Positions 1-64,000 are shown, numbered from the stretch's first letter. The stretch: DNA of 64,000 bases from Acidimicrobiales bacterium (GCA_039583615.1 JAVKSQ010000003.1:18719-82718); one strand, 5' to 3'. The notes: a model not told the origin generated them from the sequence alone. Numbers and translations: made by a program.

Positions 1-174
1 GGCCAGGGCACCGTGGGACACCTCGTGCAGGATGATCGAGGGGATCAGCACCGCGAACAGCAGCACGGTGTCAGCGCGGATGACGTGACGGCGGAAGACC
101 AGGTAGACCAGCACCGCTCCCACCACCAGGATGAGCGTCTGGTACCGGCGGAGGCCCCCGGTTCGCTGCGCCAT
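1..174 (-). CDS. Peptidase M50 (site-2-protease-like) membrane metalloprotease, N-terminal fragment; the gene runs off the window start
   Basis: My own translation of the minus strand from the ATG at 172-174 gives MAQRTGGLRRYQTLILVVGAVLVYLVFRRHVIRADTVLLFAVLIPSIILHEVSHGALA. This is a TM helix followed by an HExxH zinc motif. The frame is open to the window edge and is absent from the ORF track because it is truncated. Confidence 0.55.
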   Translation of the reverse strand, partial: MAQRTGGLRRYQTLILVVGAVLVYLVFRRHVIRADTVLLFAVLIPSIILHEVSHGALA

Positions 175-190
175 CTGGGACCCGGGCCGC

Positions 191-532
191 TCAGCGCTGC
201 TTCGACGCGCAGTCGATGCAGAGCCGGGCGGCCGGCTTGGCCTCCAGGCGGGCCGGGGCGATCGGTCGCCCGCAGCTCTCGCACGTGCCGTAGGTGCCCT
301 GGTCCACCTTGGCCAGGGCACGTTCCACGTCGGCCAAGGCATCCCGGAGCTGGAGGGCGAGCCGCTCGGCCTCCCCCCGCTCAGCCGTCACCTGGCTGGA
401 GTCGGCGAAGTTGAGGTCGTAGCTGAGGCCACCGTCGTCCCCGAAGCCGAGCTCCCCCAGCTGGCGGCGCAATTCGGCCCGCTCGGACTCCAAGAGGGAG
501 CGGTAGTCCACGGTCGGTGCGTCGCTGGCCAT
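191..532 (-). CDS. DksA/TraR-family C4 zinc-finger protein
   Basis: Internal ATG at 530-532 of ORF 191..814. The product has a coiled-coil region followed by CESCGRPIAPARLEAKPAARLCIDC (CxxC-x17-CxxC). Confidence 0.8.
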   Translation of the reverse strand: MASDAPTVDYRSLLESERAELRRQLGELGFGDDGGLSYDLNFADSSQVTAERGEAERLALQLRDALADVERALAKVDQGTYGTCESCGRPIAPARLEAKPAARLCIDCASKQR

Positions 533-542
533 CGGGGCGATC

Positions 543-1499
543 CTAGTGCAGGGGCCTGGCGCTCCCGGCCCGGGGATGGGCCGCCTCGTAGACCTCCCGC
601 AGGTGCTCGGCCGAGACCCGCGTGTAGACCTGGGTGGTGGCGATGGAGGCGTGGCCCAGCAGCTCCTGGACCACTCGGATGTCGGCTCCGTGCTCCAGCA
701 TGTGGGTGGCACAGGAATGGCGCAACACGTGGGGGCTGAGCCGGCCACCAAGGCCCACCTGGTCGCCGTGGCGCCGCACGATGGCCCACGCCCCCTGGCG
801 GGTGAGGCGGCCACCCCTGGCGTTCAAGAACACCGCGTCGGCGTCGCCCCGCCGGGCCCAGCGCCGGGGGACGAACGCACCCCGCCCGGCCGGCGCCAGC
901 CACCCAACGAGGGCCGATCGGGCGTGGCGGCCCACTGGCACCAGGCGCTCCCTGGAGCCCTTGCCGTAGGCCCGCAGCAGGGCCTCCTCCAAGGCCAGGT
1001 CGCTCAGCGACAACCCCACCAGCTCGGAGATGCGCATCCCGGTGGCGTAGAGGACCTCCAGGATGGCCCGGTCCCGCCTAGCCCCCGGCTCATCCCCGGT
1101 CACCGCCGCCAGCAGGGCGGCGACCTCTGCCTCGGACAGGGCCTTGGGAAGGCCCTGGGGCACGCGCGGCTGGCTCACGTCACCGGTGGGGTCCACGCCG
1201 GTCCTGCCCTCGTCCAGGCAGAAGCGGTGCAGGCCGCGCACCGCCACCAGCGCCCTGGCCACCGACGCCGGGCGGTTCCCGGCCGCCCGCCGAGCGGCCA
1301 GCCAGCCCTCGATCACCGCCTCGTCCACCTGGTCCAGGGCCAGGCCCAGCTGGGCCAGGTGCGCCTGGTAGGCCGTCAGGTCCCGGCGATAGGCGGCCAG
1401 GGTGTTGGCCGCCCGGCCCCGCTCGACCCCCAGCCAGGAGAGATACTCCTCGGCGTCCTGACCGAGGGGGACCGGGGCGGGACGGCTGCCGGCCTGCAT
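543..1499 (-). CDS. xerD: Tyrosine recombinase XerD (XerC/XerD family)
   Basis: 318 aa. N-terminal SAM-like domain (YLSWLGVERGRAANTLAAYRRDL). C-terminal catalytic motifs ATGMRISEL and HVLRHSCATHMLEHGADIRVVQELLGHASIATTQVYT. The XerD versus XerC choice rests on synteny recalled from mycobacteria. Confidence 0.8.
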   Translation of the reverse strand: MQAGSRPAPVPLGQDAEEYLSWLGVERGRAANTLAAYRRDLTAYQAHLAQLGLALDQVDEAVIEGWLAARRAAGNRPASVARALVAVRGLHRFCLDEGRTGVDPTGDVSQPRVPQGLPKALSEAEVAALLAAVTGDEPGARRDRAILEVLYATGMRISELVGLSLSDLALEEALLRAYGKGSRERLVPVGRHARSALVGWLAPAGRGAFVPRRWARRGDADAVFLNARGGRLTRQGAWAIVRRHGDQVGLGGRLSPHVLRHSCATHMLEHGADIRVVQELLGHASIATTQVYTRVSAEHLREVYEAAHPRAGSARPLH

Positions 1500-2609
1500 C
1501 TAGGCCAGGGCGGCCAGAGGGTCGATCGCCACCTGGCCCAGGGCCTCGGCCACTGCGGTGTTGGTGAGCGCCCCCGCCGCGGTGGTCACCCCCAGGCGCA
1601 GCATGGGGTCCACCTGGACAGCCTGGCGCACACCGTGCTCGGCCACCTGCAAGAGGTGGGGCAGGGTGGCGTTGGTGAGAGCGTAGGTCGAGGTGTGGGG
1701 CACCGCCCCCGGGACGTTGCCCACCGCGTAGTGAAGGACCCCATGGACCTGGTAGACGGGGTCGTCGTGGGTGGTCTCGTGGGTGGTGGCCACGCATCCA
1801 CCCTGGTCCACGGCCACGTCGACGATCACTGCCCCTCGGCGCATAGCCCTGACCATGTCCTCGGTGACCAGCACCGGAGAGCGGCGCCCGGCCACCAGTA
1901 CGGCCCCGATGACCAGGTCGGCCTCGGTCACCGCCCGCTCGACCGTCCCCCGGTTGGAGGCCAGGGTCATGATCCGCCCGCGGTGGATCTGGTCCACGAA
2001 GCGCAGGCGGTCCACGTCCTTGTCCAGCAGCAGCACCTCTGCCTCCATCCCCTGGGCTATCCAGGCCGCGTTCCAGCCGACGTTGCCCGCCCCCAGCACC
2101 ACCACCCGGGCCGGCCTCACGCCAGGCGCCCCTCCCAGCAGCACCCCGCGGCCGCCGTTGCCCCGCTCGAGGTAGTGGGCTCCGATCTGGGTGGCCAGGC
2201 GCCCGGCCACCTCGCTCATGGGCGCCAGCAAGGGCAGGGCCCCGCTCGGGGCCTGCACCGTCTCGTAGGCCAAGGCCGTAGTGCCGGTCGCCACCAGGGC
2301 CTTGGCCAGGTCGGGATGGGCGGCCAGGTGGAGGTAGGTGAACAGGACCAGGCCAGCTCGCAGGTGGGACACCTCGTCCTCCTGTGGCTCTTTGACCTTG
2401 ACCACCAGATCGGCGCCCCACGCCTCCCCGGCACCCACGATGGCCGCCCCGGCCGCCGAGAAGTCGGCGTCGGCGATGGCCGAGCCGGCGCCGGCGCCTG
2501 CCTCCACCAGGACCTGGTGGCGGTGCACGGCCAGCTCCCGGACACCATCGGGGGTCATGGCCACCCGGTTCTCGCCCGCCTTCACCTCGCGGGGCACACC
2601 CACGATCAC
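1500..2609 (-). CDS. ald: Alanine dehydrogenase
   Basis: 369 aa. MIVGVPREVKAGENRVAMTPDGVREL is a classic Ald N-terminus. Rossmann motif VVVLGAGNVG. GTG start. The stop abuts the xerD ATG. Confidence 0.9.
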   Translation of the reverse strand: MIVGVPREVKAGENRVAMTPDGVRELAVHRHQVLVEAGAGAGSAIADADFSAAGAAIVGAGEAWGADLVVKVKEPQEDEVSHLRAGLVLFTYLHLAAHPDLAKALVATGTTALAYETVQAPSGALPLLAPMSEVAGRLATQIGAHYLERGNGGRGVLLGGAPGVRPARVVVLGAGNVGWNAAWIAQGMEAEVLLLDKDVDRLRFVDQIHRGRIMTLASNRGTVERAVTEADLVIGAVLVAGRRSPVLVTEDMVRAMRRGAVIVDVAVDQGGCVATTHETTHDDPVYQVHGVLHYAVGNVPGAVPHTSTYALTNATLPHLLQVAEHGVRQAVQVDPMLRLGVTTAAGALTNTAVAEALGQVAIDPLAALA

Positions 2610-2795
2610 CGACGGCTCACCGGGAAGTTGACTCGGCCCTCGTGTCGCCCATCATGCTGTCGCTGCATCAGGCGCCACCTCCCGCTCCCATGACCTCTCT
2701 CGTCCCGGACAACCTACCTGGTCATCCCAGCCGGGCTCAGCCGTGCCACGCTCGCCTCAGCGGCCAAAAGGCGGCGGCCACACCACGGCCAGACC

Positions 2796-3047
2796 GTGGT
2801 CGAGACCACCGATGGGCCCCACTCCCCCTCGTCCATGCCGGCCACCAGGTCATCGACACCACTAGTCCCTGGAGAACATGTCGGCCTTTCCCACCAGCAG
2901 GCGGCCGCAATCTGTGACTGCCCGGTCGCCACCATCGGGTCCCGGGTGGCCCGGGCCGGCCTGGTCGATCTGGCCGGCATTAGCGGGTCGAACGACGCCC
3001 GCCGGCGGCCCGCCGGCGAGGTGCGCAGCCCTTCCTCATCGCCCTGA
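2796..3047 (+). pseudogene. Possible relic of an ECF sigma factor (region 4 HTH only)
   Basis: The 83-aa ORF contains LVPGEHVGLSHQQAAAICDCPVATIGSRVARAGLVDL. This aligns by eye to the sigma-70 region 4.2 pattern (L..eGLS..EiA..lg.PvGTvkSRl.RAr..L). No region 2 is found upstream in any frame. Several A/T-ending codons are present. The 3' end overlaps the pyrG stop. Confidence 0.3.
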
Positions 3048-4685
3048 GAACCCCATGGCCGCCAGGCGGGGGGCTCGTCCCTCGGCTCGCCCCAGGGCTG
3101 CCCCCACCAGCTCCCGGAACAACGGGTGCGGCCGGTCGGGCCGGCTCTTGAACTCCGGGTGGGCCTGCGTCCCCACCCAGAAGGGGTGGCCGGGGAGCTC
3201 GATGAACTCGACCAGACGGTCGTCGGCCGAGGCGCCCGAGCACACCAGCCCGGCCGACTCCAGGCGGCGCCGATAACGGGGGTTGACCTCGTATCGGTGG
3301 CGGTGGCGCTCGGAGACGGTGGTCTTCCCGTAGGCCGCCGCCAGCTGGGAGCCGGGCACCAGCACCGCCGGGTAGGCGCCCAGGCGCATGGTGCCCCCAA
3401 AGTCGACCACCTCCCGCTGGTCGTCCATCAGGTCGATGACCGGATGGGGTGTGCCCGGATCGAACTCCCGTGAGTGGGCAGCAGGGAGCTTGGCCAGGGT
3501 TCGGGATATTTCGATGACCATGGCCTGCAGCCCCAGGCACAGCCCCAGGCACGGCACCTGGTTCTCCCGGGCGTAGCCGGCGGCGGCGATCTTGCCCTGC
3601 ACCCCGCGCTCCCCGAAGCCCCCGGGAATGACCATGGCATCCAGGTCGGCCAGTCGGGCGTCGGCCAGCAGCCCGGTGACCTCCTCGGCTGGTATCCAGT
3701 CGATCTCCACCGCCGCCCCGTGGTGGAAGCCGGCGTGGCGCAGGGCCTCGACCACCGACAGGTAGGCGTCGGGCAGGTTCACGTACTTGCCGATCAGCCC
3801 GACGCGCACCGGACGGGTGGCTGCCTCGATGCGTTGGTTGAGAGCCTCCCACCCGGACAGGTCGAGCGGGTAGGCCGCCTCGTCGAAGCGCAGCAGCCGG
3901 CAGACCTGGTCGTCCAGCCCCTCCTCGTGCAGGGCCAGGGGCAGCTCGTAGATGTTGGACACGTCGCTCGCCGAGGCCACCGCCTCGACCGCCACGTCGG
4001 CCCGGAGGGAGATCTTGTTCTTCACCGCCGCCGAGATGGGTCGGTCGCTGCGGCACACGATCACGTCGGGCTGGATGCCCAGGCTGCGCAGCTCGCTCAC
4101 CGAGTGCTGCGTGGGCTTCGTCTTGTGCTCTCCGGCGGGGCCGATGCTGGGGATGAGGGTGAGGTGGACGTAGCAGACGTTGTCCCGGCCCACGTCCTTG
4201 CGGAACTGACTGATGGCCTCCACGAACGGCAGGATCTCGATGTCTCCGACCGTGCCCCCGATCTCGGTGATGACCACGTCGACGTCATCGACGGCCAGGC
4301 GCCAGATGCGCTCCTTGATCTCGTCGGTGACGTGGGGGATGACCTGGACCGTCTTGCCCAGGTAGTCACCCCGGCGTTCCTTGGCGATCACCGACCGGTA
4401 GATGGACCCGGTAGTGGCGTTGGAGGCGCCGTGGAGGGCCTCGTCCACGAAGCGCTCGTAGTGGCCGAGGTCGAGGTCGGTCTCGGCACCGTCGTCGGTG
4501 ACGAACACCTCCCCGTGCTCATAGGGGTTCATGGTGCCGGGGTCGACGTTTATGTACGGGTCCAGCTTCTGCATGGTTACCCGCAGCCCCCGGGACTTGA
4601 GCAGGCGCCCGAGAGACGAGGCAGTGAGCCCCTTGCCGAGCGAGCTGGCTACCCCGCCGGTGACGAAGATGTGCTTGGCTCCCAC
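3036..4685 (-). CDS. pyrG: CTP synthase
   Basis: [34 protein letters not shown]-terminus. C-terminal glutamine amidotransferase domain with GLCLGLQ and HRHRYEVN. Start placed at the GTG at 4683-4685. The ORF track extends to 4835. Confidence 0.93.
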
Positions 4686-4773
4686 GTCGGCTCGCCCTGT
4701 CCTCTCGTTCGCCAGAAGGGACGTCGGTAGGCTAGTCCCCCGACCACCCCCGCCGGTTGGATCCTGGGGCAAG

Positions 4774-6528
4774 CTAGGTGGGCGAGCGGAGGGCGTCGTG
4801 GCCCTCCAGCACCGGCGCAGTGCTGGGTTCGGCACCTATTTGGCCTTCCTCGGGCGGCTCGCACGCCGGACCGGGCGTGGCCCGGGCTCGCTCACCTGCC
4901 GCGGTGGTGAGCAGCTCCTGGGCGTGGTGGCGGGCGGTGGCGCTGGCCGGCTGGCCCGAGAGCATCCGCGACAGCTCGACCACCCGGCCGGCGCCGTCGA
5001 GGAGGGTGGCCTGGGCCACCGTGCGGCCCGCCTCCTCGTACTTGCGCACGGCCACCTGCTGGTCGGCGAAGGCCGCCACCTGGGGAAGGTGGGTGACCAC
5101 CAGGACCTGGTAGTCACCGGCCAGGGCGGCCAGGGCCCGGCCTACGGCCAGGGCCGCCTCGCCCCCCACGCCGGCGTCCACCTCGTCGAACACGAGGGTC
5201 ATCGGCACCGGCGCTGGGCCCGGGCCGGGGCCGGCGGAGGGGCCGGCCCGGTTGGCCAACCGGACGGCGAGCATGGTCCGGGCCAGCTCCCCGCCCGAGG
5301 CGACCTTGGCCAGCGGAAGGACCGCCTCCCCGGGATTGGCGCCCAGCCAGAACGTCACCTCCTCGCCAGCCCGGTCCTCCCCCACCCTTACCTCGAAGCG
5401 GGCCCCTACCATGGCCAGGTCGGCCAGGTGGGCCTCCACCGCCCGGGCCAGGCGGGGCGCGGTGGCGCGGCGGGCCGCCCCCAGAGCGGTCTCGGCGTCA
5501 GCCAAGGCTCGACCGGCCTCGACCCGTTGCGCCTCCAGGGCGGCCACCTGGTCCTCGTGGGACTCCAGCTCGGACAGGCGGGTGGCGGCCGCGCCGGCGA
5601 AGGCAATGACGTCGGCCAGGGTCTCGCCGTACTTGCGCCGCAGCTCTCGCAGGAGCTGGCGACGCTGCCTGACCGCGGCCAGCCGCTCGGGATCCTCGGC
5701 GATGCTCTCGGCGATCTGGCGGACATCGGTGGCCACGTCGGCCAGGTCGGCGCCGATGCCCCGCAGGCGGCTGGCCAGCTCGGCCAGGGGTGCCCGCCCC
5801 TCCAGGGCGGCCACCGCCGAGCCCACCGCGTCGACGGCGCCCGGCAGGTCAGCCCCTCCGGTGATGGTGGCGTGGGCCTCCAGGGCCGCCGCCCGGTGGG
5901 CGGCGGCCCCAGCCAGCACTTCCTCCAGGCGGGCCAGGTGGTCGTCCTCCTCGGGGTCGGTGAGGGCTGCATCCGCCAGCTCCGCCAGCTGGAAACGGAG
6001 CAGGTCGCTCTCCCGGGCCCGGGCCCGGGCATCTCCCCCGAGGGCCGCCAGTGCCCGCTCCAGCGCCTGCAGGCTCTGGCGAGCCGAGTCGCGCCGACCT
6101 CGGTCGATCTGGCCGAAGGAGTCGAGGACGCCCCGTTGGGCGGCCTGGCCGAGCAGCGACTGGTGGGAATGCTGGCCGTGCAGGTCGACCAGGGCACCGC
6201 CCGCCTCGGCCAGAGCCCCCACCGGGGCCATGCGGCTGTCGAGCCAGGCCCGGGAACGGCCCGACGCGGGGATGCTGCGAGCCATGACCAGCTCGGGGCC
6301 GTCTCCCCCGTCGCCGGGCAGCACGAACCGACCTTCCACCAGCGCTTCTGCGGACCCCGGGCGCACCAGCAGAGGCTCCGCCCGCCCCCCCACCAAGAGC
6401 TCGAGGGCCTCGACCACCAGCGTCTTGCCGGCCCCCGTCTCCCCCGTCAGGGCGGTCAGTCCGGGACCGAGGCGGATGGACAGGTCGGCAATCACACCGA
6501 GGTCGCGCACCCGGAGCTCAGCCAGCAT
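4774..6528 (-). CDS. recN: DNA repair protein RecN
   Basis: 584 aa. [18 protein letters not shown], Walker A GETGAGKT, a long coiled coil, and the C-terminal signature [12 protein letters not shown] followed by [12 protein letters not shown]. Confidence 0.93.
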
Positions 6529-6649
6529 GAGGCCCCTGGCTCAAGTCCCGAGCCTCTCCCCCCGAGGACGGGCATTCTGGGACCCCTGGGGGTGGTGACG
6601 GCTCACTTTGCGGTCCCAGTTGCCGGCTCATCCTCTGGCCGCCTGTCGC

Positions 6650-7507
6650 TCACCGATCTGCCAGGCCGAACTTGGCCTTGAGGATGGCGTAGAAGTCCCG
6701 GTCCCGGAAGGTCACCAGCCGGGCTGGGTTGTCACCTGCCCGTGAGGTGACGGCGTCGCCCGGGCACAGCTGGCCGAGGTGGACTCCGTCGATCACCAAT
6801 ACAGCCGGCCGGTCGGCTAGCAGCTCCAGGCGGATCGACTCGTTGGGCGCCAGCACCAGGGGTCGGTCGAACAGCATGTGAGGCGAGACGGGGGTCAGGA
6901 CGAGGGCCCGGAGGAAGGGCGAGACGATGGGGCCACGGGCCGAGAGGTTGTAGGCGGTGGAGCCGGTCGGAGTGGCCACGATCAGCCCGTCGGCTGCATA
7001 GGTGATGAACGGCCTGTCGGCGATGGCCACGGCCAGGCGGATAGTGTGCCCGGACAGCGACTTCTCGACGGCCACCTCGTTGAGCGCCAGCCGGGGGCCA
7101 GGCCGGACACCGGGCGCGGCTCCGGCCGCCTCCACCTCCACCTGGAGGGTCATGCGCTCCTCGACCAGGTAGTCGCCATCCAGGAAGCGCTTGAGGGCGG
7201 CCTCCAGGTCGGCCGCCTCCACCTCGGTCAGGTAGCCCAGGCGACCGAGGTTGACCCCCATGACCGGCACGCCCGCCGGACAGGCGAGCTCCACCGTACG
7301 CAGCATCGTCCCGTCACCACCCAGGCTCACGGCCAGGTCAAGGCCACTGGCGGCCGCCGGGTCAGGCCAGCCGCCGGGAACGGCGCTGGTCCGGGTGTCG
7401 GGGACCCGTACCTGGTGGCCCTGGCCGGTGAGCCAGGCAGAGGTGGATCGAGCCAGGCTCTCCGCGGCCTGGCGGCACGGATGGACGACGAGGGCGATGG
7501 TGGCCAC
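6650..7507 (-). CDS. nadK: NAD kinase
   Basis: GGDGTMLR motif, then NLGRLGYLTE, then ATPTGSTAYNLSARGPIV. GTG start at 7505-7507, 2 nt after the tlyA stop. Confidence 0.9.
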   Translation of the reverse strand: MATIALVVHPCRQAAESLARSTSAWLTGQGHQVRVPDTRTSAVPGGWPDPAAASGLDLAVSLGGDGTMLRTVELACPAGVPVMGVNLGRLGYLTEVEAADLEAALKRFLDGDYLVEERMTLQVEVEAAGAAPGVRPGPRLALNEVAVEKSLSGHTIRLAVAIADRPFITYAADGLIVATPTGSTAYNLSARGPIVSPFLRALVLTPVSPHMLFDRPLVLAPNESIRLELLADRPAVLVIDGVHLGQLCPGDAVTSRAGDNPARLVTFRDRDFYAILKAKFGLADR

Positions 7508-7509
7508 GG

Positions 7510-8358
7510 TCAGGCCTCCGCCTGACCCACAGCCTCGGCCACCAGGGCGTCGAGGTCCACCGGCTCGCAGGCGAAGTGCCCAGACAGGTGCCCGGCTGGA
7601 CGTTCGGCTGAGCACAGTCGCATGTGAAGGAGGAACTCCACGTTTCCCCGAGCGCCGGTGATGGGCGAGACCATGCCCTCCATCATGGCGGCCCCGGCCC
7701 TCTGGTAGGCGGTGACCACCTGACCCAGCACCGACCGCCAGACGGCCGGGTCACGGATCACGCCCTTGCCACGGGACGCCTCAGCCGGGCCTGCCTCGAA
7801 CTCCGGTTTCACCAGCGCCACCAGATCGGCATGGGGCGCGGCCAGAGACCCCAGGAGGATGGGGGCCACCGCCGTCAGGGAGATGAACGACAGGTCGGCC
7901 ACCAGCAGGGGGAAGGCGACGCCGCCAAGCTGGCGGAGGGCGACGTGGCGCAGGTTGGTCTTCTCCGCCGTCGTCACTCTGGGATCGTCCCGTAGCCGCT
8001 GGTCCAGCTGTCCGTGGCCGACATCCAAGGCCACCACGTGCTCGGCTCCTCGTTGGAGCAGGCAGTCAGTGAAGCCGCCGGTGGATGCGCCGGCATCCAG
8101 GGCCCGCTTGCCCGACACCTCCAGCTCGAAACGGTCGAGGGCGGCATCCAGCTTGTGGCCACCCCGGCTGACGAACCGGGCAGGTGGCCCCAGCACCGCG
8201 ATGGGCTCGGACGGGGACACCAGGCGAGCGGCCTTGGCCGCCGGCGCTCCGGCCACCAGCACCCGGCCACCAGCCACCTCGGCCTGAGCCCGAGCCCGAT
8301 TGGCGGCCAGTCCCCGGCGCACCAGCTCGGCATCGAGGCGACGACGGCGCTGGTTCAG
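7510..8358 (-). CDS. tlyA: TlyA-family 2'-O-ribose rRNA methyltransferase (hemolysin A-like)
   Basis: S4 domain (RRRLDAELVRRGLAANRARAQAEVAGGRVLV). FtsJ-type SAM site (ALDAGASTGGFTDCLLQRGAEHVVALDVGHGQL). Start is uncertain. I place it at the CTG at 8356-8358, which overlaps the upstream stop as CTGA. The longer track ORF up to 8571 overlaps the upstream gene. Confidence 0.8.
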   Translation of the reverse strand: MNQRRRRLDAELVRRGLAANRARAQAEVAGGRVLVAGAPAAKAARLVSPSEPIAVLGPPARFVSRGGHKLDAALDRFELEVSGKRALDAGASTGGFTDCLLQRGAEHVVALDVGHGQLDQRLRDDPRVTTAEKTNLRHVALRQLGGVAFPLLVADLSFISLTAVAPILLGSLAAPHADLVALVKPEFEAGPAEASRGKGVIRDPAVWRSVLGQVVTAYQRAGAAMMEGMVSPITGARGNVEFLLHMRLCSAERPAGHLSGHFACEPVDLDALVAEAVGQAEA

Positions 8359-8831
8359 TCCCCTGGTGCCTTCTCGGCTGGGGGCTGCTCGCCGGCAGCG
8401 TCCTGGTGGGCGGCTCTCTCGGAGGCTGGTGCCTTCTCGGCTGGGGGCTGCTCGCCGGCAGCGTCCTGGTGGGCGGCTCTCTCGGAGGCCGGGGCCTTCC
8501 TGGCCGACGCCGCCCGGTCGGCCACCGCGCCAGCCACGCCGGCCACCGAGTCCGCCACCCGAGCCGCCCACCGGGCCAGGTCCTCCCGGGTGGTAAGTCC
8601 CAGGGCATCGACCTGGCGCACCACCTCGTCGCGCACCATCTCGGCCACCGACTCCGTCGTGCGCCGGCCTCGCTCGAGCAGCGCCTCCACCCGCGACTGG
8701 GCCTGCTCCGCTTGGACCTCACCTGACCTCACGAGATCTCGCACGATCGCCTCAGCCCGGCCCCGAGTCATCTGCGAGAACTCGACCCCGGCCTCGATCA
8801 GGCGCTTGAGCACGTCCTCGGTGTCGGCCAT
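8355..8831 (-). CDS. Phasin-like (COG3937-type) helical protein with a duplicated 21-aa C-terminal repeat
   Basis: 158 aa. The N-terminus MADTEDVLKRLIEAGVEFSQMTRGRAEAIVRDLVRSGEV resembles polyhydroxyalkanoate-granule or regulator phasin-like proteins. The tail is KAPASERAAHQDAAGEQPPAE repeated twice. It occupies the slot of the small conserved gene upstream of tlyA in actinobacteria. Confidence 0.6.
   Translation of the reverse strand: MADTEDVLKRLIEAGVEFSQMTRGRAEAIVRDLVRSGEVQAEQAQSRVEALLERGRRTTESVAEMVRDEVVRQVDALGLTTREDLARWAARVADSVAGVAGAVADRAASARKAPASERAAHQDAAGEQPPAEKAPASERAAHQDAAGEQPPAEKAPGD
8363..8488. repeat. Perfect 63-bp tandem duplication (2 copies) inside the 3' end of the phasin-like gene
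   Basis: ctggtgccttctcggctgggggctgctcgccggcagcgtcctggtgggcggctctctcggagg occurs at 8363-8425 and again at 8426-8488. Confidence 0.9.
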
Positions 8832-8876
8832 GGCACCACGGTAGCGGTTGCCGGGCAGTGGATGTGAAGGCTCAGG

Positions 8877-9635
8877 TCACCCGTGAGGACCCAGCTCCCT
8901 GGCCACCAGGGTGGCCAGGTCGGCCGCCTCGACGTCGGCAGCCGGATCGAGCGGCCCGTGGTCGGGGGGGGTCACACCGGTGAGCACCAGGGCAAAGCGG
9001 GCAGTTAGCCGGCGGGCCAGGCGGCCGTCAGTCGACGGGCGGTCCCCGACCACCACATCCACATGGTCGACGGCGCAGGAGAGCAGGTCGGCCACCGGTT
9101 GGTGCGGCTTGCCGGCCACGAGCGGCGTGGCACCGCCGGCAGTGGCCACCGCGGCCAGGATGGCACCGCCCCCTGGCAGGAGGCCGCCGTCAGCGGTGGG
9201 ATAGGTGGCGTCCTCGTTGGTGCCGATCAGCCGCGCCCCTCCACGCACGGCGTCAGCCGCGGCCGCCAAGCGGTCGAAGTCGAAGTCGGGGTGCCACCCC
9301 ACCACCACCGCATCGGCGGGGCCAGTGCGCACGGCCTTGACGCCTCGTCGACCGAGCGCCTCCTCTACGCCCGGGCCGGCACACACCAGGGCACTGGTCC
9401 CGGCCTCGAGCAGCGTGGCCGCCGCCTGCGCCGAGGTGAAAACCTCCTCGGCCACCGCCGGGATGCCATGAGCGTCCAGCTTGGCCAGGTACTCCTCCAC
9501 CGTATAGAAGGAATTGTTGGTAAGAAAGACCGGTCTGCGGTCGAGCTCGCGCAGGCGGGCGACAGCCTCGGCCGACCCGGGAATCGGACTGTCGGTCAGC
9601 CAGATGACGCCGTCGAGATCTATGACCCAGGCCAT
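8877..9635 (-). CDS. HAD-superfamily subfamily IIA hydrolase (NagD-like sugar or glycerol phosphatase)
   Basis: 252 aa. The DLDGV motif (MAWVIDLDGVIW), FLTNNS, and C-terminal GDRPSTD. Strong SD GGGAGGA upstream of the ATG. Confidence 0.85.
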   Translation of the reverse strand: MAWVIDLDGVIWLTDSPIPGSAEAVARLRELDRRPVFLTNNSFYTVEEYLAKLDAHGIPAVAEEVFTSAQAAATLLEAGTSALVCAGPGVEEALGRRGVKAVRTGPADAVVVGWHPDFDFDRLAAAADAVRGGARLIGTNEDATYPTADGGLLPGGGAILAAVATAGGATPLVAGKPHQPVADLLSCAVDHVDVVVGDRPSTDGRLARRLTARFALVLTGVTPPDHGPLDPAADVEAADLATLVARELGPHG

Positions 9636-9885
9636 GGCTTCCTCCCATCATCGGGCCCCCAGAGTTGGGCGCCCGCCCTGTCTATACCGCCCAGACCAAC
9701 CACGGCTTGGGCCCGCCCGGAGCCAGGCTCCGCCATTCGGGCCACGCTCTGTCCTGGTGGACCCTCGTCGTAGCCGATCTGGCAGAACAGGCCGGCCAGC
9801 GAGGCTTGCACGGGGTCCACCCGAAGGGCCGGCAGAACCATCTCTGCAGACCAGTCCTGCGACCGCCAGGCTACCTGGACAACCC

Positions 9886-11184
9886 ATGGGCCCGGGCTGG
9901 CTGTGCTACGCAGGGCAGGTGCCAACCTTCGAGCCTTTTGCCGGCCTTCGCTACGACCTCGACCGCCTCTCGGCCGGGGAGGCCCACGGGGGGGTGGCAG
10001 ACGGGACGGAGCCCTTGAGCCGGGTGATCGCTCCGCCCTACGACGTGATCAGCCCGGCCGAGCGTGACGCGCTGGCGGCCCGAAGCCCCTACAACATGGC
10101 CCGGTTGGAGTTGCCCACCGCCGATGCCACCATCGGCCTGGACGCCTACCAGACCGCCGCCCACCTGCTGGGGGCGTGGAGAAGCCAGGGGATACTGCGA
10201 CGTGACGCCAAGCCGGCGTATTACGGCTATGCCATGGCCTTCGAGGACGAGATGGGCCGCCTTCGACATAGCTTGGGGGTCATCGGAGCCCTCGCCCTGT
10301 CACCGCCGGGCGAGGAGGACGTACTGCCCCACGAGCAGACCATGTCCAGGCCCAAGAGCGACCGACTCGAGCTTCTCCGGGCCTGCCGGGCCAACCTGTC
10401 GCCGGTGTGGGGCCTGTCTTTGGCGCCGAGCCTGTCGGCGTTGTGCCAGCCGCCGGTCATGGGTGAGCTCGCCACCGCCGTCGACGACGACGGCGTGACC
10501 CACCTGCTGTGGACCATCAGCGACCCGCGGGCACTGAAGGCCCTCGCCGCCCGAGTGGGCGGGTCGCCGATCGTGATCGCCGACGGTCATCACCGCTACG
10601 AGACGGCTCTGGCCTACCAGGCTGAGCGCCGGGCGGCGACCGACGACCAGGCCGGCGATCACGACTTCATCATGGCCCTGGTGGTCGAGATGGCCGAGGA
10701 GCAGCTGTCGGTGAGGGCCATCCACCGCCTCCTGTCAGGGCTGCCCGGCGACTTGGACATCGTGACCGAGCTTGGCCGCCACTTCGAGATCTCTCAGACC
10801 GGAGCCGGCGGAGCGGCTCTGGTGGCGGCCATGGCCGATCAGGGGGCGCTGGGCCTGGCCACTCCGGCCGGCAACTGGCTGGCCCGGCCCCGGCCCGCCA
10901 CTGATGTCGCGGCCGGAGTCGACCTCGACTCCAGCCGGCTGGACGAGGCCCTGAGGGAGCTTGCGCCCCACGACATCGACTACGAGCATCGGCTGGCCGA
11001 AGCCCTGAACGCCGTTCACTCCGGCAGGGCGCAGGCCACCGTGCTCTTGAGACCGGCCAGCGTGGCAGTGATCGCCGAGACGGCCCGCCAGAGGCGGCGC
11101 CTGCCCCCCAAGACGACCCTCTTTTGGCCCAAGCCTCGCACCGGGATGGTGATGCGCCTGGTCGAGGACCAAGGCCGGACCTAG
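9886..11184 (+). CDS. DUF1015 family protein
   Basis: [10 protein letters not shown] ... [31 protein letters not shown] ... [14 protein letters not shown] are characteristic DUF1015 motifs. Start is the ATG at 9886 or the GTG at 9919. The track ORF starting at 9514 is rejected because it overlaps the HAD gene. Confidence 0.8.
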
Positions 11185-12230
11185 GCGACGGTGATCGACT
11201 CGTCCAAGAAGACGTCCTGCACGGCGTTGAGGAGCTCCACCCCCTGGGCCATGGGGCGCTGGAACGCCTTGCGGCCCACGATCAGGCCGGTCCCGCCGGC
11301 CCGCTTGTTGATCACCGCGGTGCGCACCGCCTCGGTCAGGTCGTCGGCTCCCTTGGATTCTCCGCCGGAGTTGATGAGACCGCTTCGTCCCATGTAGCAG
11401 TTGGCCACCTGCCACCGGGTCAGGTCGATCGGATGATCGGTCGTCAGCTCGTCGTAGACCAGCGGATCCGTCTTGCCGAAGCCCAAGGCGTTGAAGCCGC
11501 CATTGGTGGTGGGCAGCTTCTGCTTGATGATGTCAGCCTCGATCGTCACCCCGAGGTGGTTGGCCTGGCCGGTGAGATCGGCCGCCGTGTGGTAGTCGGT
11601 CCCCTCGTGCTTGAACTCCGAGTTGCGCAGGTAGCACCACAGCACGGTGAACATACCCAGGCGGTGGGCTTCAGCGAAGACCTTCGAGACCTCCTGCAGC
11701 TGCCGGGTCGACTCTGGGGAGCCGAAATAGACGGTGGCGCCCACTCCCACCGCGCCCAGGTTGGCGGCCTGGCGGACCGAGCCGAACATGATCTGGTCGT
11801 ACCGGTTGGGATAGGTGAGGAACTCGTTGTGGTTCAGCTTGCAGATGAAGGGGACCCGGTGAGCGTATCGGCGAGCGACCATCCCGAGCACGCCCAGGGT
11901 GCTGGCGATAGCACCGCATCCCGCCTGGACAGCCAGCTCGCAGAGGTTGTGAGGGTCGAAGTACGCCGGGTTCTTGGCGAAGCTGGCCGCCCCAGAGTGC
12001 TCCACCCCCTGGTCCACTGGGAAGATCGAGAGATACCCCGTCCCCGCCAACCGACCGTGGCCGAACATGGACGACAGGTTGCGCAGCACCGTCACCGAGC
12101 GGTCGCTTTGGACCAGGACCCGATCGATGAAGTCGGGCCCGGGCAGGACCAGCTCGTCGCGAGAGATTGTCTTGCAGGTGTGGGTGAGCAGGGACTCGGC
12201 CTCATCACCCAGGATCTGGTGGATGTCCAC
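11181..12230 (-). CDS. fbaB: Class I fructose-bisphosphate aldolase (FbaB/DhnA type)
   Basis: 349 aa, collinear with E. coli FbaB as I recall it: [87 protein letters not shown] start with SD AGGGGAG. Confidence 0.88.
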
Positions 12231-12389
12231 GGTGACTCCCCTCTATTCGCCATCCTCTGGCGGGCTATGCCATCCAGCTTAGTGGCAACCCGCCAGCCCA
12301 GGTGACCTAGCCAGGCATTTCCGCCGGCAGCGGCCGCCAGCGGCCCGAGAACGTCGCCTGCAGGCCCGGCCGAACCTGGTGCCGCCAAG

Positions 12390-13028
12390 CTACGGCGGGG
12401 GTGTGGCACCCTCCGATCGCACGGCAGCTGAGCCGAGCTCGGCGATCCACTCCCAGGCGCGGTCGACCTGATCTGCAAGCTCGGCACGGGTTCCGCCATT
12501 GGTGACCACCCAGTCAGCCCGGGCCAGACGCCTGTCCCTGCCAGCCTGGGCCGCCACCCGCGCCTCGGCGTCAGTCCGGTCCATCCCCCGCTGCGACACC
12601 AGGCGCTCGACCGCCACCTCGGCCGGCGTGTCCACCACGATCACGCCGGCCAGCAGCCCGCGTCCCTCGGATGACTCGACCAGTAGTGGGATGTCGGCCA
12701 CCACCACGTGATCGGTTCCCTGGTGGGCGGCAATGCGCTCGTCCATCACCGCCCGGATGGCGGGATGGGTAAGGGCGTTCAGGTCGGCCCTGGCCAACGG
12801 ATCGGAGAAGACAATCCTGGCCAGGGCCGGCCGGTCGATGCCGCCGTCGGGCGACAGGATGGCCGAGCCGAACCGGTCGACCACGTCCTGGTGGGCCGGT
12901 CCTCCGGCGGCCAGCACCTCCCGGGCGATGACGTCCGCATCCACCACCACTGCGCCCTTCTCCCCCAGCAGGGCCGACACTGTCGACTTGCCCGAGCCGA
13001 TGCCCCCGGTGAGCCCCACCACCACCAC
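12390..13028 (-). CDS. coaE: Dephospho-CoA kinase
   Basis: VVVVGLTGGIGSGKSTVS P-loop at the N-terminus. 212 aa. Sits immediately downstream of rpsA, as in other actinobacteria. Confidence 0.88.
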   Translation of the reverse strand: MVVVGLTGGIGSGKSTVSALLGEKGAVVVDADVIAREVLAAGGPAHQDVVDRFGSAILSPDGGIDRPALARIVFSDPLARADLNALTHPAIRAVMDERIAAHQGTDHVVVADIPLLVESSEGRGLLAGVIVVDTPAEVAVERLVSQRGMDRTDAEARVAAQAGRDRRLARADWVVTNGGTRAELADQVDRAWEWIAELGSAAVRSEGATPPP

Positions 13029-13031
13029 GGG

Positions 13032-14615
13032 CTATGCAGGTGGCGTGGCCGGTCTCTCGTCCTGATCTATGGCCGGCGACCCCTCACCTGGCACCGGCCC
13101 ATCCCGGGGGACCTCGCCGGCCGTCACCGCGTCGCCCACGGGGACCTGGTCGTCGACCGTTGTCCCCTGCTGGGCGGCGTACTCGGCCCAGGCCTTCTGG
13201 GCCTCGGTCTCGGGGGTGAACTCGGTCTCGGAGAATTCGAACGGGCCGATGTAGTTGCCCTCCTCGTCATAGGCATGCTCACCGAAGGCCTCTCGGTACT
13301 CGGCCGCCACCTCGCCGCCCTCGGCCGCCTGCTTGATGGAAAGGCTGATGCGCCGGCGTTGCAGGTCGATGTCGATGATCTTCACCCACAGCTCCTCGCC
13401 GGGAGTCACCACCTGCTCGGGCAGATCGACGTGGTGCATGGCCATCTCGGAGATGTGGACCAAGCCCTCGATACCCTCCCCGACCTGGACGAAGGCGCCG
13501 AAGGGCACCAGCTTGGTGACCCGGCCGTAGACCAGCTCCCCCACCCGGTGCGCACTGGCGAACTGCTGCCATGGGTCCTGTTGGGTGGCCTTGAGGGACA
13601 AGCTGATGCGCTCCTTGTCCAGGTCGACATCGAGGACCTGCACCTCGATCTCGTCGCCCACCGCCACCACCGACGCCGGGTGGTCGACATGCTTCCACGA
13701 CAGCTCGGACACATGCACCAGACCATCCATGCCGCCCAGGTCGACGAACGCCCCGAAGTTCACGACGGACGAGACCACTCCCCGGCGGACCTCACCGGGC
13801 TTCAGGTTCACCAGGAACTCCTCGCGTTGCTCGCGTTGGGTCTCCTCCAGCCAGGCCCGCCGCGACAAGACGACGTTGTTGCGGTTCTTGTCGAGCTCGA
13901 TGATCTTGGCTTCCACGATCCGGCCCACGTAGGGCTGCAGGTCTCTCACCCGGCGCAGCTCGACCAGCGACGCGGGCAGGAACCCGCGCAGGCCGATGTC
14001 GAGGATGAGACCGCCCTTCACCACCTCGATGACCGGGCCTCTGACCACGCCGTTGGCCTCTTTGAGGCTCTCGATGGTGCCCCAGGCCCGCTCGTACTGG
14101 GCCCGCTTCTTGGACAGGACCAGACGGCCTTCCTTGTCCTCCTTCTGCAGGACGAGGGCCTCGATGCGCTCCCCCAGCGAGACGATCTCACCCGGGTCGA
14201 CGTCGTGGCGGATCGACAGCTCTCTGACCGGGATCACACCCTCCGACTTGAAGCCGATGTCGAGGAGCACCTCGTCCTTGTCAACCTTGACCACCGTGCC
14301 CGACACGATGTCGCCGTCATCGAACTCGACGATGGTGCCGGTGATGGCGTCCTCGAGGGACATCCCATCCAGGTCGTTGGCCACCACCTGGCGGGGGACG
14401 TAGTCGTCCACGTCCTCGGTCGATCCGACGGCGACGGGCTCGGCGCCAGGCGGGCTCTCGGCGGGACTGCTCCCGGCGGCGAGCGGCGCGTTCTCGGCCG
14501 AGGTCATCTCCACGGGAGCCACCTCGACGAGAGCTCCCTCGGCGAGGGTAGCCTTGCCCTCGCCCATCTCGTCGGAAGGGGTCTCCGCTGGAGACAGATG
14601 GATGGGATTGGACAT
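13032..14615 (-). CDS. rpsA: 30S ribosomal protein S1
   Basis: Multiple S1 OB-fold repeats (GTVVKVDKDEVLLDIGFKSEGVIP, GPVIEVVKGGLILDIG, RGVVSSVVNFGAFVDLGG, GRVTKLVPFGAFVQV). ATG at 14613-14615 with an upstream GAAAGAAGG. Confidence 0.93.
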   Translation of the reverse strand: MSNPIHLSPAETPSDEMGEGKATLAEGALVEVAPVEMTSAENAPLAAGSSPAESPPGAEPVAVGSTEDVDDYVPRQVVANDLDGMSLEDAITGTIVEFDDGDIVSGTVVKVDKDEVLLDIGFKSEGVIPVRELSIRHDVDPGEIVSLGERIEALVLQKEDKEGRLVLSKKRAQYERAWGTIESLKEANGVVRGPVIEVVKGGLILDIGLRGFLPASLVELRRVRDLQPYVGRIVEAKIIELDKNRNNVVLSRRAWLEETQREQREEFLVNLKPGEVRRGVVSSVVNFGAFVDLGGMDGLVHVSELSWKHVDHPASVVAVGDEIEVQVLDVDLDKERISLSLKATQQDPWQQFASAHRVGELVYGRVTKLVPFGAFVQVGEGIEGLVHISEMAMHHVDLPEQVVTPGEELWVKIIDIDLQRRRISLSIKQAAEGGEVAAEYREAFGEHAYDEEGNYIGPFEFSETEFTPETEAQKAWAEYAAQQGTTVDDQVPVGDAVTAGEVPRDGPVPGEGSPAIDQDERPATPPA

Positions 14616-14759
14616 ATCGCTAGGTTGCCTTCTTTCCGGACGGGTCTCCGTCGGTGACTGGTCGTGACGAAGAGACGGGGTTGCGAACGGCCGCACTCCG
14701 TGGTGGCGAGCGTACCATCTGGTCGTTGCATGAGGCGCCTCTGCAGGGCGGCCGGGCGC

Positions 14760-17522
14760 CTATCCCTTGGCATCGGCCCAGGTCGTGCCCCACGACAGGG
14801 CGACGGCCAACGGCACACGCAGCTGGGCGGCACCCTCCATGGCCTGGCGAGTGAGCCCGGCGGCCTGCTGGCGCTCGCTGGGAGGGACCTCCACAATGAC
14901 CTCGTCATGGACCTGCAGGATGAGCCGGCTGGACAGGCCCTCCGCTTCGAGGGCACGGTCCAGGCGAACCAGGGCCACCTTGAACAGATCGGCGGCCAGT
15001 CCCTGGATACCCGCGTTCATGGCCTGGCGCTCCCCGGCCTGGCGAAGCCGGTAGTTGGACGAGGCCAGCTCGGGGATGAGGCGCCGACGGCCGAGCAGGG
15101 TCTCGGTGTAGCCCCTGGCCCTGGCCTCGGTGACGGTGGCCTCCATGTAGGCCCGGACCCGTGGGAAGGCCTCGAAGTAGGCGTCCAGGATGACAGCTGC
15201 CTCTTCTACCGGGATGCCCAGGCGCTGGGACAAGCCGTAGGCCTCCATGCCGTAGGCCAGACCGTAGGAGACCATCTTGGCCTTCGACCGCTGGGCCGGG
15301 GTCACCGCCTCGGGAGCGACGCCGAAGAGACGGGCGGCCGTGGTGGTGTGGATGTCCCGGCCCGTCTCGAAGGCCTCGATCAGTCCGGGGTCAGAGGCCA
15401 GGTGGGCAATGACCCGCAGCTCCACCTGGTCGTAGTCGGCCACCAGCAGCTCGCACCCCTCGGCCGGGATGAAGGCGCGGCGCAGCTGGCGCCCTTCCTC
15501 GCTGCGGATGGGGATGTTGTGGAGGTTGGGCTGCTCGGAGGACAGGCGCCCGGTACGGGCCACCGTCTGATTGAAGCTGGCGTGGATGCGGCCATCCGGG
15601 CCGATCTCGGCCAGCAGGCTCAATCCGTAGGTGGAGCGCAGCTTCTCCACCTCCCGGTAGCGCAGCAGCGCCTCGATGATGGGATGGGTGCCCCTCAGAC
15701 GCTCCAGGGATGCCGCATCGGTGGAGTAGCCCGTCTTGGTCCGCTTACGGGGAGCCAGTCCCAGCTTGTCGTACAGCACGGCCCGGAGCTGGGGAGTGGA
15801 GTTGACCCTGAACGGCTCACCGGCCAGCTCCTGGATCTCTGCGTCCAGCCGGTGGGTCTCCTGCGTCAGGGAGGTCACGAGACGGTGGAGGTAGTCGGCA
15901 TCGACTCGGACCCCCACCTCCTCCATGCGGGCCAGGACCCGCACCAGGGGACGCTCCACCTCGGCGTACAGCGGGCCCAGGTGGCGCGCCTCCAGAGCGG
16001 CGGTGAGCGGTGGCTGCAGACGGACCAGGACCGCCGCCCGCCGTGCCGCCGCCTCCGGGCCGTCCGTCGACTGCTCGTCGAGGTCCAGTTGTCCGACCGG
16101 AGGTCCGCTCGGGCCAGCCAGGTCGACGCCCGCATAGCGCGTCGCCAGATCCTCCAGGAGGTACAGACCGCCGGCCGGGTCCACCAGGTAGGCAGCCACC
16201 GCGGTGTCAAGGTCGAGGCCGGTGAGGTCGACTCCCAGCCGGGCCAGCCCCCGAGCCAGCTCCTTGGCCCGATGGGCTATCACCGGCGCCCCATGGGGCC
16301 CGACCAACCGGCCCAGCGTCTCGGCCACCTCCGCCTCGCCCAGCAGCCTGGCATCCAGCCACACCACCGGCACACGGCCCTCCCCAGCGGGACCAGCTCC
16401 AACCGGACCAGCGCCAGCCGGGCCTCCTCTGGCAAGGGCCAGGCCGGCCAGGGCGGACCGGCCTGGCTGCCCGGTCCAGGCAGCCTCCAGGGCAACCGCG
16501 GCAGGGGCCCCTCCGGCCCCGCTGAGCGGGCCGGGAGCGGCTAGGGCGCTGAGAGCGGCCACCGCCTCAGGCACGGATGCCATCCAGTCCAGGGCCACCT
16601 CGAGGGTGGCCGCCTTGGGCTCGGAGGGGGCCTGCAGGGCCTCACCCTTCTCCCCAACCGCCTCCACCAGGCGATCCCAAAGGGTGCGGAACTCCAGAAA
16701 GCCGAAGAGCGCCCGCACCTCCTGGGGATCCCATCCACCCATTCGCAGCTGGTCGGGCTCGGTACTCAGGGCCACGTCGCGCACCAGCGGGATGACGGTG
16801 GCATTGCGTCGCGTGGCGGCCTCGTGCTCGGCCAGATTGTGACGCAGCTTGGGGGTCAGCTGGTCGAGATGGGCGAAGATGCCGTCCAGTGAACCGTAGG
16901 TGTTGACCAGGCGGGCGGCGGTCTTCTCTCCCACACCCGGGACGCCCGGCAGGTTGTCCGAGGGGTCCCCCCTGAGGGCGGCGTACTCGACGTAGCGATC
17001 CGGCCTCACCCCGGTGCGGGCCTCGATGCCTGCCTCGTCGTAGAGGACGTAGTCGCTCACCCCCCTTCGGTTGTACAAGACCTTGACCAGGGGATCCTCC
17101 ACCAGCTGGTAGGCGTCGCGGTCGCCAGTGACCACTATCACCTCCTCCCCCCGGTCCCGGGCCCGGGAGGCCAGCGTGGCGATCACGTCATCGGCCTCGA
17201 AGCCGGCGGCCTCCACCACCGGGATGGCCAGCACCTCCACCATCTGTCGAACCAGGCCCATCTGCTGGCGCAGGATGTCCGGCGCCTCGGATCGCCCGGC
17301 CTTGTAGTCGCTCACCACCGTGTGGCGAAATGTCGGCTCGGGCCGGTCGAACGCCACCGCGATCCCGTCCGGTCGGTGGTCCTTCAGCAGGTTCACCAGC
17401 ATGGACGTGAAGCCGAACACGGCGTTGGTGACCTGGCCCGAGGCGGTGGCCATGTCGGTAGGAAGGGCGAAGAAGGCCCGATAGGCCAAGGAGTTGCCGT
17501 CTAGCAGTAAGAGCCTTCCCAT
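14760..17522 (-). CDS. polA: DNA polymerase I
   Basis: 5'-nuclease N-terminus MGRLLLLDGNSLAYRAFFAL. Polymerase motifs DYSQ-like ADYDQVELRV, RRxAKxxNFG-like QRSKAKMVSYGLAYG, and QVHDEVIVE. Start at the internal ATG at 17522. Confidence 0.93.
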   Translation of the reverse strand: MGRLLLLDGNSLAYRAFFALPTDMATASGQVTNAVFGFTSMLVNLLKDHRPDGIAVAFDRPEPTFRHTVVSDYKAGRSEAPDILRQQMGLVRQMVEVLAIPVVEAAGFEADDVIATLASRARDRGEEVIVVTGDRDAYQLVEDPLVKVLYNRRGVSDYVLYDEAGIEARTGVRPDRYVEYAALRGDPSDNLPGVPGVGEKTAARLVNTYGSLDGIFAHLDQLTPKLRHNLAEHEAATRRNATVIPLVRDVALSTEPDQLRMGGWDPQEVRALFGFLEFRTLWDRLVEAVGEKGEALQAPSEPKAATLEVALDWMASVPEAVAALSALAAPGPLSGAGGAPAAVALEAAWTGQPGRSALAGLALARGGPAGAGPVGAGPAGEGRVPVVWLDARLLGEAEVAETLGRLVGPHGAPVIAHRAKELARGLARLGVDLTGLDLDTAVAAYLVDPAGGLYLLEDLATRYAGVDLAGPSGPPVGQLDLDEQSTDGPEAAARRAAVLVRLQPPLTAALEARHLGPLYAEVERPLVRVLARMEEVGVRVDADYLHRLVTSLTQETHRLDAEIQELAGEPFRVNSTPQLRAVLYDKLGLAPRKRTKTGYSTDAASLERLRGTHPIIEALLRYREVEKLRSTYGLSLLAEIGPDGRIHASFNQTVARTGRLSSEQPNLHNIPIRSEEGRQLRRAFIPAEGCELLVADYDQVELRVIAHLASDPGLIEAFETGRDIHTTTAARLFGVAPEAVTPAQRSKAKMVSYGLAYGMEAYGLSQRLGIPVEEAAVILDAYFEAFPRVRAYMEATVTEARARGYTETLLGRRRLIPELASSNYRLRQAGERQAMNAGIQGLAADLFKVALVRLDRALEAEGLSSRLILQVHDEVIVEVPPSERQQAAGLTRQAMEGAAQLRVPLAVALSWGTTWADAKG

Positions 17523-17587
17523 CCACCTTGCCATGCTATGACGCCAGCCCTCCCGGCCGACCAGGCGGTGGCGAGGTACCATCAGGC

Positions 17588-18319
17588 ATGGCCGACGGCT
17601 TTCATCCGCCTGTGGAGGAGTACCTGGAGGCCATCCACGCCCTGGACGAGGAGGGAGTTCAGGTCATCCAGGCTCGACTGGCCCAGCGTCTGGGCCACTC
17701 GCCGCCGTCGGTGTCGGAGATGGTGCGCCGGCTCAAGGCCGATGGCTACGTTCGGGTGACCGACCGGGCCGTCACCCTCACGGCGCGGGGGAAGGCCCGA
17801 GCCGAGAGCGTGGTGCGCAAGCACCGGTTGGCCGAGCGGCTGCTGACTGACGTCATCGGCCTGGAATGGCACAAGGCTCACGCCGAGGCCGGCCGCTGGG
17901 AGCATGTCATCTCCGACGAGGTCGAGGCGCGCCTGGTGGAGCTACTGGGTCACCCGCTCACCTGTCCCCACGGCAACCCCATCCCCGGTGCCGTTGCCCA
18001 CCCCCCCTCGGGCGTGGCCGCCACTCCGGTGGCTCAGTCGCCCCTGAGCCAAGCCACTCCCGGCGACCGGGTGCGCCTGGAGCGGGTGACCGAGCAGGTC
18101 GAGATCGACGCCAACGCCCTCACCTACCTGAGCACCCACGGCTTCCTGCCGGGCACCGCCGCCCTGGTGACTGCCAAGGCGCCCGACGGCACCCTCACCT
18201 TGGACTTGGGCGGCCCGACCATTGCCCTGGGTCCGGCGATCGCCGCCCAGCTCTTCGTGGCTCCGATGGCCGGAGAGGTCAGGGTCGGCGACCTCAGGGT
18301 CTCAGCTCCCCCTCGATGA
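17588..18319 (+). CDS. DtxR/IdeR-family metal-dependent transcriptional repressor with C-terminal SH3/FeoA-like domain
   Basis: Aligns by eye with IdeR: EEYLEAIHALDEEGV, RKHRLAERLLTDVIGLEWHKAHAEAGRWEHVISDEVE, HGNPIPG. ATG at 17588. The 3' end overlaps pdtaR convergently by 26 nt. Confidence 0.85.
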   Translation: MADGFHPPVEEYLEAIHALDEEGVQVIQARLAQRLGHSPPSVSEMVRRLKADGYVRVTDRAVTLTARGKARAESVVRKHRLAERLLTDVIGLEWHKAHAEAGRWEHVISDEVEARLVELLGHPLTCPHGNPIPGAVAHPPSGVAATPVAQSPLSQATPGDRVRLERVTEQVEIDANALTYLSTHGFLPGTAALVTAKAPDGTLTLDLGGPTIALGPAIAAQLFVAPMAGEVRVGDLRVSAPPR

Positions 18320-18890
18320 CCTGGCGGGCCACCTCCTTCATGGTGAGGCGTCGGGCCATGGCGGTGCGCTGCACGAACGAGAAGGCATCGCTCTCCCGCA
18401 TGGCGTAGTCGTCCATCAAGATGCCCTTGGCCCGGTCGACCAGGCGCCGGGTGTCGAGCTGGTCCTCCAAGGTCCGGTTCTCCATCCCCAGGTTGCGGTT
18501 CTCGTGCTCGAGGGCCCGCACCTCGGCAAAGCGCCCCAGGGCCACCTCTATGGCAGGGATGAGCTCGCTCTTCTGGAAGGGCTTGACCAGGTAGGACATG
18601 ACGCCGGCGTCGCGCGCCTCTTCTATCAGGTTGCGCTGGCTGAAGGCGGTGAGAATGAGGACGGCGCACAGGCGCTCGCTGGAGATCTCCCGGGCGGCGG
18701 CCAGCCCATCGAGGCCCGGCATCTTGATGTCGAGGATGGCCAAGTCCGGGCGCTGCTCTCGCACCAGCGCCACCGCCTCGTCGCCTCGACCGGTGTCGCC
18801 CACCACGTCGTAGCCCTCTTCCTCGAGGATCTCCTTGAGGTCGAGGCGGATGATGGCCTCGTCCTCGGCGATGACGACCCTCGCGGCCAA
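18294..18890 (-). CDS. pdtaR: ANTAR-domain response regulator (PdtaR-like)
   Basis: Receiver domain (VVIAEDEAIIRLDLKEIL...DLAILDIKMPGLDG...YLVKPF) followed by a coiled coil and ANTAR (LVDRAKGILMDDYAMRESDAFSFVQRTAMARRLTMKEVARQVI). TTG start with SD GAAGGAG. Confidence 0.85.
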   Translation of the reverse strand: MAARVVIAEDEAIIRLDLKEILEEEGYDVVGDTGRGDEAVALVREQRPDLAILDIKMPGLDGLAAAREISSERLCAVLILTAFSQRNLIEEARDAGVMSYLVKPFQKSELIPAIEVALGRFAEVRALEHENRNLGMENRTLEDQLDTRRLVDRAKGILMDDYAMRESDAFSFVQRTAMARRLTMKEVARQVIEGELRP

Positions 18891-18965
18891 GAGGTTGGCT
18901 CCTTCTCATCGTGTCGGCTGTTGGCCTGAAGCTAGCCGCTGGAGGGCGCCAGCGCCGCTGGGGCG

Positions 18966-19022
18966 CCTACCGCGCTGGATGTCCTACCGCGCTGGATGTC
19001 CTACCGCGCTGGATGTCCTACA
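18966..19022. repeat. 17-bp tandem direct repeat, 3 full copies plus a partial copy (CCTACCGCGCTGGATGT)
   Basis: Copies at 18966-18982, 18983-18999 and 19000-19016, then cctaca. Lies 76-130 bp upstream of the pdtaR start. The last partial copy contains the stop codon of the upstream small ORF. Confidence 0.9.
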
Positions 19023-19302
19023 GAACGATCCTGCCCAACAGCTCGTCCTGAGCCCGTTCCAGGTCCGCCATCCGGGCGACCAGGTCGGCCCGGCCCCTGG
19101 CCATGGCCTCGGCGTGACGGCGTGCCTCCTGCAATTCCCGCTGGGCTACCGGGGTCTCCGAGACGAGGGCTTTCACCTGGGCCTCGTCGACCGCGCCCGA
19201 CAGGGTGGTCAGCTGCTCATCGACCACCGCCAGCTCGTCGCGGGACCGCCGCAGCCGGGCGCTGACCTCGAACAACCGCCGCTCGATCGCTGAACGGTGC
19301 AT
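19018..19302 (-). CDS. Small coiled-coil protein of unknown function (94 aa)
   Basis: ATG start. High third-position GC. Heptad-like helical sequence (RDELAVVDEQLTTLSGAVDEAQVKALV...LVARMADLERAQDELLGRI). No family recognised. No obvious SD. Confidence 0.5.
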   Translation of the reverse strand: MHRSAIERRLFEVSARLRRSRDELAVVDEQLTTLSGAVDEAQVKALVSETPVAQRELQEARRHAEAMARGRADLVARMADLERAQDELLGRIVL

Positions 19303-19373
19303 GGGCTGGGCAGTCTAGAGCACCCAGCGGACACCACCGTTCCTCGGGAGCAGCCCAGACGGGCCACCGCTGC

Positions 19374-19393
19374 CCCTCGGAGCAGTCCGAGGG
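19374..19393. promoter_or_regulatory. Perfect 7-bp stem / 6-nt loop hairpin carrying one GGAGCAG-core repeat
   Basis: ccctcgg-agcagt-ccgaggg. It lies in the divergent region between the small ORF/pdtaR unit and pstB. Related cores occur at 19347, 19446 and 19589. Function unknown. Confidence 0.35.
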
Positions 19394-19615
19394 ACAGGCA
19401 TTGCCCCGCCGGGGCAGTGTGAGGGCGAAGCGCGGTTGCCGTCGCGGAGCAGTGCGAGTGTTCAGCTCTACAGCACCAGCTGGCCATCTCCCGTTGGCCT
19501 GGCGTTCACCCTGGTTGGTTACCTTGCCGACGTGAGCTCACGCCAGACATCGCCCAGCCCTGCCGCGCCCGGCGCTCCGACGCTCGTCGGAGCAGCCAGC
19601 CGGGAGGCGCCCCCG

Positions 19616-20362
19616 GTGGTGGCGGCCCGAGGCCTGACCCTGGGGTTTGGGGACAAGACGGTCCTGGCCGACGTCGATGTCGACTTCCCTCGGGGGTCCA
19701 TCACTGCCCTCATCGGGCCCACCGGGTCGGGCAAGACCACCTTCCTGCGCAGCCTCAACCGGATGAACGACAAGGTGCGGGGCTACTGCCGCCACGGGGA
19801 CGTCCAGCTCGACGGGGCCAGCATCTGGGGCCGGGAGGTGGCCGTGATGGGGCTGCGCCGGCGGGTGGGCATGCTGTTCCAGCGACCCAACCCTTTCCCC
19901 ATGTCGATCGCCGAGAACGTGATCGCCGGGGTGCGGGCCCATCGGATCGCCGACCGCTCCCAGGTCCATGCCATCGCCGAGACCCGGCTCCGGGAGGTGG
20001 GCCTGTGGGAGGCAGTGGCCGACCGGCTGGGTGACTCCCCGTTCCGCCTGTCGGGCGGCCAGCAGCAGCTTCTTTGCCTGGCCCGGGCGCTGGCCATCGG
20101 CCCCGACGTGTTGCTGCTGGACGAGCCCACCTCCTCCCTCGACCCCATCACCATGGAGGCGGTGGAGAACCTGATGGTCCAGTTGGCCCCTGCTCTCACC
20201 TTGATAGTGGTCACCCACAACCTGGCCCAGGCCCGCCGAGTGAGCCACCGCACGGTCTTCCTCTACCAGGGGCGCCTGATGGAGACGGGCCCGACGGCCC
20301 AGATCTTCGAGGACCCCGTGCACCCCGAGACGGCCCGGTACGTCACCGGCCGCATGGGCTGA
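19616..20362 (+). CDS. pstB: Phosphate ABC transporter ATP-binding protein
   Basis: ALIGPTGSGKTTFLRSLNRMND, LSGGQQQLLCLARALA, LLLDEPTSSLDP and the PstB-type C-terminus ETARYVTGRMG. Start chosen at the GTG at 19616, which is preceded by GGGAGG. The in-frame GTG at 19532 and the track start at 19436 are alternatives. Confidence 0.88.
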   Translation: MVAARGLTLGFGDKTVLADVDVDFPRGSITALIGPTGSGKTTFLRSLNRMNDKVRGYCRHGDVQLDGASIWGREVAVMGLRRRVGMLFQRPNPFPMSIAENVIAGVRAHRIADRSQVHAIAETRLREVGLWEAVADRLGDSPFRLSGGQQQLLCLARALAIGPDVLLLDEPTSSLDPITMEAVENLMVQLAPALTLIVVTHNLAQARRVSHRTVFLYQGRLMETGPTAQIFEDPVHPETARYVTGRMG

Positions 20363-20406
20363 GGCCACTGCCGATCCCTGAACGACCTAGCTGAGGAGGT
20401 CTCCAC

Positions 20407-21549
20407 ATGCGATCCACCGGCAAGCTCTCTGTGCTGGCGACCCTCTTGGTCACCGCTGGGATGGCCCTGGCCGCCTGCGGGAGCAAGACATCCAGCTCAA
20501 CGACCACCACCGCCAGCACCGGGGCGGCACCGTCGGCCCCGGGGGCGACCGACCAGCCGCCCTCCGCCACCGTGAGCCTGACCGAGACCGGCAGCACCCT
20601 GCTGTTCCCGCTGTTCTCCGCCTGGGCCCCCGCCTATACCAAGGCCCACCCCAACATCACCATCACTCCGGCCGGCACCGGCTCGGGCGCCGGCATCGCC
20701 GGGGCGACCGCCGGCACCGCCGACATCGGGGCCTCCGACGCCTACCTGTCGCCGGCTCAGCGCCAGACGACTCCCAGCCTGGTCAACATCCCCCTGGCCA
20801 TCTCGGCCCAGCAGATCAACTACAACCTGCCCGGTGGCCCTGGCCACCTCAAGCTCGACGGCAAGGTCCTGGCGGAGATGTACCTGGGCAAGATCACCAC
20901 CTGGAACGACCCCCAGGTGGCCGCCCTCAATCCAGGGGTCAGCCTGCCAAGCCTCAAGGTGGTCCCCGTGCACCGTTCCGACGGCAGCGGCGACACCTTC
21001 TTGTTCAGCTCCTTCCTGTCCAAGTCCGACCCGACCGATTGGACCATCAGCCCCGGTACCACGGTGGCCTTCCCCCCCGTGCCCGGCAACCTGGGCGCCA
21101 ACGGCAACGGCGGCATGGTGACCACCTGCGGGGCCACCAAAGGCTGCGTAGCTTACATCGGTGTGAGCTTCGAGGACAAGGCGACGGCCACCGGCCTGGG
21201 CGAGGCCATGCTGGCCAACCGCTCGGGCAACTACCTGCTGCCGACGGCCGGCGCGGTGAGCGCCGAGGCGGCCAGCTTCGCCAGCCAGACCCCGCCCGAC
21301 GAGGCCATCTCATTGATCTACGGGCCGCCGGCCAACGGCTACCCGATCGTCAACTACGAGTACGCCATCGTCAACACCACCCAGTCCAACGCGGCCAAGG
21401 CCCAGGCCATCCGGGCCTTCTTGGACTGGGCCGTCAGCTCAGCTGACGGGAACAGTGCCACCTTCTTGACCACCGTCCACTTCGTGGCCCTGCCCGCCCG
21501 CGTGGTGAGCCTCTCGGAGGCCCAGATCGCCAGGATCGGCAAGGCATAA
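20407..21549 (+). CDS. pstS: Phosphate-binding protein PstS (lipoprotein)
   Basis: Signal peptide with lipobox LAACGS. GSTLLFPL and TGSGAGI motifs. SD GAGGAGG upstream. Confidence 0.9.
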   Translation: MRSTGKLSVLATLLVTAGMALAACGSKTSSSTTTTASTGAAPSAPGATDQPPSATVSLTETGSTLLFPLFSAWAPAYTKAHPNITITPAGTGSGAGIAGATAGTADIGASDAYLSPAQRQTTPSLVNIPLAISAQQINYNLPGGPGHLKLDGKVLAEMYLGKITTWNDPQVAALNPGVSLPSLKVVPVHRSDGSGDTFLFSSFLSKSDPTDWTISPGTTVAFPPVPGNLGANGNGGMVTTCGATKGCVAYIGVSFEDKATATGLGEAMLANRSGNYLLPTAGAVSAEAASFASQTPPDEAISLIYGPPANGYPIVNYEYAIVNTTQSNAAKAQAIRAFLDWAVSSADGNSATFLTTVHFVALPARVVSLSEAQIARIGKA

Positions 21550-21558
21550 CGACGGCTG

Positions 21559-22623
21559 ATGCCGTCCCTGGCCACCCGAGCGACATCGCCGGATCGCCCG
21601 GCTGCCTCCCCCCCGGCCGGGCGAGCCGGCGATGTCGCTGAGGGGATGCTGCGCCGGATCTCCGGCGCAGCCGCCATCGTGCCTCTGGTGGCCCTGGTGT
21701 TCATCGTGGCCACGCTGGCCTGGAAGGCCTGGCCCGCTGTCCGCTACAACGGGGCGGGCTTCGTCACCAGGGTCGCCTGGAGGGTTGGCGACTTCTATTC
21801 CAACGTCGTCACCACCCACGGGGTGGCCCATCCGCCGGGAGCGCTCTACGGGGCTCTGCCTCTCATCACCGGGACCCTGGAGTCGTCGGCCATAGCCCTG
21901 GTGCTGGCCGTCCCGGTCTCCATCGGTGCCGCCCTGGCCGTCACCGAGAAGCTGCCGGCCTCGCTGTCCCAGGGTGTCGGCTTCTTCCTCGAGGTGCTGG
22001 CCGGGATCCCGAGCGTGATCTTCGGCCTGTGGGGCATCCTTACCTTCGGGCCATTCCTCTCCCGGGACATCAGCCCGCTGATCGCCAGGCACGCACCGAA
22101 CGTACCAGTGCTCAGCTTCTTCAGAGGGCCCACCGGGTCCGGCCAGGGGCTGCTCACCGCCGGCGTGGTGCTGGCGATAATGATCGTTCCCATAGTGGCC
22201 GCCACCACCAGGGACCTGCTGCGCCAGGTGCCGGTCCTGCCCAAGGAAGGGGCGGAGGCCCTGGGCATGTCGGAGTGGGAGATGACTCGCCGGGTCACCT
22301 TGCCATGGGTGCGGGCGGGCATCATCGGCGCCTCGGTGCTGGGCCTGGCCCGGGCCCTGGGCGAGACCATCGCGGTGGCCATGGTGTCGGGGGCCGCGTT
22401 GGGGGCCAACGCCCACAACGCCTATTCGACCTTCACCACCATCGCCGCCACCATCGTCTCCCAGCTGGACTCGGCCCTCTCCGACGCCTCGGGCTTCGCG
22501 GTTCGGACCCTGGCCGAGGCGGCCCTGGTGCTGGTGGTCATCACCCTGCTCACCAACGTGGCCGGGCGCCTGCTGGTGCGCCGGGTGGCCACCGCGGCCC
22601 TGCCTGTCGGCCGGGGCATCTGA
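21559..22623 (+). CDS. pstC: Phosphate ABC transporter permease PstC
   Basis: Multi-TM protein with the EAA-type loop [24 protein letters not shown]. Position directly after pstS. Confidence 0.88.
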
Positions 22624-22624
22624 G

Positions 22625-23548
22625 ATGGCCGAGCTGGCTTGGCCGAGGGCGGGCGGGCTGGCCGGCATGGAGCAGCCACCCCTTCATGCCGGACCGTCGC
22701 TGCGACGCCGGATCAGCAACGTCGCCTTCTGGTCGGGATGTGCCCTGGCCCTGGTCCTGGTGATCGCCCCCGCCGTCTCCGTCGTCGGAGGGGTGGTGGC
22801 CCGAGCCGTGCCCCACTGGCACTGGAGCGTGCTCACCACCCTTGGCGTGGGCCTGGGCGGAGGCCTGGAGAACGAGATCGTGGGCACCTTCGTCCTGGTC
22901 GTCGGGGTTGCTCTGCTGGCTGGCGCGGTGGGCATCCTGTCGGGGATCTACCTGGCCGAGCTCTGCCAAGAGGGCCGGGGCGGCGTGCTGCGAGGGGCCT
23001 CGGAGGTGCTGGCCGGCATCCCGTCCATCGTGCTGGGCTACGTCGGCTACGTCGCCTTCGTGGTGGCCTTCGGCTGGGGCTTCTCCCTGGGCGCGGCCCT
23101 GGTGGTCCTGTCGGTCATGGTCATCCCCTACATCGCCAAGACCACCGAGGTGGCGCTACGTCAGGTGCCCAGCTCTTACCGGGAGGGCGCCGAGGCGCTG
23201 GGAATGTCCACCACCTACACGCTGCGCCGCATCACCCTGCGGGCGGCCCTGCCAGGGATCGCCACCGGCATGATCGTGGCCCTGGCCATCGCCTTGGGCG
23301 AGACGGCTCCCCTGTTGTACACAGCCAACACCAGCCAGGCCCTGCCCCATCTAGCGGTGACCCACTCACCGATCAGCTACCTCACCTATCCGGTGTGGAC
23401 CTTCTACAACCAGCCCAGCGCCTCGGCCCAGGACCTGGCCTTCGACGCCGCCCTCCTGCTGGTCGTGCTGGTGGTGGCGCTGATCGTGATCGCCCGGGTG
23501 GTGGTTGCCTTCACCCAGCGCAACTCCGAGGCCGCCTCCGCCCGCTGA
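22625..23548 (+). CDS. pstA: Phosphate ABC transporter permease PstA
   Basis: Multi-TM protein with the loop [31 protein letters not shown]. Starts 2 nt after the pstC stop. Confidence 0.88.
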   Translation: MAELAWPRAGGLAGMEQPPLHAGPSLRRRISNVAFWSGCALALVLVIAPAVSVVGGVVARAVPHWHWSVLTTLGVGLGGGLENEIVGTFVLVVGVALLAGAVGILSGIYLAELCQEGRGGVLRGASEVLAGIPSIVLGYVGYVAFVVAFGWGFSLGAALVVLSVMVIPYIAKTTEVALRQVPSSYREGAEALGMSTTYTLRRITLRAALPGIATGMIVALAIALGETAPLLYTANTSQALPHLAVTHSPISYLTYPVWTFYNQPSASAQDLAFDAALLLVVLVVALIVIARVVVAFTQRNSEAASAR

Positions 23549-23550
23549 GG

Positions 23551-23579
23551 GAGGCCCGGCGGGGGCTGTGCCGGGCCTC
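23551..23579. terminator. GC-rich hairpin between convergent pstA and hypD (10-bp stem, 9-nt loop)
   Basis: gaggcccggc-gggggctgt-gccgggcctc fills the intergenic gap exactly. There is no U-tract, which is common in high-GC genomes. Confidence 0.5.
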
Positions 23580-24707
23580 TCAGGCTGATCGACCCATGAG
23601 GACAGCCGCCTCACGGTGCAGACGACCGAAGTTGTAGTAGGCGGCGCAGGCTCCCTCGGAGGAGACCATGCAGGTGCCGATCGGAGTCTCGGGGGTGCAG
23701 GCGGTGCCGAAGACCTTGCACTCCCAGGGCTTGATGACACCCTTGAGCACCTCCCCGCACTGGCAGGCCTTGGGGTCGGCCACCCGGACACCGGGCACCT
23801 CGTAGATCAGCTCGGCATCCCACTCGGCGAACTCGGGCCGCAGCTTGAGGGCGCTCTGGGAGATGAAGCCCAGGCCCCGCCACTCGAAGTGCGGTCGCAG
23901 CTCGAAGACCTCGGCCAAGATGGCCAGGGCGCGGGGATTGCCCTCGTCCCGGACGATGCGGGTGTACTGGTTCTCGACCTCGCAACGGTCCTGGCGGATC
24001 TGGTCGAGGAGCATGGCAATGGCGGCCAGGATGTCCAGCGGCTCGAAGCCGGCGGTGACGAGGGGCTTGTGGTACACCTCGGGGACGAAGCGGTAGGGGT
24101 AGTTGCCGACCACCGTCGACACGTGGCCTGGCCCGAGGAAGCCCTCCAGGCGCAGGTCGGGGGACTCGAGGATGGCCTTGATGGGCGGCACGATGGTCAC
24201 GTGGTTGCAAAAGACGCTGAAGTTGGTGACGCCGTCGGCCCTGGCCTTGAGCAGGGTCACCGCCGTGGACGGGGCAGTGGTCTCGAACCCGACCGCGAAG
24301 AACACCACCTTGCGGTCGGGGTTCTCCATGGCGATGCGCAGCGCGTCGAGCGGTGAGTAGACGAAGCGGACGTCAGCCCCCCGGGCCTTGGCTTCCAGGA
24401 GGTTGCCCTTACCACCGGGCACCCGCATCATGTCCCCGAAGGAGGTGAAGATGACTCCGGGCGTCTCCGCCACCGCGATGGCGTCGTCGACCCGGCCCAT
24501 GGGGATGACGCAGACCGGGCAACCGGGCCCGTGCACCAGCTCGACGTTGGCCGGCAGCACGTGCTCGATGCCGTGGCGGTAGATGGTATGGGTATGGCCC
24601 CCACAGACCTCCATGAACTTGAACTCGTCGTCCCGGGCCAGATCGCGGATGCGCGCCACCAAGGCGCGGGCGGCCGATGGGTCACGGTACTCATCGACAA
24701 ACTTCAT
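23580..24707 (-). CDS. hypD: [NiFe]-hydrogenase maturation factor HypD
   Basis: MKFVDEYRDP, EVCGGHTHTI, GPGCPVCV, and the C-terminal Fe-S CxxH motifs. SD GGGAGAAG. Confidence 0.93.
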   Translation of the reverse strand: MKFVDEYRDPSAARALVARIRDLARDDEFKFMEVCGGHTHTIYRHGIEHVLPANVELVHGPGCPVCVIPMGRVDDAIAVAETPGVIFTSFGDMMRVPGGKGNLLEAKARGADVRFVYSPLDALRIAMENPDRKVVFFAVGFETTAPSTAVTLLKARADGVTNFSVFCNHVTIVPPIKAILESPDLRLEGFLGPGHVSTVVGNYPYRFVPEVYHKPLVTAGFEPLDILAAIAMLLDQIRQDRCEVENQYTRIVRDEGNPRALAILAEVFELRPHFEWRGLGFISQSALKLRPEFAEWDAELIYEVPGVRVADPKACQCGEVLKGVIKPWECKVFGTACTPETPIGTCMVSSEGACAAYYNFGRLHREAAVLMGRSA

Positions 24708-24815
24708 GACTTCTCCCTCTCCCTCTGGTGCTGCCTGCCCCGACCCGAACGGCCGGAGAACCTCTACTCGTCGACCGGGAGGCTAGGCGATCCCGTCGCC
24801 GCCCCCATCGGCACG

Positions 24816-25085
24816 TCAGATCCGCGACTCCATCACCGCGTCTATCTCGTCGGTGTAGGCCTTACCCATGAGCTGGAGCCCCTCCAGGGCTCGCCTGGCC
24901 TCCTCCTCGTCGATCTTGGACATGGCGAAGCCGACATGGATCAGCACCCAGTCACCGAGCTCCAGCCGCTCGTCCTCCAGCAGGCCGATGTTGATGGTGC
25001 GCCGGACCCCGGCCACCTCCACCTTGGCCAGGTGCTGGTTGGCGTCCACGAACTCGGCCACCTGGCCGGGGATACCAAGACACAT
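24816..25085 (-). CDS. hypC: [NiFe]-hydrogenase maturation chaperone HypC
   Basis: 89 aa starting MCLGIPGQV, with the essential N-terminal Cys2. GDWVLIHVGFA. SD GAGAGGAG. Confidence 0.92.
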   Translation of the reverse strand: MCLGIPGQVAEFVDANQHLAKVEVAGVRRTINIGLLEDERLELGDWVLIHVGFAMSKIDEEEARRALEGLQLMGKAYTDEIDAVMESRI

Positions 25086-25132
25086 GTGACTGCTCCTCTC
25101 TGACTACGTCGGACACGCCGACCCCCTCCACC

Positions 25133-27523
25133 CTAGCGCTCATGACCCGGGCTCAGAGCACAATCCTGACAATCTTGCGGCGCCAGACCGTGGGCGGCGA
25201 TGGCTGCCTGGCCGACGCTGATGCCGCCGTCGTTGGGCGGCACCTCCTGGTGGACGAGCACGTCGAGGCCGTGGGCTCGCAGGCCGCTCTCGATCAGCAT
25301 GCTCAGCCTGGCGTTCTGGAAGACTCCCCCCGACAGGGCGACGGTGTCCAACCGGCGCGTCCCGGCCAGCTCGACCGCTGCTTCCACCGCCCCCTGACCC
25401 AGGCCCTGGTGGAACCCGGCAGCGACCTCGGCGGCCGGTCTCCCGCTGTCCAGGTCGGCCACCACGGCGGCCACCAGCGGCCTCGGATCGAGCACCAGGC
25501 GTCCGTCGGTCCAGGACCGCCCCACCGGATAGGCAGGTGCCCGCCGGCAGGGCACCGAGGAGGCCAAGGCCTCCAGCTCGATGGCGGCCTGGCCCTCGTA
25601 GGTCACCACCGAGCGCACTCCCACCAGGGCGGCAACCGCATCGAAGAGCCGGCCGACGCTGGTGGTAACCGGCCCGCTGGGTGCCTCCAGGAGGCCCAGC
25701 ACGTCGCCAGCCCGCTTGTCCAGGGCCCCGCCGAGGCGCACCGCCTCAGCCGCGCCCAGGCTGGCGTGAGCCCATGACATGGCCATCCGCCAGGGCTGGC
25801 GAATGGCGGCCGCTCCTCCCGGCAGGGGTACCGGCACCAGGCTCCCCACCCGGGTGAATCCCTCCAGATCGGCCACCAGCCACTCGCCGCCCCAAAGAGT
25901 GCCGTCGGTGCCCATCCCCAGGCCGTCGAAGGCCAGGCCGAGGACGGCCTCGGTGCGGCCGTGCTCGGCCAGGCAGGAGGCGATGTGGGCGTGATGGTGC
26001 TGGACGGGCCAGGTCGGCAGGTCCAGGTCGAGGGCCAGCTTGGTGGAGAGGTACTCGGGGTGCAGGTCATGGGCCACCACCTCGGGAGCGACCCCGTAGA
26101 GATGGCAGAGGTGGTCGATGGCCTGCAGGAAGGCTCGGTAGTTGGCCAGGTGCTCCAGGTCGCCGATGTGGTGGCTGGCCACCAGGGTGCGAGCCTTGGC
26201 CACGGCTACGGTCGACTTGAGCTCGGCCCCCACCGCCAGCACCTGGCGGCGGGCCGGGGCCGGCAGCGCCAGGGGCTCTGGGGCGAAGCCGCGAGAGCGC
26301 CGCAGCACCTGGCGGCGGCCGGCCGGAGTGGCCTCGGGCTGGGATGGAGGCCTCACCCGTAGCACCGAGTCGTCGCAGCGGATGTGTATGGGCCGGTCAT
26401 GGGTAAGGAAGCCGTCCACCAGCGCAGCCAGGCGGGCGACCGCGTCCTCGTCGGTGTGGGCGATGGGATCGTCGGAGAGGTTCCCGCTGGTCATCACCAG
26501 GGGCCGCCCGACCGCCTGGGTCAGCAGGTGGTGCAACGGCGTGTAGGCCAGGATCAGGCCCAGCTCCGGCAGGCCGGGGGCGACCCCGGGCGCCAGGAGC
26601 CCGCCCCCTCCGGGCAGGCCCCCTCCGCCGTGGACGCCGTCTGCCTTGGGGACCAGGACGACCGGTCGCCGCATGGACACCAGAGCAGCCTCCGACACCG
26701 GGTCCATCAGGCACAGGCGGCGGGCTTCGTTCACGTCGGACACCATCACCGCGAAGGGCTTGTCGTCCCGGGCCTTGCGTCGGCGCAGCTCGGCCACCGC
26801 ATCGGCGTCAGTGGCGTCGGTGGCCAGGTGGAACCCGCCGATCCCCTTGACGGCCACGATGGCGCCCTCTCGCAGGGCGGCGGCGGCGATGTCCATGGCC
26901 TCGGGCCCCACCGCCTGCGATCGGCCCTCCCGGTCCAGCCAGGCCAGGCGGGGGCCGCAGACCGGGCAGGCATTGGGCTGGGCATGGAAGCGGCGATCAG
27001 CTGGGTCGTCGTACTCCGCCTGGCAGGCCGGGCACATGGTGAACGCCGCCATGGTCGTGGCCGGCCGGTCGTAGGGCACCGAGCGGACGATGGTGTACCG
27101 GGGCCCGCAGTTGGTGCAGTTGGTGAACGGGTAGCGGTACCGGCGGTCGGCCGGGTCGTCGACCTCGGCCAGGCAGGCGGCGCAGGTGGCGGTGTCCACG
27201 CTCACCGGTGCGGCCGGCGCCCCCTCCTCGGAGCTGTGCTCGATGACGAAGCCACCATCGCCTCCGATCGGTGCGATGGCGGTGGAGTCGACGGCCACCA
27301 CCCGCGCCAGCGGCGGAGCCTCGTCGACCAGCAGGCGGCACAGAGCGCCCACCCGGTCAGTGGCTCCCTGCACCTCTACCAGGACGCCGGAGCTGTCGTT
27401 GCGGACGAACCCGGTCAAGCCCAGAGCCACCGCGTGCCGGTAGACGAAGGGGCGGAAGCCCACCCCCTGGACCGTCCCGGTCACCCTCAGGCGCCGGCGC
27501 TGGGGAGCCGGTGGCGCCGGCAC
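25133..27523 (-). CDS. hypF: Carbamoyltransferase HypF
   Basis: Acylphosphatase domain (RLRVTGTVQGVGFRPFVYR). Two zinc-finger CxxC pairs (CAACLAEV..., YPFTNCTNCGPRYT, CPACQAEY, NACPVCGPR). YrdC-like and Kae1-like domains. Start is uncertain: GTG at 27523, or 27580 as in the track. Confidence 0.9.
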   Translation of the reverse strand: MPAPPAPQRRRLRVTGTVQGVGFRPFVYRHAVALGLTGFVRNDSSGVLVEVQGATDRVGALCRLLVDEAPPLARVVAVDSTAIAPIGGDGGFVIEHSSEEGAPAAPVSVDTATCAACLAEVDDPADRRYRYPFTNCTNCGPRYTIVRSVPYDRPATTMAAFTMCPACQAEYDDPADRRFHAQPNACPVCGPRLAWLDREGRSQAVGPEAMDIAAAALREGAIVAVKGIGGFHLATDATDADAVAELRRRKARDDKPFAVMVSDVNEARRLCLMDPVSEAALVSMRRPVVLVPKADGVHGGGGLPGGGGLLAPGVAPGLPELGLILAYTPLHHLLTQAVGRPLVMTSGNLSDDPIAHTDEDAVARLAALVDGFLTHDRPIHIRCDDSVLRVRPPSQPEATPAGRRQVLRRSRGFAPEPLALPAPARRQVLAVGAELKSTVAVAKARTLVASHHIGDLEHLANYRAFLQAIDHLCHLYGVAPEVVAHDLHPEYLSTKLALDLDLPTWPVQHHHAHIASCLAEHGRTEAVLGLAFDGLGMGTDGTLWGGEWLVADLEGFTRVGSLVPVPLPGGAAAIRQPWRMAMSWAHASLGAAEAVRLGGALDKRAGDVLGLLEAPSGPVTTSVGRLFDAVAALVGVRSVVTYEGQAAIELEALASSVPCRRAPAYPVGRSWTDGRLVLDPRPLVAAVVADLDSGRPAAEVAAGFHQGLGQGAVEAAVELAGTRRLDTVALSGGVFQNARLSMLIESGLRAHGLDVLVHQEVPPNDGGISVGQAAIAAHGLAPQDCQDCALSPGHER

Positions 27524-27536
27524 CCCCTCGACGTCC

Positions 27537-28739
27537 TCAGCAGATGCGCGGGAGTGGGTCACCGACCAGCATGTCGACAATGCGCGTGCCGCCGAAGGTG
27601 GTCAGCAACACGACGATCCCCTCAGGTTCCGACCGGACGTCGCCGATGCGAGCCGCCTGGCCGCCGTAGGGATGGGACCGCAGGGCCGCAACCGCCGCGT
27701 CGGCCTCGTCGGGGGCCACGACGGCCAGGAGCTTGCCCTCGTTGGCCACGTAGAGGGGGTCGATTCCCAGCAGGTCGCAAGCGCCAGCCACGGCTGGGTC
27801 GACCGGCAGCAGGGACTCGTCGAGGACAACCGCCAGGTTGGTCTCCCGGACGAGCTCGTTGCAGACGGTACCCACTCCCCCACGGGTCGGGTCGCGCAGC
27901 CACCGGGTGGACGGAGCCGCCTCGAACAACACGTCGACCAAGCCGGCCAGAGGGGCGGTGTCCGAGCGGATGTCGGCCTCCAGGGCCAGCTCGCCACGGG
28001 CCAGCATGACTGCCATGCCATGGTCGGCGATGGTCCCCGACACGACGACCACGTCGCCGGGGGACACCCGCCCGGTTCCCAGCACCCGCTCGGGGGGGAT
28101 CAGCCCGATGCCAGCAGTGTTGACGTAGAGGCCGTCGGCCGCCCCACGGTCCACCACCTTGGTGTCCCCGGTCACGATCTGCACGCCGGCGACCCGGGCT
28201 GCCTCGGCCATGTCGGCCACCACGGCCCGCAGGTCGGCCACCGGGTAACCCTCCTCGAGCACGAACCCGGCCGAGAGCCAAGCCGGCTTGGCCCCCATCA
28301 TGGCCAGGTCGTTGACCGTGCCATTGATGGCCAGATCGCCGATCGACCCACCCGGGAAGCGCAGGGGCTTGACCACGAAGGAGTCGGTGCTGAAGGCCAG
28401 GCGCTCCCCCGACGCCAAGGTGACACAGGCGCCGTCGGCCATGGTGGCCAGGGTGTCGTTGGCGAAGGCATCCAGGAAGACCGCGTCGATCAGGGCCGCC
28501 GACGACTTGCCGCCCGCCCCATGGGCCAGGGTGATGACCTCGTCTCGAAGACGCGGCCGGCGCTTGCGGAAGGCTTCGATCCGGTCGAGGACAGCCGCCT
28601 CTCGGCCGCTGGCACGCTCGGGGCTGGCCACCTTCTCGGCCTGCCTGACCCCGCCCGCCCCATTGCCGGACTGGGCGGGGCCGGACTGGGCGGGGCCGGC
28701 CTGGCGCTGACCAGCGCCAGGGGCTGAGGGCTCGGTCAC
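27537..28739 (-). CDS. hypE: Hydrogenase maturation protein HypE (with about 65-aa low-complexity N-terminal extension if the GTG at 28739 is used)
   Basis: PurM-like core (ITLAHGAGGKSS) and the diagnostic C-terminus GDPLPRIC. The GTG at 28737-28739 overlaps the upstream SIS gene stop (GTGA). Confidence 0.9.
   Translation of the reverse strand: MTEPSAPGAGQRQAGPAQSGPAQSGNGAGGVRQAEKVASPERASGREAAVLDRIEAFRKRRPRLRDEVITLAHGAGGKSSAALIDAVFLDAFANDTLATMADGACVTLASGERLAFSTDSFVVKPLRFPGGSIGDLAINGTVNDLAMMGAKPAWLSAGFVLEEGYPVADLRAVVADMAEAARVAGVQIVTGDTKVVDRGAADGLYVNTAGIGLIPPERVLGTGRVSPGDVVVVSGTIADHGMAVMLARGELALEADIRSDTAPLAGLVDVLFEAAPSTRWLRDPTRGGVGTVCNELVRETNLAVVLDESLLPVDPAVAGACDLLGIDPLYVANEGKLLAVVAPDEADAAVAALRSHPYGGQAARIGDVRSEPEGIVVLLTTFGGTRIVDMLVGDPLPRIC
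28666..28695. repeat. 15-bp tandem duplication (ccggactgggcgggg x2) encoding GPAQS-GPAQS in the hypE N-terminal extension
   Basis: Identical units at 28666-28680 and 28681-28695. Confidence 0.85.
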
Positions 28740-29488
28740 TGGTGGGCGCCGGCCCGGTCGGCGCTGAGGGCGGTCTGGACCTCTGACCAGAGGGCAAAGG
28801 CCAACGCCGCCTGGGACTCCTGGATGCGGTGAACGCTGTCCGAGCGCACCACCAGGCAGTGGTCGAGATCCTCGCAGGCGGCCATCTGACCACCCTCGTA
28901 GCCGGCCAGACCTACCGTGAGCAACCCTCTCCGATGAGCCTCCCCGAAGGCCCGGATGACATTGTTCGAGTTGCCGCTGGTGGAAAGGCCCACCGCCATG
29001 TCACCGGAGCGGGCATGGGCGATCACCTGGCGGGAGAAGACCAGCTCGAACCCGACGTCGTTGCCCAGCGCCGTCACCACCGCCTCGTCGGCCACCAAGG
29101 AGCGGGCCGGCAAGGGACGCGCCGGTCCCGGAGGATGGGTGAACAGGGCAGCCAGGCTGGCCGCGTCGGTGGCGCTGCCGCCGTTGCCGAAGGCGAACAG
29201 TTGGCCTCCGGCAGTGAACCGGTCAGCCATGGCGCGGGCCAAGGCGCCCAGAGCCGGGCGGTGGGCCTCGATGGTCGCGGCCTGCAGCCGTCCGCTGTCG
29301 GTGGCCTTGCCCCGGGCGGAGGCAGCCAAGTCGATCAGGAGCGGCCCGGCGTCATCCTCGTCAGCCTCGATGAAGGGGTAGAGGAAGTCGCTGCCGCTCG
29401 GCATCCGGGTACCCGGTGGCGTACCGACCGTCCCGCCCCGGGTGGGGGCATCCCCCTTGGAATGGCCGTTGTGAGCGGTCGTGCTCAC
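28736..29488 (-). CDS. SIS-domain protein, GmhA (phosphoheptose isomerase)-like
   Basis: FAFGNGGSATDAASLAALF, ALGNDVGFELVFSRQV, GDMAVGLSTSGNSNNVIRAFGEAHRRGLLTVGLAGYEGG, SDSVHRIQESQ. Start is uncertain (GTG 29488, ATG 29404 or ATG 29551). The stop overlaps the hypE start. Confidence 0.8.
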   Translation of the reverse strand: MSTTAHNGHSKGDAPTRGGTVGTPPGTRMPSGSDFLYPFIEADEDDAGPLLIDLAASARGKATDSGRLQAATIEAHRPALGALARAMADRFTAGGQLFAFGNGGSATDAASLAALFTHPPGPARPLPARSLVADEAVVTALGNDVGFELVFSRQVIAHARSGDMAVGLSTSGNSNNVIRAFGEAHRRGLLTVGLAGYEGGQMAACEDLDHCLVVRSDSVHRIQESQAALAFALWSEVQTALSADRAGAHQ

Positions 29489-29507
29489 CGTGGCACCTCG
29501 CTTAGCG

Positions 29508-30257
29508 TCATGTCTGCGCCCCCTCCACCAGCTCGATCGCCGTCCCGGCATGGATCAGTACCAGGTCTCCCAGCGCCACCGGGGCCACCAGGGTGGTGTC
29601 GATGAGCGCCGGCCCGGTGGCTGTGCGCACGGTGGCTTCGGCCGAGCGCCCGATAGCCACCACCTCACCCAGATGACCCTCGTCCGAGCAGGTGACACAG
29701 ACCTCGTCTGTGCAGGAGTCGTCCGCCCGCAGCAGGCCGGGGTGCTCGAAGCAGACATGCACCAGCTCCCACAGCAGGTGGTAGATGAGCACGAAGGAGC
29801 CCACATGGGGCGCCCGCCCCGGGTCCTCGTCCGCCAGCCACAGGACGTGGTCGGCAGCGCCGGCATCGGGCCGAGGGCCGGCCCCGATCCACACCGTCTC
29901 CAAGCCCCAGGCTCGGCCCCGGCGCATGGCCGCCATGACCTGGCGGTCATCGGCGTTGGCCACTGCCACCAGGATGTCGCCCTGCCTGGCCAGGGTACGC
30001 AGCGCCGAGACCGGATCAGGATCGGTGACGGCCACCGCAGGCAGGGCTCGCTTGCCCATGATCACCGGGTGGACGAACTCCACTGCCACGTGATGGGCAT
30101 GCTGGGGCCAAGCCGGGGCGGTGCACCACATGGTGGCCCCTGTCCAGAACCGCCGGGCCAGGGCCAAGCAGGTCGTGGCCAGGTCGTCGGCCAAGCCTCC
30201 GAGTACCGCCTGAGGAGCCTGGGGGGTCTGGATCGCCCTACCTGCCTCCGTCGCCAT
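29508..30257 (-). CDS. Fusion protein: degenerate SIS-like domain plus C-terminal HypC/HupF-like domain
   Basis: ATG at 30257 with SD GGGGAGG. The N-terminal ~185 aa is collinear with the neighbouring SIS protein, but the phosphate-binding loops are replaced (GATMWCTAPAW for FGNGGS, ILVAVANADD for LSTSGNS). The C-terminal ~65 aa CVTCSDEGHLGEVVAIG...VALGDLVLIHAGTAIELV resembles the HypC OB-fold (compare GDWVLIHVGFA in hypC). Confidence 0.6.
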   Translation of the reverse strand: MATEAGRAIQTPQAPQAVLGGLADDLATTCLALARRFWTGATMWCTAPAWPQHAHHVAVEFVHPVIMGKRALPAVAVTDPDPVSALRTLARQGDILVAVANADDRQVMAAMRRGRAWGLETVWIGAGPRPDAGAADHVLWLADEDPGRAPHVGSFVLIYHLLWELVHVCFEHPGLLRADDSCTDEVCVTCSDEGHLGEVVAIGRSAEATVRTATGPALIDTTLVAPVALGDLVLIHAGTAIELVEGAQT

Positions 30258-30444
30258 GCTCGCCTCCCCTACTCCCTCTCGGGGCCCACTCAACCGTCCC
30301 GGGAGCCCCAAGTTGGCCAACCCACAACCCGTGTCGCAGACGCCATCCTACTGCCTCGAGACTACCTGCCCGGCTCGTCTCCCCAACCTTGCTCGGCGGC
30401 GGCGGTCGTCTGGCTCCTCGTGGGCTCACCCGCGCCATGGCCGG

Positions 30445-30527
30445 TGCCCGGGGCGGGAGTCGAACCCGCACGCCCCGAGGGGCAGAGGCTTTTGAGGCCT
30501 CCGTGTCTACCATTCCACCACCCGGGC
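30445..30527 (-). tRNA. tRNA-Leu (anticodon CAA), class II with long variable arm; CCA not encoded
   Basis: Folded by hand from the minus strand: GCCCGGG-TG-GTGGAATGGTAGACAC-G-GAGGC-CTCAAAA-GCCTC-TGCCCCTCGGGGCGT-GCGGG-TTCGACT-CCCGC-CCCGGGC-A. 7-bp acceptor stem, T-loop TTCGACT, anticodon loop CT-CAA-AA. Confidence 0.9.
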
Positions 30528-30625
30528 GACCCAGGCCCAGGGTAGTGCACGGCTAAGCTGGCCAGGCCGGGTGCCTCCCAGGTCCACCGCGCAGGAGTGC
30601 CGATGCCTGCTCGGTCCAGGGCTCT

Positions 30626-30663
30626 CAAACCTGGGTTTCTTTCAAAACCGGGACTTTGAAACC
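30626..30663 (+). promoter_or_regulatory. AT-rich element with three (T)CAAACC-like repeats and inverted arms upstream of fabD; candidate operator
   Basis: caaacctgggtttctttcaaaaccgggactttgaaacc. AAACC occurs at 30627, 30645 and 30659. Inverted pairs are AAACC/GGTTT and TTTCAAA/TTTGAAA. This is the most AT-rich patch I noticed in the window, about 85 bp upstream of the fabD start. Confidence 0.35.
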
Positions 30664-30744
30664 TTTGCCGCCCAGCCTGGGTCTGAGCCCCATCGAGTCG
30701 TGCCGCAGTGGTGGCGATCGATGCCTAGTCGACAAGGAGAGCAT

Positions 30745-32001
30745 GTGGCCGTCTATACCTTTCCGGGACAGGGATCCCAGCGTCCGGGCATGGGCAGGGC
30801 GTGGGTCGATCATCCCTCCTGGGAGCTGGTCGGCGACGCCTCGGAGGCAGCCGGCCGGGACATCGGTGCCCTGCTGCTGCACGCCGACGCCGAGGAGCTG
30901 ACCGCCACCCGCAACGCCCAGCTGGCCACCTTCACGCTGGGCCTGGTCGTGCTGGACGCAATCGAGCGCCTGGGCCTGGAGCCCTCTGCCTTTGCCGGCC
31001 ACAGCCTGGGCGAGTACACGGCTCTGGTGGCAGCCGGCGCTCTGGCCTTCCAAGATGCGGTGCGCCTGGTTGCCGAGCGGGGCGAGGCCATGCAAGGTGC
31101 GGCCGAGGAGTCAGAGGGCACCATGGCGGCCCTGCTCGGCATCGACGCGGCCGGCGCCGACGCCGCCTGCCGGAGAGCTGAGGGCGAGGTCTGGGTGGCC
31201 AACGACAACGCCCCCGCCCAGGTGGTCATTGCCGGCGAGACGAAGGCTGTGGCCCGGGCGAGCGACCTGGCCCGGGGAATGGGCGCCCGCAAGGTGCTCC
31301 CGATGCCGGTGGGCGGGGCGTTCCACACACCGCTCATGGCGCCAGCCCGTGACCGGCTGCGCAAGACCCTGGGCGAGGTGACCTTTCGACCGCTGGAGGT
31401 CGCAGTGACGGCCAACGTGGACGCCAAGGCCCACGTGGACCCGGCCGAGTGGCCGGGATTGCTCTCCTCCCAGCTGTGCAGCCCGGTGCGCTGGCGGGAG
31501 ATCCTCCTTTCTCTGGTCGCCGAGGGGCCGACCACCCTCGTCGAGGTGGGACCGGGCGGTGTGCTGACCGGCCTGGCGCGCCGGACCGTTCCGACCTGCC
31601 AGGCGGTGGCCGTGGCCACGCCCGACGACCTCGATGACCTGGTGGGGGTGCTGGCCGGTGACAGCCCTCTGCACGCCTACGCCACGTCCCACCACGGCGA
31701 GCACCTATACGTCTCCGAGCGGGTGGTCCTCAGCCCGGCCGCTGGCATCTTCGAGCCCGATCCCGCCTTGGTGGTGCCCACCCACGATGGTGCGCCAGGG
31801 GCGGAGGTGGCGGTCGGTGACCTCATCGGAACGGTGGCGGGAACCGGTGAGCCGGTGGAGGTCCGCTCCGCCTTCGCCGGACCGCTCGTCGGGCTGCTGG
31901 TAATGCCCGGAGAGCGGTTGACCGCCGGCCAGCCGGTTGCCTGGCTGCGGGCGCCGGCCGAGCCTGGGCCAGGCGGAGCCCCGGCTGCTCCCCCCGCGTG
32001 A
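30745..32001 (+). CDS. fabD: Malonyl-CoA:ACP transacylase (FabD) with an extra ~110-aa C-terminal biotinyl/lipoyl-like domain
   Basis: GTG at 30745 preceded by AAGGAGA. VAVYTFPGQGSQRPGMG, GHSLGEYTALVAAG and GAFHTPLM are FabD motifs, and that domain ends near aa 300. The ORF then continues in frame: VVLSPAAGIF...GAEVAVGDLIGTVAGTGEPVEVRSAFAGPLVGLLVMPGERLTAGQPVAWL. Confidence 0.85.
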   Translation: MAVYTFPGQGSQRPGMGRAWVDHPSWELVGDASEAAGRDIGALLLHADAEELTATRNAQLATFTLGLVVLDAIERLGLEPSAFAGHSLGEYTALVAAGALAFQDAVRLVAERGEAMQGAAEESEGTMAALLGIDAAGADAACRRAEGEVWVANDNAPAQVVIAGETKAVARASDLARGMGARKVLPMPVGGAFHTPLMAPARDRLRKTLGEVTFRPLEVAVTANVDAKAHVDPAEWPGLLSSQLCSPVRWREILLSLVAEGPTTLVEVGPGGVLTGLARRTVPTCQAVAVATPDDLDDLVGVLAGDSPLHAYATSHHGEHLYVSERVVLSPAAGIFEPDPALVVPTHDGAPGAEVAVGDLIGTVAGTGEPVEVRSAFAGPLVGLLVMPGERLTAGQPVAWLRAPAEPGPGGAPAAPPA

Positions 32002-32972
32002 GCGGCCGGGGGCGGCACCGCCCACCCGTGAGCCGCGGGTCCGTTACCCGGGGTGCCGCGGTCAGCGGATGGGGGTGGGCGCTGCCGGACAAGGTTGTCA
32101 CCAACGCCGACCTGGCCAGTCGCCTGGACACCAGCGACGAGTGGATCGTCGAGCGGACGGGGATCCGGGAGCGCCGGGTCGGGGGCACCACGGCCGAGCT
32201 GGCCGAGACGGCAGCCCGGCGGGCGCTCACCCGGGCAGGCCTGGAGGCAGGCGACGTAGGCCTGTTGATCCTGGCCACCACGACCCCCGACCAGGCCATG
32301 CCGGCCACTGCGGTCGACGTCGCCTGCCGGCTGGGGGTGCAGGCTCCCGCCTTCGACCTCAACGCTGCCTGCTCGGGCTTCGCCTATGCCCTGGTGACCG
32401 CCCACGCCATGATCGGCACCGGCGTCGAGCGGGCCCTGGTGATCGGAGCCGAGGTCCTCTCCCGCATCACCGACCAGGACGACCGGTCCACCGTCGTGCT
32501 GTTCGGCGATGGAGCGGGCGCCGTCGTGCTCGAGGTCATCGCCGGCGACGACCGCGTCCTGGCCTGGGACCAGGGGTGCGACGGCTCGGCCGGTCACATC
32601 CTGTTCTGTCAGCATGGCGGCACAATGCAGATGCAGGGGCGAGAGGTGTACCGGCGGGCGGTGAGGACCACCCTGGAGTCGATCGTGGCCGTCCTGGAGA
32701 GAGCCAAGCTGGACCCCGAGGACATCGACCTGTTCGTGCCCCACGGAGCCAACCTGCGGATCATCGAGGGCATCAACCAGCGCCTGGGAATACCCATGGA
32801 GCGAACCGCGGTGTTGTTGGACCGCACCGGCAACACCTCGGCGGCCTCGATACCCATGGCCCTGGCCGATGCGGCCGACAGCGGGCGCCTGGTGGCGGGC
32901 GACCATGTCCTGCTGTCGGGCTTCGGCGCCGGGATGACATGGTCCAGCGTGGTCCTGCGGTGGGGCCGGTGA
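31998..32972 (+). CDS. fabH: 3-oxoacyl-ACP synthase III (FabH)
   Basis: LPDKVVTNADLASRLDTSDEWIVERTGIRERR, active-site NAACSGFAYAL, and GNTSAASIPMAL. The GTG overlaps the fabD stop (GTGA). An internal GTG at 32028 is also possible. Confidence 0.9.
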   Translation: MSGRGRHRPPVSRGSVTRGAAVSGWGWALPDKVVTNADLASRLDTSDEWIVERTGIRERRVGGTTAELAETAARRALTRAGLEAGDVGLLILATTTPDQAMPATAVDVACRLGVQAPAFDLNAACSGFAYALVTAHAMIGTGVERALVIGAEVLSRITDQDDRSTVVLFGDGAGAVVLEVIAGDDRVLAWDQGCDGSAGHILFCQHGGTMQMQGREVYRRAVRTTLESIVAVLERAKLDPEDIDLFVPHGANLRIIEGINQRLGIPMERTAVLLDRTGNTSAASIPMALADAADSGRLVAGDHVLLSGFGAGMTWSSVVLRWGR

Positions 32973-33700
32973 GCGAGGCGACAAGCGAGCCGAGCGGCCG
33001 GGTGGCCCTGGTGACCGGCGGCTCCCGGGGGATCGGCCTGGCCTGCGCCCGGAGGCTCCGTGCGGGCGGCAACCGGGTGGCCGTCACCTGGAGGACGTCG
33101 CCCCCGCCCTCAGCCGACCTGCTGGCGCTTCGCTGCGACGTGACCTCGGCTGGCGACGTGGAGGCGCTCTTCGACCAGATCGAGCAGCGCTGGGGCAGCG
33201 TCGAGATCCTGGTGGCCAACGCCGGGGTGACAAGAGACGCCCTGGTCCTGCGCATGGACGAGGAGGCGTGGGCCGAGGTGCTGGGCACCAACCTGACCGG
33301 CGCCTGGCGGGTTGCCAGGAGGGCGGCCCGGGGCATGGTCCGGGCCCACTGGGGGCGCGTGGTCTTCATCTCCTCGGTGGTTGCCTATTCCGGCCAGCCC
33401 GGTCAAGCCAACTACGCGGCGGCCAAGGCCGGCATGGTGGGCTTGGCCCGCTCCCTCGCCCGCGAGCTGGCCTCCCGCCAGGTGACGGTCAACGTGGTGG
33501 CCCCTGGCGCGGTGGACACCGACATGCTGGGCGCGTTGTCCAAGCAGCAGCTCGACCAGATGACCGGGATGATCCCGCTCGGCCGAGTGGCCGACCCCGA
33601 CGAGGTGGCGGCCGTGGTGGACTTCTTGGTCTCCCCCCTGGCCTCCTATGTGACGGGCGCCGTCGTTCCCGTCGACGGCGGACTGGGAATGGGTCATTAG
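32969..33700 (+). CDS. fabG: 3-oxoacyl-ACP reductase (FabG, SDR family)
   Basis: RVALVTGGSRGIGLA, NAG, SSVVAYSGQPGQANYAAAKAG (the YxxxK motif), VNVVAPG. The GTG overlaps the fabH stop (GTGA). It lies within the long track ORF 31937..33700. Confidence 0.88.
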   Translation: MSEATSEPSGRVALVTGGSRGIGLACARRLRAGGNRVAVTWRTSPPPSADLLALRCDVTSAGDVEALFDQIEQRWGSVEILVANAGVTRDALVLRMDEEAWAEVLGTNLTGAWRVARRAARGMVRAHWGRVVFISSVVAYSGQPGQANYAAAKAGMVGLARSLARELASRQVTVNVVAPGAVDTDMLGALSKQQLDQMTGMIPLGRVADPDEVAAVVDFLVSPLASYVTGAVVPVDGGLGMGH

Positions 33701-33745
33701 CACTAACGTCGTGAACCGAGCTACCCACGAAAGGAACAGGCCCCC

Positions 33746-33985
33746 GTGGACCAGGAAGCTGCCTTCGAGAAGTTCAAGACCACGACCGTGGAGGTGCTCC
33801 AGGTCAAGCCCGAGCAGGTCACCCCGGACGCCCGGTTCGGCCAGGACCTCGACGCCGACAGCCTTGACCTGGTCGAGCTGATCATGGCCCTGGAGGAGTC
33901 CTTTGACGTCACCGTCGACGAGTCGGAGCTGGAGGGAGTGGAGACCGTCGAGCAGGCCTTCAACGTCATCTCGGCCAAGCTCTGA
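33746..33985 (+). CDS. acpP: Acyl carrier protein
   Basis: 79 aa with the phosphopantetheine site LDADSLDLVELIMALEE. Confidence 0.93.
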   Translation: MDQEAAFEKFKTTTVEVLQVKPEQVTPDARFGQDLDADSLDLVELIMALEESFDVTVDESELEGVETVEQAFNVISAKL

Positions 33986-35202
33986 TGCTCCTGGTGGGAG
34001 CCAGCCCGGGCGGACCGGACCCGGCCGCCGGGCCCCGGCGGGTGGCAATCACCGGACTGGGAGTGGTGGCCTGCTGCGGCGTCGGCCAGGACGCGTTCTG
34101 GGACGGACTGTGCGGGCCGCCGCCCAGCGGTGAGCGCCGGGTCCACGACTTCGACCCAACCATGTTCTTCGGCCCCAAGGAGGTGCGTCAGGTCGACCGC
34201 TTTGCCCAGTTCGCGGTGGCCGCCGCCTGCCAGGCCCTGGACGACGCGGGCGACTTGAGGGCGGACCCCGACCGAGCCGGGGTCATCATCGCCACCGGGG
34301 TAGGAGGCGTCCAGACCTGGGAGGACCAGGTTGCCGTCTTCTTGGAGAGGGGACAACGGCGGGTCTCTCCCCGGCTCATTCCCATGATGATGCCCAACGC
34401 CGGGGCCGCCACCGTGTCCATGCGGTTGGGCTGGCGGGGTCCGTGCGAGACGACCGGAACGGCCTGCGCCGCCGGCACCCACGCCATCGGCAACGCGGCC
34501 CGCCTGATCGCCAGCGGACGCTGCCAGGTCATGCTGGCGGGAGGCTCGGAGGCCTCCATGACACCGGTCGCCATCGCCGGTTTCGCCAACATGACTGCCT
34601 TGTCGACCTCGGGTGTCTCCAGGCCCTTCGACCTGGAGCGGGACGGCTTCGTGGTAGCCGAAGGGTCGGCCGTGCTGCTGCTCGAGGACCTGGAGCGAGC
34701 CCAGGAGCGCGGCACCAGGATCTACGCCGAGCTGACGGGCGCGGCCAGCACCGCCGACGCCCACCACATCACCGCCCCATCGCCGGGCGGCGCCGGGGCC
34801 GCCGCCTGCATGGAGTTGGCCCTGTTCGACGCCGGGCTCACCCCTGGCGAGATAGGCCATGTCAACGCCCACGGGACCTCCACCCCCCCCAACGATGCGG
34901 CCGAGGCGGAGGCCATCACCAAGGTGTTCGGCTCCCCCGGGCCGCCCGTGACATCGATCAAGGGGGTGACGGGCCACGCCCTGGGCGCAGCCGGTGCCAT
35001 CGAGGCAGTGGCCTCGGTCCTAAGCCTGCAGAGGTGCCTGGTCCCGCCCACAGCCAACTTCTCCACGCCCGACCCGGACATGAGGATCGACCTGGTGGTG
35101 GGAGCGCCTCGCCCGCTGGAGCCGGCGCCGGTGCTCTCGAACTCCTTTGGCTTCGGTGGCCACAACGGGTGCCTGGTGATCACGCCAGTGGACGTCCCCT
35201 GA
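33985..35202 (+). CDS. fabF: 3-oxoacyl-ACP synthase II (KAS II, FabF)
   Basis: RRVAITGLGVV, active-site GTACAAGTHAIG, HHITAP, NAHGTSTPPND, SIKGVTGHALGAAG, NSFGFGGHN. The ATG shares one base with the acpP stop (TGATG). Confidence 0.92.
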   Translation: MLLVGASPGGPDPAAGPRRVAITGLGVVACCGVGQDAFWDGLCGPPPSGERRVHDFDPTMFFGPKEVRQVDRFAQFAVAAACQALDDAGDLRADPDRAGVIIATGVGGVQTWEDQVAVFLERGQRRVSPRLIPMMMPNAGAATVSMRLGWRGPCETTGTACAAGTHAIGNAARLIASGRCQVMLAGGSEASMTPVAIAGFANMTALSTSGVSRPFDLERDGFVVAEGSAVLLLEDLERAQERGTRIYAELTGAASTADAHHITAPSPGGAGAAACMELALFDAGLTPGEIGHVNAHGTSTPPNDAAEAEAITKVFGSPGPPVTSIKGVTGHALGAAGAIEAVASVLSLQRCLVPPTANFSTPDPDMRIDLVVGAPRPLEPAPVLSNSFGFGGHNGCLVITPVDVP

Positions 35203-35219
35203 CCGATCCGGCCCCCTCG

Positions 35220-36926
35220 ATGCCAACGCCCGGCGGAGGCGGGCATGGTGCTCTGGGGTCGGCCGATGTCGGGTCGGCTCCAGCCGACTCGAGGCCGCCA
35301 TCGCCGGATCTCGCCATCGGAGCGTTCAGCGAGAGCGGGCCGTGGGTGGTGGACCTGCACGACCTGGCGTGGAGACGGGGGGTGGCGGACCTGCGACAGC
35401 GCACCCACCGGGAGGTCCCCCGCCTGCTGCGCCGCCAGCGCCTGCCCCCCGGAGGCCGGGTGCTGCGGGTGGGCAGCCGCTTGGGCGTGGCCCTGGGGGC
35501 GTGGTACCTGCTGGAACGGCGCCGATCCTCCCCCGAGTCACGGGCCGGGGTGTCCAGGCGGCTCCGGCTGGCCTTCGAGGCTCTGGGCCCCACCTACATC
35601 AAGCTGGGCCAGATCCTCTCCTCCGGAGAGGGAATCTTCCCCGAGGAGCTGGTCTCGCAATTCCGCCTGTGCCGGGACCAGGTCCGGGCCGAGCCGTTGG
35701 CGGCCGTGCGCCGCACCGTGGAGGAGGACCTCGGCCGGCCCCTCGAGGCGGTGTTCGCCACCTTCGAGCCGGTGCCGGTGGCCGCCGCGTCCATAGCCCA
35801 GGTCCATGCTGCCCGCCTGCGCACCGGAGAGGAGGTGGTGGTCAAGGTCCAGCGCCCGCAGGTGGCTGAGCTGGTGCGCCGGGACCTGGCCGCCATGAGC
35901 TGGATCGCTCCCTCGCTGGTGGGCAGGATACCGGTGACCGCCCTGGCCAACCCGCCGGCCCTGGTCGAGCTCTTCGCCGAGACCATCGTGGAGGAGCTGG
36001 ACTTCCGCCTGGAAGCCGACAACATGCTCGCCATCGCCCGGATCCTGGCCGAGACCGGCCAGCACCGGACGCTGGTGGTTCCCCGACCCCACCCCCGCCT
36101 GGTGACGCGGAGGGTGCTGGTCATGGAGCGCCTCGACGGCTACGCCTGGGACGACGTGGTCGGCATGCACGCCGCCGGCATTGACACCTCGGCGGTGGTG
36201 AGGGCGGGGCTGGTCGCCTTCATGGAAGGGGCCCTGCTCTACGGCGTCTTCCATGGCGACCTGCACGGGGGCAACCTGTTCGTGCAGCCCAGCGGGAGGG
36301 TGGCCCTCCTCGACTACGGCATCACCGGACGCCTCGACGAGCCGCGGCGCCTGGCCTTCCTTCGCCTCATACTGGGCGCCACGGTCAACGACGTGCACCT
36401 CCAGATGGCCGCCCTGCGCGACCTGGGGGCGTTGCCGGCCGGCGTGGACCTGGACGCAGTGATCCACGACCTGGGGATCGACCAACCCATCAAGGACCCG
36501 ACCACCATGACCGCCGAGGAGCTGACGGCCCAGCTCCGCGACCTGACCAAGGCCCTGCTCAGCTACGGCGCCCGCATGCCCAAGGAGCTCATGCTGTTCG
36601 TGAAGGACATGCTGTTCCTGGACGGGGCCATGGCCACCCTGGCCCCTGACGTGGACCTCTTCGCCGAGATCACCCAGGTCGCCACCTGGTTCGCCGCCCG
36701 CCACGGCGAGCGCATCGCCGCCGACGTGGGCATGGACCCCCGCCAGATGACCGTGGACCTGGACGGGCTGCGGGCCTCCATGGGACTCACCCCCGACGTG
36801 GGGGGGATCACCCACCGGGAGCTCCAGGAACGCCGAGAGGTGATCCGCCGCCGAATGGAAGAGCGCCACCGACGCCGTGAGCGAGGTGGTTGGCGCCGCC
36901 GCCTGGCCAGGCCGGCCCAGCGCTGA
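35220..36926 (+). CDS. ABC1/UbiB/AarF-family atypical protein kinase
   Basis: LGPTYIKLGQILSSGEGIFPEELV, FEPVPVAAASIAQVHAARL, VVKVQRP, HGDLHGGNLFV. Start at the ATG at 35220. The upstream part of track ORF 34443.. overlaps fabF out of frame and is rejected. Confidence 0.85.
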   Translation: MPTPGGGGHGALGSADVGSAPADSRPPSPDLAIGAFSESGPWVVDLHDLAWRRGVADLRQRTHREVPRLLRRQRLPPGGRVLRVGSRLGVALGAWYLLERRRSSPESRAGVSRRLRLAFEALGPTYIKLGQILSSGEGIFPEELVSQFRLCRDQVRAEPLAAVRRTVEEDLGRPLEAVFATFEPVPVAAASIAQVHAARLRTGEEVVVKVQRPQVAELVRRDLAAMSWIAPSLVGRIPVTALANPPALVELFAETIVEELDFRLEADNMLAIARILAETGQHRTLVVPRPHPRLVTRRVLVMERLDGYAWDDVVGMHAAGIDTSAVVRAGLVAFMEGALLYGVFHGDLHGGNLFVQPSGRVALLDYGITGRLDEPRRLAFLRLILGATVNDVHLQMAALRDLGALPAGVDLDAVIHDLGIDQPIKDPTTMTAEELTAQLRDLTKALLSYGARMPKELMLFVKDMLFLDGAMATLAPDVDLFAEITQVATWFAARHGERIAADVGMDPRQMTVDLDGLRASMGLTPDVGGITHRELQERREVIRRRMEERHRRRERGGWRRRLARPAQR

Positions 36927-37012
36927 GCGGCCCGGCGGCTCCGCCGCCGACCTGAGATTGCCTGCGCCGCCGGCTGCGACGGCCTAGGCCAGGCCTGCTT
37001 GGGGCGTGCGCC

Positions 37013-39031
37013 TCAGGCGCGAAGGCCAGCTTGACCGTCACCACCGCGTGCCACAGACCGGCACCGGAGGCGGTACTGGTTGATCAGCCCGCCGGCCAGC
37101 ACGATCTCGACCTGACGGCTGCTGAGCTGGTGCTCGACTCGGAAGGTCCTGCCTGAGGTGCGGTTCTGCACCGTGATCGGGGGCCCCGACGACATGGCCT
37201 GGCGCCAACCGGCAATGGCCAGGACGTCCCCCTGCTCGATCCCGTCGAGGTCGCCCGGGCTGGCGAAGGTCAGGGGGACCACCCCATAGTTGACCAGGTT
37301 CTGCCAGTGGATACGGGCGAAGCTGACGGCGATGACGGCATGCACTCCGAGGTAGCGGGGCACCAGGGCGGCATGCTCCCGGGAGGAGCCCTGGCCGTAA
37401 TTGGCCCCCGCCACCACCACCGAGCCGGTGACCTGCCCGGCCAGCATGGCCCGGTCGAAGAAGCTCTCGTCGACCGCCTCGAAGGCGAAGCGGGCGAGGG
37501 CAGCGACGTTGGAACGGTAGGGAAGGGCCCTGGCCCCAGCCGGCATGATCTCGTCGGTGGACACACCGTCGCCCAGCACCAGGGCCACGGGCGCCTCGAC
37601 CGAGTCGGCCAGGGGGGCGAAGCCGGGTAGGGCGGCAATGTTGGGCCCCTTGCGCAGCTGCGTCACCAAGCCGCCGGGGGCCACCAGGCCGTCCTCCCGA
37701 GCCGGCCGTCCCGGCCCTGGCGGGGTCAGGCTGGCCTGGTTGGCCGGCTGGTGGTCGGGCAGCGTGGTCCTCGGACAGTCCATGGCGAGCGTCCTGGGGT
37801 CGGTGATGACCCCGGTAAGGGCGGAGGCGGTAGCCGTCTCGGGGCTGCACAGGTAGACCTTGTCCTCTCTGGTCCCCGAGCGTCCCGGAAAGTTGCGGGG
37901 CATCGTCCGCAGGCTGATCTCGTGGCTGGCCGGGGCTTGACCCATCCCGATGCAGCCCATGCAGCCGGCCTGGTGGACCCGGGCGCCGGCCGCCACCAGC
38001 TGGCCCAGGGCCCCGGTGGCAGCCAGGACCCCCAGCAGCTGGCGGGAGGTGGGGTTCACGTCGAAGCTGACCCGGTCGTGGGTCTGGCGACCGGCCACCA
38101 TGGCGGCGGCGACGGCGAAGTCCCGCAGTCCGGGGTTGGCCGACGACCCGATCACGGCCTGGTAGATGTCGGCCCCGGCCACCTCGGCCACCGGCACCAC
38201 GTTGGCCGGGCTCGACGGCAAGGCGATGAGAGGTACCAGCGAGGACAGGTCGATCTCCTCCTCCTCGTCGTAGCTGGCGCCGGCGTCGGCCACCATCTCC
38301 ACCCAGTCCTCTCCCCGCCCCTCGGACTCCAGGAACCGTCGGACCGCCTCGTCAGCGGGGAAGACGGTGGTGGTGGCGCCGAGCTCGGCACCCATGTTGG
38401 CGATCACGTGCCGGTCCATGGCTGACAGGCCGGCCAGGCCGGGGCCGTGGTACTCGATGACCTTGCCCACGGCGCCATTGACGCCGTGGCGGCGCAGCAT
38501 CTCGAGGATCACGTCCTTGGCGCTCACCCAGTCCGGCAGCCGGCCAGTGAGCCTCACACCCATCAGCTTGGGCATGTTCACGAAAAAGGGCTCCCCGGCC
38601 ATGGCCATGGCCACCTCCAGCCCGCCGGCACCCATGGCCAGCATGCCGAGCGAGCCGGCGGCGCAGGTGTGGCTGTCGGCGCCCAGAAGCGTCTTTCCCG
38701 GCTTCCCGAAACGCTGCATGTGGACGGGATGGCTGACGCCGTTGCCCGGCTTGGAGTACCACAGGCCGAAGCGCTGACAGGCGCTGCGCAGGAACAGGTG
38801 GTCGTCGGCATTGCGGTAGTCGACCTGTAAGAGATTGTGGTCCACGTATTGGACCGAGACCTCGGTCTGCACCTGGTCGACGCCCATCGCCTCCAGCTCC
38901 AGCATGACCATGGTGCCGGTGGCGTCCTGGGTGAGGGTCTGGTCGATGCGCAGCGCGATCTCCGCGCCTGAGCGCACATCCCCTTCGATCAGGTGGTCCT
39001 CTATCAGCTTGCGGGTCACACTGGCGGCCAT
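37013..39031 (-). CDS. Aconitase-family protein (~670 aa, short 'putative aconitate hydratase' type)
   Basis: IDQTLTQDATG, GADSHTCAAGSLGMLAMGAG, IGSSANPG, CMGCIGMGQAP, and a C-terminal swivel domain ANYGQGSSREHAAL. ATG at 39029-39031. Confidence 0.8.
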   Translation of the reverse strand: MAASVTRKLIEDHLIEGDVRSGAEIALRIDQTLTQDATGTMVMLELEAMGVDQVQTEVSVQYVDHNLLQVDYRNADDHLFLRSACQRFGLWYSKPGNGVSHPVHMQRFGKPGKTLLGADSHTCAAGSLGMLAMGAGGLEVAMAMAGEPFFVNMPKLMGVRLTGRLPDWVSAKDVILEMLRRHGVNGAVGKVIEYHGPGLAGLSAMDRHVIANMGAELGATTTVFPADEAVRRFLESEGRGEDWVEMVADAGASYDEEEEIDLSSLVPLIALPSSPANVVPVAEVAGADIYQAVIGSSANPGLRDFAVAAAMVAGRQTHDRVSFDVNPTSRQLLGVLAATGALGQLVAAGARVHQAGCMGCIGMGQAPASHEISLRTMPRNFPGRSGTREDKVYLCSPETATASALTGVITDPRTLAMDCPRTTLPDHQPANQASLTPPGPGRPAREDGLVAPGGLVTQLRKGPNIAALPGFAPLADSVEAPVALVLGDGVSTDEIMPAGARALPYRSNVAALARFAFEAVDESFFDRAMLAGQVTGSVVVAGANYGQGSSREHAALVPRYLGVHAVIAVSFARIHWQNLVNYGVVPLTFASPGDLDGIEQGDVLAIAGWRQAMSSGPPITVQNRTSGRTFRVEHQLSSRQVEIVLAGGLINQYRLRCRSVARGGDGQAGLRA

Positions 39032-39076
39032 GCTTGGCGTTCTAGCCGGTCCAGGCCGGGGGAGGGACAATGCCAC

Positions 39077-40243
39077 ATGGGAAGCGCCGGCCATACGACC
39101 ACCCCGCCTGGCGAACGGCTGGTGGAGCAGGCCCACCAGGTGGCCGAGCAGGTGCTGGCCCCGGCCGCCACCGCCACCGATCAGGCCGACCGGGTCCCCC
39201 AGGCCAATCTCGACGCCCTGGCCGGGGCCGGCCTGATGGCCCTGGCCTGCCCCACTGCCCTGGGCGGCCAACCGGTGCCCCGACCTGTGGTCCGCCGGGT
39301 CCACGAGCTGATCGGCGGAGCCTGCGGTGCCACCTCGTTCGTCTTTACCCAGCACCACGGCCCGGTGGCCATGCTGGCGGCCAGTGCCAACACCGAGCTG
39401 GTCGAGCGTTGGCTGGACCGGCTGTGCGGGGGCCAGGCTCTGGCCGGCATCGCCTTCGCCCACCTGCGCCGCCCCGGACCGCCGCCCGTGGCCGCGGAGG
39501 CGGTACCGGGCGGCTACCGCCTGTCGGGGACCGCCCCGTGGGTGACCTCCTGGGGCATGGCCCAGGTGATCGCGGTGGGCGCCCAGATCGACTCCGCGGC
39601 CGGCCTCCAGGGCCGCTCGGGCCCGGCCGAGGTGGTCTGGTGCCTGGTAGGGGCCACCCCCACCGACACGGTGCGTCCCTCTCCCCCGCTGCGGCTGTCG
39701 GTGATGCAGGCCAGCTCCACCGTGCGCCTGAGCTTCGACGGGCTGTTCGTCCCCAGCCGGGACGTGGTGACGGTGGAGGCCCTGGATGCCTGGCGTCGCC
39801 GTGACCAGGTGGCGACCGCCCGGCCCCGGCCGGCGGTGCTGGGACTGGCCGAGACATGCTGCCGTCTCCTGACGGGACGAGCCCGGCAGAGACCGTCGGC
39901 TGGGGTGGCCGAGGCCAGCACCGCCCTGGCCGGCGAGCTGTCCCGGTGCAGGGCCCGTTCCTATCAGCTGGACGACCAGGCCCTAGCACCGGGCAGCCAG
40001 GATCTCGACGACCACCTGGCCGCCATGGTGGAGGCCCGGGCCTGGGGGCTGGGCCTGGCCCAGCGGGCGGCGCACGCCTTGGTGGCAGCCAACGGCGGGG
40101 CGGCCATGGCCCTGGACCATCCGGCCCAGCGCCTGGCCCGGGAGGCCACCTTCCACTCGGTTGCGGCCCAGGACCAGGCCATGCGAGCCGCCACCCTCGC
40201 CCGCCTCGTCGGCCAGCCAGGCCCCGGGCCAGGGGACCGGTGA
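39077..40243 (+). CDS. Acyl-CoA dehydrogenase-like protein
   Basis: ADRVPQANLDALAGAGLMAL, GGACGATSFVFTQHHG, YRLSGTAPWVTSWGMAQ. The overall ACAD fold pattern is present but divergent. ATG at 39077 with a purine-rich stretch upstream. Confidence 0.6.
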   Translation: MGSAGHTTTPPGERLVEQAHQVAEQVLAPAATATDQADRVPQANLDALAGAGLMALACPTALGGQPVPRPVVRRVHELIGGACGATSFVFTQHHGPVAMLAASANTELVERWLDRLCGGQALAGIAFAHLRRPGPPPVAAEAVPGGYRLSGTAPWVTSWGMAQVIAVGAQIDSAAGLQGRSGPAEVVWCLVGATPTDTVRPSPPLRLSVMQASSTVRLSFDGLFVPSRDVVTVEALDAWRRRDQVATARPRPAVLGLAETCCRLLTGRARQRPSAGVAEASTALAGELSRCRARSYQLDDQALAPGSQDLDDHLAAMVEARAWGLGLAQRAAHALVAANGGAAMALDHPAQRLAREATFHSVAAQDQAMRAATLARLVGQPGPGPGDR

Positions 40244-40292
40244 TCCCCTGGCCGCACGACCGGCCGGTCACGGCGTCGCCCCGCGGTCGCCC

Positions 40293-41114
40293 TCAGCTGT
40301 CGAGGGCGGCCCGCAACTCGGCCACGAAGGCGCCTGCCCCCTCCGGCCCTGCTCCCTCCAGCACCCGACGCATCAGGGCCGAGCCCACCACCACCCCGTC
40401 GGCCCGCTCGCAGACCATCCGGGCCTGCTCGGGCGTGGACACGCCGATGCCGATGAGGACGGGCTTGTCGGTGACCGCCTTCAACCGGTCGGCCATGACC
40501 CGGGCGCTGGCCGCCAGCTGAGCCCGCTCCCCCGTCACCCCCATGAGCCCCACGCCGTAGACGAAGCCCCGGGACCGGTCGCAGATGGCCACCAGCCGGT
40601 CGTCGGGCGTGCTGGGAGCAGCCAGCAGCACTGTTTCCACCCCGGCGTGGTCGGCGGCCCGGCACCAGTCGCCGGCCTCCTCCAGGGGCAGGTCGACCAG
40701 GATGGCACCGGCCACTCCGGCCTGGACCAGCTGGTGGGCGAAGCGGCGATGGCCGGTCCGGGAGACGATGTTGTAGTAGGTCATCGCCACCAGGGGCACG
40801 TCGACGTCCAGCCGGGCCGCCTGGCCGAGGAGCCCGGCCGGAGTGGCCCCCTGGTCCAGCGCCTGGCGGGATGCCTCTTGGATGACCGGCCCGTCGATCA
40901 TCGGGTCAGAGAACGGGAGCCCGATCTCCACCGCGTCAGCTCCCTCGGCCACCACAGCTCGTACCACGTCGGCCCAGCCGTCGAGGCCACCAGTCACATA
41001 GGCGACCAGCAGCCTGCGCCCAGCTGCCCTCGCCCCTCGCAGGGCGGATTCCAGCGGCCCGATGGCCGCCACGGCGGTGTCCCCCGGGCCAAGCGGTCCG
41101 CGGCCCAGGCTCAA
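40293..41114 (-). CDS. trpA: Tryptophan synthase alpha chain
   Basis: [33 protein letters not shown]. The TTG start overlaps the trpB stop (TTGA). Confidence 0.9.
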
Positions 41115-42304
41115 CCGGTCAGCTCCATCACCTGGGCCACGTCCTTGTCGCCCCGGCCCGACAAGGTCACCAGCACGCTCGCTCCGGCCGGGATCTCCGT
41201 GCCGGCCGCCCGAGCCACCCAGGCGAGGGCGTGGGCCGGCTCGAGAGCGGGGATGATGCCCTCCGTCTCGGAGAGCAGGCGCAGGGCGCCCAGCACCTCG
41301 ACGTCGCCGGCCTCCACGTAGTCAGCCCGGCCGATGGCGGCCAGGTGGGCATGCTCGGGGCCGACCCCGGGGTAGTCGAGGCCGGCTGAGATGCTGTGGG
41401 CCTCGAGCACCTGGCCGTGCTCGTCCTGGAGGAGGTGGGAGCGCATGCCGTGCACCACGCCGGGCACGCCGCGGGCCAGCGCCGCCCCACCTGCTGCCTC
41501 GACACCGACCAGCCTCGCCCCGCTGTCGGCAAAGCCGGCGAAGGTCCCCGCCGCGTTGGAGCCTCCGCCGACGCAGGCGACCACGAAGTCAGGGTCAGCA
41601 CCACCCAGGAGGGTCCGGCACTGGGCCCGGGCCTCGTCGCCCACCACCCGCTGGAACTGGCGGACCATCCACGGATAGGGATGGGGCCCCATGACCGAGC
41701 CGAGGCAGTAGTGGGTGGTCTCGACCGACGCCACCCAGTCCCGCAGGGCCTCGTTGATGGCGTCCTTCAGGGTCCGGCTGCCGGACTCCACCGTGCGGAC
41801 CTCGGCACCCAGCAAGCGCATGCGGAAGACGTTGAGGGCCTGGCGTTCGACGTCGACCGCACCCATGTACACCACGCACTCCATCCCGAACAGGGCGGCG
41901 GCGGTGGCGGTGGCCACCCCGTGCTGGCCCGCACCGGTCTCCGCCAGGAGACGCCGCTTGCCCATGGCCCGGGTGAGCAGCGCCTGGCCCACCACGTTGT
42001 TGATCTTGTGGGAGCCGGTGTGGGTGAGGTCCTCTCGCTTGAGCAGCACGCGAACCCCGAGCCGCTCGGACAGCCGCCGGCAGTCGGTGACCGGGGTGGG
42101 ACGGCCGGCATAGTCCGCCAGGATGGCCGCGTACTCGGCCTGGAAGGCGGGATCGGACCAGGCGGCGCGAAAGGCCACCTCCAGCTCCTGGCAGGCCGGC
42201 ACCAGCGACTCGGGCACGAAGCGGCCCCCGAACTCCCCGAAGCGCCCCTCGGGGCTGGGGTCGGCCATGAGCGGTGCCGCCTGGGGCCGGGCAACCCTGG
42301 CCAT
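41111..42304 (-). CDS. trpB: Tryptophan synthase beta chain
   Basis: [29 protein letters not shown] (PLP lysine), GGGSNAAG. The ATG at 42304 shares a base with the trpF stop. The ATG at 42268 is an alternative. Confidence 0.93.
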
Positions 42305-42960
42305 CAGACCTCGTCCTGCCAGTCGTAGGGGCCGAGCCCGTCACCCTCGTAACCGGGAGGGGCGGCCGCCTTGGCTGCCGCGATGAACATCCGGAGCAGG
42401 CGGGGGTCCTTGTGACCGGGGCTGGCCTCCACGCCGCTCACCACGTCGACACCCCACGGATGGACGCTGGCGATGGCGTCGGCCACGTTCTCAGGGTCGA
42501 GCCCCCCCGCCAGCACCAGGCGGGGGATGCCGGCGGCCGCTTCGGCCAGGCGCCAGTCGAAGACCTGGCCCGACCCGGGAGAAGGGGCGTCGAGCAGCAC
42601 CACGTCGGCGCGATAGGAAAGGGCCCGAGCCAGGGCCGGATGGCCGGCCTGGAAGGCCTTGATGGTGAGCGGGACCCGCTCGCTCACCCAGCGAGAGTCC
42701 TCCACCGACTCGCTGCCATGGAGCTGGGCGGCCTTGAGGCCCAGCTCGTTGACCACCTGGACGACCCGCGCCGGGGCCTCGTCCCGGAACACCCCCACCG
42801 TGATGATCTCCGGGGGCAGCCGCCGGGCGATGTCACCAGCCAGGCGGGGCATGACCTGGCGGGGGGACGGTGCGAAGACGAAGCCCACCGCGTCGGCGCC
42901 CAAGGCCACCGCCAGCAGGGCGTCCTCCTCGTTGGTGGTCCCGCACACCTTCACGAACAC
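42304..42960 (-). CDS. trpF: Phosphoribosylanthranilate isomerase
   Basis: [39 protein letters not shown]...[18 protein letters not shown]. The GTG start overlaps the trpC end by 10 nt. Confidence 0.88.
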
Positions 42961-43811
42961 GGCGGCTCCCCCTGCCTCGCCTCGGTGGGTCTGGGCAGGC
43001 CGGCCTGGCGCAGCTCCCGGACAGCGCCGGCCCGGTCAGGCGCTTTGACCAGAGCCTCTCCGACCAGCACCGCATCGAAGCCGGCGTCGGCCAGCCGAGC
43101 GGCGTCGTGGGCGTCGCCCACTCCTGACTCCGCCACCGTCACCACCGGGTCGGCCAGCATGGACACCAGCTCCTCGCCTCGCCGGCGGCGGACCTCGAAG
43201 GTGACCAGGTCGCGCTGGTTGATGCCCACCAAGCCCGGATCCAGCGCCATGGCCCGCTCCAGCTCGTGCTGGTCGTGCACCTCGACCAGGGCGGCCAGGG
43301 CCAGCTCGTCGGCCAGGCTGGCCAGCCGGGAAAGCTCGGCGTCCGAGAGGACCGCCACGATCAGCAGCACGGCGTCGGCCCCCATGATCCTGGCCTCGCA
43401 GACGTCCGCCTCGCACACGGTGAAGTCCTTGCGCAGCACCGGGAGATCGACCGCCTCTCTGGCCAGGACCAGGTCCTGGGGTGAGCCGGCGAAGAACGCC
43501 TGGTCGGTCAGCACCGACAAGCAGGTGGCCCCCCCTTCGGCGTACGACCGGGCGGTCCCCGCCGGGTCCAGGTCCAAGTCGATGGCCCCCCGGGACGGGG
43601 ACCGCCTCTTGATCTCGGCGATGACGCCCAGGCCGATCACGTCCTGGAGCGCCCGGACGAACGGGCGGCACGGCGGTCGGCGCCGGGCCCGCTCCACCAG
43701 GGCGCTCACCGGCTCACGGCGCCGGGCGGCGGCAGCCCGGTGGGAGGCGACGATGCGGCCCAGCAGGCCGCCCACCTCTGGCGTTGCGGAGCCATTGGGC
43801 GAGGCGACCAT
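42951..43811 (-). CDS. trpC: Indole-3-glycerol-phosphate synthase
   Basis: VIAEIKRRSPSRG, LSVLTDQAFFAGS, LPVLRKDF, LVEVH, GINQRDL. ATG at 43809-43811. The upstream part of the track ORF is rejected. Confidence 0.9.
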   Translation of the reverse strand: MVASPNGSATPEVGGLLGRIVASHRAAAARRREPVSALVERARRRPPCRPFVRALQDVIGLGVIAEIKRRSPSRGAIDLDLDPAGTARSYAEGGATCLSVLTDQAFFAGSPQDLVLAREAVDLPVLRKDFTVCEADVCEARIMGADAVLLIVAVLSDAELSRLASLADELALAALVEVHDQHELERAMALDPGLVGINQRDLVTFEVRRRRGEELVSMLADPVVTVAESGVGDAHDAARLADAGFDAVLVGEALVKAPDRAGAVRELRQAGLPRPTEARQGEPPCS

Positions 43812-43864
43812 TGGCGGCAGCCTACCGGCGCCAACCAGGAGCCACGGGATGGCAGGCTGACCGG

Positions 43865-44554
43865 GTGGCTGTCGGACCGGGAGCGGCGGGGACGATCGTG
43901 GTGGTGGAGGACGACCGCCACATCGCCGACCTGGTCGACCTGTACCTGAGGGCCGAGGGTTTCCGTGTGCTGCTGGCCGCCGACGCGCCTCGTGGGCTCG
44001 AGCTGGCCGGCCAGGAGCGTCCACGGCTGGTCGTCTTGGACATCGGGCTGCCCGGCACCATGGATGGCCTCGAAGCCTGTCGGCGGCTGCGGGCCGCCGG
44101 GGACGTCCCGGTGCTCATCCTCACCGCCCGCCACGACGAGATCGACCGGGTGCTCGGCCTGGAGCTGGGCGCCGACGACTACGTGACCAAGCCGTTCTCA
44201 CCTCGCGAGCTGGTGGCTCGAGTAAAAGCCATCCTCCGGCGCAGCTCCGGGCTGGGCCGGAGCTGCCCCGGGATACTGGTGGTGGGCGGGGTGGAGATCG
44301 ACACCGGTCGGCGCGAGGTCCGCGTCGACGGCCAGGTGGTTCCCCTCGCCACCCGGGAGTTCGACCTGCTGGCCCACCTGGCGGGACACGCCGGCCTGGC
44401 GCTCAGCCGCCGACAACTGCTGGACGGTGTCTGGGGCCCGGGCTGGTACGGCGACGACCGTACCGTCGACGTCCACGTCCGTCAGCTGCGCAAGAAGCTG
44501 GGCGACAGCCTGCCCCTCGCCACCGTGTGGGGCGTGGGCTACCGACTGGGCTAG
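43865..44554 (+). CDS. OmpR-family response regulator
   Basis: Receiver domain (VVVEDDRHIADLV...LVVLDIGLPGTMDG...DDYVTKPFSPREL) plus winged helix (RREVRVDGQVVPLATREFDLL...DRTVDVHVRQLRKKL...VWGVGYRL). Start is the GTG at 43865 or at 43898. Confidence 0.88.
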   Translation: MAVGPGAAGTIVVVEDDRHIADLVDLYLRAEGFRVLLAADAPRGLELAGQERPRLVVLDIGLPGTMDGLEACRRLRAAGDVPVLILTARHDEIDRVLGLELGADDYVTKPFSPRELVARVKAILRRSSGLGRSCPGILVVGGVEIDTGRREVRVDGQVVPLATREFDLLAHLAGHAGLALSRRQLLDGVWGPGWYGDDRTVDVHVRQLRKKLGDSLPLATVWGVGYRLG

Positions 44555-44564
44555 GGCCAGGGCC

Positions 44565-45932
44565 ATGCGCCGACGCCTTACCCTGGCCATGGTCGGGCTG
44601 GTGGCCGGAGCCCTGCTGCTCGCCGGAGTGGGCACCCTGGTGATCGGCAACCAGGTGGCCCGCAACGACGCCCGCCGCGACGTGGCCACCGAGCTGCGGT
44701 CACTCAAGGGCGCTGGCCCCCACCGCCGGCCGGTGGTCTTCTTGGCTCTGTACCGCCAGGCTCGACTGGACGGCGCCATCTTCCGGCCATTGGCACCCGA
44801 CGGCACCATCTTGGGCCATCTTCCGGCCGGGCTGACCACGGCCGACTTCGATGTCGGCCGGTTGTTGTCCGGCAAGGTCACGACTGGAAGCAAGAGCAGC
44901 CTGGCCTATGCCGCCACCCGGGTGACCCTCAGCCCGAGTGAGCGGGCCGCCGCCGGCTTTCCCTACCCGGTCCTGGTCGCCATCCTGGCCCGGCGGGTCA
45001 CCGGGGCCGGGGCCGGCGTCTTGTACGTGTTGGGGGTCTCCGGGGTCACGCTCCTGGTGGCAGGGATGGTGGCTGAGCGACTCAGCCGGCGGATCACCCG
45101 GCCCCTGCAGGAGGCCGCCGCCGCCACTCGGCGCATCGCGGGGGGCGACCTGGGCACCGAGGTCCGAGTGGGCAGGCAGGAGTACCCGGAGCTGAGCTCA
45201 CTGGCTGGCTCCATCAACACCATGGCTGCCAGCCTCGACCGGGCCCGGGGCCTCGAGCGTCAGTTCCTGCTGTCGGTGTCGCACGACCTGCGCACGCCGC
45301 TCACCTCGATCCGGGGCTATGCCGAGGCCATCGCCGACGGCACCGCTCCGGACCGCCAGCGGGCGGCGGCGGTCATAACCAGCGAGGCCCGCCGGCTGGA
45401 GCGCCTGGTTCGCGACCTGTTGGAGCTGGCCAAGCTGGACGCCCGACGCTTCTCCCTGGACGTTCGCCGGGTGGAGGTGGGCGAGGTCGTGGCTGACACA
45501 GCCGAGGGATTTCGCCCATCGGTGCAACAGGCCGGGTTGGAGATGGCAGTCGAGCTGGGCCAGGGTCAGAACCTGTGGGCGGGGGCCGACCCCGACCGTC
45601 TGGCCCAGGTGCTGGCCAACCTCATCGAGAATGCCCTCAAGTTCGCCCGCCGACGCATCCAGGTCAGTGCCGACGGGGACGGCGCGGCAGTGAGGGTGGC
45701 GGTCGAGGACGATGGGCCGGGCATACCGCCGGACGACCTGGCCCAGCTGTTCGACCGGCTCTACCTGTCGAAGAGAGCTCCGGCCCGCCAGGTCGGCTCG
45801 GGCCTGGGCTTGGCCATCGTCAAGGAGCTGGCCCAAGCCATGGGTGCCACCGTTCGGGCCGAGTCGCCGATCAGCCCCGGCGCGGGAGGCACCCGGGTAG
45901 TGGTCGCCCTTCGCCCGTGGGTCGTCTCCTGA
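44565..45932 (+). CDS. Sensor histidine kinase (2 TM, HAMP, HisKA, HATPase_c)
   Basis: The ATG at 44565 gives MRRRLTLAMVGLVAGALLLAG. HAMP domain (RRITRPLQEAAAATRRIAGGDLG). H-box SVSHDLRTPLTSI. N, G1 and G2 boxes (NLIENALKF, DDGPGIP, GSGLGLAIV). Confidence 0.88.
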   Translation: MRRRLTLAMVGLVAGALLLAGVGTLVIGNQVARNDARRDVATELRSLKGAGPHRRPVVFLALYRQARLDGAIFRPLAPDGTILGHLPAGLTTADFDVGRLLSGKVTTGSKSSLAYAATRVTLSPSERAAAGFPYPVLVAILARRVTGAGAGVLYVLGVSGVTLLVAGMVAERLSRRITRPLQEAAAATRRIAGGDLGTEVRVGRQEYPELSSLAGSINTMAASLDRARGLERQFLLSVSHDLRTPLTSIRGYAEAIADGTAPDRQRAAAVITSEARRLERLVRDLLELAKLDARRFSLDVRRVEVGEVVADTAEGFRPSVQQAGLEMAVELGQGQNLWAGADPDRLAQVLANLIENALKFARRRIQVSADGDGAAVRVAVEDDGPGIPPDDLAQLFDRLYLSKRAPARQVGSGLGLAIVKELAQAMGATVRAESPISPGAGGTRVVVALRPWVVS

Positions 45933-46045
45933 GTCCGGCTGGGCCGTCGCTGCCCTCGCCCTCGGCCGGCTGAGAGGTGACGGCTCGAAGACCTTTCCGA
46001 GGTGGTCCTGCCGCCGGCGCCGAGCCCCGGCCTCCACACGGGTGC

Positions 46046-47038
46046 CTAGGTGGTCGCCGGTCCCCCCCCGGTGGTGGTGGTCTGGCCCGGGAGCGGGCTG
46101 GGGGTGGCGGGCACGGTGGTCGTCGTGGCCGGGGGGGGCGGAGCCCCGATGCACGCCGGGACCGACAGCGGCACGGTCGTCACGCCATCGGGGACCACGC
46201 TGAGGGGCTGCACGCCGGCCGCCTGGCAGACGAGCTGCCAGGTGGCCTGGCCCGAGCCGTTGGTGGCGGCCGGGTTGGGCGACGTCACCTGCCAATGGGC
46301 GGACGCCGCCAGGGTGACGCTGGACCCAGCCAGGGGCACCGCCCGCACCACGCCGGTGGTGTCCACCGACTGGCTGGTGACCTCCACCGCCAGCACCGCC
46401 GGCAGGCCGATGAAGGGCAGGGAGATAGACGAGGTGACGGCGTATCCGGAGTAGAGCCCCACGTTGAGGTCCACCCGTTGGGCCTGGCCGTCGGTGACGA
46501 AGAGGATGTCAGGCTGTACCTGGGCCAGGCTGGGCGCCCTCCAGGCGCGGATCCGGTACCGCCCCCCCAGCACGTGGGGCAGCGTCCAAGAGCCGTCGGC
46601 CCCCGCGCTCACCTCGGTGGCAGCCTCGGAGGATCCCACCAGACGCTCGATCTCCACCGTCGCACCGGGTACGGGAGCCCGGCCGCCGGCGGGCGGGCCC
46701 CCAGCCGCGGCTCCGGGCGCCGCTCCCGGGGCGGACGCGCCAGCCGGGCCGTTGACGGTCCCCGACAGGGTGGCCGTCCCCGGACCCAGGGTCACCTTGG
46801 GAGGAACGGTGGTGCCGCCCACCGACTCGAGGGTGATGGGACGGCCCAGCGGAAGCGTCGTCGACGTCAAAGGGGCCAGGGTGGTCGGCGGGGGTGGCAG
46901 CGCCGCCACGGTGCCGCTGACGCACCCGGCACAGACAAGGCAGGTCGTCGCCACGGCCAGGTCGGTGGCCGCCCGGCCGGTGGCCGCCCGCCCGGTGGCC
47001 GCCCGCCGGGTGCCGGACCGGCTGAGCAGCCTCCTCAA
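46046..47038 (-). CDS. Secreted or cell-envelope protein with a CarboxypepD_reg-like beta-sandwich and Pro/Thr-rich tail
   Basis: Arg-rich n-region with (RAATG)x3, then the hydrophobic stretch LAVATTCLVCAGC. GATVEIERLVG...ADGSWTLPHVLGGRYRIRA is typical of carboxypeptidase-regulatory-like domains. The proposed TTG start overlaps the ygfZ stop (TTGA). Start is uncertain. Confidence 0.55.
   Translation of the reverse strand: MRRLLSRSGTRRAATGRAATGRAATDLAVATTCLVCAGCVSGTVAALPPPPTTLAPLTSTTLPLGRPITLESVGGTTVPPKVTLGPGTATLSGTVNGPAGASAPGAAPGAAAGGPPAGGRAPVPGATVEIERLVGSSEAATEVSAGADGSWTLPHVLGGRYRIRAWRAPSLAQVQPDILFVTDGQAQRVDLNVGLYSGYAVTSSISLPFIGLPAVLAVEVTSQSVDTTGVVRAVPLAGSSVTLAASAHWQVTSPNPAATNGSGQATWQLVCQAAGVQPLSVVPDGVTTVPLSVPACIGAPPPPATTTTVPATPSPLPGQTTTTGGGPATT
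46964..47008. repeat. 15-bp near-perfect tandem repeat x3 (ggtggccgcccgScS) in the signal-peptide region
   Basis: Units at 46964-46978, 46979-46993 and 46994-47008, with 1-2 mismatches. Encodes RAATG-RAATG-RAATG. Confidence 0.85.
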
Positions 47039-48015
47039 GGCAGGGTGACCCGCAGCGGGAGCGCCTCCACCCGGGCGGGCACCACCACCCCACCCCACGC
47101 CAGCCGGACCTCCGCCGGGGGGTCGACCTCCCGGCGCACGAAGGCCAGGGCAATGGGAGCTCGGAGCCCCGGCGACCAGGCCACGCTGGTGAGCGAGCCC
47201 ACCACCTTGGCGGTCCCCGGCTCGCCGCTGGGTCCCCCGGCCGCCGGGCGGCCGGGGCCTTCGCCCCCCACCATGATCTCGGAGCCCACGGGCGGCACCA
47301 CCTCAGCGCTCACCACCACTCCCCTCAGGCGGCGGGGCACCCGGTTGCCCCTGGCGTCGATACGAGCCACCAGCTCCTGGCCGGTGAAGCACCCCTTGGT
47401 GAAGCTCACCGTGGCGGCCACCAGGTCGGTCTCGGCCGGGATGGTCCGCTCGGTCAGCTCCGAGCCCATGCGGGCCACCCCCTCCTCCACCCGCACCGCT
47501 TCCCACGCCTCGTCGCCGCACAGGCGCACCCCGGCCGGGACCAACGGCTCCTCACCCAGGATGTCCATGCCAGCCAGGCCCGGCCATCGTACCGGCGCAA
47601 CCAGCCCGCCGGCAGCCTCCGGGCGATGCTCGCCAAGTCCGGGGCCACGCAGGCACAGGCAACGCCAAGCCAGGGCCGTCACCTCCACCTTGACTCGCAG
47701 CCGAAACCGCACCAGGCGACCCACCACCGCCTCCCCCCACCCACCTTCGGTGTCGAGGAGCACCTCGTCGTCGCCGGTGCGGGTGACGCGCACCAGTGCG
47801 TCGACCTTGCCCTGGGGGGACAAGATGAGGGACTCAGCCGACGAGCCCACGCCCAGGCCGACCACGTCCTGGCTCAGCTGGCCCTGGAGGTAGGCGATGG
47901 TGTCGGGCCCGGATACCCGGACCACGTCACGGGCCAGCCAGTGCGCCCCCACGCCGGTGCGCAGGGCCATGTAGTCGGCGACCACCTCAGGAGCCACGCC
48001 CCGGGCTGAGCTCAT
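47035..48015 (-). CDS. ygfZ: YgfZ/GcvT-like folate-binding protein
   Basis: Aminomethyltransferase-like fold and the YgfZ signature KGCFTGQELVARIDARG. The ATG at 48013-48015 overlaps the trpE stop (ATGA). Confidence 0.75.
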   Translation of the reverse strand: MSSARGVAPEVVADYMALRTGVGAHWLARDVVRVSGPDTIAYLQGQLSQDVVGLGVGSSAESLILSPQGKVDALVRVTRTGDDEVLLDTEGGWGEAVVGRLVRFRLRVKVEVTALAWRCLCLRGPGLGEHRPEAAGGLVAPVRWPGLAGMDILGEEPLVPAGVRLCGDEAWEAVRVEEGVARMGSELTERTIPAETDLVAATVSFTKGCFTGQELVARIDARGNRVPRRLRGVVVSAEVVPPVGSEIMVGGEGPGRPAAGGPSGEPGTAKVVGSLTSVAWSPGLRAPIALAFVRREVDPPAEVRLAWGGVVVPARVEALPLRVTLP

Positions 48016-49556
48016 CCGACCAGCTCCGCTCCTGCTCCGGCCAGCCCGGCCCGGGCTGCCGTCATGCGTCTTGCCCCTGGCACCGCGGCCAGCAGGGCGG
48101 CCGCCTTGTGCTGGCACTCCTGGTCCTCGCAGGCCGGGTCGCTGTCGGCCACCAATCCTGCCCCGGCCTGGACCGAGGCCCGCCCGTCCGGCCCCACCAC
48201 CATGGTGCGTATGGCGATGGCGGTGTCCAGGTTGCCAGAGAAGTCGAAATAGCCCACCACTCCCGCATACGGTCCCCGTCGGGTCGGCTCCAGGGCGTCG
48301 ATGAGCTCCATGGCCCGGACCTTGGGCGCACCCGAGACCGTGCCCGCCGGCAGGGTGGCCCGCAGCACGTCCACCGGGGTACGCCCCGGAGCCAGGCGCC
48401 CTGAGACCTGGGAGGTCATGTGCATGACGTGGCTGTAGCGCTCCAGGGTCATCAGCTCGTCTACCGTCTCGGTGCCGAAGGCGACCACCCGTCCCACGTC
48501 GTTGCGAGCCAGGTCGACCAGCATGACGTGCTCGGCCACTTCCTTGGGGTCCTCGGCCAGCTCGTCACCCAGGCGGCGGTCCTCCTCCCCGCCCTGCCCC
48601 CGGCGCCGGGTGCCGGCGATGGGCCGGGACACCACCACCTGGTCCCGGAGGCGCACCATGGGCTCCGGCGAGGAGCCCACCACCGTCACCGACGGGTGGC
48701 GCAGGAAGTACATGTAGGGGCTGGGGTTGACCTGGCGCAGCACCCGGTACACGTCGAAGGGGTCCGCGCCCAGCTCCAGGTCGAAACGCTGGGCCAGGAC
48801 CACCTGGAACGCGTCCCCTGCCACGATGTGGTCCTTGACCACCTCCACGGCCCGGCGGTAGTCCAGGCTCGACATGCTCCGGGTCACCGGCGGCAGGTCC
48901 TCGCCGGGCCGGGGCGGCTCGGCCAGGGGCTCGGAGCCGGGGGGCCGGGCCAGGTCGCCGGCCAGCTCCTCCAGGCGGCCCATCGCCTCGGACCAGGCCC
49001 GGTCCAGGTCCCGGTGGCCCCAACCCGGCTCGATGACCACGCTGTCGACCAGGTAGACGCGCTGGCGCCAGTGGTCGAAGGCGGCCAGCTGGCCGATGAC
49101 CGACAGCACCGCGTCGGGATGGCCCTGGTCGTCGGGTGGAGGGCAGGGCAGGCGCTCCACCTCCCTCACCACGTCGTAGCCGAGGTAGCCCACCACCCCT
49201 CCGTGGAGCGGCGGCAGCTGCCCGACCGCCGGCGACCGGTAGGCGGCCAGCAGCCCCTCCAGCGCACCCAGCACGCCGCCATCCACCGGCACCGTCCCGG
49301 GCAGGCGGCCCTCGACCGACAGCGTACCGGCCCGGGCCACGATGGTGGCCGACGGCCGGCGGCCCACGAACGAGAAGCGCCCCCAGCGCTCGCCTCCCTC
49401 CACCGACTCGAGCAGGAAGCCAGGCTCCTCGCCCACCACCCTCAGGAAGGCAGCCACCGGGGTGAGGGTGTCGGCCGACAGCTCCCGCCACACCGGCACC
49501 ACCGTGTGACGGCCGGCCAGCTGGCGAAATACCTCGCTACTCGACAGCACCGTCAC
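48012..49556 (-). CDS. trpE: Anthranilate synthase component I
   Basis: LLESVEGGERWGRFSFVG near the N-terminus. C-terminal chorismate-binding motifs IAGTRRRG, VMLVDLARNDVGRV, GTVSGAPKVRAMELI, GPYAGVVGY, IAIRTM. Start candidates (GTG 49556, GTG 49550, TTG 49559) all overlap the end of hisI. Confidence 0.9.
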   Translation of the reverse strand: MTVLSSSEVFRQLAGRHTVVPVWRELSADTLTPVAAFLRVVGEEPGFLLESVEGGERWGRFSFVGRRPSATIVARAGTLSVEGRLPGTVPVDGGVLGALEGLLAAYRSPAVGQLPPLHGGVVGYLGYDVVREVERLPCPPPDDQGHPDAVLSVIGQLAAFDHWRQRVYLVDSVVIEPGWGHRDLDRAWSEAMGRLEELAGDLARPPGSEPLAEPPRPGEDLPPVTRSMSSLDYRRAVEVVKDHIVAGDAFQVVLAQRFDLELGADPFDVYRVLRQVNPSPYMYFLRHPSVTVVGSSPEPMVRLRDQVVVSRPIAGTRRRGQGGEEDRRLGDELAEDPKEVAEHVMLVDLARNDVGRVVAFGTETVDELMTLERYSHVMHMTSQVSGRLAPGRTPVDVLRATLPAGTVSGAPKVRAMELIDALEPTRRGPYAGVVGYFDFSGNLDTAIAIRTMVVGPDGRASVQAGAGLVADSDPACEDQECQHKAAALLAAVPGARRMTAARAGLAGAGAELVG

Positions 49557-49974
49557 CAAAGGGGCGATGGAAGCAGCTGAACTGCCCGGTGTGGCAGGCA
49601 CCGCCGCCCTCCTGGTCGACCACCACCAGCACGGTGTCCCCGTCGCAGTCGTAGGAAGCGGCCCGCACCCACTGGCGGTTGCCGGAGGTCTCCCCCTTGC
49701 ACCAGTACTCCCGTCGGCTCCGGCTCCAGAACCAGGTCCGACCACTCTCCAGCGTGCGCCGCAAGGCGGTCTCGTCCATCCATCCCAGCATGAGGACCTC
49801 GCCACTGCCCCGGTCCTGGATGATGGCGGGCACCAATCCGTCGTCGTTGAAGGCGATCTCCGCAATATCGCCCTCTCTCACCGAAAGGGGCGTGCCCACC
49901 CACGCCATACCTGGCTCGGCGGCGGGCGCGGCGGGCCCGTCCGGGGTGGAGGCGGCAGAGACCACGGTTCGCAC
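49537..49974 (-). CDS. hisI: Phosphoribosyl-AMP cyclohydrolase
   Basis: [56 protein letters not shown]...[21 protein letters not shown]. Cyclohydrolase domain only. Start at 49974, or the ATG at 49908. Confidence 0.9.
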   Translation of the reverse strand: [145 protein letters not shown]

Positions 49975-50014
49975 GGTAGTGCCTGGGGAAGCCGTCGTGT
50001 GACACCCGGCCCCC

Positions 50015-50830
50015 TCAGGTGACAGCCGGGCGGACGGTCACCCCATGGGCGGCCAGGTGGGCCTTGGCCTCGGCCACCGTGTGCTCCCCGTAGTGGAAGA
50101 TCGACGCCGCCAGGACGGCGTCGGCACCGCCTACGGTGGCTGCCTCCACCAGATGCTCGAGCGTGCCCACCCCCCCGCTGGCCACTACCGGCACGTCGCA
50201 GGCGTCGACCACCACCCGGGTCAGCTCCAGGTCGTAGCCCGACCGGGTCCCGTCCCGGTCCATGGAGGTGACCAGCAGCTCGCCGGCGCCCAGGCGCTCG
50301 CACTCCTCGGCCCAGGCCCGCACGTCCAGGCCGGTGGGGGCGCGCCCCCCGTGGGTGTGCACCTCGAAGACCGGGCTGAGGCCAGGGGCGGCCCGGCGGG
50401 CGTCGATGGCTCCGGACACCCGGCGGGCGTCGATGGCTCCGGACACCCGGCGGGCGTCGATGGCCACCACCACGCACTGGGCCCCGAACTCGTCGGCCAG
50501 CTCGGCCACCAGGGCCGGCCGGGCCACCGCCGCGGTGTTGACCCCCACCTTGTCCGCCCCGGCTCGCAACAGGCGCCGGGCGTCGTCGACGCTGCGCACC
50601 CCGCCGCCCACGGTGAGGGGGATGAACACCTCCTCGGCCGCCCGGGCCACCACGTCGACCATGGTCTGGCGCGCCCCGGAGGAGGCGGTGATGTCCAAGA
50701 AGACCACCTCGTCAGCTCCTTCATGGTCGTAGCGGGCGGCCATCTCGGCCGGATCGCCGGCATCTCGCAGTCCCATGAAGTTGACGCCCTTGACCACCCG
50801 GCCGGCGTCCACGTCGAGGCAGGGGATCAC
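50015..50830 (-). CDS. hisF: Imidazole glycerol phosphate synthase cyclase subunit HisF (with internal 9-aa repeat expansion)
   Basis: [72 protein letters not shown]. The GTG at 50828-50830 overlaps the hisA stop (GTGA). Confidence 0.9.
50394..50464. repeat. 27-bp perfect tandem repeat, 2 full copies plus a 17-nt partial copy, inside hisF
   Basis: cggcgggcgtcgatggctccggacacc at 50394-50420 and 50421-50447, with the partial copy at 50448-50464. Encodes [24 protein letters not shown]. Confidence 0.92.
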
Positions 50831-51561
50831 CCGGACGCTGCGCACGCGGCCAACGCCTCCTCCACGCTCAGGCTCCCGTCGTGGATGGCCTTGCCCACGA
50901 TCGCCCCGGCCAGGCCCCGACCTCCCACCTCCAGCCCGGCCAGGGCCACCAGGTCGGCCACCGATCCCACGCCGCCGGAGGCGATCACCGCCATGGTGGT
51001 GGCGGCCAGGGCGGACGCCAGCCCGTCCAGGTCGGGACCGTCCAGGGTGCCGTCCCTGGCGATGTCGGTGACCACCACCGTTCCCGCCCCGGCCGACTCG
51101 GCCCGGCCCAGCGCCTCGCGCAGCGACTGGCCCGAGCCCTCCACCCAGCCCCGCACCGCCACCCTGCCGTCCCGATGGTCCAGGCCGACCGCCACCTGGC
51201 CGGGATATCGCTTGGCCAGGGTGGCCACCAGCGCGGGACGTTCCACCGCCGCGGTTCCCAGCACCACCCGGGCCACCCCCGCCTGGAGGAGCGCCTCGGC
51301 GCTGGCCTCGTCCCTCACCCCCCCGCCCACCTGCACCGGTACGGTCACGGCGGCGGCAATGGCAGCCACCGTGGTCCGGTTGGCCGGCTCGCCCGTGCGG
51401 GCCGCGTCCAGGTCGACGAGGTGGAGCCAGCCCGCCCCCGCCGCCACCAGCCGCCGCGCCGCGGCCACCGGGTCCCCGTAGACCGTCTCCCGGGCGTAGT
51501 CCCCCCTCACCAGGCGCACGCTGCGCCCACCCCGGATGTCGACCGCCGGGTACAGCTCCAT
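50827..51561 (-). CDS. hisA: ProFAR isomerase HisA
   Basis: [61 protein letters not shown]. The ATG shares one base with the hisH stop (TGATG). Confidence 0.9.
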
Positions 51562-52172
51562 CAGCCGGCCTGGCAGGCCCGCACGAAGTTGGCCAGGGTG
51601 GCCAGGCCCACCGGCCCCGACTTCTCGGGATGGAACTGGGTCGCCCACAGCCGGCCGCGCTCGAGGGCGGCGACCACCGCCCCGCCGTAGTCGCAGGTGG
51701 CCACCGTGTCGGCCGAGCGCTCCACCGAATAGGAGTGCACGAAGTAGACCCATGCGTCCGGTCCCAGCCCGGCCAGCAGGCCGGCGCTGCGCCCGGCCGC
51801 CGGCCGCAGGCGGTTCCACTGCATCTGGGGCCGCTTGACCCTGGCCGGCAGGGCCCTCACAGTGCCGGTCAGGACGCCCAGGCCGGCAACGTCGGGCGCC
51901 TCCTCCGACTTCTCGTAGAGGACCTGCAGCCCGACGCATATCCCGAGGAAGGGCAGCTCGGCGGCAATGGCCTCCAAGGCCACCTGGTCCAGGCCGGACG
52001 CCCGCAGCGCGGCCACGCAGGGGCCGAAGGCTCCCACGCCGGGCAGCACCACCCCCGCCGCTCCCTCGGCCGCCGCCGGCTCGGTGACCAGCACGGCGTC
52101 GCCTCCCACGCGCTGAAGGGCCTTCTGGGCCGACCGGAGGTTGCCGATCCCGTAGTCCAGCACCGCGATCAT
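51561..52172 (-). CDS. hisH: Imidazole glycerol phosphate synthase glutamine amidotransferase subunit HisH
   Basis: [27 protein letters not shown], active-site GICVGLQVL, and HSY...FHPEKS. Internal ATG at 52170-52172 of the track ORF. Confidence 0.9.
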
Positions 52173-52176
52173 CCCC

Positions 52177-52788
52177 TTAGAGCGCGCCCTTGGTCGAGGG
52201 CACCTCCCCGCCCTCCACACGCACCGCGTCGCGCAGGGCCCGAGCCACCGCCTTGAAGGACGCCTCCAGGATGTGGTGGGTGTTGCGGCCGGCGTGCTGG
52301 CGGATGTGCAACGTGATGCCGGCGGCGGTGGCGAACGCCCGCCAGAACTCCTCGGCCAGCTGGGGCTCGAAGCCGGGCTGGCCGAGGGACACGGCATCGG
52401 CCGCCAGCTGCACCTGGTAGGCCAGGTAGGGCCGCCCAGACAAGTCGAGGGCCACCTCGACCAGGGCCTCGTCGAGGGGCAGGGCGATGGACGCGAAACG
52501 ACGTACCCCGGCCTTGTCCCCCAGGGCCTCGTCCAGGGCCTCGCCCACCACCATGCCGGTGTCCTCCACCGTGTGGTGGGCGTCGACCTCCAGGTCGCCG
52601 GTGGCCGACACGTCCAGGTCGAAGCCGCCGTGACGCCCCAACTGGGCCAGCATGTGGTCGAAGAACGGCAGCCCGGTGGCCACCTCCGCCCGGCCCGTAC
52701 CGTCCAGGACCAGGCGCACCTCGATGTCGGTCTCCCCGGTCCGCCGCCGGCACCTGGCCCGCCGGGGAGCGGCGGCTACCGCCGTCAT
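52177..52788 (-). CDS. hisB: Imidazoleglycerol-phosphate dehydratase
   Basis: RRTGETDIEVRLVLDG, GLPFFDHML, DLEVDAHHTVEDTG, NTHHILEASFKA. The ATG overlaps the hisC stop (ATGA). Confidence 0.92.
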   Translation of the reverse strand: MTAVAAAPRRARCRRRTGETDIEVRLVLDGTGRAEVATGLPFFDHMLAQLGRHGGFDLDVSATGDLEVDAHHTVEDTGMVVGEALDEALGDKAGVRRFASIALPLDEALVEVALDLSGRPYLAYQVQLAADAVSLGQPGFEPQLAEEFWRAFATAAGITLHIRQHAGRNTHHILEASFKAVARALRDAVRVEGGEVPSTKGAL

Positions 52789-53861
52789 CCCAACGCCTCC
52801 GACAAGGCAGCCAGGAAGGCGGCGTTCTCGGCCGGGGTACCCACCGTCACCCGCAGGCAGCCGGCCAGCCGGGGCCAGGAGCTGCAGTCCCGCACCAGCA
52901 CCGAGCGCTCCAGGAGGGCCCGCCAGACCTCCGACCCATCCCGGCGGCGGGGGCGGAACAGGATGAAGTTGGCGTCCGAGCGCCAGGCGTCAACCTCCAT
53001 GTGACCCAGGGCAGCGAAGAGGCGCCCGCGCTCCTCGACCAGCAGGGCCACCCTCGCCTCCATCTCCGCCTGGTAGTCGAGGGCCAGGCACCCGGCCGCC
53101 TGCTTGACCGCGTCCAGGTGGTAGGGCAGGGCGACCTGCTCCAGGACGGCCACCACCCCGGGCGGGCCCACCAGGTAACCCAGCCGGGCCGCGGCCATGG
53201 ACCACGTCTTGGAGAAGGTGCGGAGCACCACCAGCTTGTCACTCCCGGGCCGGCCGTTCCCAGCACCTACCGCCAGGGGCAGGGCCGACCATCCACAGAA
53301 CTGGCCGTAGGCCTCGTCCACCACCACCAGGCCGGGCGCCAGGTCCAGCGTTGCCTCGACCACCTGGGGAGGGTCGGCCCCGCCGCTGGGGTTGTTGGGC
53401 GAGCACAGGAAGGTGAGCTCGGGAGCGCTCTCCGAGGCCACCCGGGCCACCTCGTCCAGATCGATGGAGAAGTCATGGCCCCGCTCGCCGGTGGCCACCC
53501 CGGTGCCGGTGATCCGGGCGATGTGGGAGTGAAGGGCGTAGGTGGGCTCGAATACCGCAGCGGTTCGCCCGGGTCCCCCGAAGGCCAGCAGCAGGGCCTG
53601 GATCACCTCGTTGGACCCGTTGGCGGCGAAGACCTGCTCGGGGCCGACTCCATGGGCCCGCCCCAGGGCGCTACGCAGGGCCCACGCCCGGCGGTCCGGG
53701 TAGCGGTGGAAGGCCAGCCGGCCCAGCTCGGCCTGCAGCGCCTCCACCCAGGCCGGCGGGGGGGGCAGGGGCGACTCGTTGACATTGAGGCGCACGGCCA
53801 CCTCGACCCGGGGCGAGTGGTAGCCGGCCATGAGGGCCAGGTCGCCCCTGGGGGCGATCAC
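52785..53861 (-). CDS. hisC: Histidinol-phosphate aminotransferase
   Basis: RLNVNESPLPPP, YPD, ANGSNEVI, PNNPSG, and RTFSKTWSMAAARLGY (PLP lysine). The GTG at 53859-53861 overlaps the hisD stop (GTGA). It lies within the long track ORF 52785..54695. Confidence 0.9.
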   Translation of the reverse strand: MIAPRGDLALMAGYHSPRVEVAVRLNVNESPLPPPPAWVEALQAELGRLAFHRYPDRRAWALRSALGRAHGVGPEQVFAANGSNEVIQALLLAFGGPGRTAAVFEPTYALHSHIARITGTGVATGERGHDFSIDLDEVARVASESAPELTFLCSPNNPSGGADPPQVVEATLDLAPGLVVVDEAYGQFCGWSALPLAVGAGNGRPGSDKLVVLRTFSKTWSMAAARLGYLVGPPGVVAVLEQVALPYHLDAVKQAAGCLALDYQAEMEARVALLVEERGRLFAALGHMEVDAWRSDANFILFRPRRRDGSEVWRALLERSVLVRDCSSWPRLAGCLRVTVGTPAENAAFLAALSEALG

Positions 53862-55201
53862 CGGGTGCTCCGCACCAGGGCGGTCCGCAGCCGCACCGAC
53901 TCGGCGTGGGCGGGCAGCCCCTCCGCCTCGGCCAGGACCGCCACGTGGGGCGCCACCCTGGCCAGACCAGCACCGTCCAGGGAGACCACATGGATGCGCT
54001 TTTGGAAGTCCTCGACCCCCAGGGCGCTGGCAAAGCGGGCTGATCCCCAGGTCGGCAGCACGTGGCTGGGCCCGGCCAGATAGTCGCCCACGCTGGCCGG
54101 GGCCGAGTGGCCGGCGAAGACGGCACCGGCATGGTGCACCATGGGCACCAGGACATCGGGGTCGGCCACCATCAGCTGGAGGTGCTCGGGGGCGATGCGG
54201 TTGGCCACCGCCATGGCCGCCTCGGGGCCGTCGACCACCACCGCGTAGCCTCCGTGGGCCAGGGTCGCCTCGATGTCCGCCCGCCGGGGCGATGCCGCCA
54301 CCATCCGCTCCACCGCCTGGGATACGGCATCGGCCACCTCCTCGGACCACGTGACCAGCCAGGCCTGCCCGTCCGGGCCATGCTCGGCTTCCACGATAAG
54401 GTCCACCGCCGCCCAGTCCACCGGTGTGGTGGAGTCGGCCACCACCACCACCTCGGAGGGACCGGCGAACGAGGCCGGCACCCCGACCACCCCAGCCACC
54501 TGGCGCATGGCCAGGGAGACGTAGATGTTGCCGGGACCGGCGATCACGTCGACCGGGGGAACGGTCTCGGTCCCGTAGGCCATGGCCGCCACCGCCTGGG
54601 CGCCCCCCACCCGGTAGACCTCGCCCACCCCGGCCAGGGCGGCGGCCGCCAGGGTAGCCGCAGCCACCTGGCCGTCCGGGCCGGGCGGTACGCACATGGC
54701 CAGCTGGCCCACTCCTGCCACCGAGGCAGGCACGGCCGTCATCAGCGCCGTCGACGGATAGCAGGCCCTGCCCCCGGGGACGTAGAGGCCGGCCCGGTCG
54801 ACCGGGCGGCGCATGGTCGCCACCCGTACCCCGTCCCGCTCGGTGGGGCCCACCTCGGTCAGCTGGTGGCGGTGATGGGCCTCGATGGCCGCCCGAGACG
54901 CCTCCATGGCCTGGCGTAGAGGCGGCGGTACACCCGCCAGGGCGGCGGCCAGCTCACCAGCGGGCACTCGCAGGTCACCGTCCAGCTCCACACCGTCGAG
55001 GCGGGCCGTGTGCTCCCGCACGGCGGCGTCACCCCGCGCCGCCACGTCGGCCACGATGGCCGCCACCGCCGCCACCGGCGGCTCCCCTCCCGGGTCCCCG
55101 TACACCTCGTTTCCCGGCCTGGCTCCCCGGCCACCCAGCGCCGGGCGAGGCAGGAGAGCGCCGGGTTGAACCGCCCCCCGCAGGTCGAGTCGCTTGAGCA
55201 T
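53858..55201 (-). CDS. hisD: Histidinol dehydrogenase
   Basis: YVPGGRACYPSTALM, IAGPGNIYV, AGPSEVVVVAD, AEHGPD, PEHLQL, GDYLAGPSHVLPT. ATG at 55199-55201. The track starts 6 nt upstream at a TTG. Confidence 0.92.
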   Translation of the reverse strand: MLKRLDLRGAVQPGALLPRPALGGRGARPGNEVYGDPGGEPPVAAVAAIVADVAARGDAAVREHTARLDGVELDGDLRVPAGELAAALAGVPPPLRQAMEASRAAIEAHHRHQLTEVGPTERDGVRVATMRRPVDRAGLYVPGGRACYPSTALMTAVPASVAGVGQLAMCVPPGPDGQVAAATLAAAALAGVGEVYRVGGAQAVAAMAYGTETVPPVDVIAGPGNIYVSLAMRQVAGVVGVPASFAGPSEVVVVADSTTPVDWAAVDLIVEAEHGPDGQAWLVTWSEEVADAVSQAVERMVAASPRRADIEATLAHGGYAVVVDGPEAAMAVANRIAPEHLQLMVADPDVLVPMVHHAGAVFAGHSAPASVGDYLAGPSHVLPTWGSARFASALGVEDFQKRIHVVSLDGAGLARVAPHVAVLAEAEGLPAHAESVRLRTALVRSTR

Positions 55202-55230
55202 GGGCAAGGTGTCATCCTAATCTTGGCCGG

Positions 55231-55413
55231 TTGAGCGACCGAGCTGCCGAACTGTCCTCCCTGGCCACCGCGTTGGACGAGCTCACTCGCCGGGTCACCG
55301 CCATCGCCGACTCCTGCGCCGCGGCCGACAGCGACGAGATGGCGGCGGAGCTCTACGCCGTGGAGCGGGCGCTGGTGGATGCCCACCGCCGGTTGGTGAG
55401 GACGCTGGCTTGA
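55231..55413 (+). CDS. Small helical protein of unknown function (60 aa)
   Basis: TTG start. About 90% G/C at third codon positions by hand count. Amphipathic helical sequence (LSSLATALDELTRRVTAIAD...ELYAVERALVDAHRRLV). Followed by a strong hairpin. Confidence 0.45.
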   Translation: MSDRAAELSSLATALDELTRRVTAIADSCAAADSDEMAAELYAVERALVDAHRRLVRTLA

Positions 55414-55432
55414 CGACCCTGCCTTGACGCGC

Positions 55433-55458
55433 CGACGGCGCCCCTAAGGGCGCCGTCG
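55433..55458. terminator. Perfect 11-bp stem / 4-nt loop hairpin between the convergent small ORF and nth
   Basis: cgacggcgccc-ctaa-gggcgccgtcg. Begins 20 nt after the small-ORF stop. No U-tract. Confidence 0.55.
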
Positions 55459-55532
55459 ACGGAGCGGGCCAGACGGCGGACCCTGGCCCTGCTCGCTGGA
55501 ACCAGGTGGCGGGAACCGGTTCCGGGGCCCCA

Positions 55533-56228
55533 TCATAACCGCTGGACGAGGCGGGCCGGGCCGCCAACCCTGCCAAATTTTTGGGCGGCCGTGGGACAGA
55601 AGTCGTTGAGGAGGCAGTCTCCGCAGCGGGGGACCCTGGATCGGCACACCTGCCGGCCGTGCAGGATGAGGCGAAGGCTCAGCGCCCCCCGCTCGGCCGG
55701 AGGAACCAGTGCGTTGATGTCCCCCTCCACCTGCACCGGGTCCACCGCCGTGGTCAGGCCCAGCCGGCGGCTGACCCGGCCCACGTGGGTGTCCACCGCC
55801 AGCCCGGGCAGACCGAAGGCCACGCTACGGACCACGTTCGCCGTCTTGCGACCCACGCCGGGAAGGCTGGTCAGCGCGTCCATGGAGCTCGGCACCTGAC
55901 CATCGAAGTCGTCCTCCAGCGCCTGAGCCATGGCCTTGAGATTGCGGGCCTTGGCCCGAAAGAAGCCCGTCGGTCGGATCAGGGCCTCCAGGCCAGCCGG
56001 GTCCGACCGGGCCAAGCGTTCGGGGCTGGGGTAGGCCTGGAACAGCGCCGGCGTCACCTGGTTCACCCGCTCGTCGGTGCACTGGGCCGACAACATGGTG
56101 GCTACCAGGAGCTGAAAGGGGCCTTGGTGGACGAGGGCGCAGAGCTCCGTGGCGGAGCCGGGATGCTCGGCGGCCAGCCTGGCCACTGTCTGGCGCGCCC
56201 GCCCGGCCGGGCTGCGGGGACGGGCCAC
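55533..56228 (-). CDS. nth: Endonuclease III
   Basis: HhH-GPD (LPGVGRKTANVV, VDTHV) and the C-terminal 4Fe-4S cluster loop CRSRVPRCGDCLLNDFC. Confidence 0.92.
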   Translation of the reverse strand: MARPRSPAGRARQTVARLAAEHPGSATELCALVHQGPFQLLVATMLSAQCTDERVNQVTPALFQAYPSPERLARSDPAGLEALIRPTGFFRAKARNLKAMAQALEDDFDGQVPSSMDALTSLPGVGRKTANVVRSVAFGLPGLAVDTHVGRVSRRLGLTTAVDPVQVEGDINALVPPAERGALSLRLILHGRQVCRSRVPRCGDCLLNDFCPTAAQKFGRVGGPARLVQRL

Positions 56229-56278
56229 GGCCGCAGGCTACCGGGCACCGCCTGGGTGCCGGCACCTGTTGGCCAGGG

Positions 56279-57247
56279 GTGCCGGCCACTACCCTCGGGA
56301 CCGTGCACCGGGTGGAGGTCAAGCGGCGGATGGGCGAGGCGGACATCGCCGCCGTCTCCGAGCTGCTGCACCTGGCCGCCCTGGCCGACGGCCACCTGCC
56401 CCTTGGCGAGCACCAGTGGCTCGACCTGGTGGAAGGCCGGCGAACGGGGCTGGCCGGCTTCGTCGCCTGGGAGCCGGGCCACGGCCACCCGGTCGGCTAC
56501 GCCCAGCTCCTGCGGGGGACCAACAGCTGGGCGGTCGAGTTCGTGGTCGACCCCCACCACCGGAGCCCTGGCAGCACCATCGGCGCCGACCTGCTGCGGG
56601 CTGCCCTGGACGAGGTCCGCCGCCAAGGGGGCGGCCACGTCCACCTGTGGGTGCCCAAGCCCAGGCCCGAGCACGACGCCGTCGCCGCCGCCAACGGCAT
56701 GTCCCGCGGCCGCGACCTGCTGCAGATGCGAAGGCCGCTGCCAATGGAGACGGACGGGGCGCTGACAGCCACCACCCGGGCCTTTCGGGTGGGCGAGGAC
56801 GAGCCGCGCTGGCTGGAGGTGAACAACCGGGCCTTCGCCTGGCACCCGGAGCAGGGGAACTGGGACCTGCAGACGCTGCTGAGGCGTGAGCGGGAGCCGT
56901 GGTTCGACCCTGACGGCTTCCTCCTCCTCGAGCGGGAGGCGCCGCCGGGGGATGGGGGCGGGGGGGGGACCAGGTTGGCTGGCTTCTGCTGGACCAAGGT
57001 GCATGCCGATCATCGTCCGCCCCTGGGCGAGATCTACGTGATCGCGGTGGACCCCGACTTCCGGGGCCAGGGCCTGGGCCGCCAGCTCCTCCTGACCGGG
57101 TTGGCCTGGCTGTCCGACGCCGGCCTGGAGGTGGCCATGCTCTACGTGGACGCCGACAACAGCCCGGCGATCCACCTATACCGCCAGCTGGGCTTCAGCG
57201 TCGACCACGTGGACCGGGCCTACGTGGGCGATGTGGCCGCTGCCTAG
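56279..57247 (+). CDS. mshD: Mycothiol synthase (mycothiol acetyltransferase), tandem GNAT domains
   Basis: Two GNAT repeats. C-terminal active domain WFDPDGFLLLE...GFCWTKVH...GEIYVIAVDPDFRGQGLGRQLLLTGL...MLYVDADNSPAIHLYRQLGF. Start is uncertain (GTG 56279 or 56303). Confidence 0.8.
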   Translation: MPATTLGTVHRVEVKRRMGEADIAAVSELLHLAALADGHLPLGEHQWLDLVEGRRTGLAGFVAWEPGHGHPVGYAQLLRGTNSWAVEFVVDPHHRSPGSTIGADLLRAALDEVRRQGGGHVHLWVPKPRPEHDAVAAANGMSRGRDLLQMRRPLPMETDGALTATTRAFRVGEDEPRWLEVNNRAFAWHPEQGNWDLQTLLRREREPWFDPDGFLLLEREAPPGDGGGGGTRLAGFCWTKVHADHRPPLGEIYVIAVDPDFRGQGLGRQLLLTGLAWLSDAGLEVAMLYVDADNSPAIHLYRQLGFSVDHVDRAYVGDVAAA

Positions 57248-58089
57248 CCGGCCCCGGAGACGCCCACGGCGCTGCCGACGCCGAAGGTGACGGCGGCTGC
57301 GCCGGCCGAGATGGCCAGCTGGCGCAGGGACGAACGCAGCCAGGAGCGACCGGTGAAGGCTGACAAGCTGGCCCCCACCACCAATGCCGCCAGGGCCCCC
57401 ACGACCACCGAGGCCAGCACGGCGGCGGTGCCGGCGGTGACGAACCAGGGCACCAGGGGGATGAGCGCACCGAGGGCGAAGGAGGCAAAGGAGGAGGCGG
57501 CCGCCTTCACCGGTGAGCCGAGGGAGCCCGGGTCGATTCCCAGCTCCTCTCGGGCATGGGTCTCCAAGGCGAGGTCCGGGTCGGTCATCATGGCGGCCGC
57601 CAGCTCGCGGGCCTTGGCCGGCGCCACCCCCCGCGCCTCGTAGATCTTGGCCAGCTCCCGGCGCTCAGCCTGCGGGTGGCGGTGGATCTCCCGCCGCTCG
57701 ATCTCCAGCTCCCGCTGGAACAGCTCTCGTTGAGCCCGCATGGAGACGTACTCGCCGGCCGCCATGGAGCAGGCTCCACCGACCAGACCAGCCAGGCCGG
57801 CCAGGCGGACCACCCCGCCGACCGGATGGGCCCCCGCCACTCCCAAGATGAGCGACACGTTGGAGACCAGACCGTCGCTGATGCCGAAGACCGCCGCCCG
57901 GGCCGCACCTCCCTGGATGTCCCGATGGTGGCGCTCGTAAGGGCGCTCGACCACCTGTCGCCCACCAGGCCGCTGGCCACGGGAGGACGGCGGGCTGGAG
58001 ACGGTGGAGGTGCTGGAGGCCGGGGCGGCCGGGCTCGAGGCGTCCCCGGACCGTTCGGAAGACGAGGCGAAGGTTCGGGGCTCAGCCAT
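57244..58089 (-). CDS. VIT1/CCC1-family iron/manganese transporter
   Basis: AAVFGISDGLVSNVSLILGVAGA, a central coiled region with REIHRHPQAE, and C-terminal TM helices. ATG at 58087-58089. Confidence 0.8.
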   Translation of the reverse strand: MAEPRTFASSSERSGDASSPAAPASSTSTVSSPPSSRGQRPGGRQVVERPYERHHRDIQGGAARAAVFGISDGLVSNVSLILGVAGAHPVGGVVRLAGLAGLVGGACSMAAGEYVSMRAQRELFQRELEIERREIHRHPQAERRELAKIYEARGVAPAKARELAAAMMTDPDLALETHAREELGIDPGSLGSPVKAAASSFASFALGALIPLVPWFVTAGTAAVLASVVVGALAALVVGASLSAFTGRSWLRSSLRQLAISAGAAAVTFGVGSAVGVSGAG

Positions 58090-58309
58090 GGACCCGAGCT
58101 TACCGGGGAGCCCAGTTAGCATGGATTGGCATGCAGGCAGCCGGGACGGGGGCGGTGGGGATCCCCGGAGCAGGGGCGACGGCGGGAGCGGGGACGCCTC
58201 GGGGCGGGCCTGGCCGACGCTACGACCTGGACCGCGCCGAGGTGGTTAGGGCCCTGGGTGGTACTGGTCCGCCCAGCGGGGGCGGGGCGCGGATGGCAGA
58301 CTGAGGCTC

Positions 58310-58657
58310 ATGCAGCGACGGCGGTGGCTCAACCCCTCCCAGCCCCAGACGCTGCAGATCGGGGTGCTGCTGCTCTACCTCAACGCCGCCATCAGCGTCC
58401 TGCTGGGCGCCCTGCAGGTGCCGGTGGCCCTGGCGCTGGCCGTGGCCCAGGCCGCGGGGGCCTACGGGATCGCCAACGAGCGCCGGTGGGGCTACCTGAC
58501 CGGGGTCATCTCGGCCGTTGCCCTGCTCGCCGTCCCCCTGCTCATCACCGGTGGCCTGCTCGGCTTCGGCCTGCTCAACTTGATGTTCGACCTGGCCCTC
58601 ATCGCCCTCCTGCTGCACCCCCAGAGCCGCCAGTACCAGCGCATCTGGTTCAAGTAG
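58310..58657 (+). CDS. Small integral membrane protein (3 predicted TM helices), unknown function
   Basis: 115 aa. Very high GC3. Hydrophobic segments IGVLLLYLNAAISVLLGAL, VISAVALLAVPLLITGGLLGFGLL, FDLALIALLL. Confidence 0.6.
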   Translation: MQRRRWLNPSQPQTLQIGVLLLYLNAAISVLLGALQVPVALALAVAQAAGAYGIANERRWGYLTGVISAVALLAVPLLITGGLLGFGLLNLMFDLALIALLLHPQSRQYQRIWFK

Positions 58658-58717
58658 CAGCGCCGACCGCCCGATGAGCGGGGGGCCAAGCCCGAGCGGC
58701 GCTCGCCAGGGCAACGG

Positions 58718-60127
<1,410 letters not shown>

Positions 60128-60145
60128 CCACGACAGAATAGGTGA

Positions 60146-61609
60146 GTGGGCTGCCTGCCTCCCGTACCCGGCCTGGCCGGCATCCTGCTCACCGGTGGGG
60201 CCAGCCGGCGCATGGGCACCGACAAGGCGACCCTGGTGATCGGGGGCGAGACCTGCGCCAGGCGGGTCGCACGGCTGCTGGCCAGGGTCGCCTCCGTGGC
60301 GTTGGAGGTCGGTCCCGGACACTCCGGCCTGCCCAGGGTGGCTGAGCCTCGGCCCGGGAGGGGACCCCTGGTGGCCCTGGCCCAAGCGGCGGCCCAGCTG
60401 AGCCGGGCCGGCCACTCGGGCCCAGCCCTGCTGCTCGCCTGCGACCTGCCCCTGCTGAGCGAGGAGCTCCTGCGCCTGCTGGCCGGGTGGCCGGGGGACA
60501 CCACCGTGGTACCGGTGGTGGCTGGCCGGGCCCAGCCCCTGTGCGCCCGCCTCTCGCCGGCAGCCCTGGCGGACGCCCCCGCCCTGGCAGCCGCTGGGCG
60601 ACAGTCGATGACGGCCCTGCTGGAAAGCCATGTCGTCACCTGGCTGCAGGAGGACGCCTGGGGCCACGTGGCCAGCGAGGCCACCTTCGCCGACCTGGAC
60701 ACCCCTTCAGACCTGGACCGCCTCGGCCTGACCAGCCGGTGGGCGCCAGGACACCGACCGGGTGGCGGACCATCGCGCTCGAGCGTCGCCTCCGTCCGGG
60801 TGGTCGCCCTGCGGGGAGACCGCCACCTCGAGCTGGGAGACCAGGTGGTGACCGAGGAGCCCATGGAGATCCAGGTGGGCGGTCCGGGTCAGGCGCCGCT
60901 GGCGGTGACCGCCACCATGCGCACCCCCGGCCATGACTTCGAGCTGGCCGTCGGCTTCCTGGTCTCCGAGGGCATCATCGCCTCGGGCGCCGACGTGACG
61001 GCCGTCGACTACTGCAGCCAGCCGGAGGACCCGGCGCACCGGTTCAACGTGGTGACGGCCCGGTTGGCCCGCCCGGTCGACCAGGACGCCATCCGGCGCA
61101 ACTTCCCCATCACCGCCAGCTGCGGCATCTGCGGCACGGCGACCATCGCTCAGCTCCTCGTACGCTGCTCGCCCCTGGCCGCCGAGGCCGGCACCGGGGT
61201 GCCGGCGTCAGTTCTCCTCGGTCTACCCGCCGCCCTGCGAGACGCCCAACGGCTGTTCTCCCGGACCGGCGGCCTGCACGCCGCCGGGCTCTTCGCCAGG
61301 GACGGGTCACTGCTCTCGGTCCGGGAGGACGTGGGGCGCCACAACGCCCTCGACAAGCTGGTGGGCCAGGCCGCCCTGGCTGGCGACCTGCCCCTGTCCG
61401 ACCGGGTGCTGGTCCTGTCCGGTCGGGTCAGCTTCGAGCTGGTGCAAAAGGCAGCCCTCGCCGGCATCCCCGTCATCGTGGCCGTCTCCGCTCCCTCCAG
61501 CCTGGCGGTGGCCACGGCCGAGCGCCTGGGTCTGGCCCTGGTCGCTTTCGCCCGGGGCGACCGGGCCAACATCTACAGCCGGGCCGACCGGGTGGCTCTG
61601 GACTGCTAG
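60146..61609 (+). CDS. Fusion of molybdenum cofactor guanylyltransferase (MobA) and sulfurtransferase FdhD
   Basis: aa 1-195: ILLTGGASRRMGTDKA, GPLVAL, LLLACDLPLL (MobA). aa ~217-487: EEPMEIQV, TMRTPGHDFELAVGFLVSEGI, ITASCGICG, GGLHAAGLF, EDVGRHNALDKLVG, LSGRVSFELVQKAALAGIPVIVAVSAPSSLAV (FdhD). Single uninterrupted ORF. Confidence 0.85.
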   Translation: MGCLPPVPGLAGILLTGGASRRMGTDKATLVIGGETCARRVARLLARVASVALEVGPGHSGLPRVAEPRPGRGPLVALAQAAAQLSRAGHSGPALLLACDLPLLSEELLRLLAGWPGDTTVVPVVAGRAQPLCARLSPAALADAPALAAAGRQSMTALLESHVVTWLQEDAWGHVASEATFADLDTPSDLDRLGLTSRWAPGHRPGGGPSRSSVASVRVVALRGDRHLELGDQVVTEEPMEIQVGGPGQAPLAVTATMRTPGHDFELAVGFLVSEGIIASGADVTAVDYCSQPEDPAHRFNVVTARLARPVDQDAIRRNFPITASCGICGTATIAQLLVRCSPLAAEAGTGVPASVLLGLPAALRDAQRLFSRTGGLHAAGLFARDGSLLSVREDVGRHNALDKLVGQAALAGDLPLSDRVLVLSGRVSFELVQKAALAGIPVIVAVSAPSSLAVATAERLGLALVAFARGDRANIYSRADRVALDC

Positions 61610-62403
61610 GTGGGCCGCGCTCGCTGGCGGACCAGCTCGGCCAGCCGTCCGGGTGCCTCGAAGGGCAGCAGGTGGCCGGCGCTGGGCACCAGGTAGAGCT
61701 CCGCCCCGGGAATGGCTCGGGCCAGACCTCGGGCCACGCCGGGAGGCACCACGCGGTCACGGCCACCGCCCACCACAGTGGTCGGCGCCTGCACCTCCCC
61801 CAGAGCCGCCTCCACGACCGGCAGCTCGGCCAGCATGGCCCGCTGCTCGACGGCAAAGCTCCGCCAGGCCTGGCGCTGGTCGCCCACCGGCTGGTCGGCA
61901 CCCAGCCAGGCGACTGGCCACCCGGCCACCAAGGTCCCCAGGCGGCGGGGCAGACGGTTGTGGCGGCGCTGCAGCTGCGGCACCAGCCGCCCGGCCAGGG
62001 CCAGGGCACCAAACGCCATGGCCTCGCCCACGCCCGGCACGGCGAGGAGCCGGTCGAGCTTTCCCAGGCCGGCCGCCGTGCCGATGGAGGCCACCAGGAC
62101 CAGGCCACTGACCCGGCCCGGGTGGCGTTGGGCCAGGGCGAGGGCCACACCACCGCCCAAGCTGTGCCCTACCACGGTGGCGGTCGGGATGCCGGACCGC
62201 TCCAGCAAGCCGGCCAGGGCGTCGGCGTTGGCCGCCAGGCCCACCGCCGGTCCCCCGGTGGCTCCGTACCCGGGGCGGTCGGGGACGATCACCCGGTGGG
62301 ACGGCTCCAGCCGGGCGGCCACCGCGCCCCAGTCCCGGTGGCTGCCGGGCTGACCATGGACCAGCAGGACCGGCGGCCCACTGCCCCGGTCGGGCGCGTG
62401 CAC
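61606..62403 (-). CDS. Alpha/beta-fold hydrolase
   Basis: PVLLVHGQPGSHRDW, nucleophile elbow GHSLGGG, C-terminal AGHLLPFE. GTG start. Confidence 0.8.
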   Translation of the reverse strand: MHAPDRGSGPPVLLVHGQPGSHRDWGAVAARLEPSHRVIVPDRPGYGATGGPAVGLAANADALAGLLERSGIPTATVVGHSLGGGVALALAQRHPGRVSGLVLVASIGTAAGLGKLDRLLAVPGVGEAMAFGALALAGRLVPQLQRRHNRLPRRLGTLVAGWPVAWLGADQPVGDQRQAWRSFAVEQRAMLAELPVVEAALGEVQAPTTVVGGGRDRVVPPGVARGLARAIPGAELYLVPSAGHLLPFEAPGRLAELVRQRARPT

Positions 62404-62467
62404 CCGGCCAGCCTACGGCGACCGCCTGCGCTCGGACGTGGGGTCCGCCAGGACGAGCCATATCTCG

Positions 62468-63313
62468 CTATTCACTGCCTGCCACCAGAGGCGAGCGAGC
62501 CAACAGGAAGGTACCCACGCCCATCACCGCCAGGCCCAGCACCTCGAGGACGGGGTCGGCTCCGGCAGTGGCCACGTGCTCCTGGAGGGCAAAGGCCCCG
62601 ATGGCGATGCTGACCACCGGGTCGACGACCGTGAGCATGGGCAGCGACACCCGCAGGGGGCCGGCCTGGAAGGCGCTCTGCCCGGCCAGCAGGCCGGCCA
62701 CGCCACAGGCCACCAGGGCGTAGGGTTTCCAGCTGGTCAGGAGATGGCTCACTCCCTGCTCCAGGAGGCGGGCGGTCACCTTGGTAAGAGCAGCAGTCAG
62801 CCCGTACAGCACGCCTGCCGCGGCGGACAGCATGGTGGCCCGGCCGACCCCCTGGCGGGCGGGGGCGGCTGCCACCAGCACGGCGGCCGGCACCAGGGTG
62901 ACCAGCAACGTCACCAGCCAGGTGAAGGTGGGGGCGCCGTGGCGCCCGGGAGCCGGAGACGCCACCACCAGGAATCCGGCCAGCCCGACGACCACGGCGG
63001 CCGACCCCAGCCACTCCAGGCCAGTAAGGCGCCGGTGAGACAGGGCGGCGCCCACCGGAAGGGCGAACAACAGGCCGCTCACCAGCAAGGGCTGCACCAG
63101 GACGAGAGCGCCATGGCCGAGCGCGATGAACTGGAGGACGTATGCTGCCACATCGATCAGGATCCCAGCCACCCACAGCGGCCGGGCCAGCAGGCCGACC
63201 AGGAGCCCCACTCGCATCGAGGCGGCCGGTGGCTCGGCCCGCGCCGTGCGGTGCTGGAGCACCGACGCCACCGCGTAGAAAAGGGCCGCGGCGAGGGCGG
63301 TGACGACGACCAT
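62468..63313 (-). CDS. Polytopic membrane protein, DMT/EamA-like permease (about 9-10 TM)
   Basis: The internal ATG at 63311-63313 gives MVVVTALAAALFYAVASVLQHR, followed by repeated hydrophobic helices. No specific family recognised. Confidence 0.6.
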   Translation of the reverse strand: MVVVTALAAALFYAVASVLQHRTARAEPPAASMRVGLLVGLLARPLWVAGILIDVAAYVLQFIALGHGALVLVQPLLVSGLLFALPVGAALSHRRLTGLEWLGSAAVVVGLAGFLVVASPAPGRHGAPTFTWLVTLLVTLVPAAVLVAAAPARQGVGRATMLSAAAGVLYGLTAALTKVTARLLEQGVSHLLTSWKPYALVACGVAGLLAGQSAFQAGPLRVSLPMLTVVDPVVSIAIGAFALQEHVATAGADPVLEVLGLAVMGVGTFLLARSPLVAGSE

Positions 63314-63352
63314 CGTCCAATGACGATAGGTTCTCCGCCCAGGGCTGGCAGC

Positions 63353-64000
63353 GTGCTGGTCGTCTCGGCCAGCATGGGCGGGGGCCACGACGGGGCAGCC
63401 AGGGAGCTGTGTCGCCGATTGGCGGAGCGCGGCTGGCAGGCCCGGATGGTCGACTTCCTCCAAGCGTCCCCGGTCTGCGGCCGGCTGCTGCGCTGGGGCT
63501 ACACGGCCGAGCTGCGGGCCGCTCCGTGGACCTACGAGGCCACCTACCGGGTATGGGCCCAGTCGTTCCTGGCCCGCCCCCTGGTCGTGGTCCTGGCCTT
63601 GGCGTTCGGCCGGAGGATGCGACGTTGGGCCGCCGAGCTGGGCGCCGACGCGGTGGTGACCACCTACCCGCTGGCCTCGGTGGCCCTGGGCCACGACCGC
63701 CAGCGGGGCCGTCTGGCCGTGCCGGTGGTGACCTTCGTCACCGACTTCGCGGTGCATCCTCTGTGGGTCCACCCCGGTGTCGACCTGAACCTCTGCGTCC
63801 ACCAGCAGGCGGCCGACCAGGCGGCCCGGGCCACCGGGCGTCCGGCACGTGCCCCGGGGCCGCTGGTCGCCGAGGCCTTTCGGAGGCCGTCGATGTCCCG
63901 CTCGCAGGCCCGGGCGGCCTTCGGCCTGCCGCCTGACGCCCGGGTGGTGCTGGTGGTGGCCGGCTCCTGGGGAGTGGGCGAGCTGGAGGAGACGTTCGAC
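63353..64000 (+). CDS. Glycosyltransferase (GT28/MGDG-synthase-like N-terminal domain), 5' part; runs off the window end
   Basis: My own translation from the GTG at 63353 gives VLVVSASMGGGHDGAARELCRRLAERGWQARMVDFL...TYPLASVAL...VVTFVTDFAVHPLWVHPGVDL...VVLVVAGSWGVGELEETF. The SxGxGH motif is typical of diacylglycerol or UDP-sugar glycosyltransferases. Open to the window edge and absent from the ORF track. Confidence 0.65.
   Translation, partial: MLVVSASMGGGHDGAARELCRRLAERGWQARMVDFLQASPVCGRLLRWGYTAELRAAPWTYEATYRVWAQSFLARPLVVVLALAFGRRMRRWAAELGADAVVTTYPLASVALGHDRQRGRLAVPVVTFVTDFAVHPLWVHPGVDLNLCVHQQAADQAARATGRPARAPGPLVAEAFRRPSMSRSQARAAFGLPPDARVVLVVAGSWGVGELEETFD

Follow-up and report, generated by a model that had tools for sequence, protein, structure and literature searches.

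The window analysed here, a 64-kb stretch of DNA in all, carries a hyp module that opens with two co-directional minus-strand genes (Table 1). The first encodes a fusion of a SIS domain (SIS-A) with a HypC-like domain, and the second a separate SIS protein (SIS-B); the ORF calls place both where a first-pass annotation of the locus had put them. A GGAGG stands upstream of the fusion-gene ATG at 30257. For SIS-B there are three start candidates (ATG 29551, GTG 29488 and ATG 29404), and conservation among homologues runs from DFLYPF onward. The SIS-B stop overlaps the GTG (28739) of the hypE frame by 4 nt, as the annotation had noted, and the same overlap recurs in the gene calls of relatives that are 90% identical. 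The HypE profile match begins only at residue 69, so hypE could start further downstream. In agreement with the earlier remark that no hypX is seen, we found no hypX, hypA, hypB or hydrogenase subunit gene in the 64-kb window, and the link to hydrogenase classes drawn below therefore rests on relatives.

Table 1. Features of the hyp module and of the two SIS genes, with positions counted from the first letter of the window.
Feature	Position	Strand	Basis
Fusion gene (249 aa: SIS-A domain, Cys-rich linker, HypC-like barrel)	29508..30257	-	ORF, translation
SIS-A domain, fusion residues ~15-176	29730..30215	-	Foldseek; profile against PDB GmhA; hhalign against SIS-B family
SIS-A motif H53-A-H-H56-V-A-V-E60-F-V-H63-P64	30066..30101	-	Alignments with B. 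pseudomallei GmhA
SIS-A last-helix motif Y159-H160-LL-W163-E164-LV-H167-V-C169-F-E171-H172	29742..29783	-	hhalign, six-way alignment, conservation
Cys-rich linker C182-x4-C187-V-T189-C190-S-D192-E193	29679..29714	-	Conservation, hhalign register
HypC-like five-stranded barrel, residues 195-245	29523..29675	-	Pfam PF01455, hhalign, profile, model strands
SIS-B gene, 250 aa from GTG 29488	28736..29488	-	SIS_2, TIGR00441, PDB GmhA, residue census
SIS-B GNGGS phosphate loop	29174..29188	-	Sequence, alignments
SIS-B STSGNS phosphate loop	28967..28984	-	Sequence; S123-T-S-G126 in 81/81
hypE, C-terminus PRIC	27537..28739	-	TIGR02124 409 bits, translation
hypF (carbamoyltransferase)	25133..27580	-	TIGR00143 740 bits, Pfam domains
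Canonical hypC, N-terminus MCLGIPG	24816..25085	-	PF01455 89.6 bits, translation
hypD	23580..24707	-	PF01924 516 bits, TIGR00075 498 bits

The fusion belongs to a family with more than 5670 database homologues, named 'HypC/HybG/HupF family chaperone', 'HupF' or 'phosphoheptose isomerase'. Neither Pfam nor NCBIfam detects a SIS domain in its N-terminal half; the SIS fold that had been proposed there is nevertheless borne out by more sensitive comparisons. The SIS-A family profile matches GmhA and DiaA structures in the PDB (E 5e-4), hhalign pairs the SIS-A and SIS-B families at 89% (E 2e-6, 152 columns), and the 30 best PDB matches of the AlphaFold model of the fusion (pLDDT 84, pTM 0.78, with pLDDT >90 across most of residues 21-140) are GmhA and DiaA (Foldseek, E 2.5e-9, TM 0.69). 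Both phosphate loops are replaced as had been described (TAPAW for GNGGS, ANADD for STSGNS), and the profile and a six-way alignment add a further loss, a deletion of about 15 residues that removes the TAxGND substrate loop. The term 'degenerate', however, does not suit what is left. Among 81 homologues at 54-90% identity, 60 of the 249 positions are invariant, the strongest conservation lies in the SIS half, and the invariant residues include H53, H56, E60, H63, H160, E164, H167, E171 and H172. H56 and E60 align with the zinc and catalytic residues H64 and E68 of GmhA, H63 is an additional invariant His, and H160 aligns with GmhA H183 (hhalign and six-way alignment); the equivalent of Q175 is not conserved. 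The signature H-x3-E-x2-H is doubled in SIS-A, with its second copy on the last helix; the H53-P64 motif is kept in all 81 homologues and the Y159-H172 motif in 80-81 of them. SIS-A is a GmhA-type SIS fold that has no phosphate loops and is not decaying.

The C-terminal ~65 residues of the fusion had been taken for HypC-like, and we agree. Residues 197-245 match Pfam HupF_HypC (PF01455) with E 2.4e-6, at 28.0 bits against a cut-off of 28.5, and TIGR00074 with E 1.8e-5, at 24.5 bits against a cut-off of 48. Comparison of family profiles with hhalign gives a probability of 97% (E 1e-10), the profile matches the HypC structures 3vyr and 2z1c (E 0.04), and the model has five strands in the barrel region. 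H236-A-G is invariant, and H236 (81/81) aligns with the conserved His of the LIHVG stretch of HypC, at the position of E. coli H51. The N-terminal Cys2 of M-C-(L/I/V)-(G/A)-(L/I/V)-P is absent; as the annotation had pointed out, the Cys is internal here, in C-V-T-C-S-D-E-G. This absence of the defining Cys2 counts against docking in the manner of HypC. Within the linker, C187, C190 and D192 are found in 81/81 homologues, T189 in 80/81 and C182 in 59/81. The linker sits where the N-terminal Cys2 arm of HypC sits, with C190 one position off Cys2 in the hhalign register, and the low pLDDT at residues 187-191 would be consistent with a flexible arm. The C-x-T-C motif also opens stand-alone HypC-like proteins of 75-77 aa in Thermus and Sulfobacillus.

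SIS-B matches Pfam SIS_2 (E 5e-16), and its best PDB matches are GmhA (E 1.5e-27), with DiaA also among the matches. Its description as a canonical GmhA-like protein did not hold. Against the gmhA equivalog models, to which the fusion gives no match, it reaches 92-115 bits where the cut-offs are 209-320 (114.7 against 209.45 for TIGR00441; 115.2 against 276 for NF010546). Behind the GNGGS loop it reads DAASLAALF where GmhA has DAQHIAGEF, which changes H64 to S and E68 to L. Across 81 homologues, position 64 is T, G or S and never His, position 68 is Leu in 76 and Glu in none, and position 183 is His in nine and Tyr or Phe in most. The phosphate and sugar contacts (GNGGS, TAxGND and STSG), Q175 and E176 are invariant in the same 81. 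Judged by these residues, SIS-B is not a canonical GmhA, as three of the four zinc and catalytic residues are missing.

In GmhA, H64, E68, Q175 and H183 bind zinc in sites formed where three chains meet; all four are completely conserved among orthologues, H64, E68 and H183 are described as required for activity, and the enzyme already functions with half its sites (PMC5705639). One monomer contributes Glu66; Gln173 and the zinc are provided by another (PMC7705670). By alignment, the half of the GmhA active site that is missing from SIS-A is not the one missing from SIS-B, and each protein strictly conserves the half it retains, a pattern at odds with the dead SIS and live SIS of the first-pass annotation. 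Because GmhA sites are built across subunits, SIS-A and SIS-B each resemble one half of a shared heteromeric site, and since GmhA works with half its sites, a half-site heteromer would be a small step. An obligate heteromer is probably a better reading of the pair than a live enzyme with a dead partner. At the H183 position, a composite site would remain without His, with Tyr or Phe there in most SIS-B proteins.

The fusion gene is followed directly by the SIS-B gene in 80 of 80 related loci, and the pair is always embedded among hypC, hypD, hypE and hypF; the next gene is hypD in 5 loci and hypE in most others, a gene order that gives the only hint of a complex with HypD. A collection of one genome per species contains at least 576 stretches that encode a relative, and the trio of SIS-A, SIS-B and HypC-like domain recurs, conserved, across hundreds of bacteria that breathe air and oxidise hydrogen. 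The loci mostly adjoin group 1h (Hhy/HofG) or 2a (Huc) hydrogenases: among the 57 loci with enough upstream flank, 41 carry a 1h large subunit and 6 a Huc-type 2a large subunit. The hyp linkage of the SIS genes spans Actinomycetota, Deinococcota, Bacillota and Pseudomonadota. The proposed split-SIS signature (H-x3-E-x2-H twice, as HxxVEFVHPV and YHxLWExxH, with SIS-B adjacent or fused, among hypCDEF) is present at the window locus, in the 80 loci, and in the tandems and triple fusions described below. Papers on group 1h and 2a clusters mention 'gmhA' without an assigned role, as the annotation had remarked. M. smegmatis gmhA (MSMEG_2706) and its neighbouring hyp genes appear together in one microarray appendix table with values in the same range, which is in line with co-expression. 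The ancillary proteins listed in a 2025 review of [NiFe]-cofactor assembly do not include the gmhA-like protein, and we found no functional study of the trio in searchable papers; together with the linkage in all 80 loci, this agrees with the earlier proposal of an uncharacterised Hyp accessory. A scan of 86 loci up to 10 kb from the pair found no HypX homologue, and hypX is reportedly not always present in high-affinity H2 oxidisers.

Nature has also joined these parts in other ways. SIS-A and SIS-B form a tandem in Thermus thermophilus (pTHTHE1601) and Sulfobacillus, and also in five distinct 50%-identity clusters (tandem model pTM 0.82), and SIS-A, HypC-like domain and SIS-B are joined in the triple fusions P0126, P0148 and P0252. 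An undivided form, with both residue sets in one chain, is the SIS protein WP_011153996.1 of Cupriavidus necator H16, whose gene lies between hypC and hypD in the AH (group 1h) cluster of pHG1. It belongs to the same hydrogenase-linked SIS clade, with the SIS-A signatures VEF(V/L)HPV and YHxLW(E/D)xVH and, as in SIS-B, an LYPF N-terminus and phosphate loops; our literature search returned no functional study of it. The SIS-A signature is retained in Thermus, Sulfobacillus and C. necator alike. The C. necator 1h cluster has no HypC-like fusion and no CxTC protein, so the HypC-like part is not universally required. Downstream of the tandem SIS gene, Thermus and Sulfobacillus carry a glutaredoxin-like gene, and a published figure draws 'glutaredoxin 3' in acidobacterial 1h clusters; there is none in the actinobacterial loci or the window.

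Based on the folds, the complementary residue pattern, the natural fusions and the strict linkage to hypCDEF and to 1h/2a hydrogenases, we propose with moderate confidence that SIS-A, SIS-B and the Cys-bearing HypC-like domain may form a heteromeric three-part Hyp accessory acting at the stage of Fe(CN)2CO assembly. The ancestor would have been a GmhA-like protein that was linked to hydrogenase and bore a complete site, the state still seen in the C. necator 1h cluster. After its duplication the two copies would have split the site, SIS-B keeping the sugar-phosphate pocket (GNGGS, D61, T93/N97/D98, STSG, Q175 and E176) and SIS-A the His and Glu of metal binding and catalysis (H56, E60), H160 and the further invariant His and Glu residues. 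Since in GmhA the Glu is given by one subunit and the Gln, zinc and phosphate loops by another, a GmhA-like hetero-oligomer would be expected, in its simplest form A2B2 with composite A:B sites, where a ketose phosphate, sedoheptulose-7-phosphate or one like it, could be bound at a metal. The HypC-like domain on SIS-A, its CxTC arm at the Cys2 position and its conserved His kept, is assumed to dock on HypD or the HypCDE complex in the fashion of HypC; such docking would couple the SIS site to the Fe(CN)2CO-building step. Delivery of a sugar-phosphate-derived ligand to the Hyp scaffold, as first suggested, is compatible with the evidence, and a role of the trio in the supply of the CO ligand is possible.

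GmhA chemistry runs via a metal-bound enediol, and reaction with O2 can free CO from metal-bound enediolates, nickel acireductone dioxygenase being an example. It is conceivable, if quite improbable, that SIS-A and SIS-B together form an oxygen-compatible enzyme that starts from a ketose phosphate and produces or delivers one of the ligands of the hydrogenase iron, for example the carbonyl (CO). The HypC-like domain with its CxTC, tethered to SIS-A, would then bring the product, or iron, directly to HypD. If true, this would be a second aerobic CO-ligand route beside HypX, one serving the hydrogenases of groups 1h and 2a, whose high affinity lets them take up H2 from the atmosphere.

Other explanations cover part of the same evidence. 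The SIS pair could be a non-catalytic oligomerisation platform on which several HypC-like domains are displayed, either for the Hyp complex or for hydrogenases that are multimeric. DiaA and HobA, tetrameric GmhA folds without the catalytic Glu, gather DnaA in this way (PMC4697000); DiaA is among our profile and fold matches, and neither protein alone holds a complete GmhA site. We nonetheless consider a platform rather unlikely: it leaves unexplained the invariant sugar-phosphate contacts and Q175/E176 of SIS-B, the invariant His/Glu ligands of SIS-A and the fully equipped single protein of C. necator, and the DiaA model NF008138 gives 79.2 bits against a cut-off of 352. The pair could also be a metal or redox chaperone. 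The His/Glu cluster of SIS-A and the CxTC arm would then bind a metal (iron, nickel or zinc) and pass it on, or exchange thiols and disulfides with HypD under air, with SIS-B as no more than a regulatory subunit that senses a metabolite. The invariance of the doubled H-x3-E-x2-H, E171, H172, C169 and CxTC would suit such a function, as would the glutaredoxin-like genes of the tandem loci and acidobacterial clusters, and the 2025 review describes the iron source and HypD redox steps as unresolved. However, the actinobacterial loci and the window have no glutaredoxin-like gene, C. necator has the SIS protein but no CxTC protein, and the strict retention of Q175/E176 exceeds what a sensor needs, which leaves this explanation unlikely too.

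Two simpler explanations fare worse. The names 'phosphoheptose isomerase' and 'gmhA' in databases and papers, and the GmhA structures at the top of the PDB matches, would suit a true GmhA that serves envelope glycans through ordinary heptose biosynthesis and lies beside hyp by chance. Yet SIS-B stays under every gmhA equivalog cut-off and is without H64, E68 and usually H183; we recognised no other known heptose-pathway function among the scanned nearby genes, the hyp linkage extends from Actinomycetota to Pseudomonadota, and SIS-B is fused to the HypC-like domain in some lineages. We hold this to be very improbable, and SIS-B alone as a heptose GmhA is refuted as far as sequence goes. That the SIS half of the fusion is a drifting pseudo-domain left by a decaying duplicate, with the HypC-like part alone functional, is hardly credible. 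The loss of three loops and of any Pfam SIS match could be read so, but the invariant columns concentrated in that half, the signature shared with Thermus, Sulfobacillus and C. necator, and the confident model all disagree; the conservation pattern contradicts a decaying duplicate.

A heteromeric Hyp accessory would resemble several known systems without coinciding with any. The SIS fold of GmhA (B. pseudomallei 2X3Y/2XBL, E. coli 2I2W) is common to both proteins, SIS-B retaining the phosphate loops, TAxGND and Q175/E176 and SIS-A the equivalents of H64, E68 and H183, but neither polypeptide has the full H64/E68/Q175/H183 set, SIS-A goes beyond GmhA in its invariant H53, H63, E164, H167, E171 and H172, and the genes lie in hyp operons rather than heptose pathways. 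DiaA and HobA are GmhA folds in which the catalytic Glu is replaced and which serve as oligomeric adaptors; DiaA, however, binds DnaA and has no hyp link, and in the SIS pair the lost residues would be supplied by the partner. The isomerase domain of GlmS/GFAT likewise places two SIS units in one chain as a pseudo-dimer, and the tandem model aligns with it over ~416 columns (TM 0.54-0.60), although identity is ~10-12%, the chemistry is different (with an amidotransferase partner) and the metal-ligand signature of SIS-A is not shared. With HypC, HybG, HupF and HoxL the HypC-like domain has in common a small beta-barrel, the conserved His in a (L/V)-(I/V)-H-x-G strand and a gene among hypD/E/F. 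It differs in scoring below the curated HypC cut-offs (PF01455 and TIGR00074), in having no C-terminal helix and in replacing the N-terminal Met-Cys by an internal C-x-T-C pair behind a 185-residue domain (behind only ~15 residues where Thermus and Sulfobacillus have it as a stand-alone protein), and it is encoded here besides a canonical HypC. Finally, like HypX, the aerobic CO-ligand synthase, the trio would be an extra maturation factor for hydrogenases made under air, acting at the Fe-ligand stage, whereas HypX has an unrelated fold (formyltransferase and crotonase) and a known chemistry.

The 249-aa fusion encoded in the window joins an N-terminal SIS half (SIS-A) to a C-terminal HypC-like domain, and both of these domain calls, made in the first-pass annotation, proved right by family profiles, hhalign, structural modelling and Foldseek. 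Pfam alone gave a borderline HupF_HypC match (residues 197-245, E 2.4e-6, 28.0 against a cut-off of 28.5 bits), neither Pfam nor NCBIfam gave a SIS match in the fusion, and BLASTP against the neighbouring SIS protein (SIS-B) was marginal (E 0.012), so that profiles and structure were needed to see SIS-A. Once family alignments were used, the profile HMM check proposed earlier returned a HypC-family match for the C-terminus (74 residues, 97% probability, E 1e-10, hhalign) and a GmhA/SIS match for the N-terminus, whose 175 residues align with the SIS-B family over 152 columns (89%, E 2e-6, hhalign) and, as a family profile, with solved GmhA/DiaA structures (E 5e-4). The AlphaFold model (pLDDT 84, pTM 0.78) comprises an alpha/beta domain (15-176) and a five-stranded barrel (195-245), connected by a low-confidence loop (187-191), and its 30 top PDB matches are GmhA and DiaA (E 2.5e-9, TM 0.69, Foldseek).

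In GmhA, H64, E68, Q175 and H183 are zinc ligands that are fully conserved in orthologues and required for activity (PMC5705639). Compared with B. pseudomallei GmhA, SIS-A has APAWP for GNGGS and ANAD for STSG, and has lost the TAxGND loop, while DAQH64IAGE68F of GmhA is HAHH56VAVE60F in SIS-A, with His and Glu kept, and H160 aligns at the H183 position (hhalign). Sixty positions of the fusion are invariant among 36 homologues of 58-90% identity; H53, H56, E60, H63, P64, H137, H160, W163, E164, H167, E171, H172, C187, C190, D192 and H236 are found in 81/81 fusions and C169 in 80/81. Two SIS-A helices each carry an H-x3-E-x2-H motif (H56-E60-H63 and H160-E164-H167), and this doubling looks, from sequence alone, like an enlarged metal site. 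On this pattern of conservation, the SIS half of the fusion is specialised rather than dead, and the earlier picture of a dead SIS beside a live one is replaced by that of two complementary halves, given the residues conserved in both proteins.

SIS-B had been described as a canonical GmhA-like SIS protein, which was not borne out. It matches GmhA structures (E 1.5e-27), yet its 92-115 bits fall below the gmhA equivalog cut-offs (209-320). Across 81 orthologues from related loci, GNGGS, D61, D88, T93, N97, D98, S123-T-S-G126, Q175 and E176 (GmhA numbering) are invariant or nearly so, whereas position 64 is Thr, Gly or Ser (His in 0/81), position 68 is Leu in 76/81 (Glu in none) and position 183 is Tyr/Phe in 66/81 and His in 9/81. 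SIS-B retains the ketose-phosphate pocket with the catalytic and metal residues gone, and the missing residues are, as judged from the alignments, exactly those that SIS-A retains. As a separate observation, the SIS-B protein of the window has a short (F)LYPF motif ahead of its SIS domain (~29380-29325), and the motif recurs in the single SIS of C. necator (L081:11755-12444) and at tandem (Thermus, L082:9959-11137) and triple fusion junctions; the GmhA structures in the alignment have no counterpart of it.

This complementarity points to a heteromer of the two SIS proteins. GmhA is a tetramer with active sites at the interface of three chains (PMC5705639), and a model of M. tuberculosis GmhA with 2X3Y as template places Glu66 on one monomer and Gln173, with the zinc, on another (PMC7705670). 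Since GmhA sites lie between subunits, combining the His and Glu of SIS-A with the Gln and the phosphate and sugar loops of SIS-B would give an almost complete site, and the reciprocal pairing would have no substrate contacts. GmhA shows half-of-sites reactivity, ablation of one site causing no loss of activity (PMC5705639), so that halving the number of sites would take little evolutionary change.

Natural domain fusions support the heteromer. In C. necator H16 pHG1, an undivided 229-aa SIS protein, whose gene sits in the AH (1h) cluster with hypC on one side and hypD on the other, carries both residue sets (GNGGS, TAVGND and STSGNS together with AHIAVEFLHPV and RVQETHVAIYHILWDLVH). Thermus thermophilus pTHTHE1601 encodes, after hypE, a 392-aa tandem with a SIS-A-type first half (GKGPY, AQHVSVEFVHPVIVGKRALPA, YHTLWETVHVFFEH) and a SIS-B-type second half; the same tandem lies in an unannotated gap in Sulfobacillus acidophilus, five more clusters are tandem, and P0126, P0148 and P0252 are of a triple form, SIS-A+HypC-like+SIS-B. 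The model of one tandem (pTM 0.82) suggests that the two halves are packed in a defined manner, and its full length aligns with the isomerase domain of GlmS, itself a double SIS (TM 0.54-0.60). Calls that looked frameshifted or truncated (apparent stand-alone SIS-A and odd long forms: P0145, P0153, P0201, P0255, P0261) were left out; P0166 and P0194 had no Pfam match and P0211 a weak AIRS match only. The Sulfobacillus gap, between hypE and a glutaredoxin gene (L083:8881-9891), holds a 336-aa SIS-A+SIS-B ORF that ends early relative to the Thermus protein, possibly through a frameshift or a sequencing error, or because it is a pseudogene. Both on Thermus pTHTHE1601 and on the Sulfobacillus plasmid, the small glutaredoxin-like gene (annotated 'Uxx-star family glutaredoxin-like (seleno)protein') lies between the tandem gene and hypF, immediately after the former (L082:11130-11390, L083:10045-10272); by tblastn of the window and 86 loci, such genes occur in Thermus and Sulfobacillus only, with none in the actinobacterial loci or the window.

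The third part of the module is, by its sequence, a distinct HypC paralogue with an internal C-x-T-C. HypC proper has an N-terminal Cys2, which the HypC-like domain lacks, and the early remark that its Cys is internal was correct (C187/C190, against MCLGIPG in the canonical hypC product). In the hhalign register, E193 pairs with HypC Pro6, which places C190 one residue from Cys2 and C187 three residues earlier, and in the profile alignment H236 pairs with the conserved His of the HypC LIHVG stretch. Thermus and Sulfobacillus encode the same domain as a free 75-77-aa protein (N-terminus MELE..C-x6-C-x-T-C-G-D), from a gene between canonical hypC (MCLAIPG) and hypD; it is absent from the C. necator cluster.

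A word-indexed search returned more than 5670 homologues of the fusion, named 'HypC/HybG/HupF family chaperone', 'HupF', 'hypothetical' or 'phosphoheptose isomerase' in the database, and an HMMER search of 1.84 billion representatives yielded 175 clusters at E <= 1e-30, rising to 677 at E <= 1e-10. At least 576 genome stretches encode a relative in a collection with one genome per species, and the taxa among the matches listed include Mycobacterium, Mycolicibacterium, Pseudonocardia, Sphaerisporangium, Nocardioidaceae, Acidimicrobiales and Ilumatobacteraceae. The survey recommended at first pass found linkage to hyp and hydrogenase genes to be conserved: SIS-B directly follows the fusion in 80/80 fetched loci, and most of the loci with enough upstream sequence have a 1h or 2a large subunit nearby. 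The commonest order, in 41 of the 80, is hypC-hypF / fusion-SIS-hypE-hypC-hypD; hypD directly follows the pair in five, and the window has the Acidimicrobiales-type order fusion-SIS-hypE-hypF. The pair is always among hypC/D/E/F (the Fe(CN)2CO branch), not with hypA/B. Among the 57 loci with at least 8.5 kb upstream, 41 encode a large subunit carrying TSRICGICGDNH and SFDPCLPCGVH, motifs that we read as 1h signatures (one checked example, L054, matches HofG 5AA5 at 1077 bits); six have a PRICGICGGSH large subunit (the L014 example matches Huc 7UUS at 1096 bits), one has another type and nine have none within range. The original observation is real and far beyond chance. In Mycolicibacterium peregrinum (L053:14384-15434, minus strand), a different [NiFe] large subunit (ARVCGICPVAYQ, DPCISCSAH) lies just downstream of the module's hypD, with hypA/hypB upstream; in this species the hyp genes that accompany the split SIS may serve hydrogenases of more than one class. 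In a metagenome-assembled genome (L047:10892-12592), the matches to SIS-B and to hypE are each broken in two, which suggests frameshifts, through assembly errors or decay of the module.

In the window (G+C ~72%), the module heads six closely packed minus-strand genes (30257 to 23580, fusion-SIS-B-hypE-hypF-hypC-hypD).

Coordinates of the hyp operon and its flanking genes in the window
Feature	Position	Strand	Basis
fusion gene	29508-30257	-	ORF and translation
SIS-B gene	28736-29488	-	ORF and translation
hypE, C-terminus PRIC	27537-28739	-	profile match and translation
hypF	25133-27580	-	profile match
canonical hypC, N-terminus MCLGIPG	24816-25085	-	profile match and translation
hypD	23580-24707	-	profile match
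phosphate ABC transporter (pstSCAB-like), one flank of the operon	19319-23548		
fabD-fabH-acpP-fabF, other flank of the operon	30571-35202		

The SIS-B stop overlaps a GTG in the hypE frame (GTGA), and this 4-nt overlap recurs in the gene calls of 90%-identical relatives; the HypE profile match does not begin until residue 69 of the long ORF, which leaves room for a later hypE start. Across the 64-kb window we found no [NiFe] large-subunit motif (motif search), no hydrogenase subunit genes or maturation protease and, by tblastn, no hypA, hypB or hypX, in agreement with the first reading as regards hypX; by Pfam scans the other large ORFs are housekeeping only (polA, rpsA, coaE, trp, his, pyrG, recN-like and others). 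HypX was equally missing from the 86 loci (tblastn), so that an argument for the module replacing HypX cannot rest on local context. Such isolated hyp operons are common to the close (90%-identical) relatives, which carry an extra DUF5685 gene upstream of the fusion that the window lacks. Scanning the operon for promoters and terminators was uninformative. Elsewhere, a 487-aa ORF (60146-61609, plus strand) combines a MobA-like nucleotidyltransferase domain and an FdhD/NarQ domain, and so molybdenum-cofactor and formate-dehydrogenase maturation functions, in one protein, and a DtxR/IdeR-type iron-dependent repressor with a C-terminal FeoA-like domain (17462-18319, plus strand) adjoins an ANTAR response regulator (18294-18905, minus strand) ~5 kb from the hyp operon.

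Heptose-1-phosphate adenylyltransferase is a different enzyme of the heptose pathway from GmhA. A Frankia paper, which notes that 'gmhA' is often in 1h and 2a operons and calls the preceding gene hypothetical, gives GmhA that name (PMC11879354), a mismatch which indicates that the gmhA label on the hydrogenase-linked gene is loose in the literature. The gene is drawn as an unlabelled arrow in acidobacterial clusters, two 'phosphoheptose isomerases' are listed ahead of hypE in M. indicus pranii, one M. smegmatis microarray table lists MSMEG_2706 together with its hyp neighbours at comparable values, and a 'SIS domain' cluster has been counted near [NiFe] hydrogenases; hypX is reportedly not always present in high-affinity H2 oxidisers. 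None of the literature mentions of 'gmhA' in 1h/2a clusters assigns a function, and no work on the fusion, on the tandem and triple forms or on the complementarity of the conserved residues came to light in the searchable literature, which covers few subscription papers or theses, so that an earlier description is possible. As far as we found, the module is widely annotated yet uncharacterised, and the comparative evidence supports the original proposal of an uncharacterised maturation accessory.

We consider it about an even chance that the pair forms a GmhA-like heteromer, a metalloprotein that binds sugar phosphate, is tethered to a HypC-like domain and acts at the HypCDE stage of aerobic 1h/2a hydrogenase maturation. 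DiaA stands beside GmhA among the structural matches, and a DiaA-like scaffold, next to the GmhA-type ligands and pocket shared out between the halves, seems to us rather unlikely; a metal or redox chaperone with a sensing subunit, with the doubled metal motif and the C-x-T-C on one side and the kept sugar-phosphate loops on the other, is an unlikely reading as well. Ordinary heptose synthesis, the function that the gmhA label implies, is highly improbable: SIS-B as a canonical GmhA was rejected for its below-cut-off scores and missing catalytic residues. That the SIS half of the fusion is a decaying duplicate, for which one might cite the replaced loops, is hardly credible, and SIS-A as a decaying domain was rejected on its conservation pattern. 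Within the heteromeric metalloprotein reading, a route compatible with oxygen that leads from a ketose phosphate to the CO ligand is a decidedly speculative extension that we think improbable.

Group 1h (Hhy) and 2a (Huc) hydrogenases are the means by which soil bacteria consume atmospheric hydrogen and are also in development as air-stable catalysts, and a review holds that higher yields require a better grasp of their maturases. What the field lists as 'gmhA' and 'hypothetical' genes is a three-part module strictly linked to hypCDEF in hundreds of aerobic species, in which an identifiable sugar-phosphate pocket and a conserved set of metal ligands are combined with a HypC-like domain presumed to serve in delivery. 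It bears on an open question in hydrogenase biosynthesis and offers a concrete hypothesis for a missing maturation step, genetically testable since M. smegmatis carries the genes, and it may be required for heterologous production of 1h/2a hydrogenases. It would also be a clean natural example of the inter-subunit active site of an oligomeric enzyme divided between two paralogues. In relation to known systems, GmhA-like SIS and HypC-like proteins are both known kinds, and the module is a variant of both.
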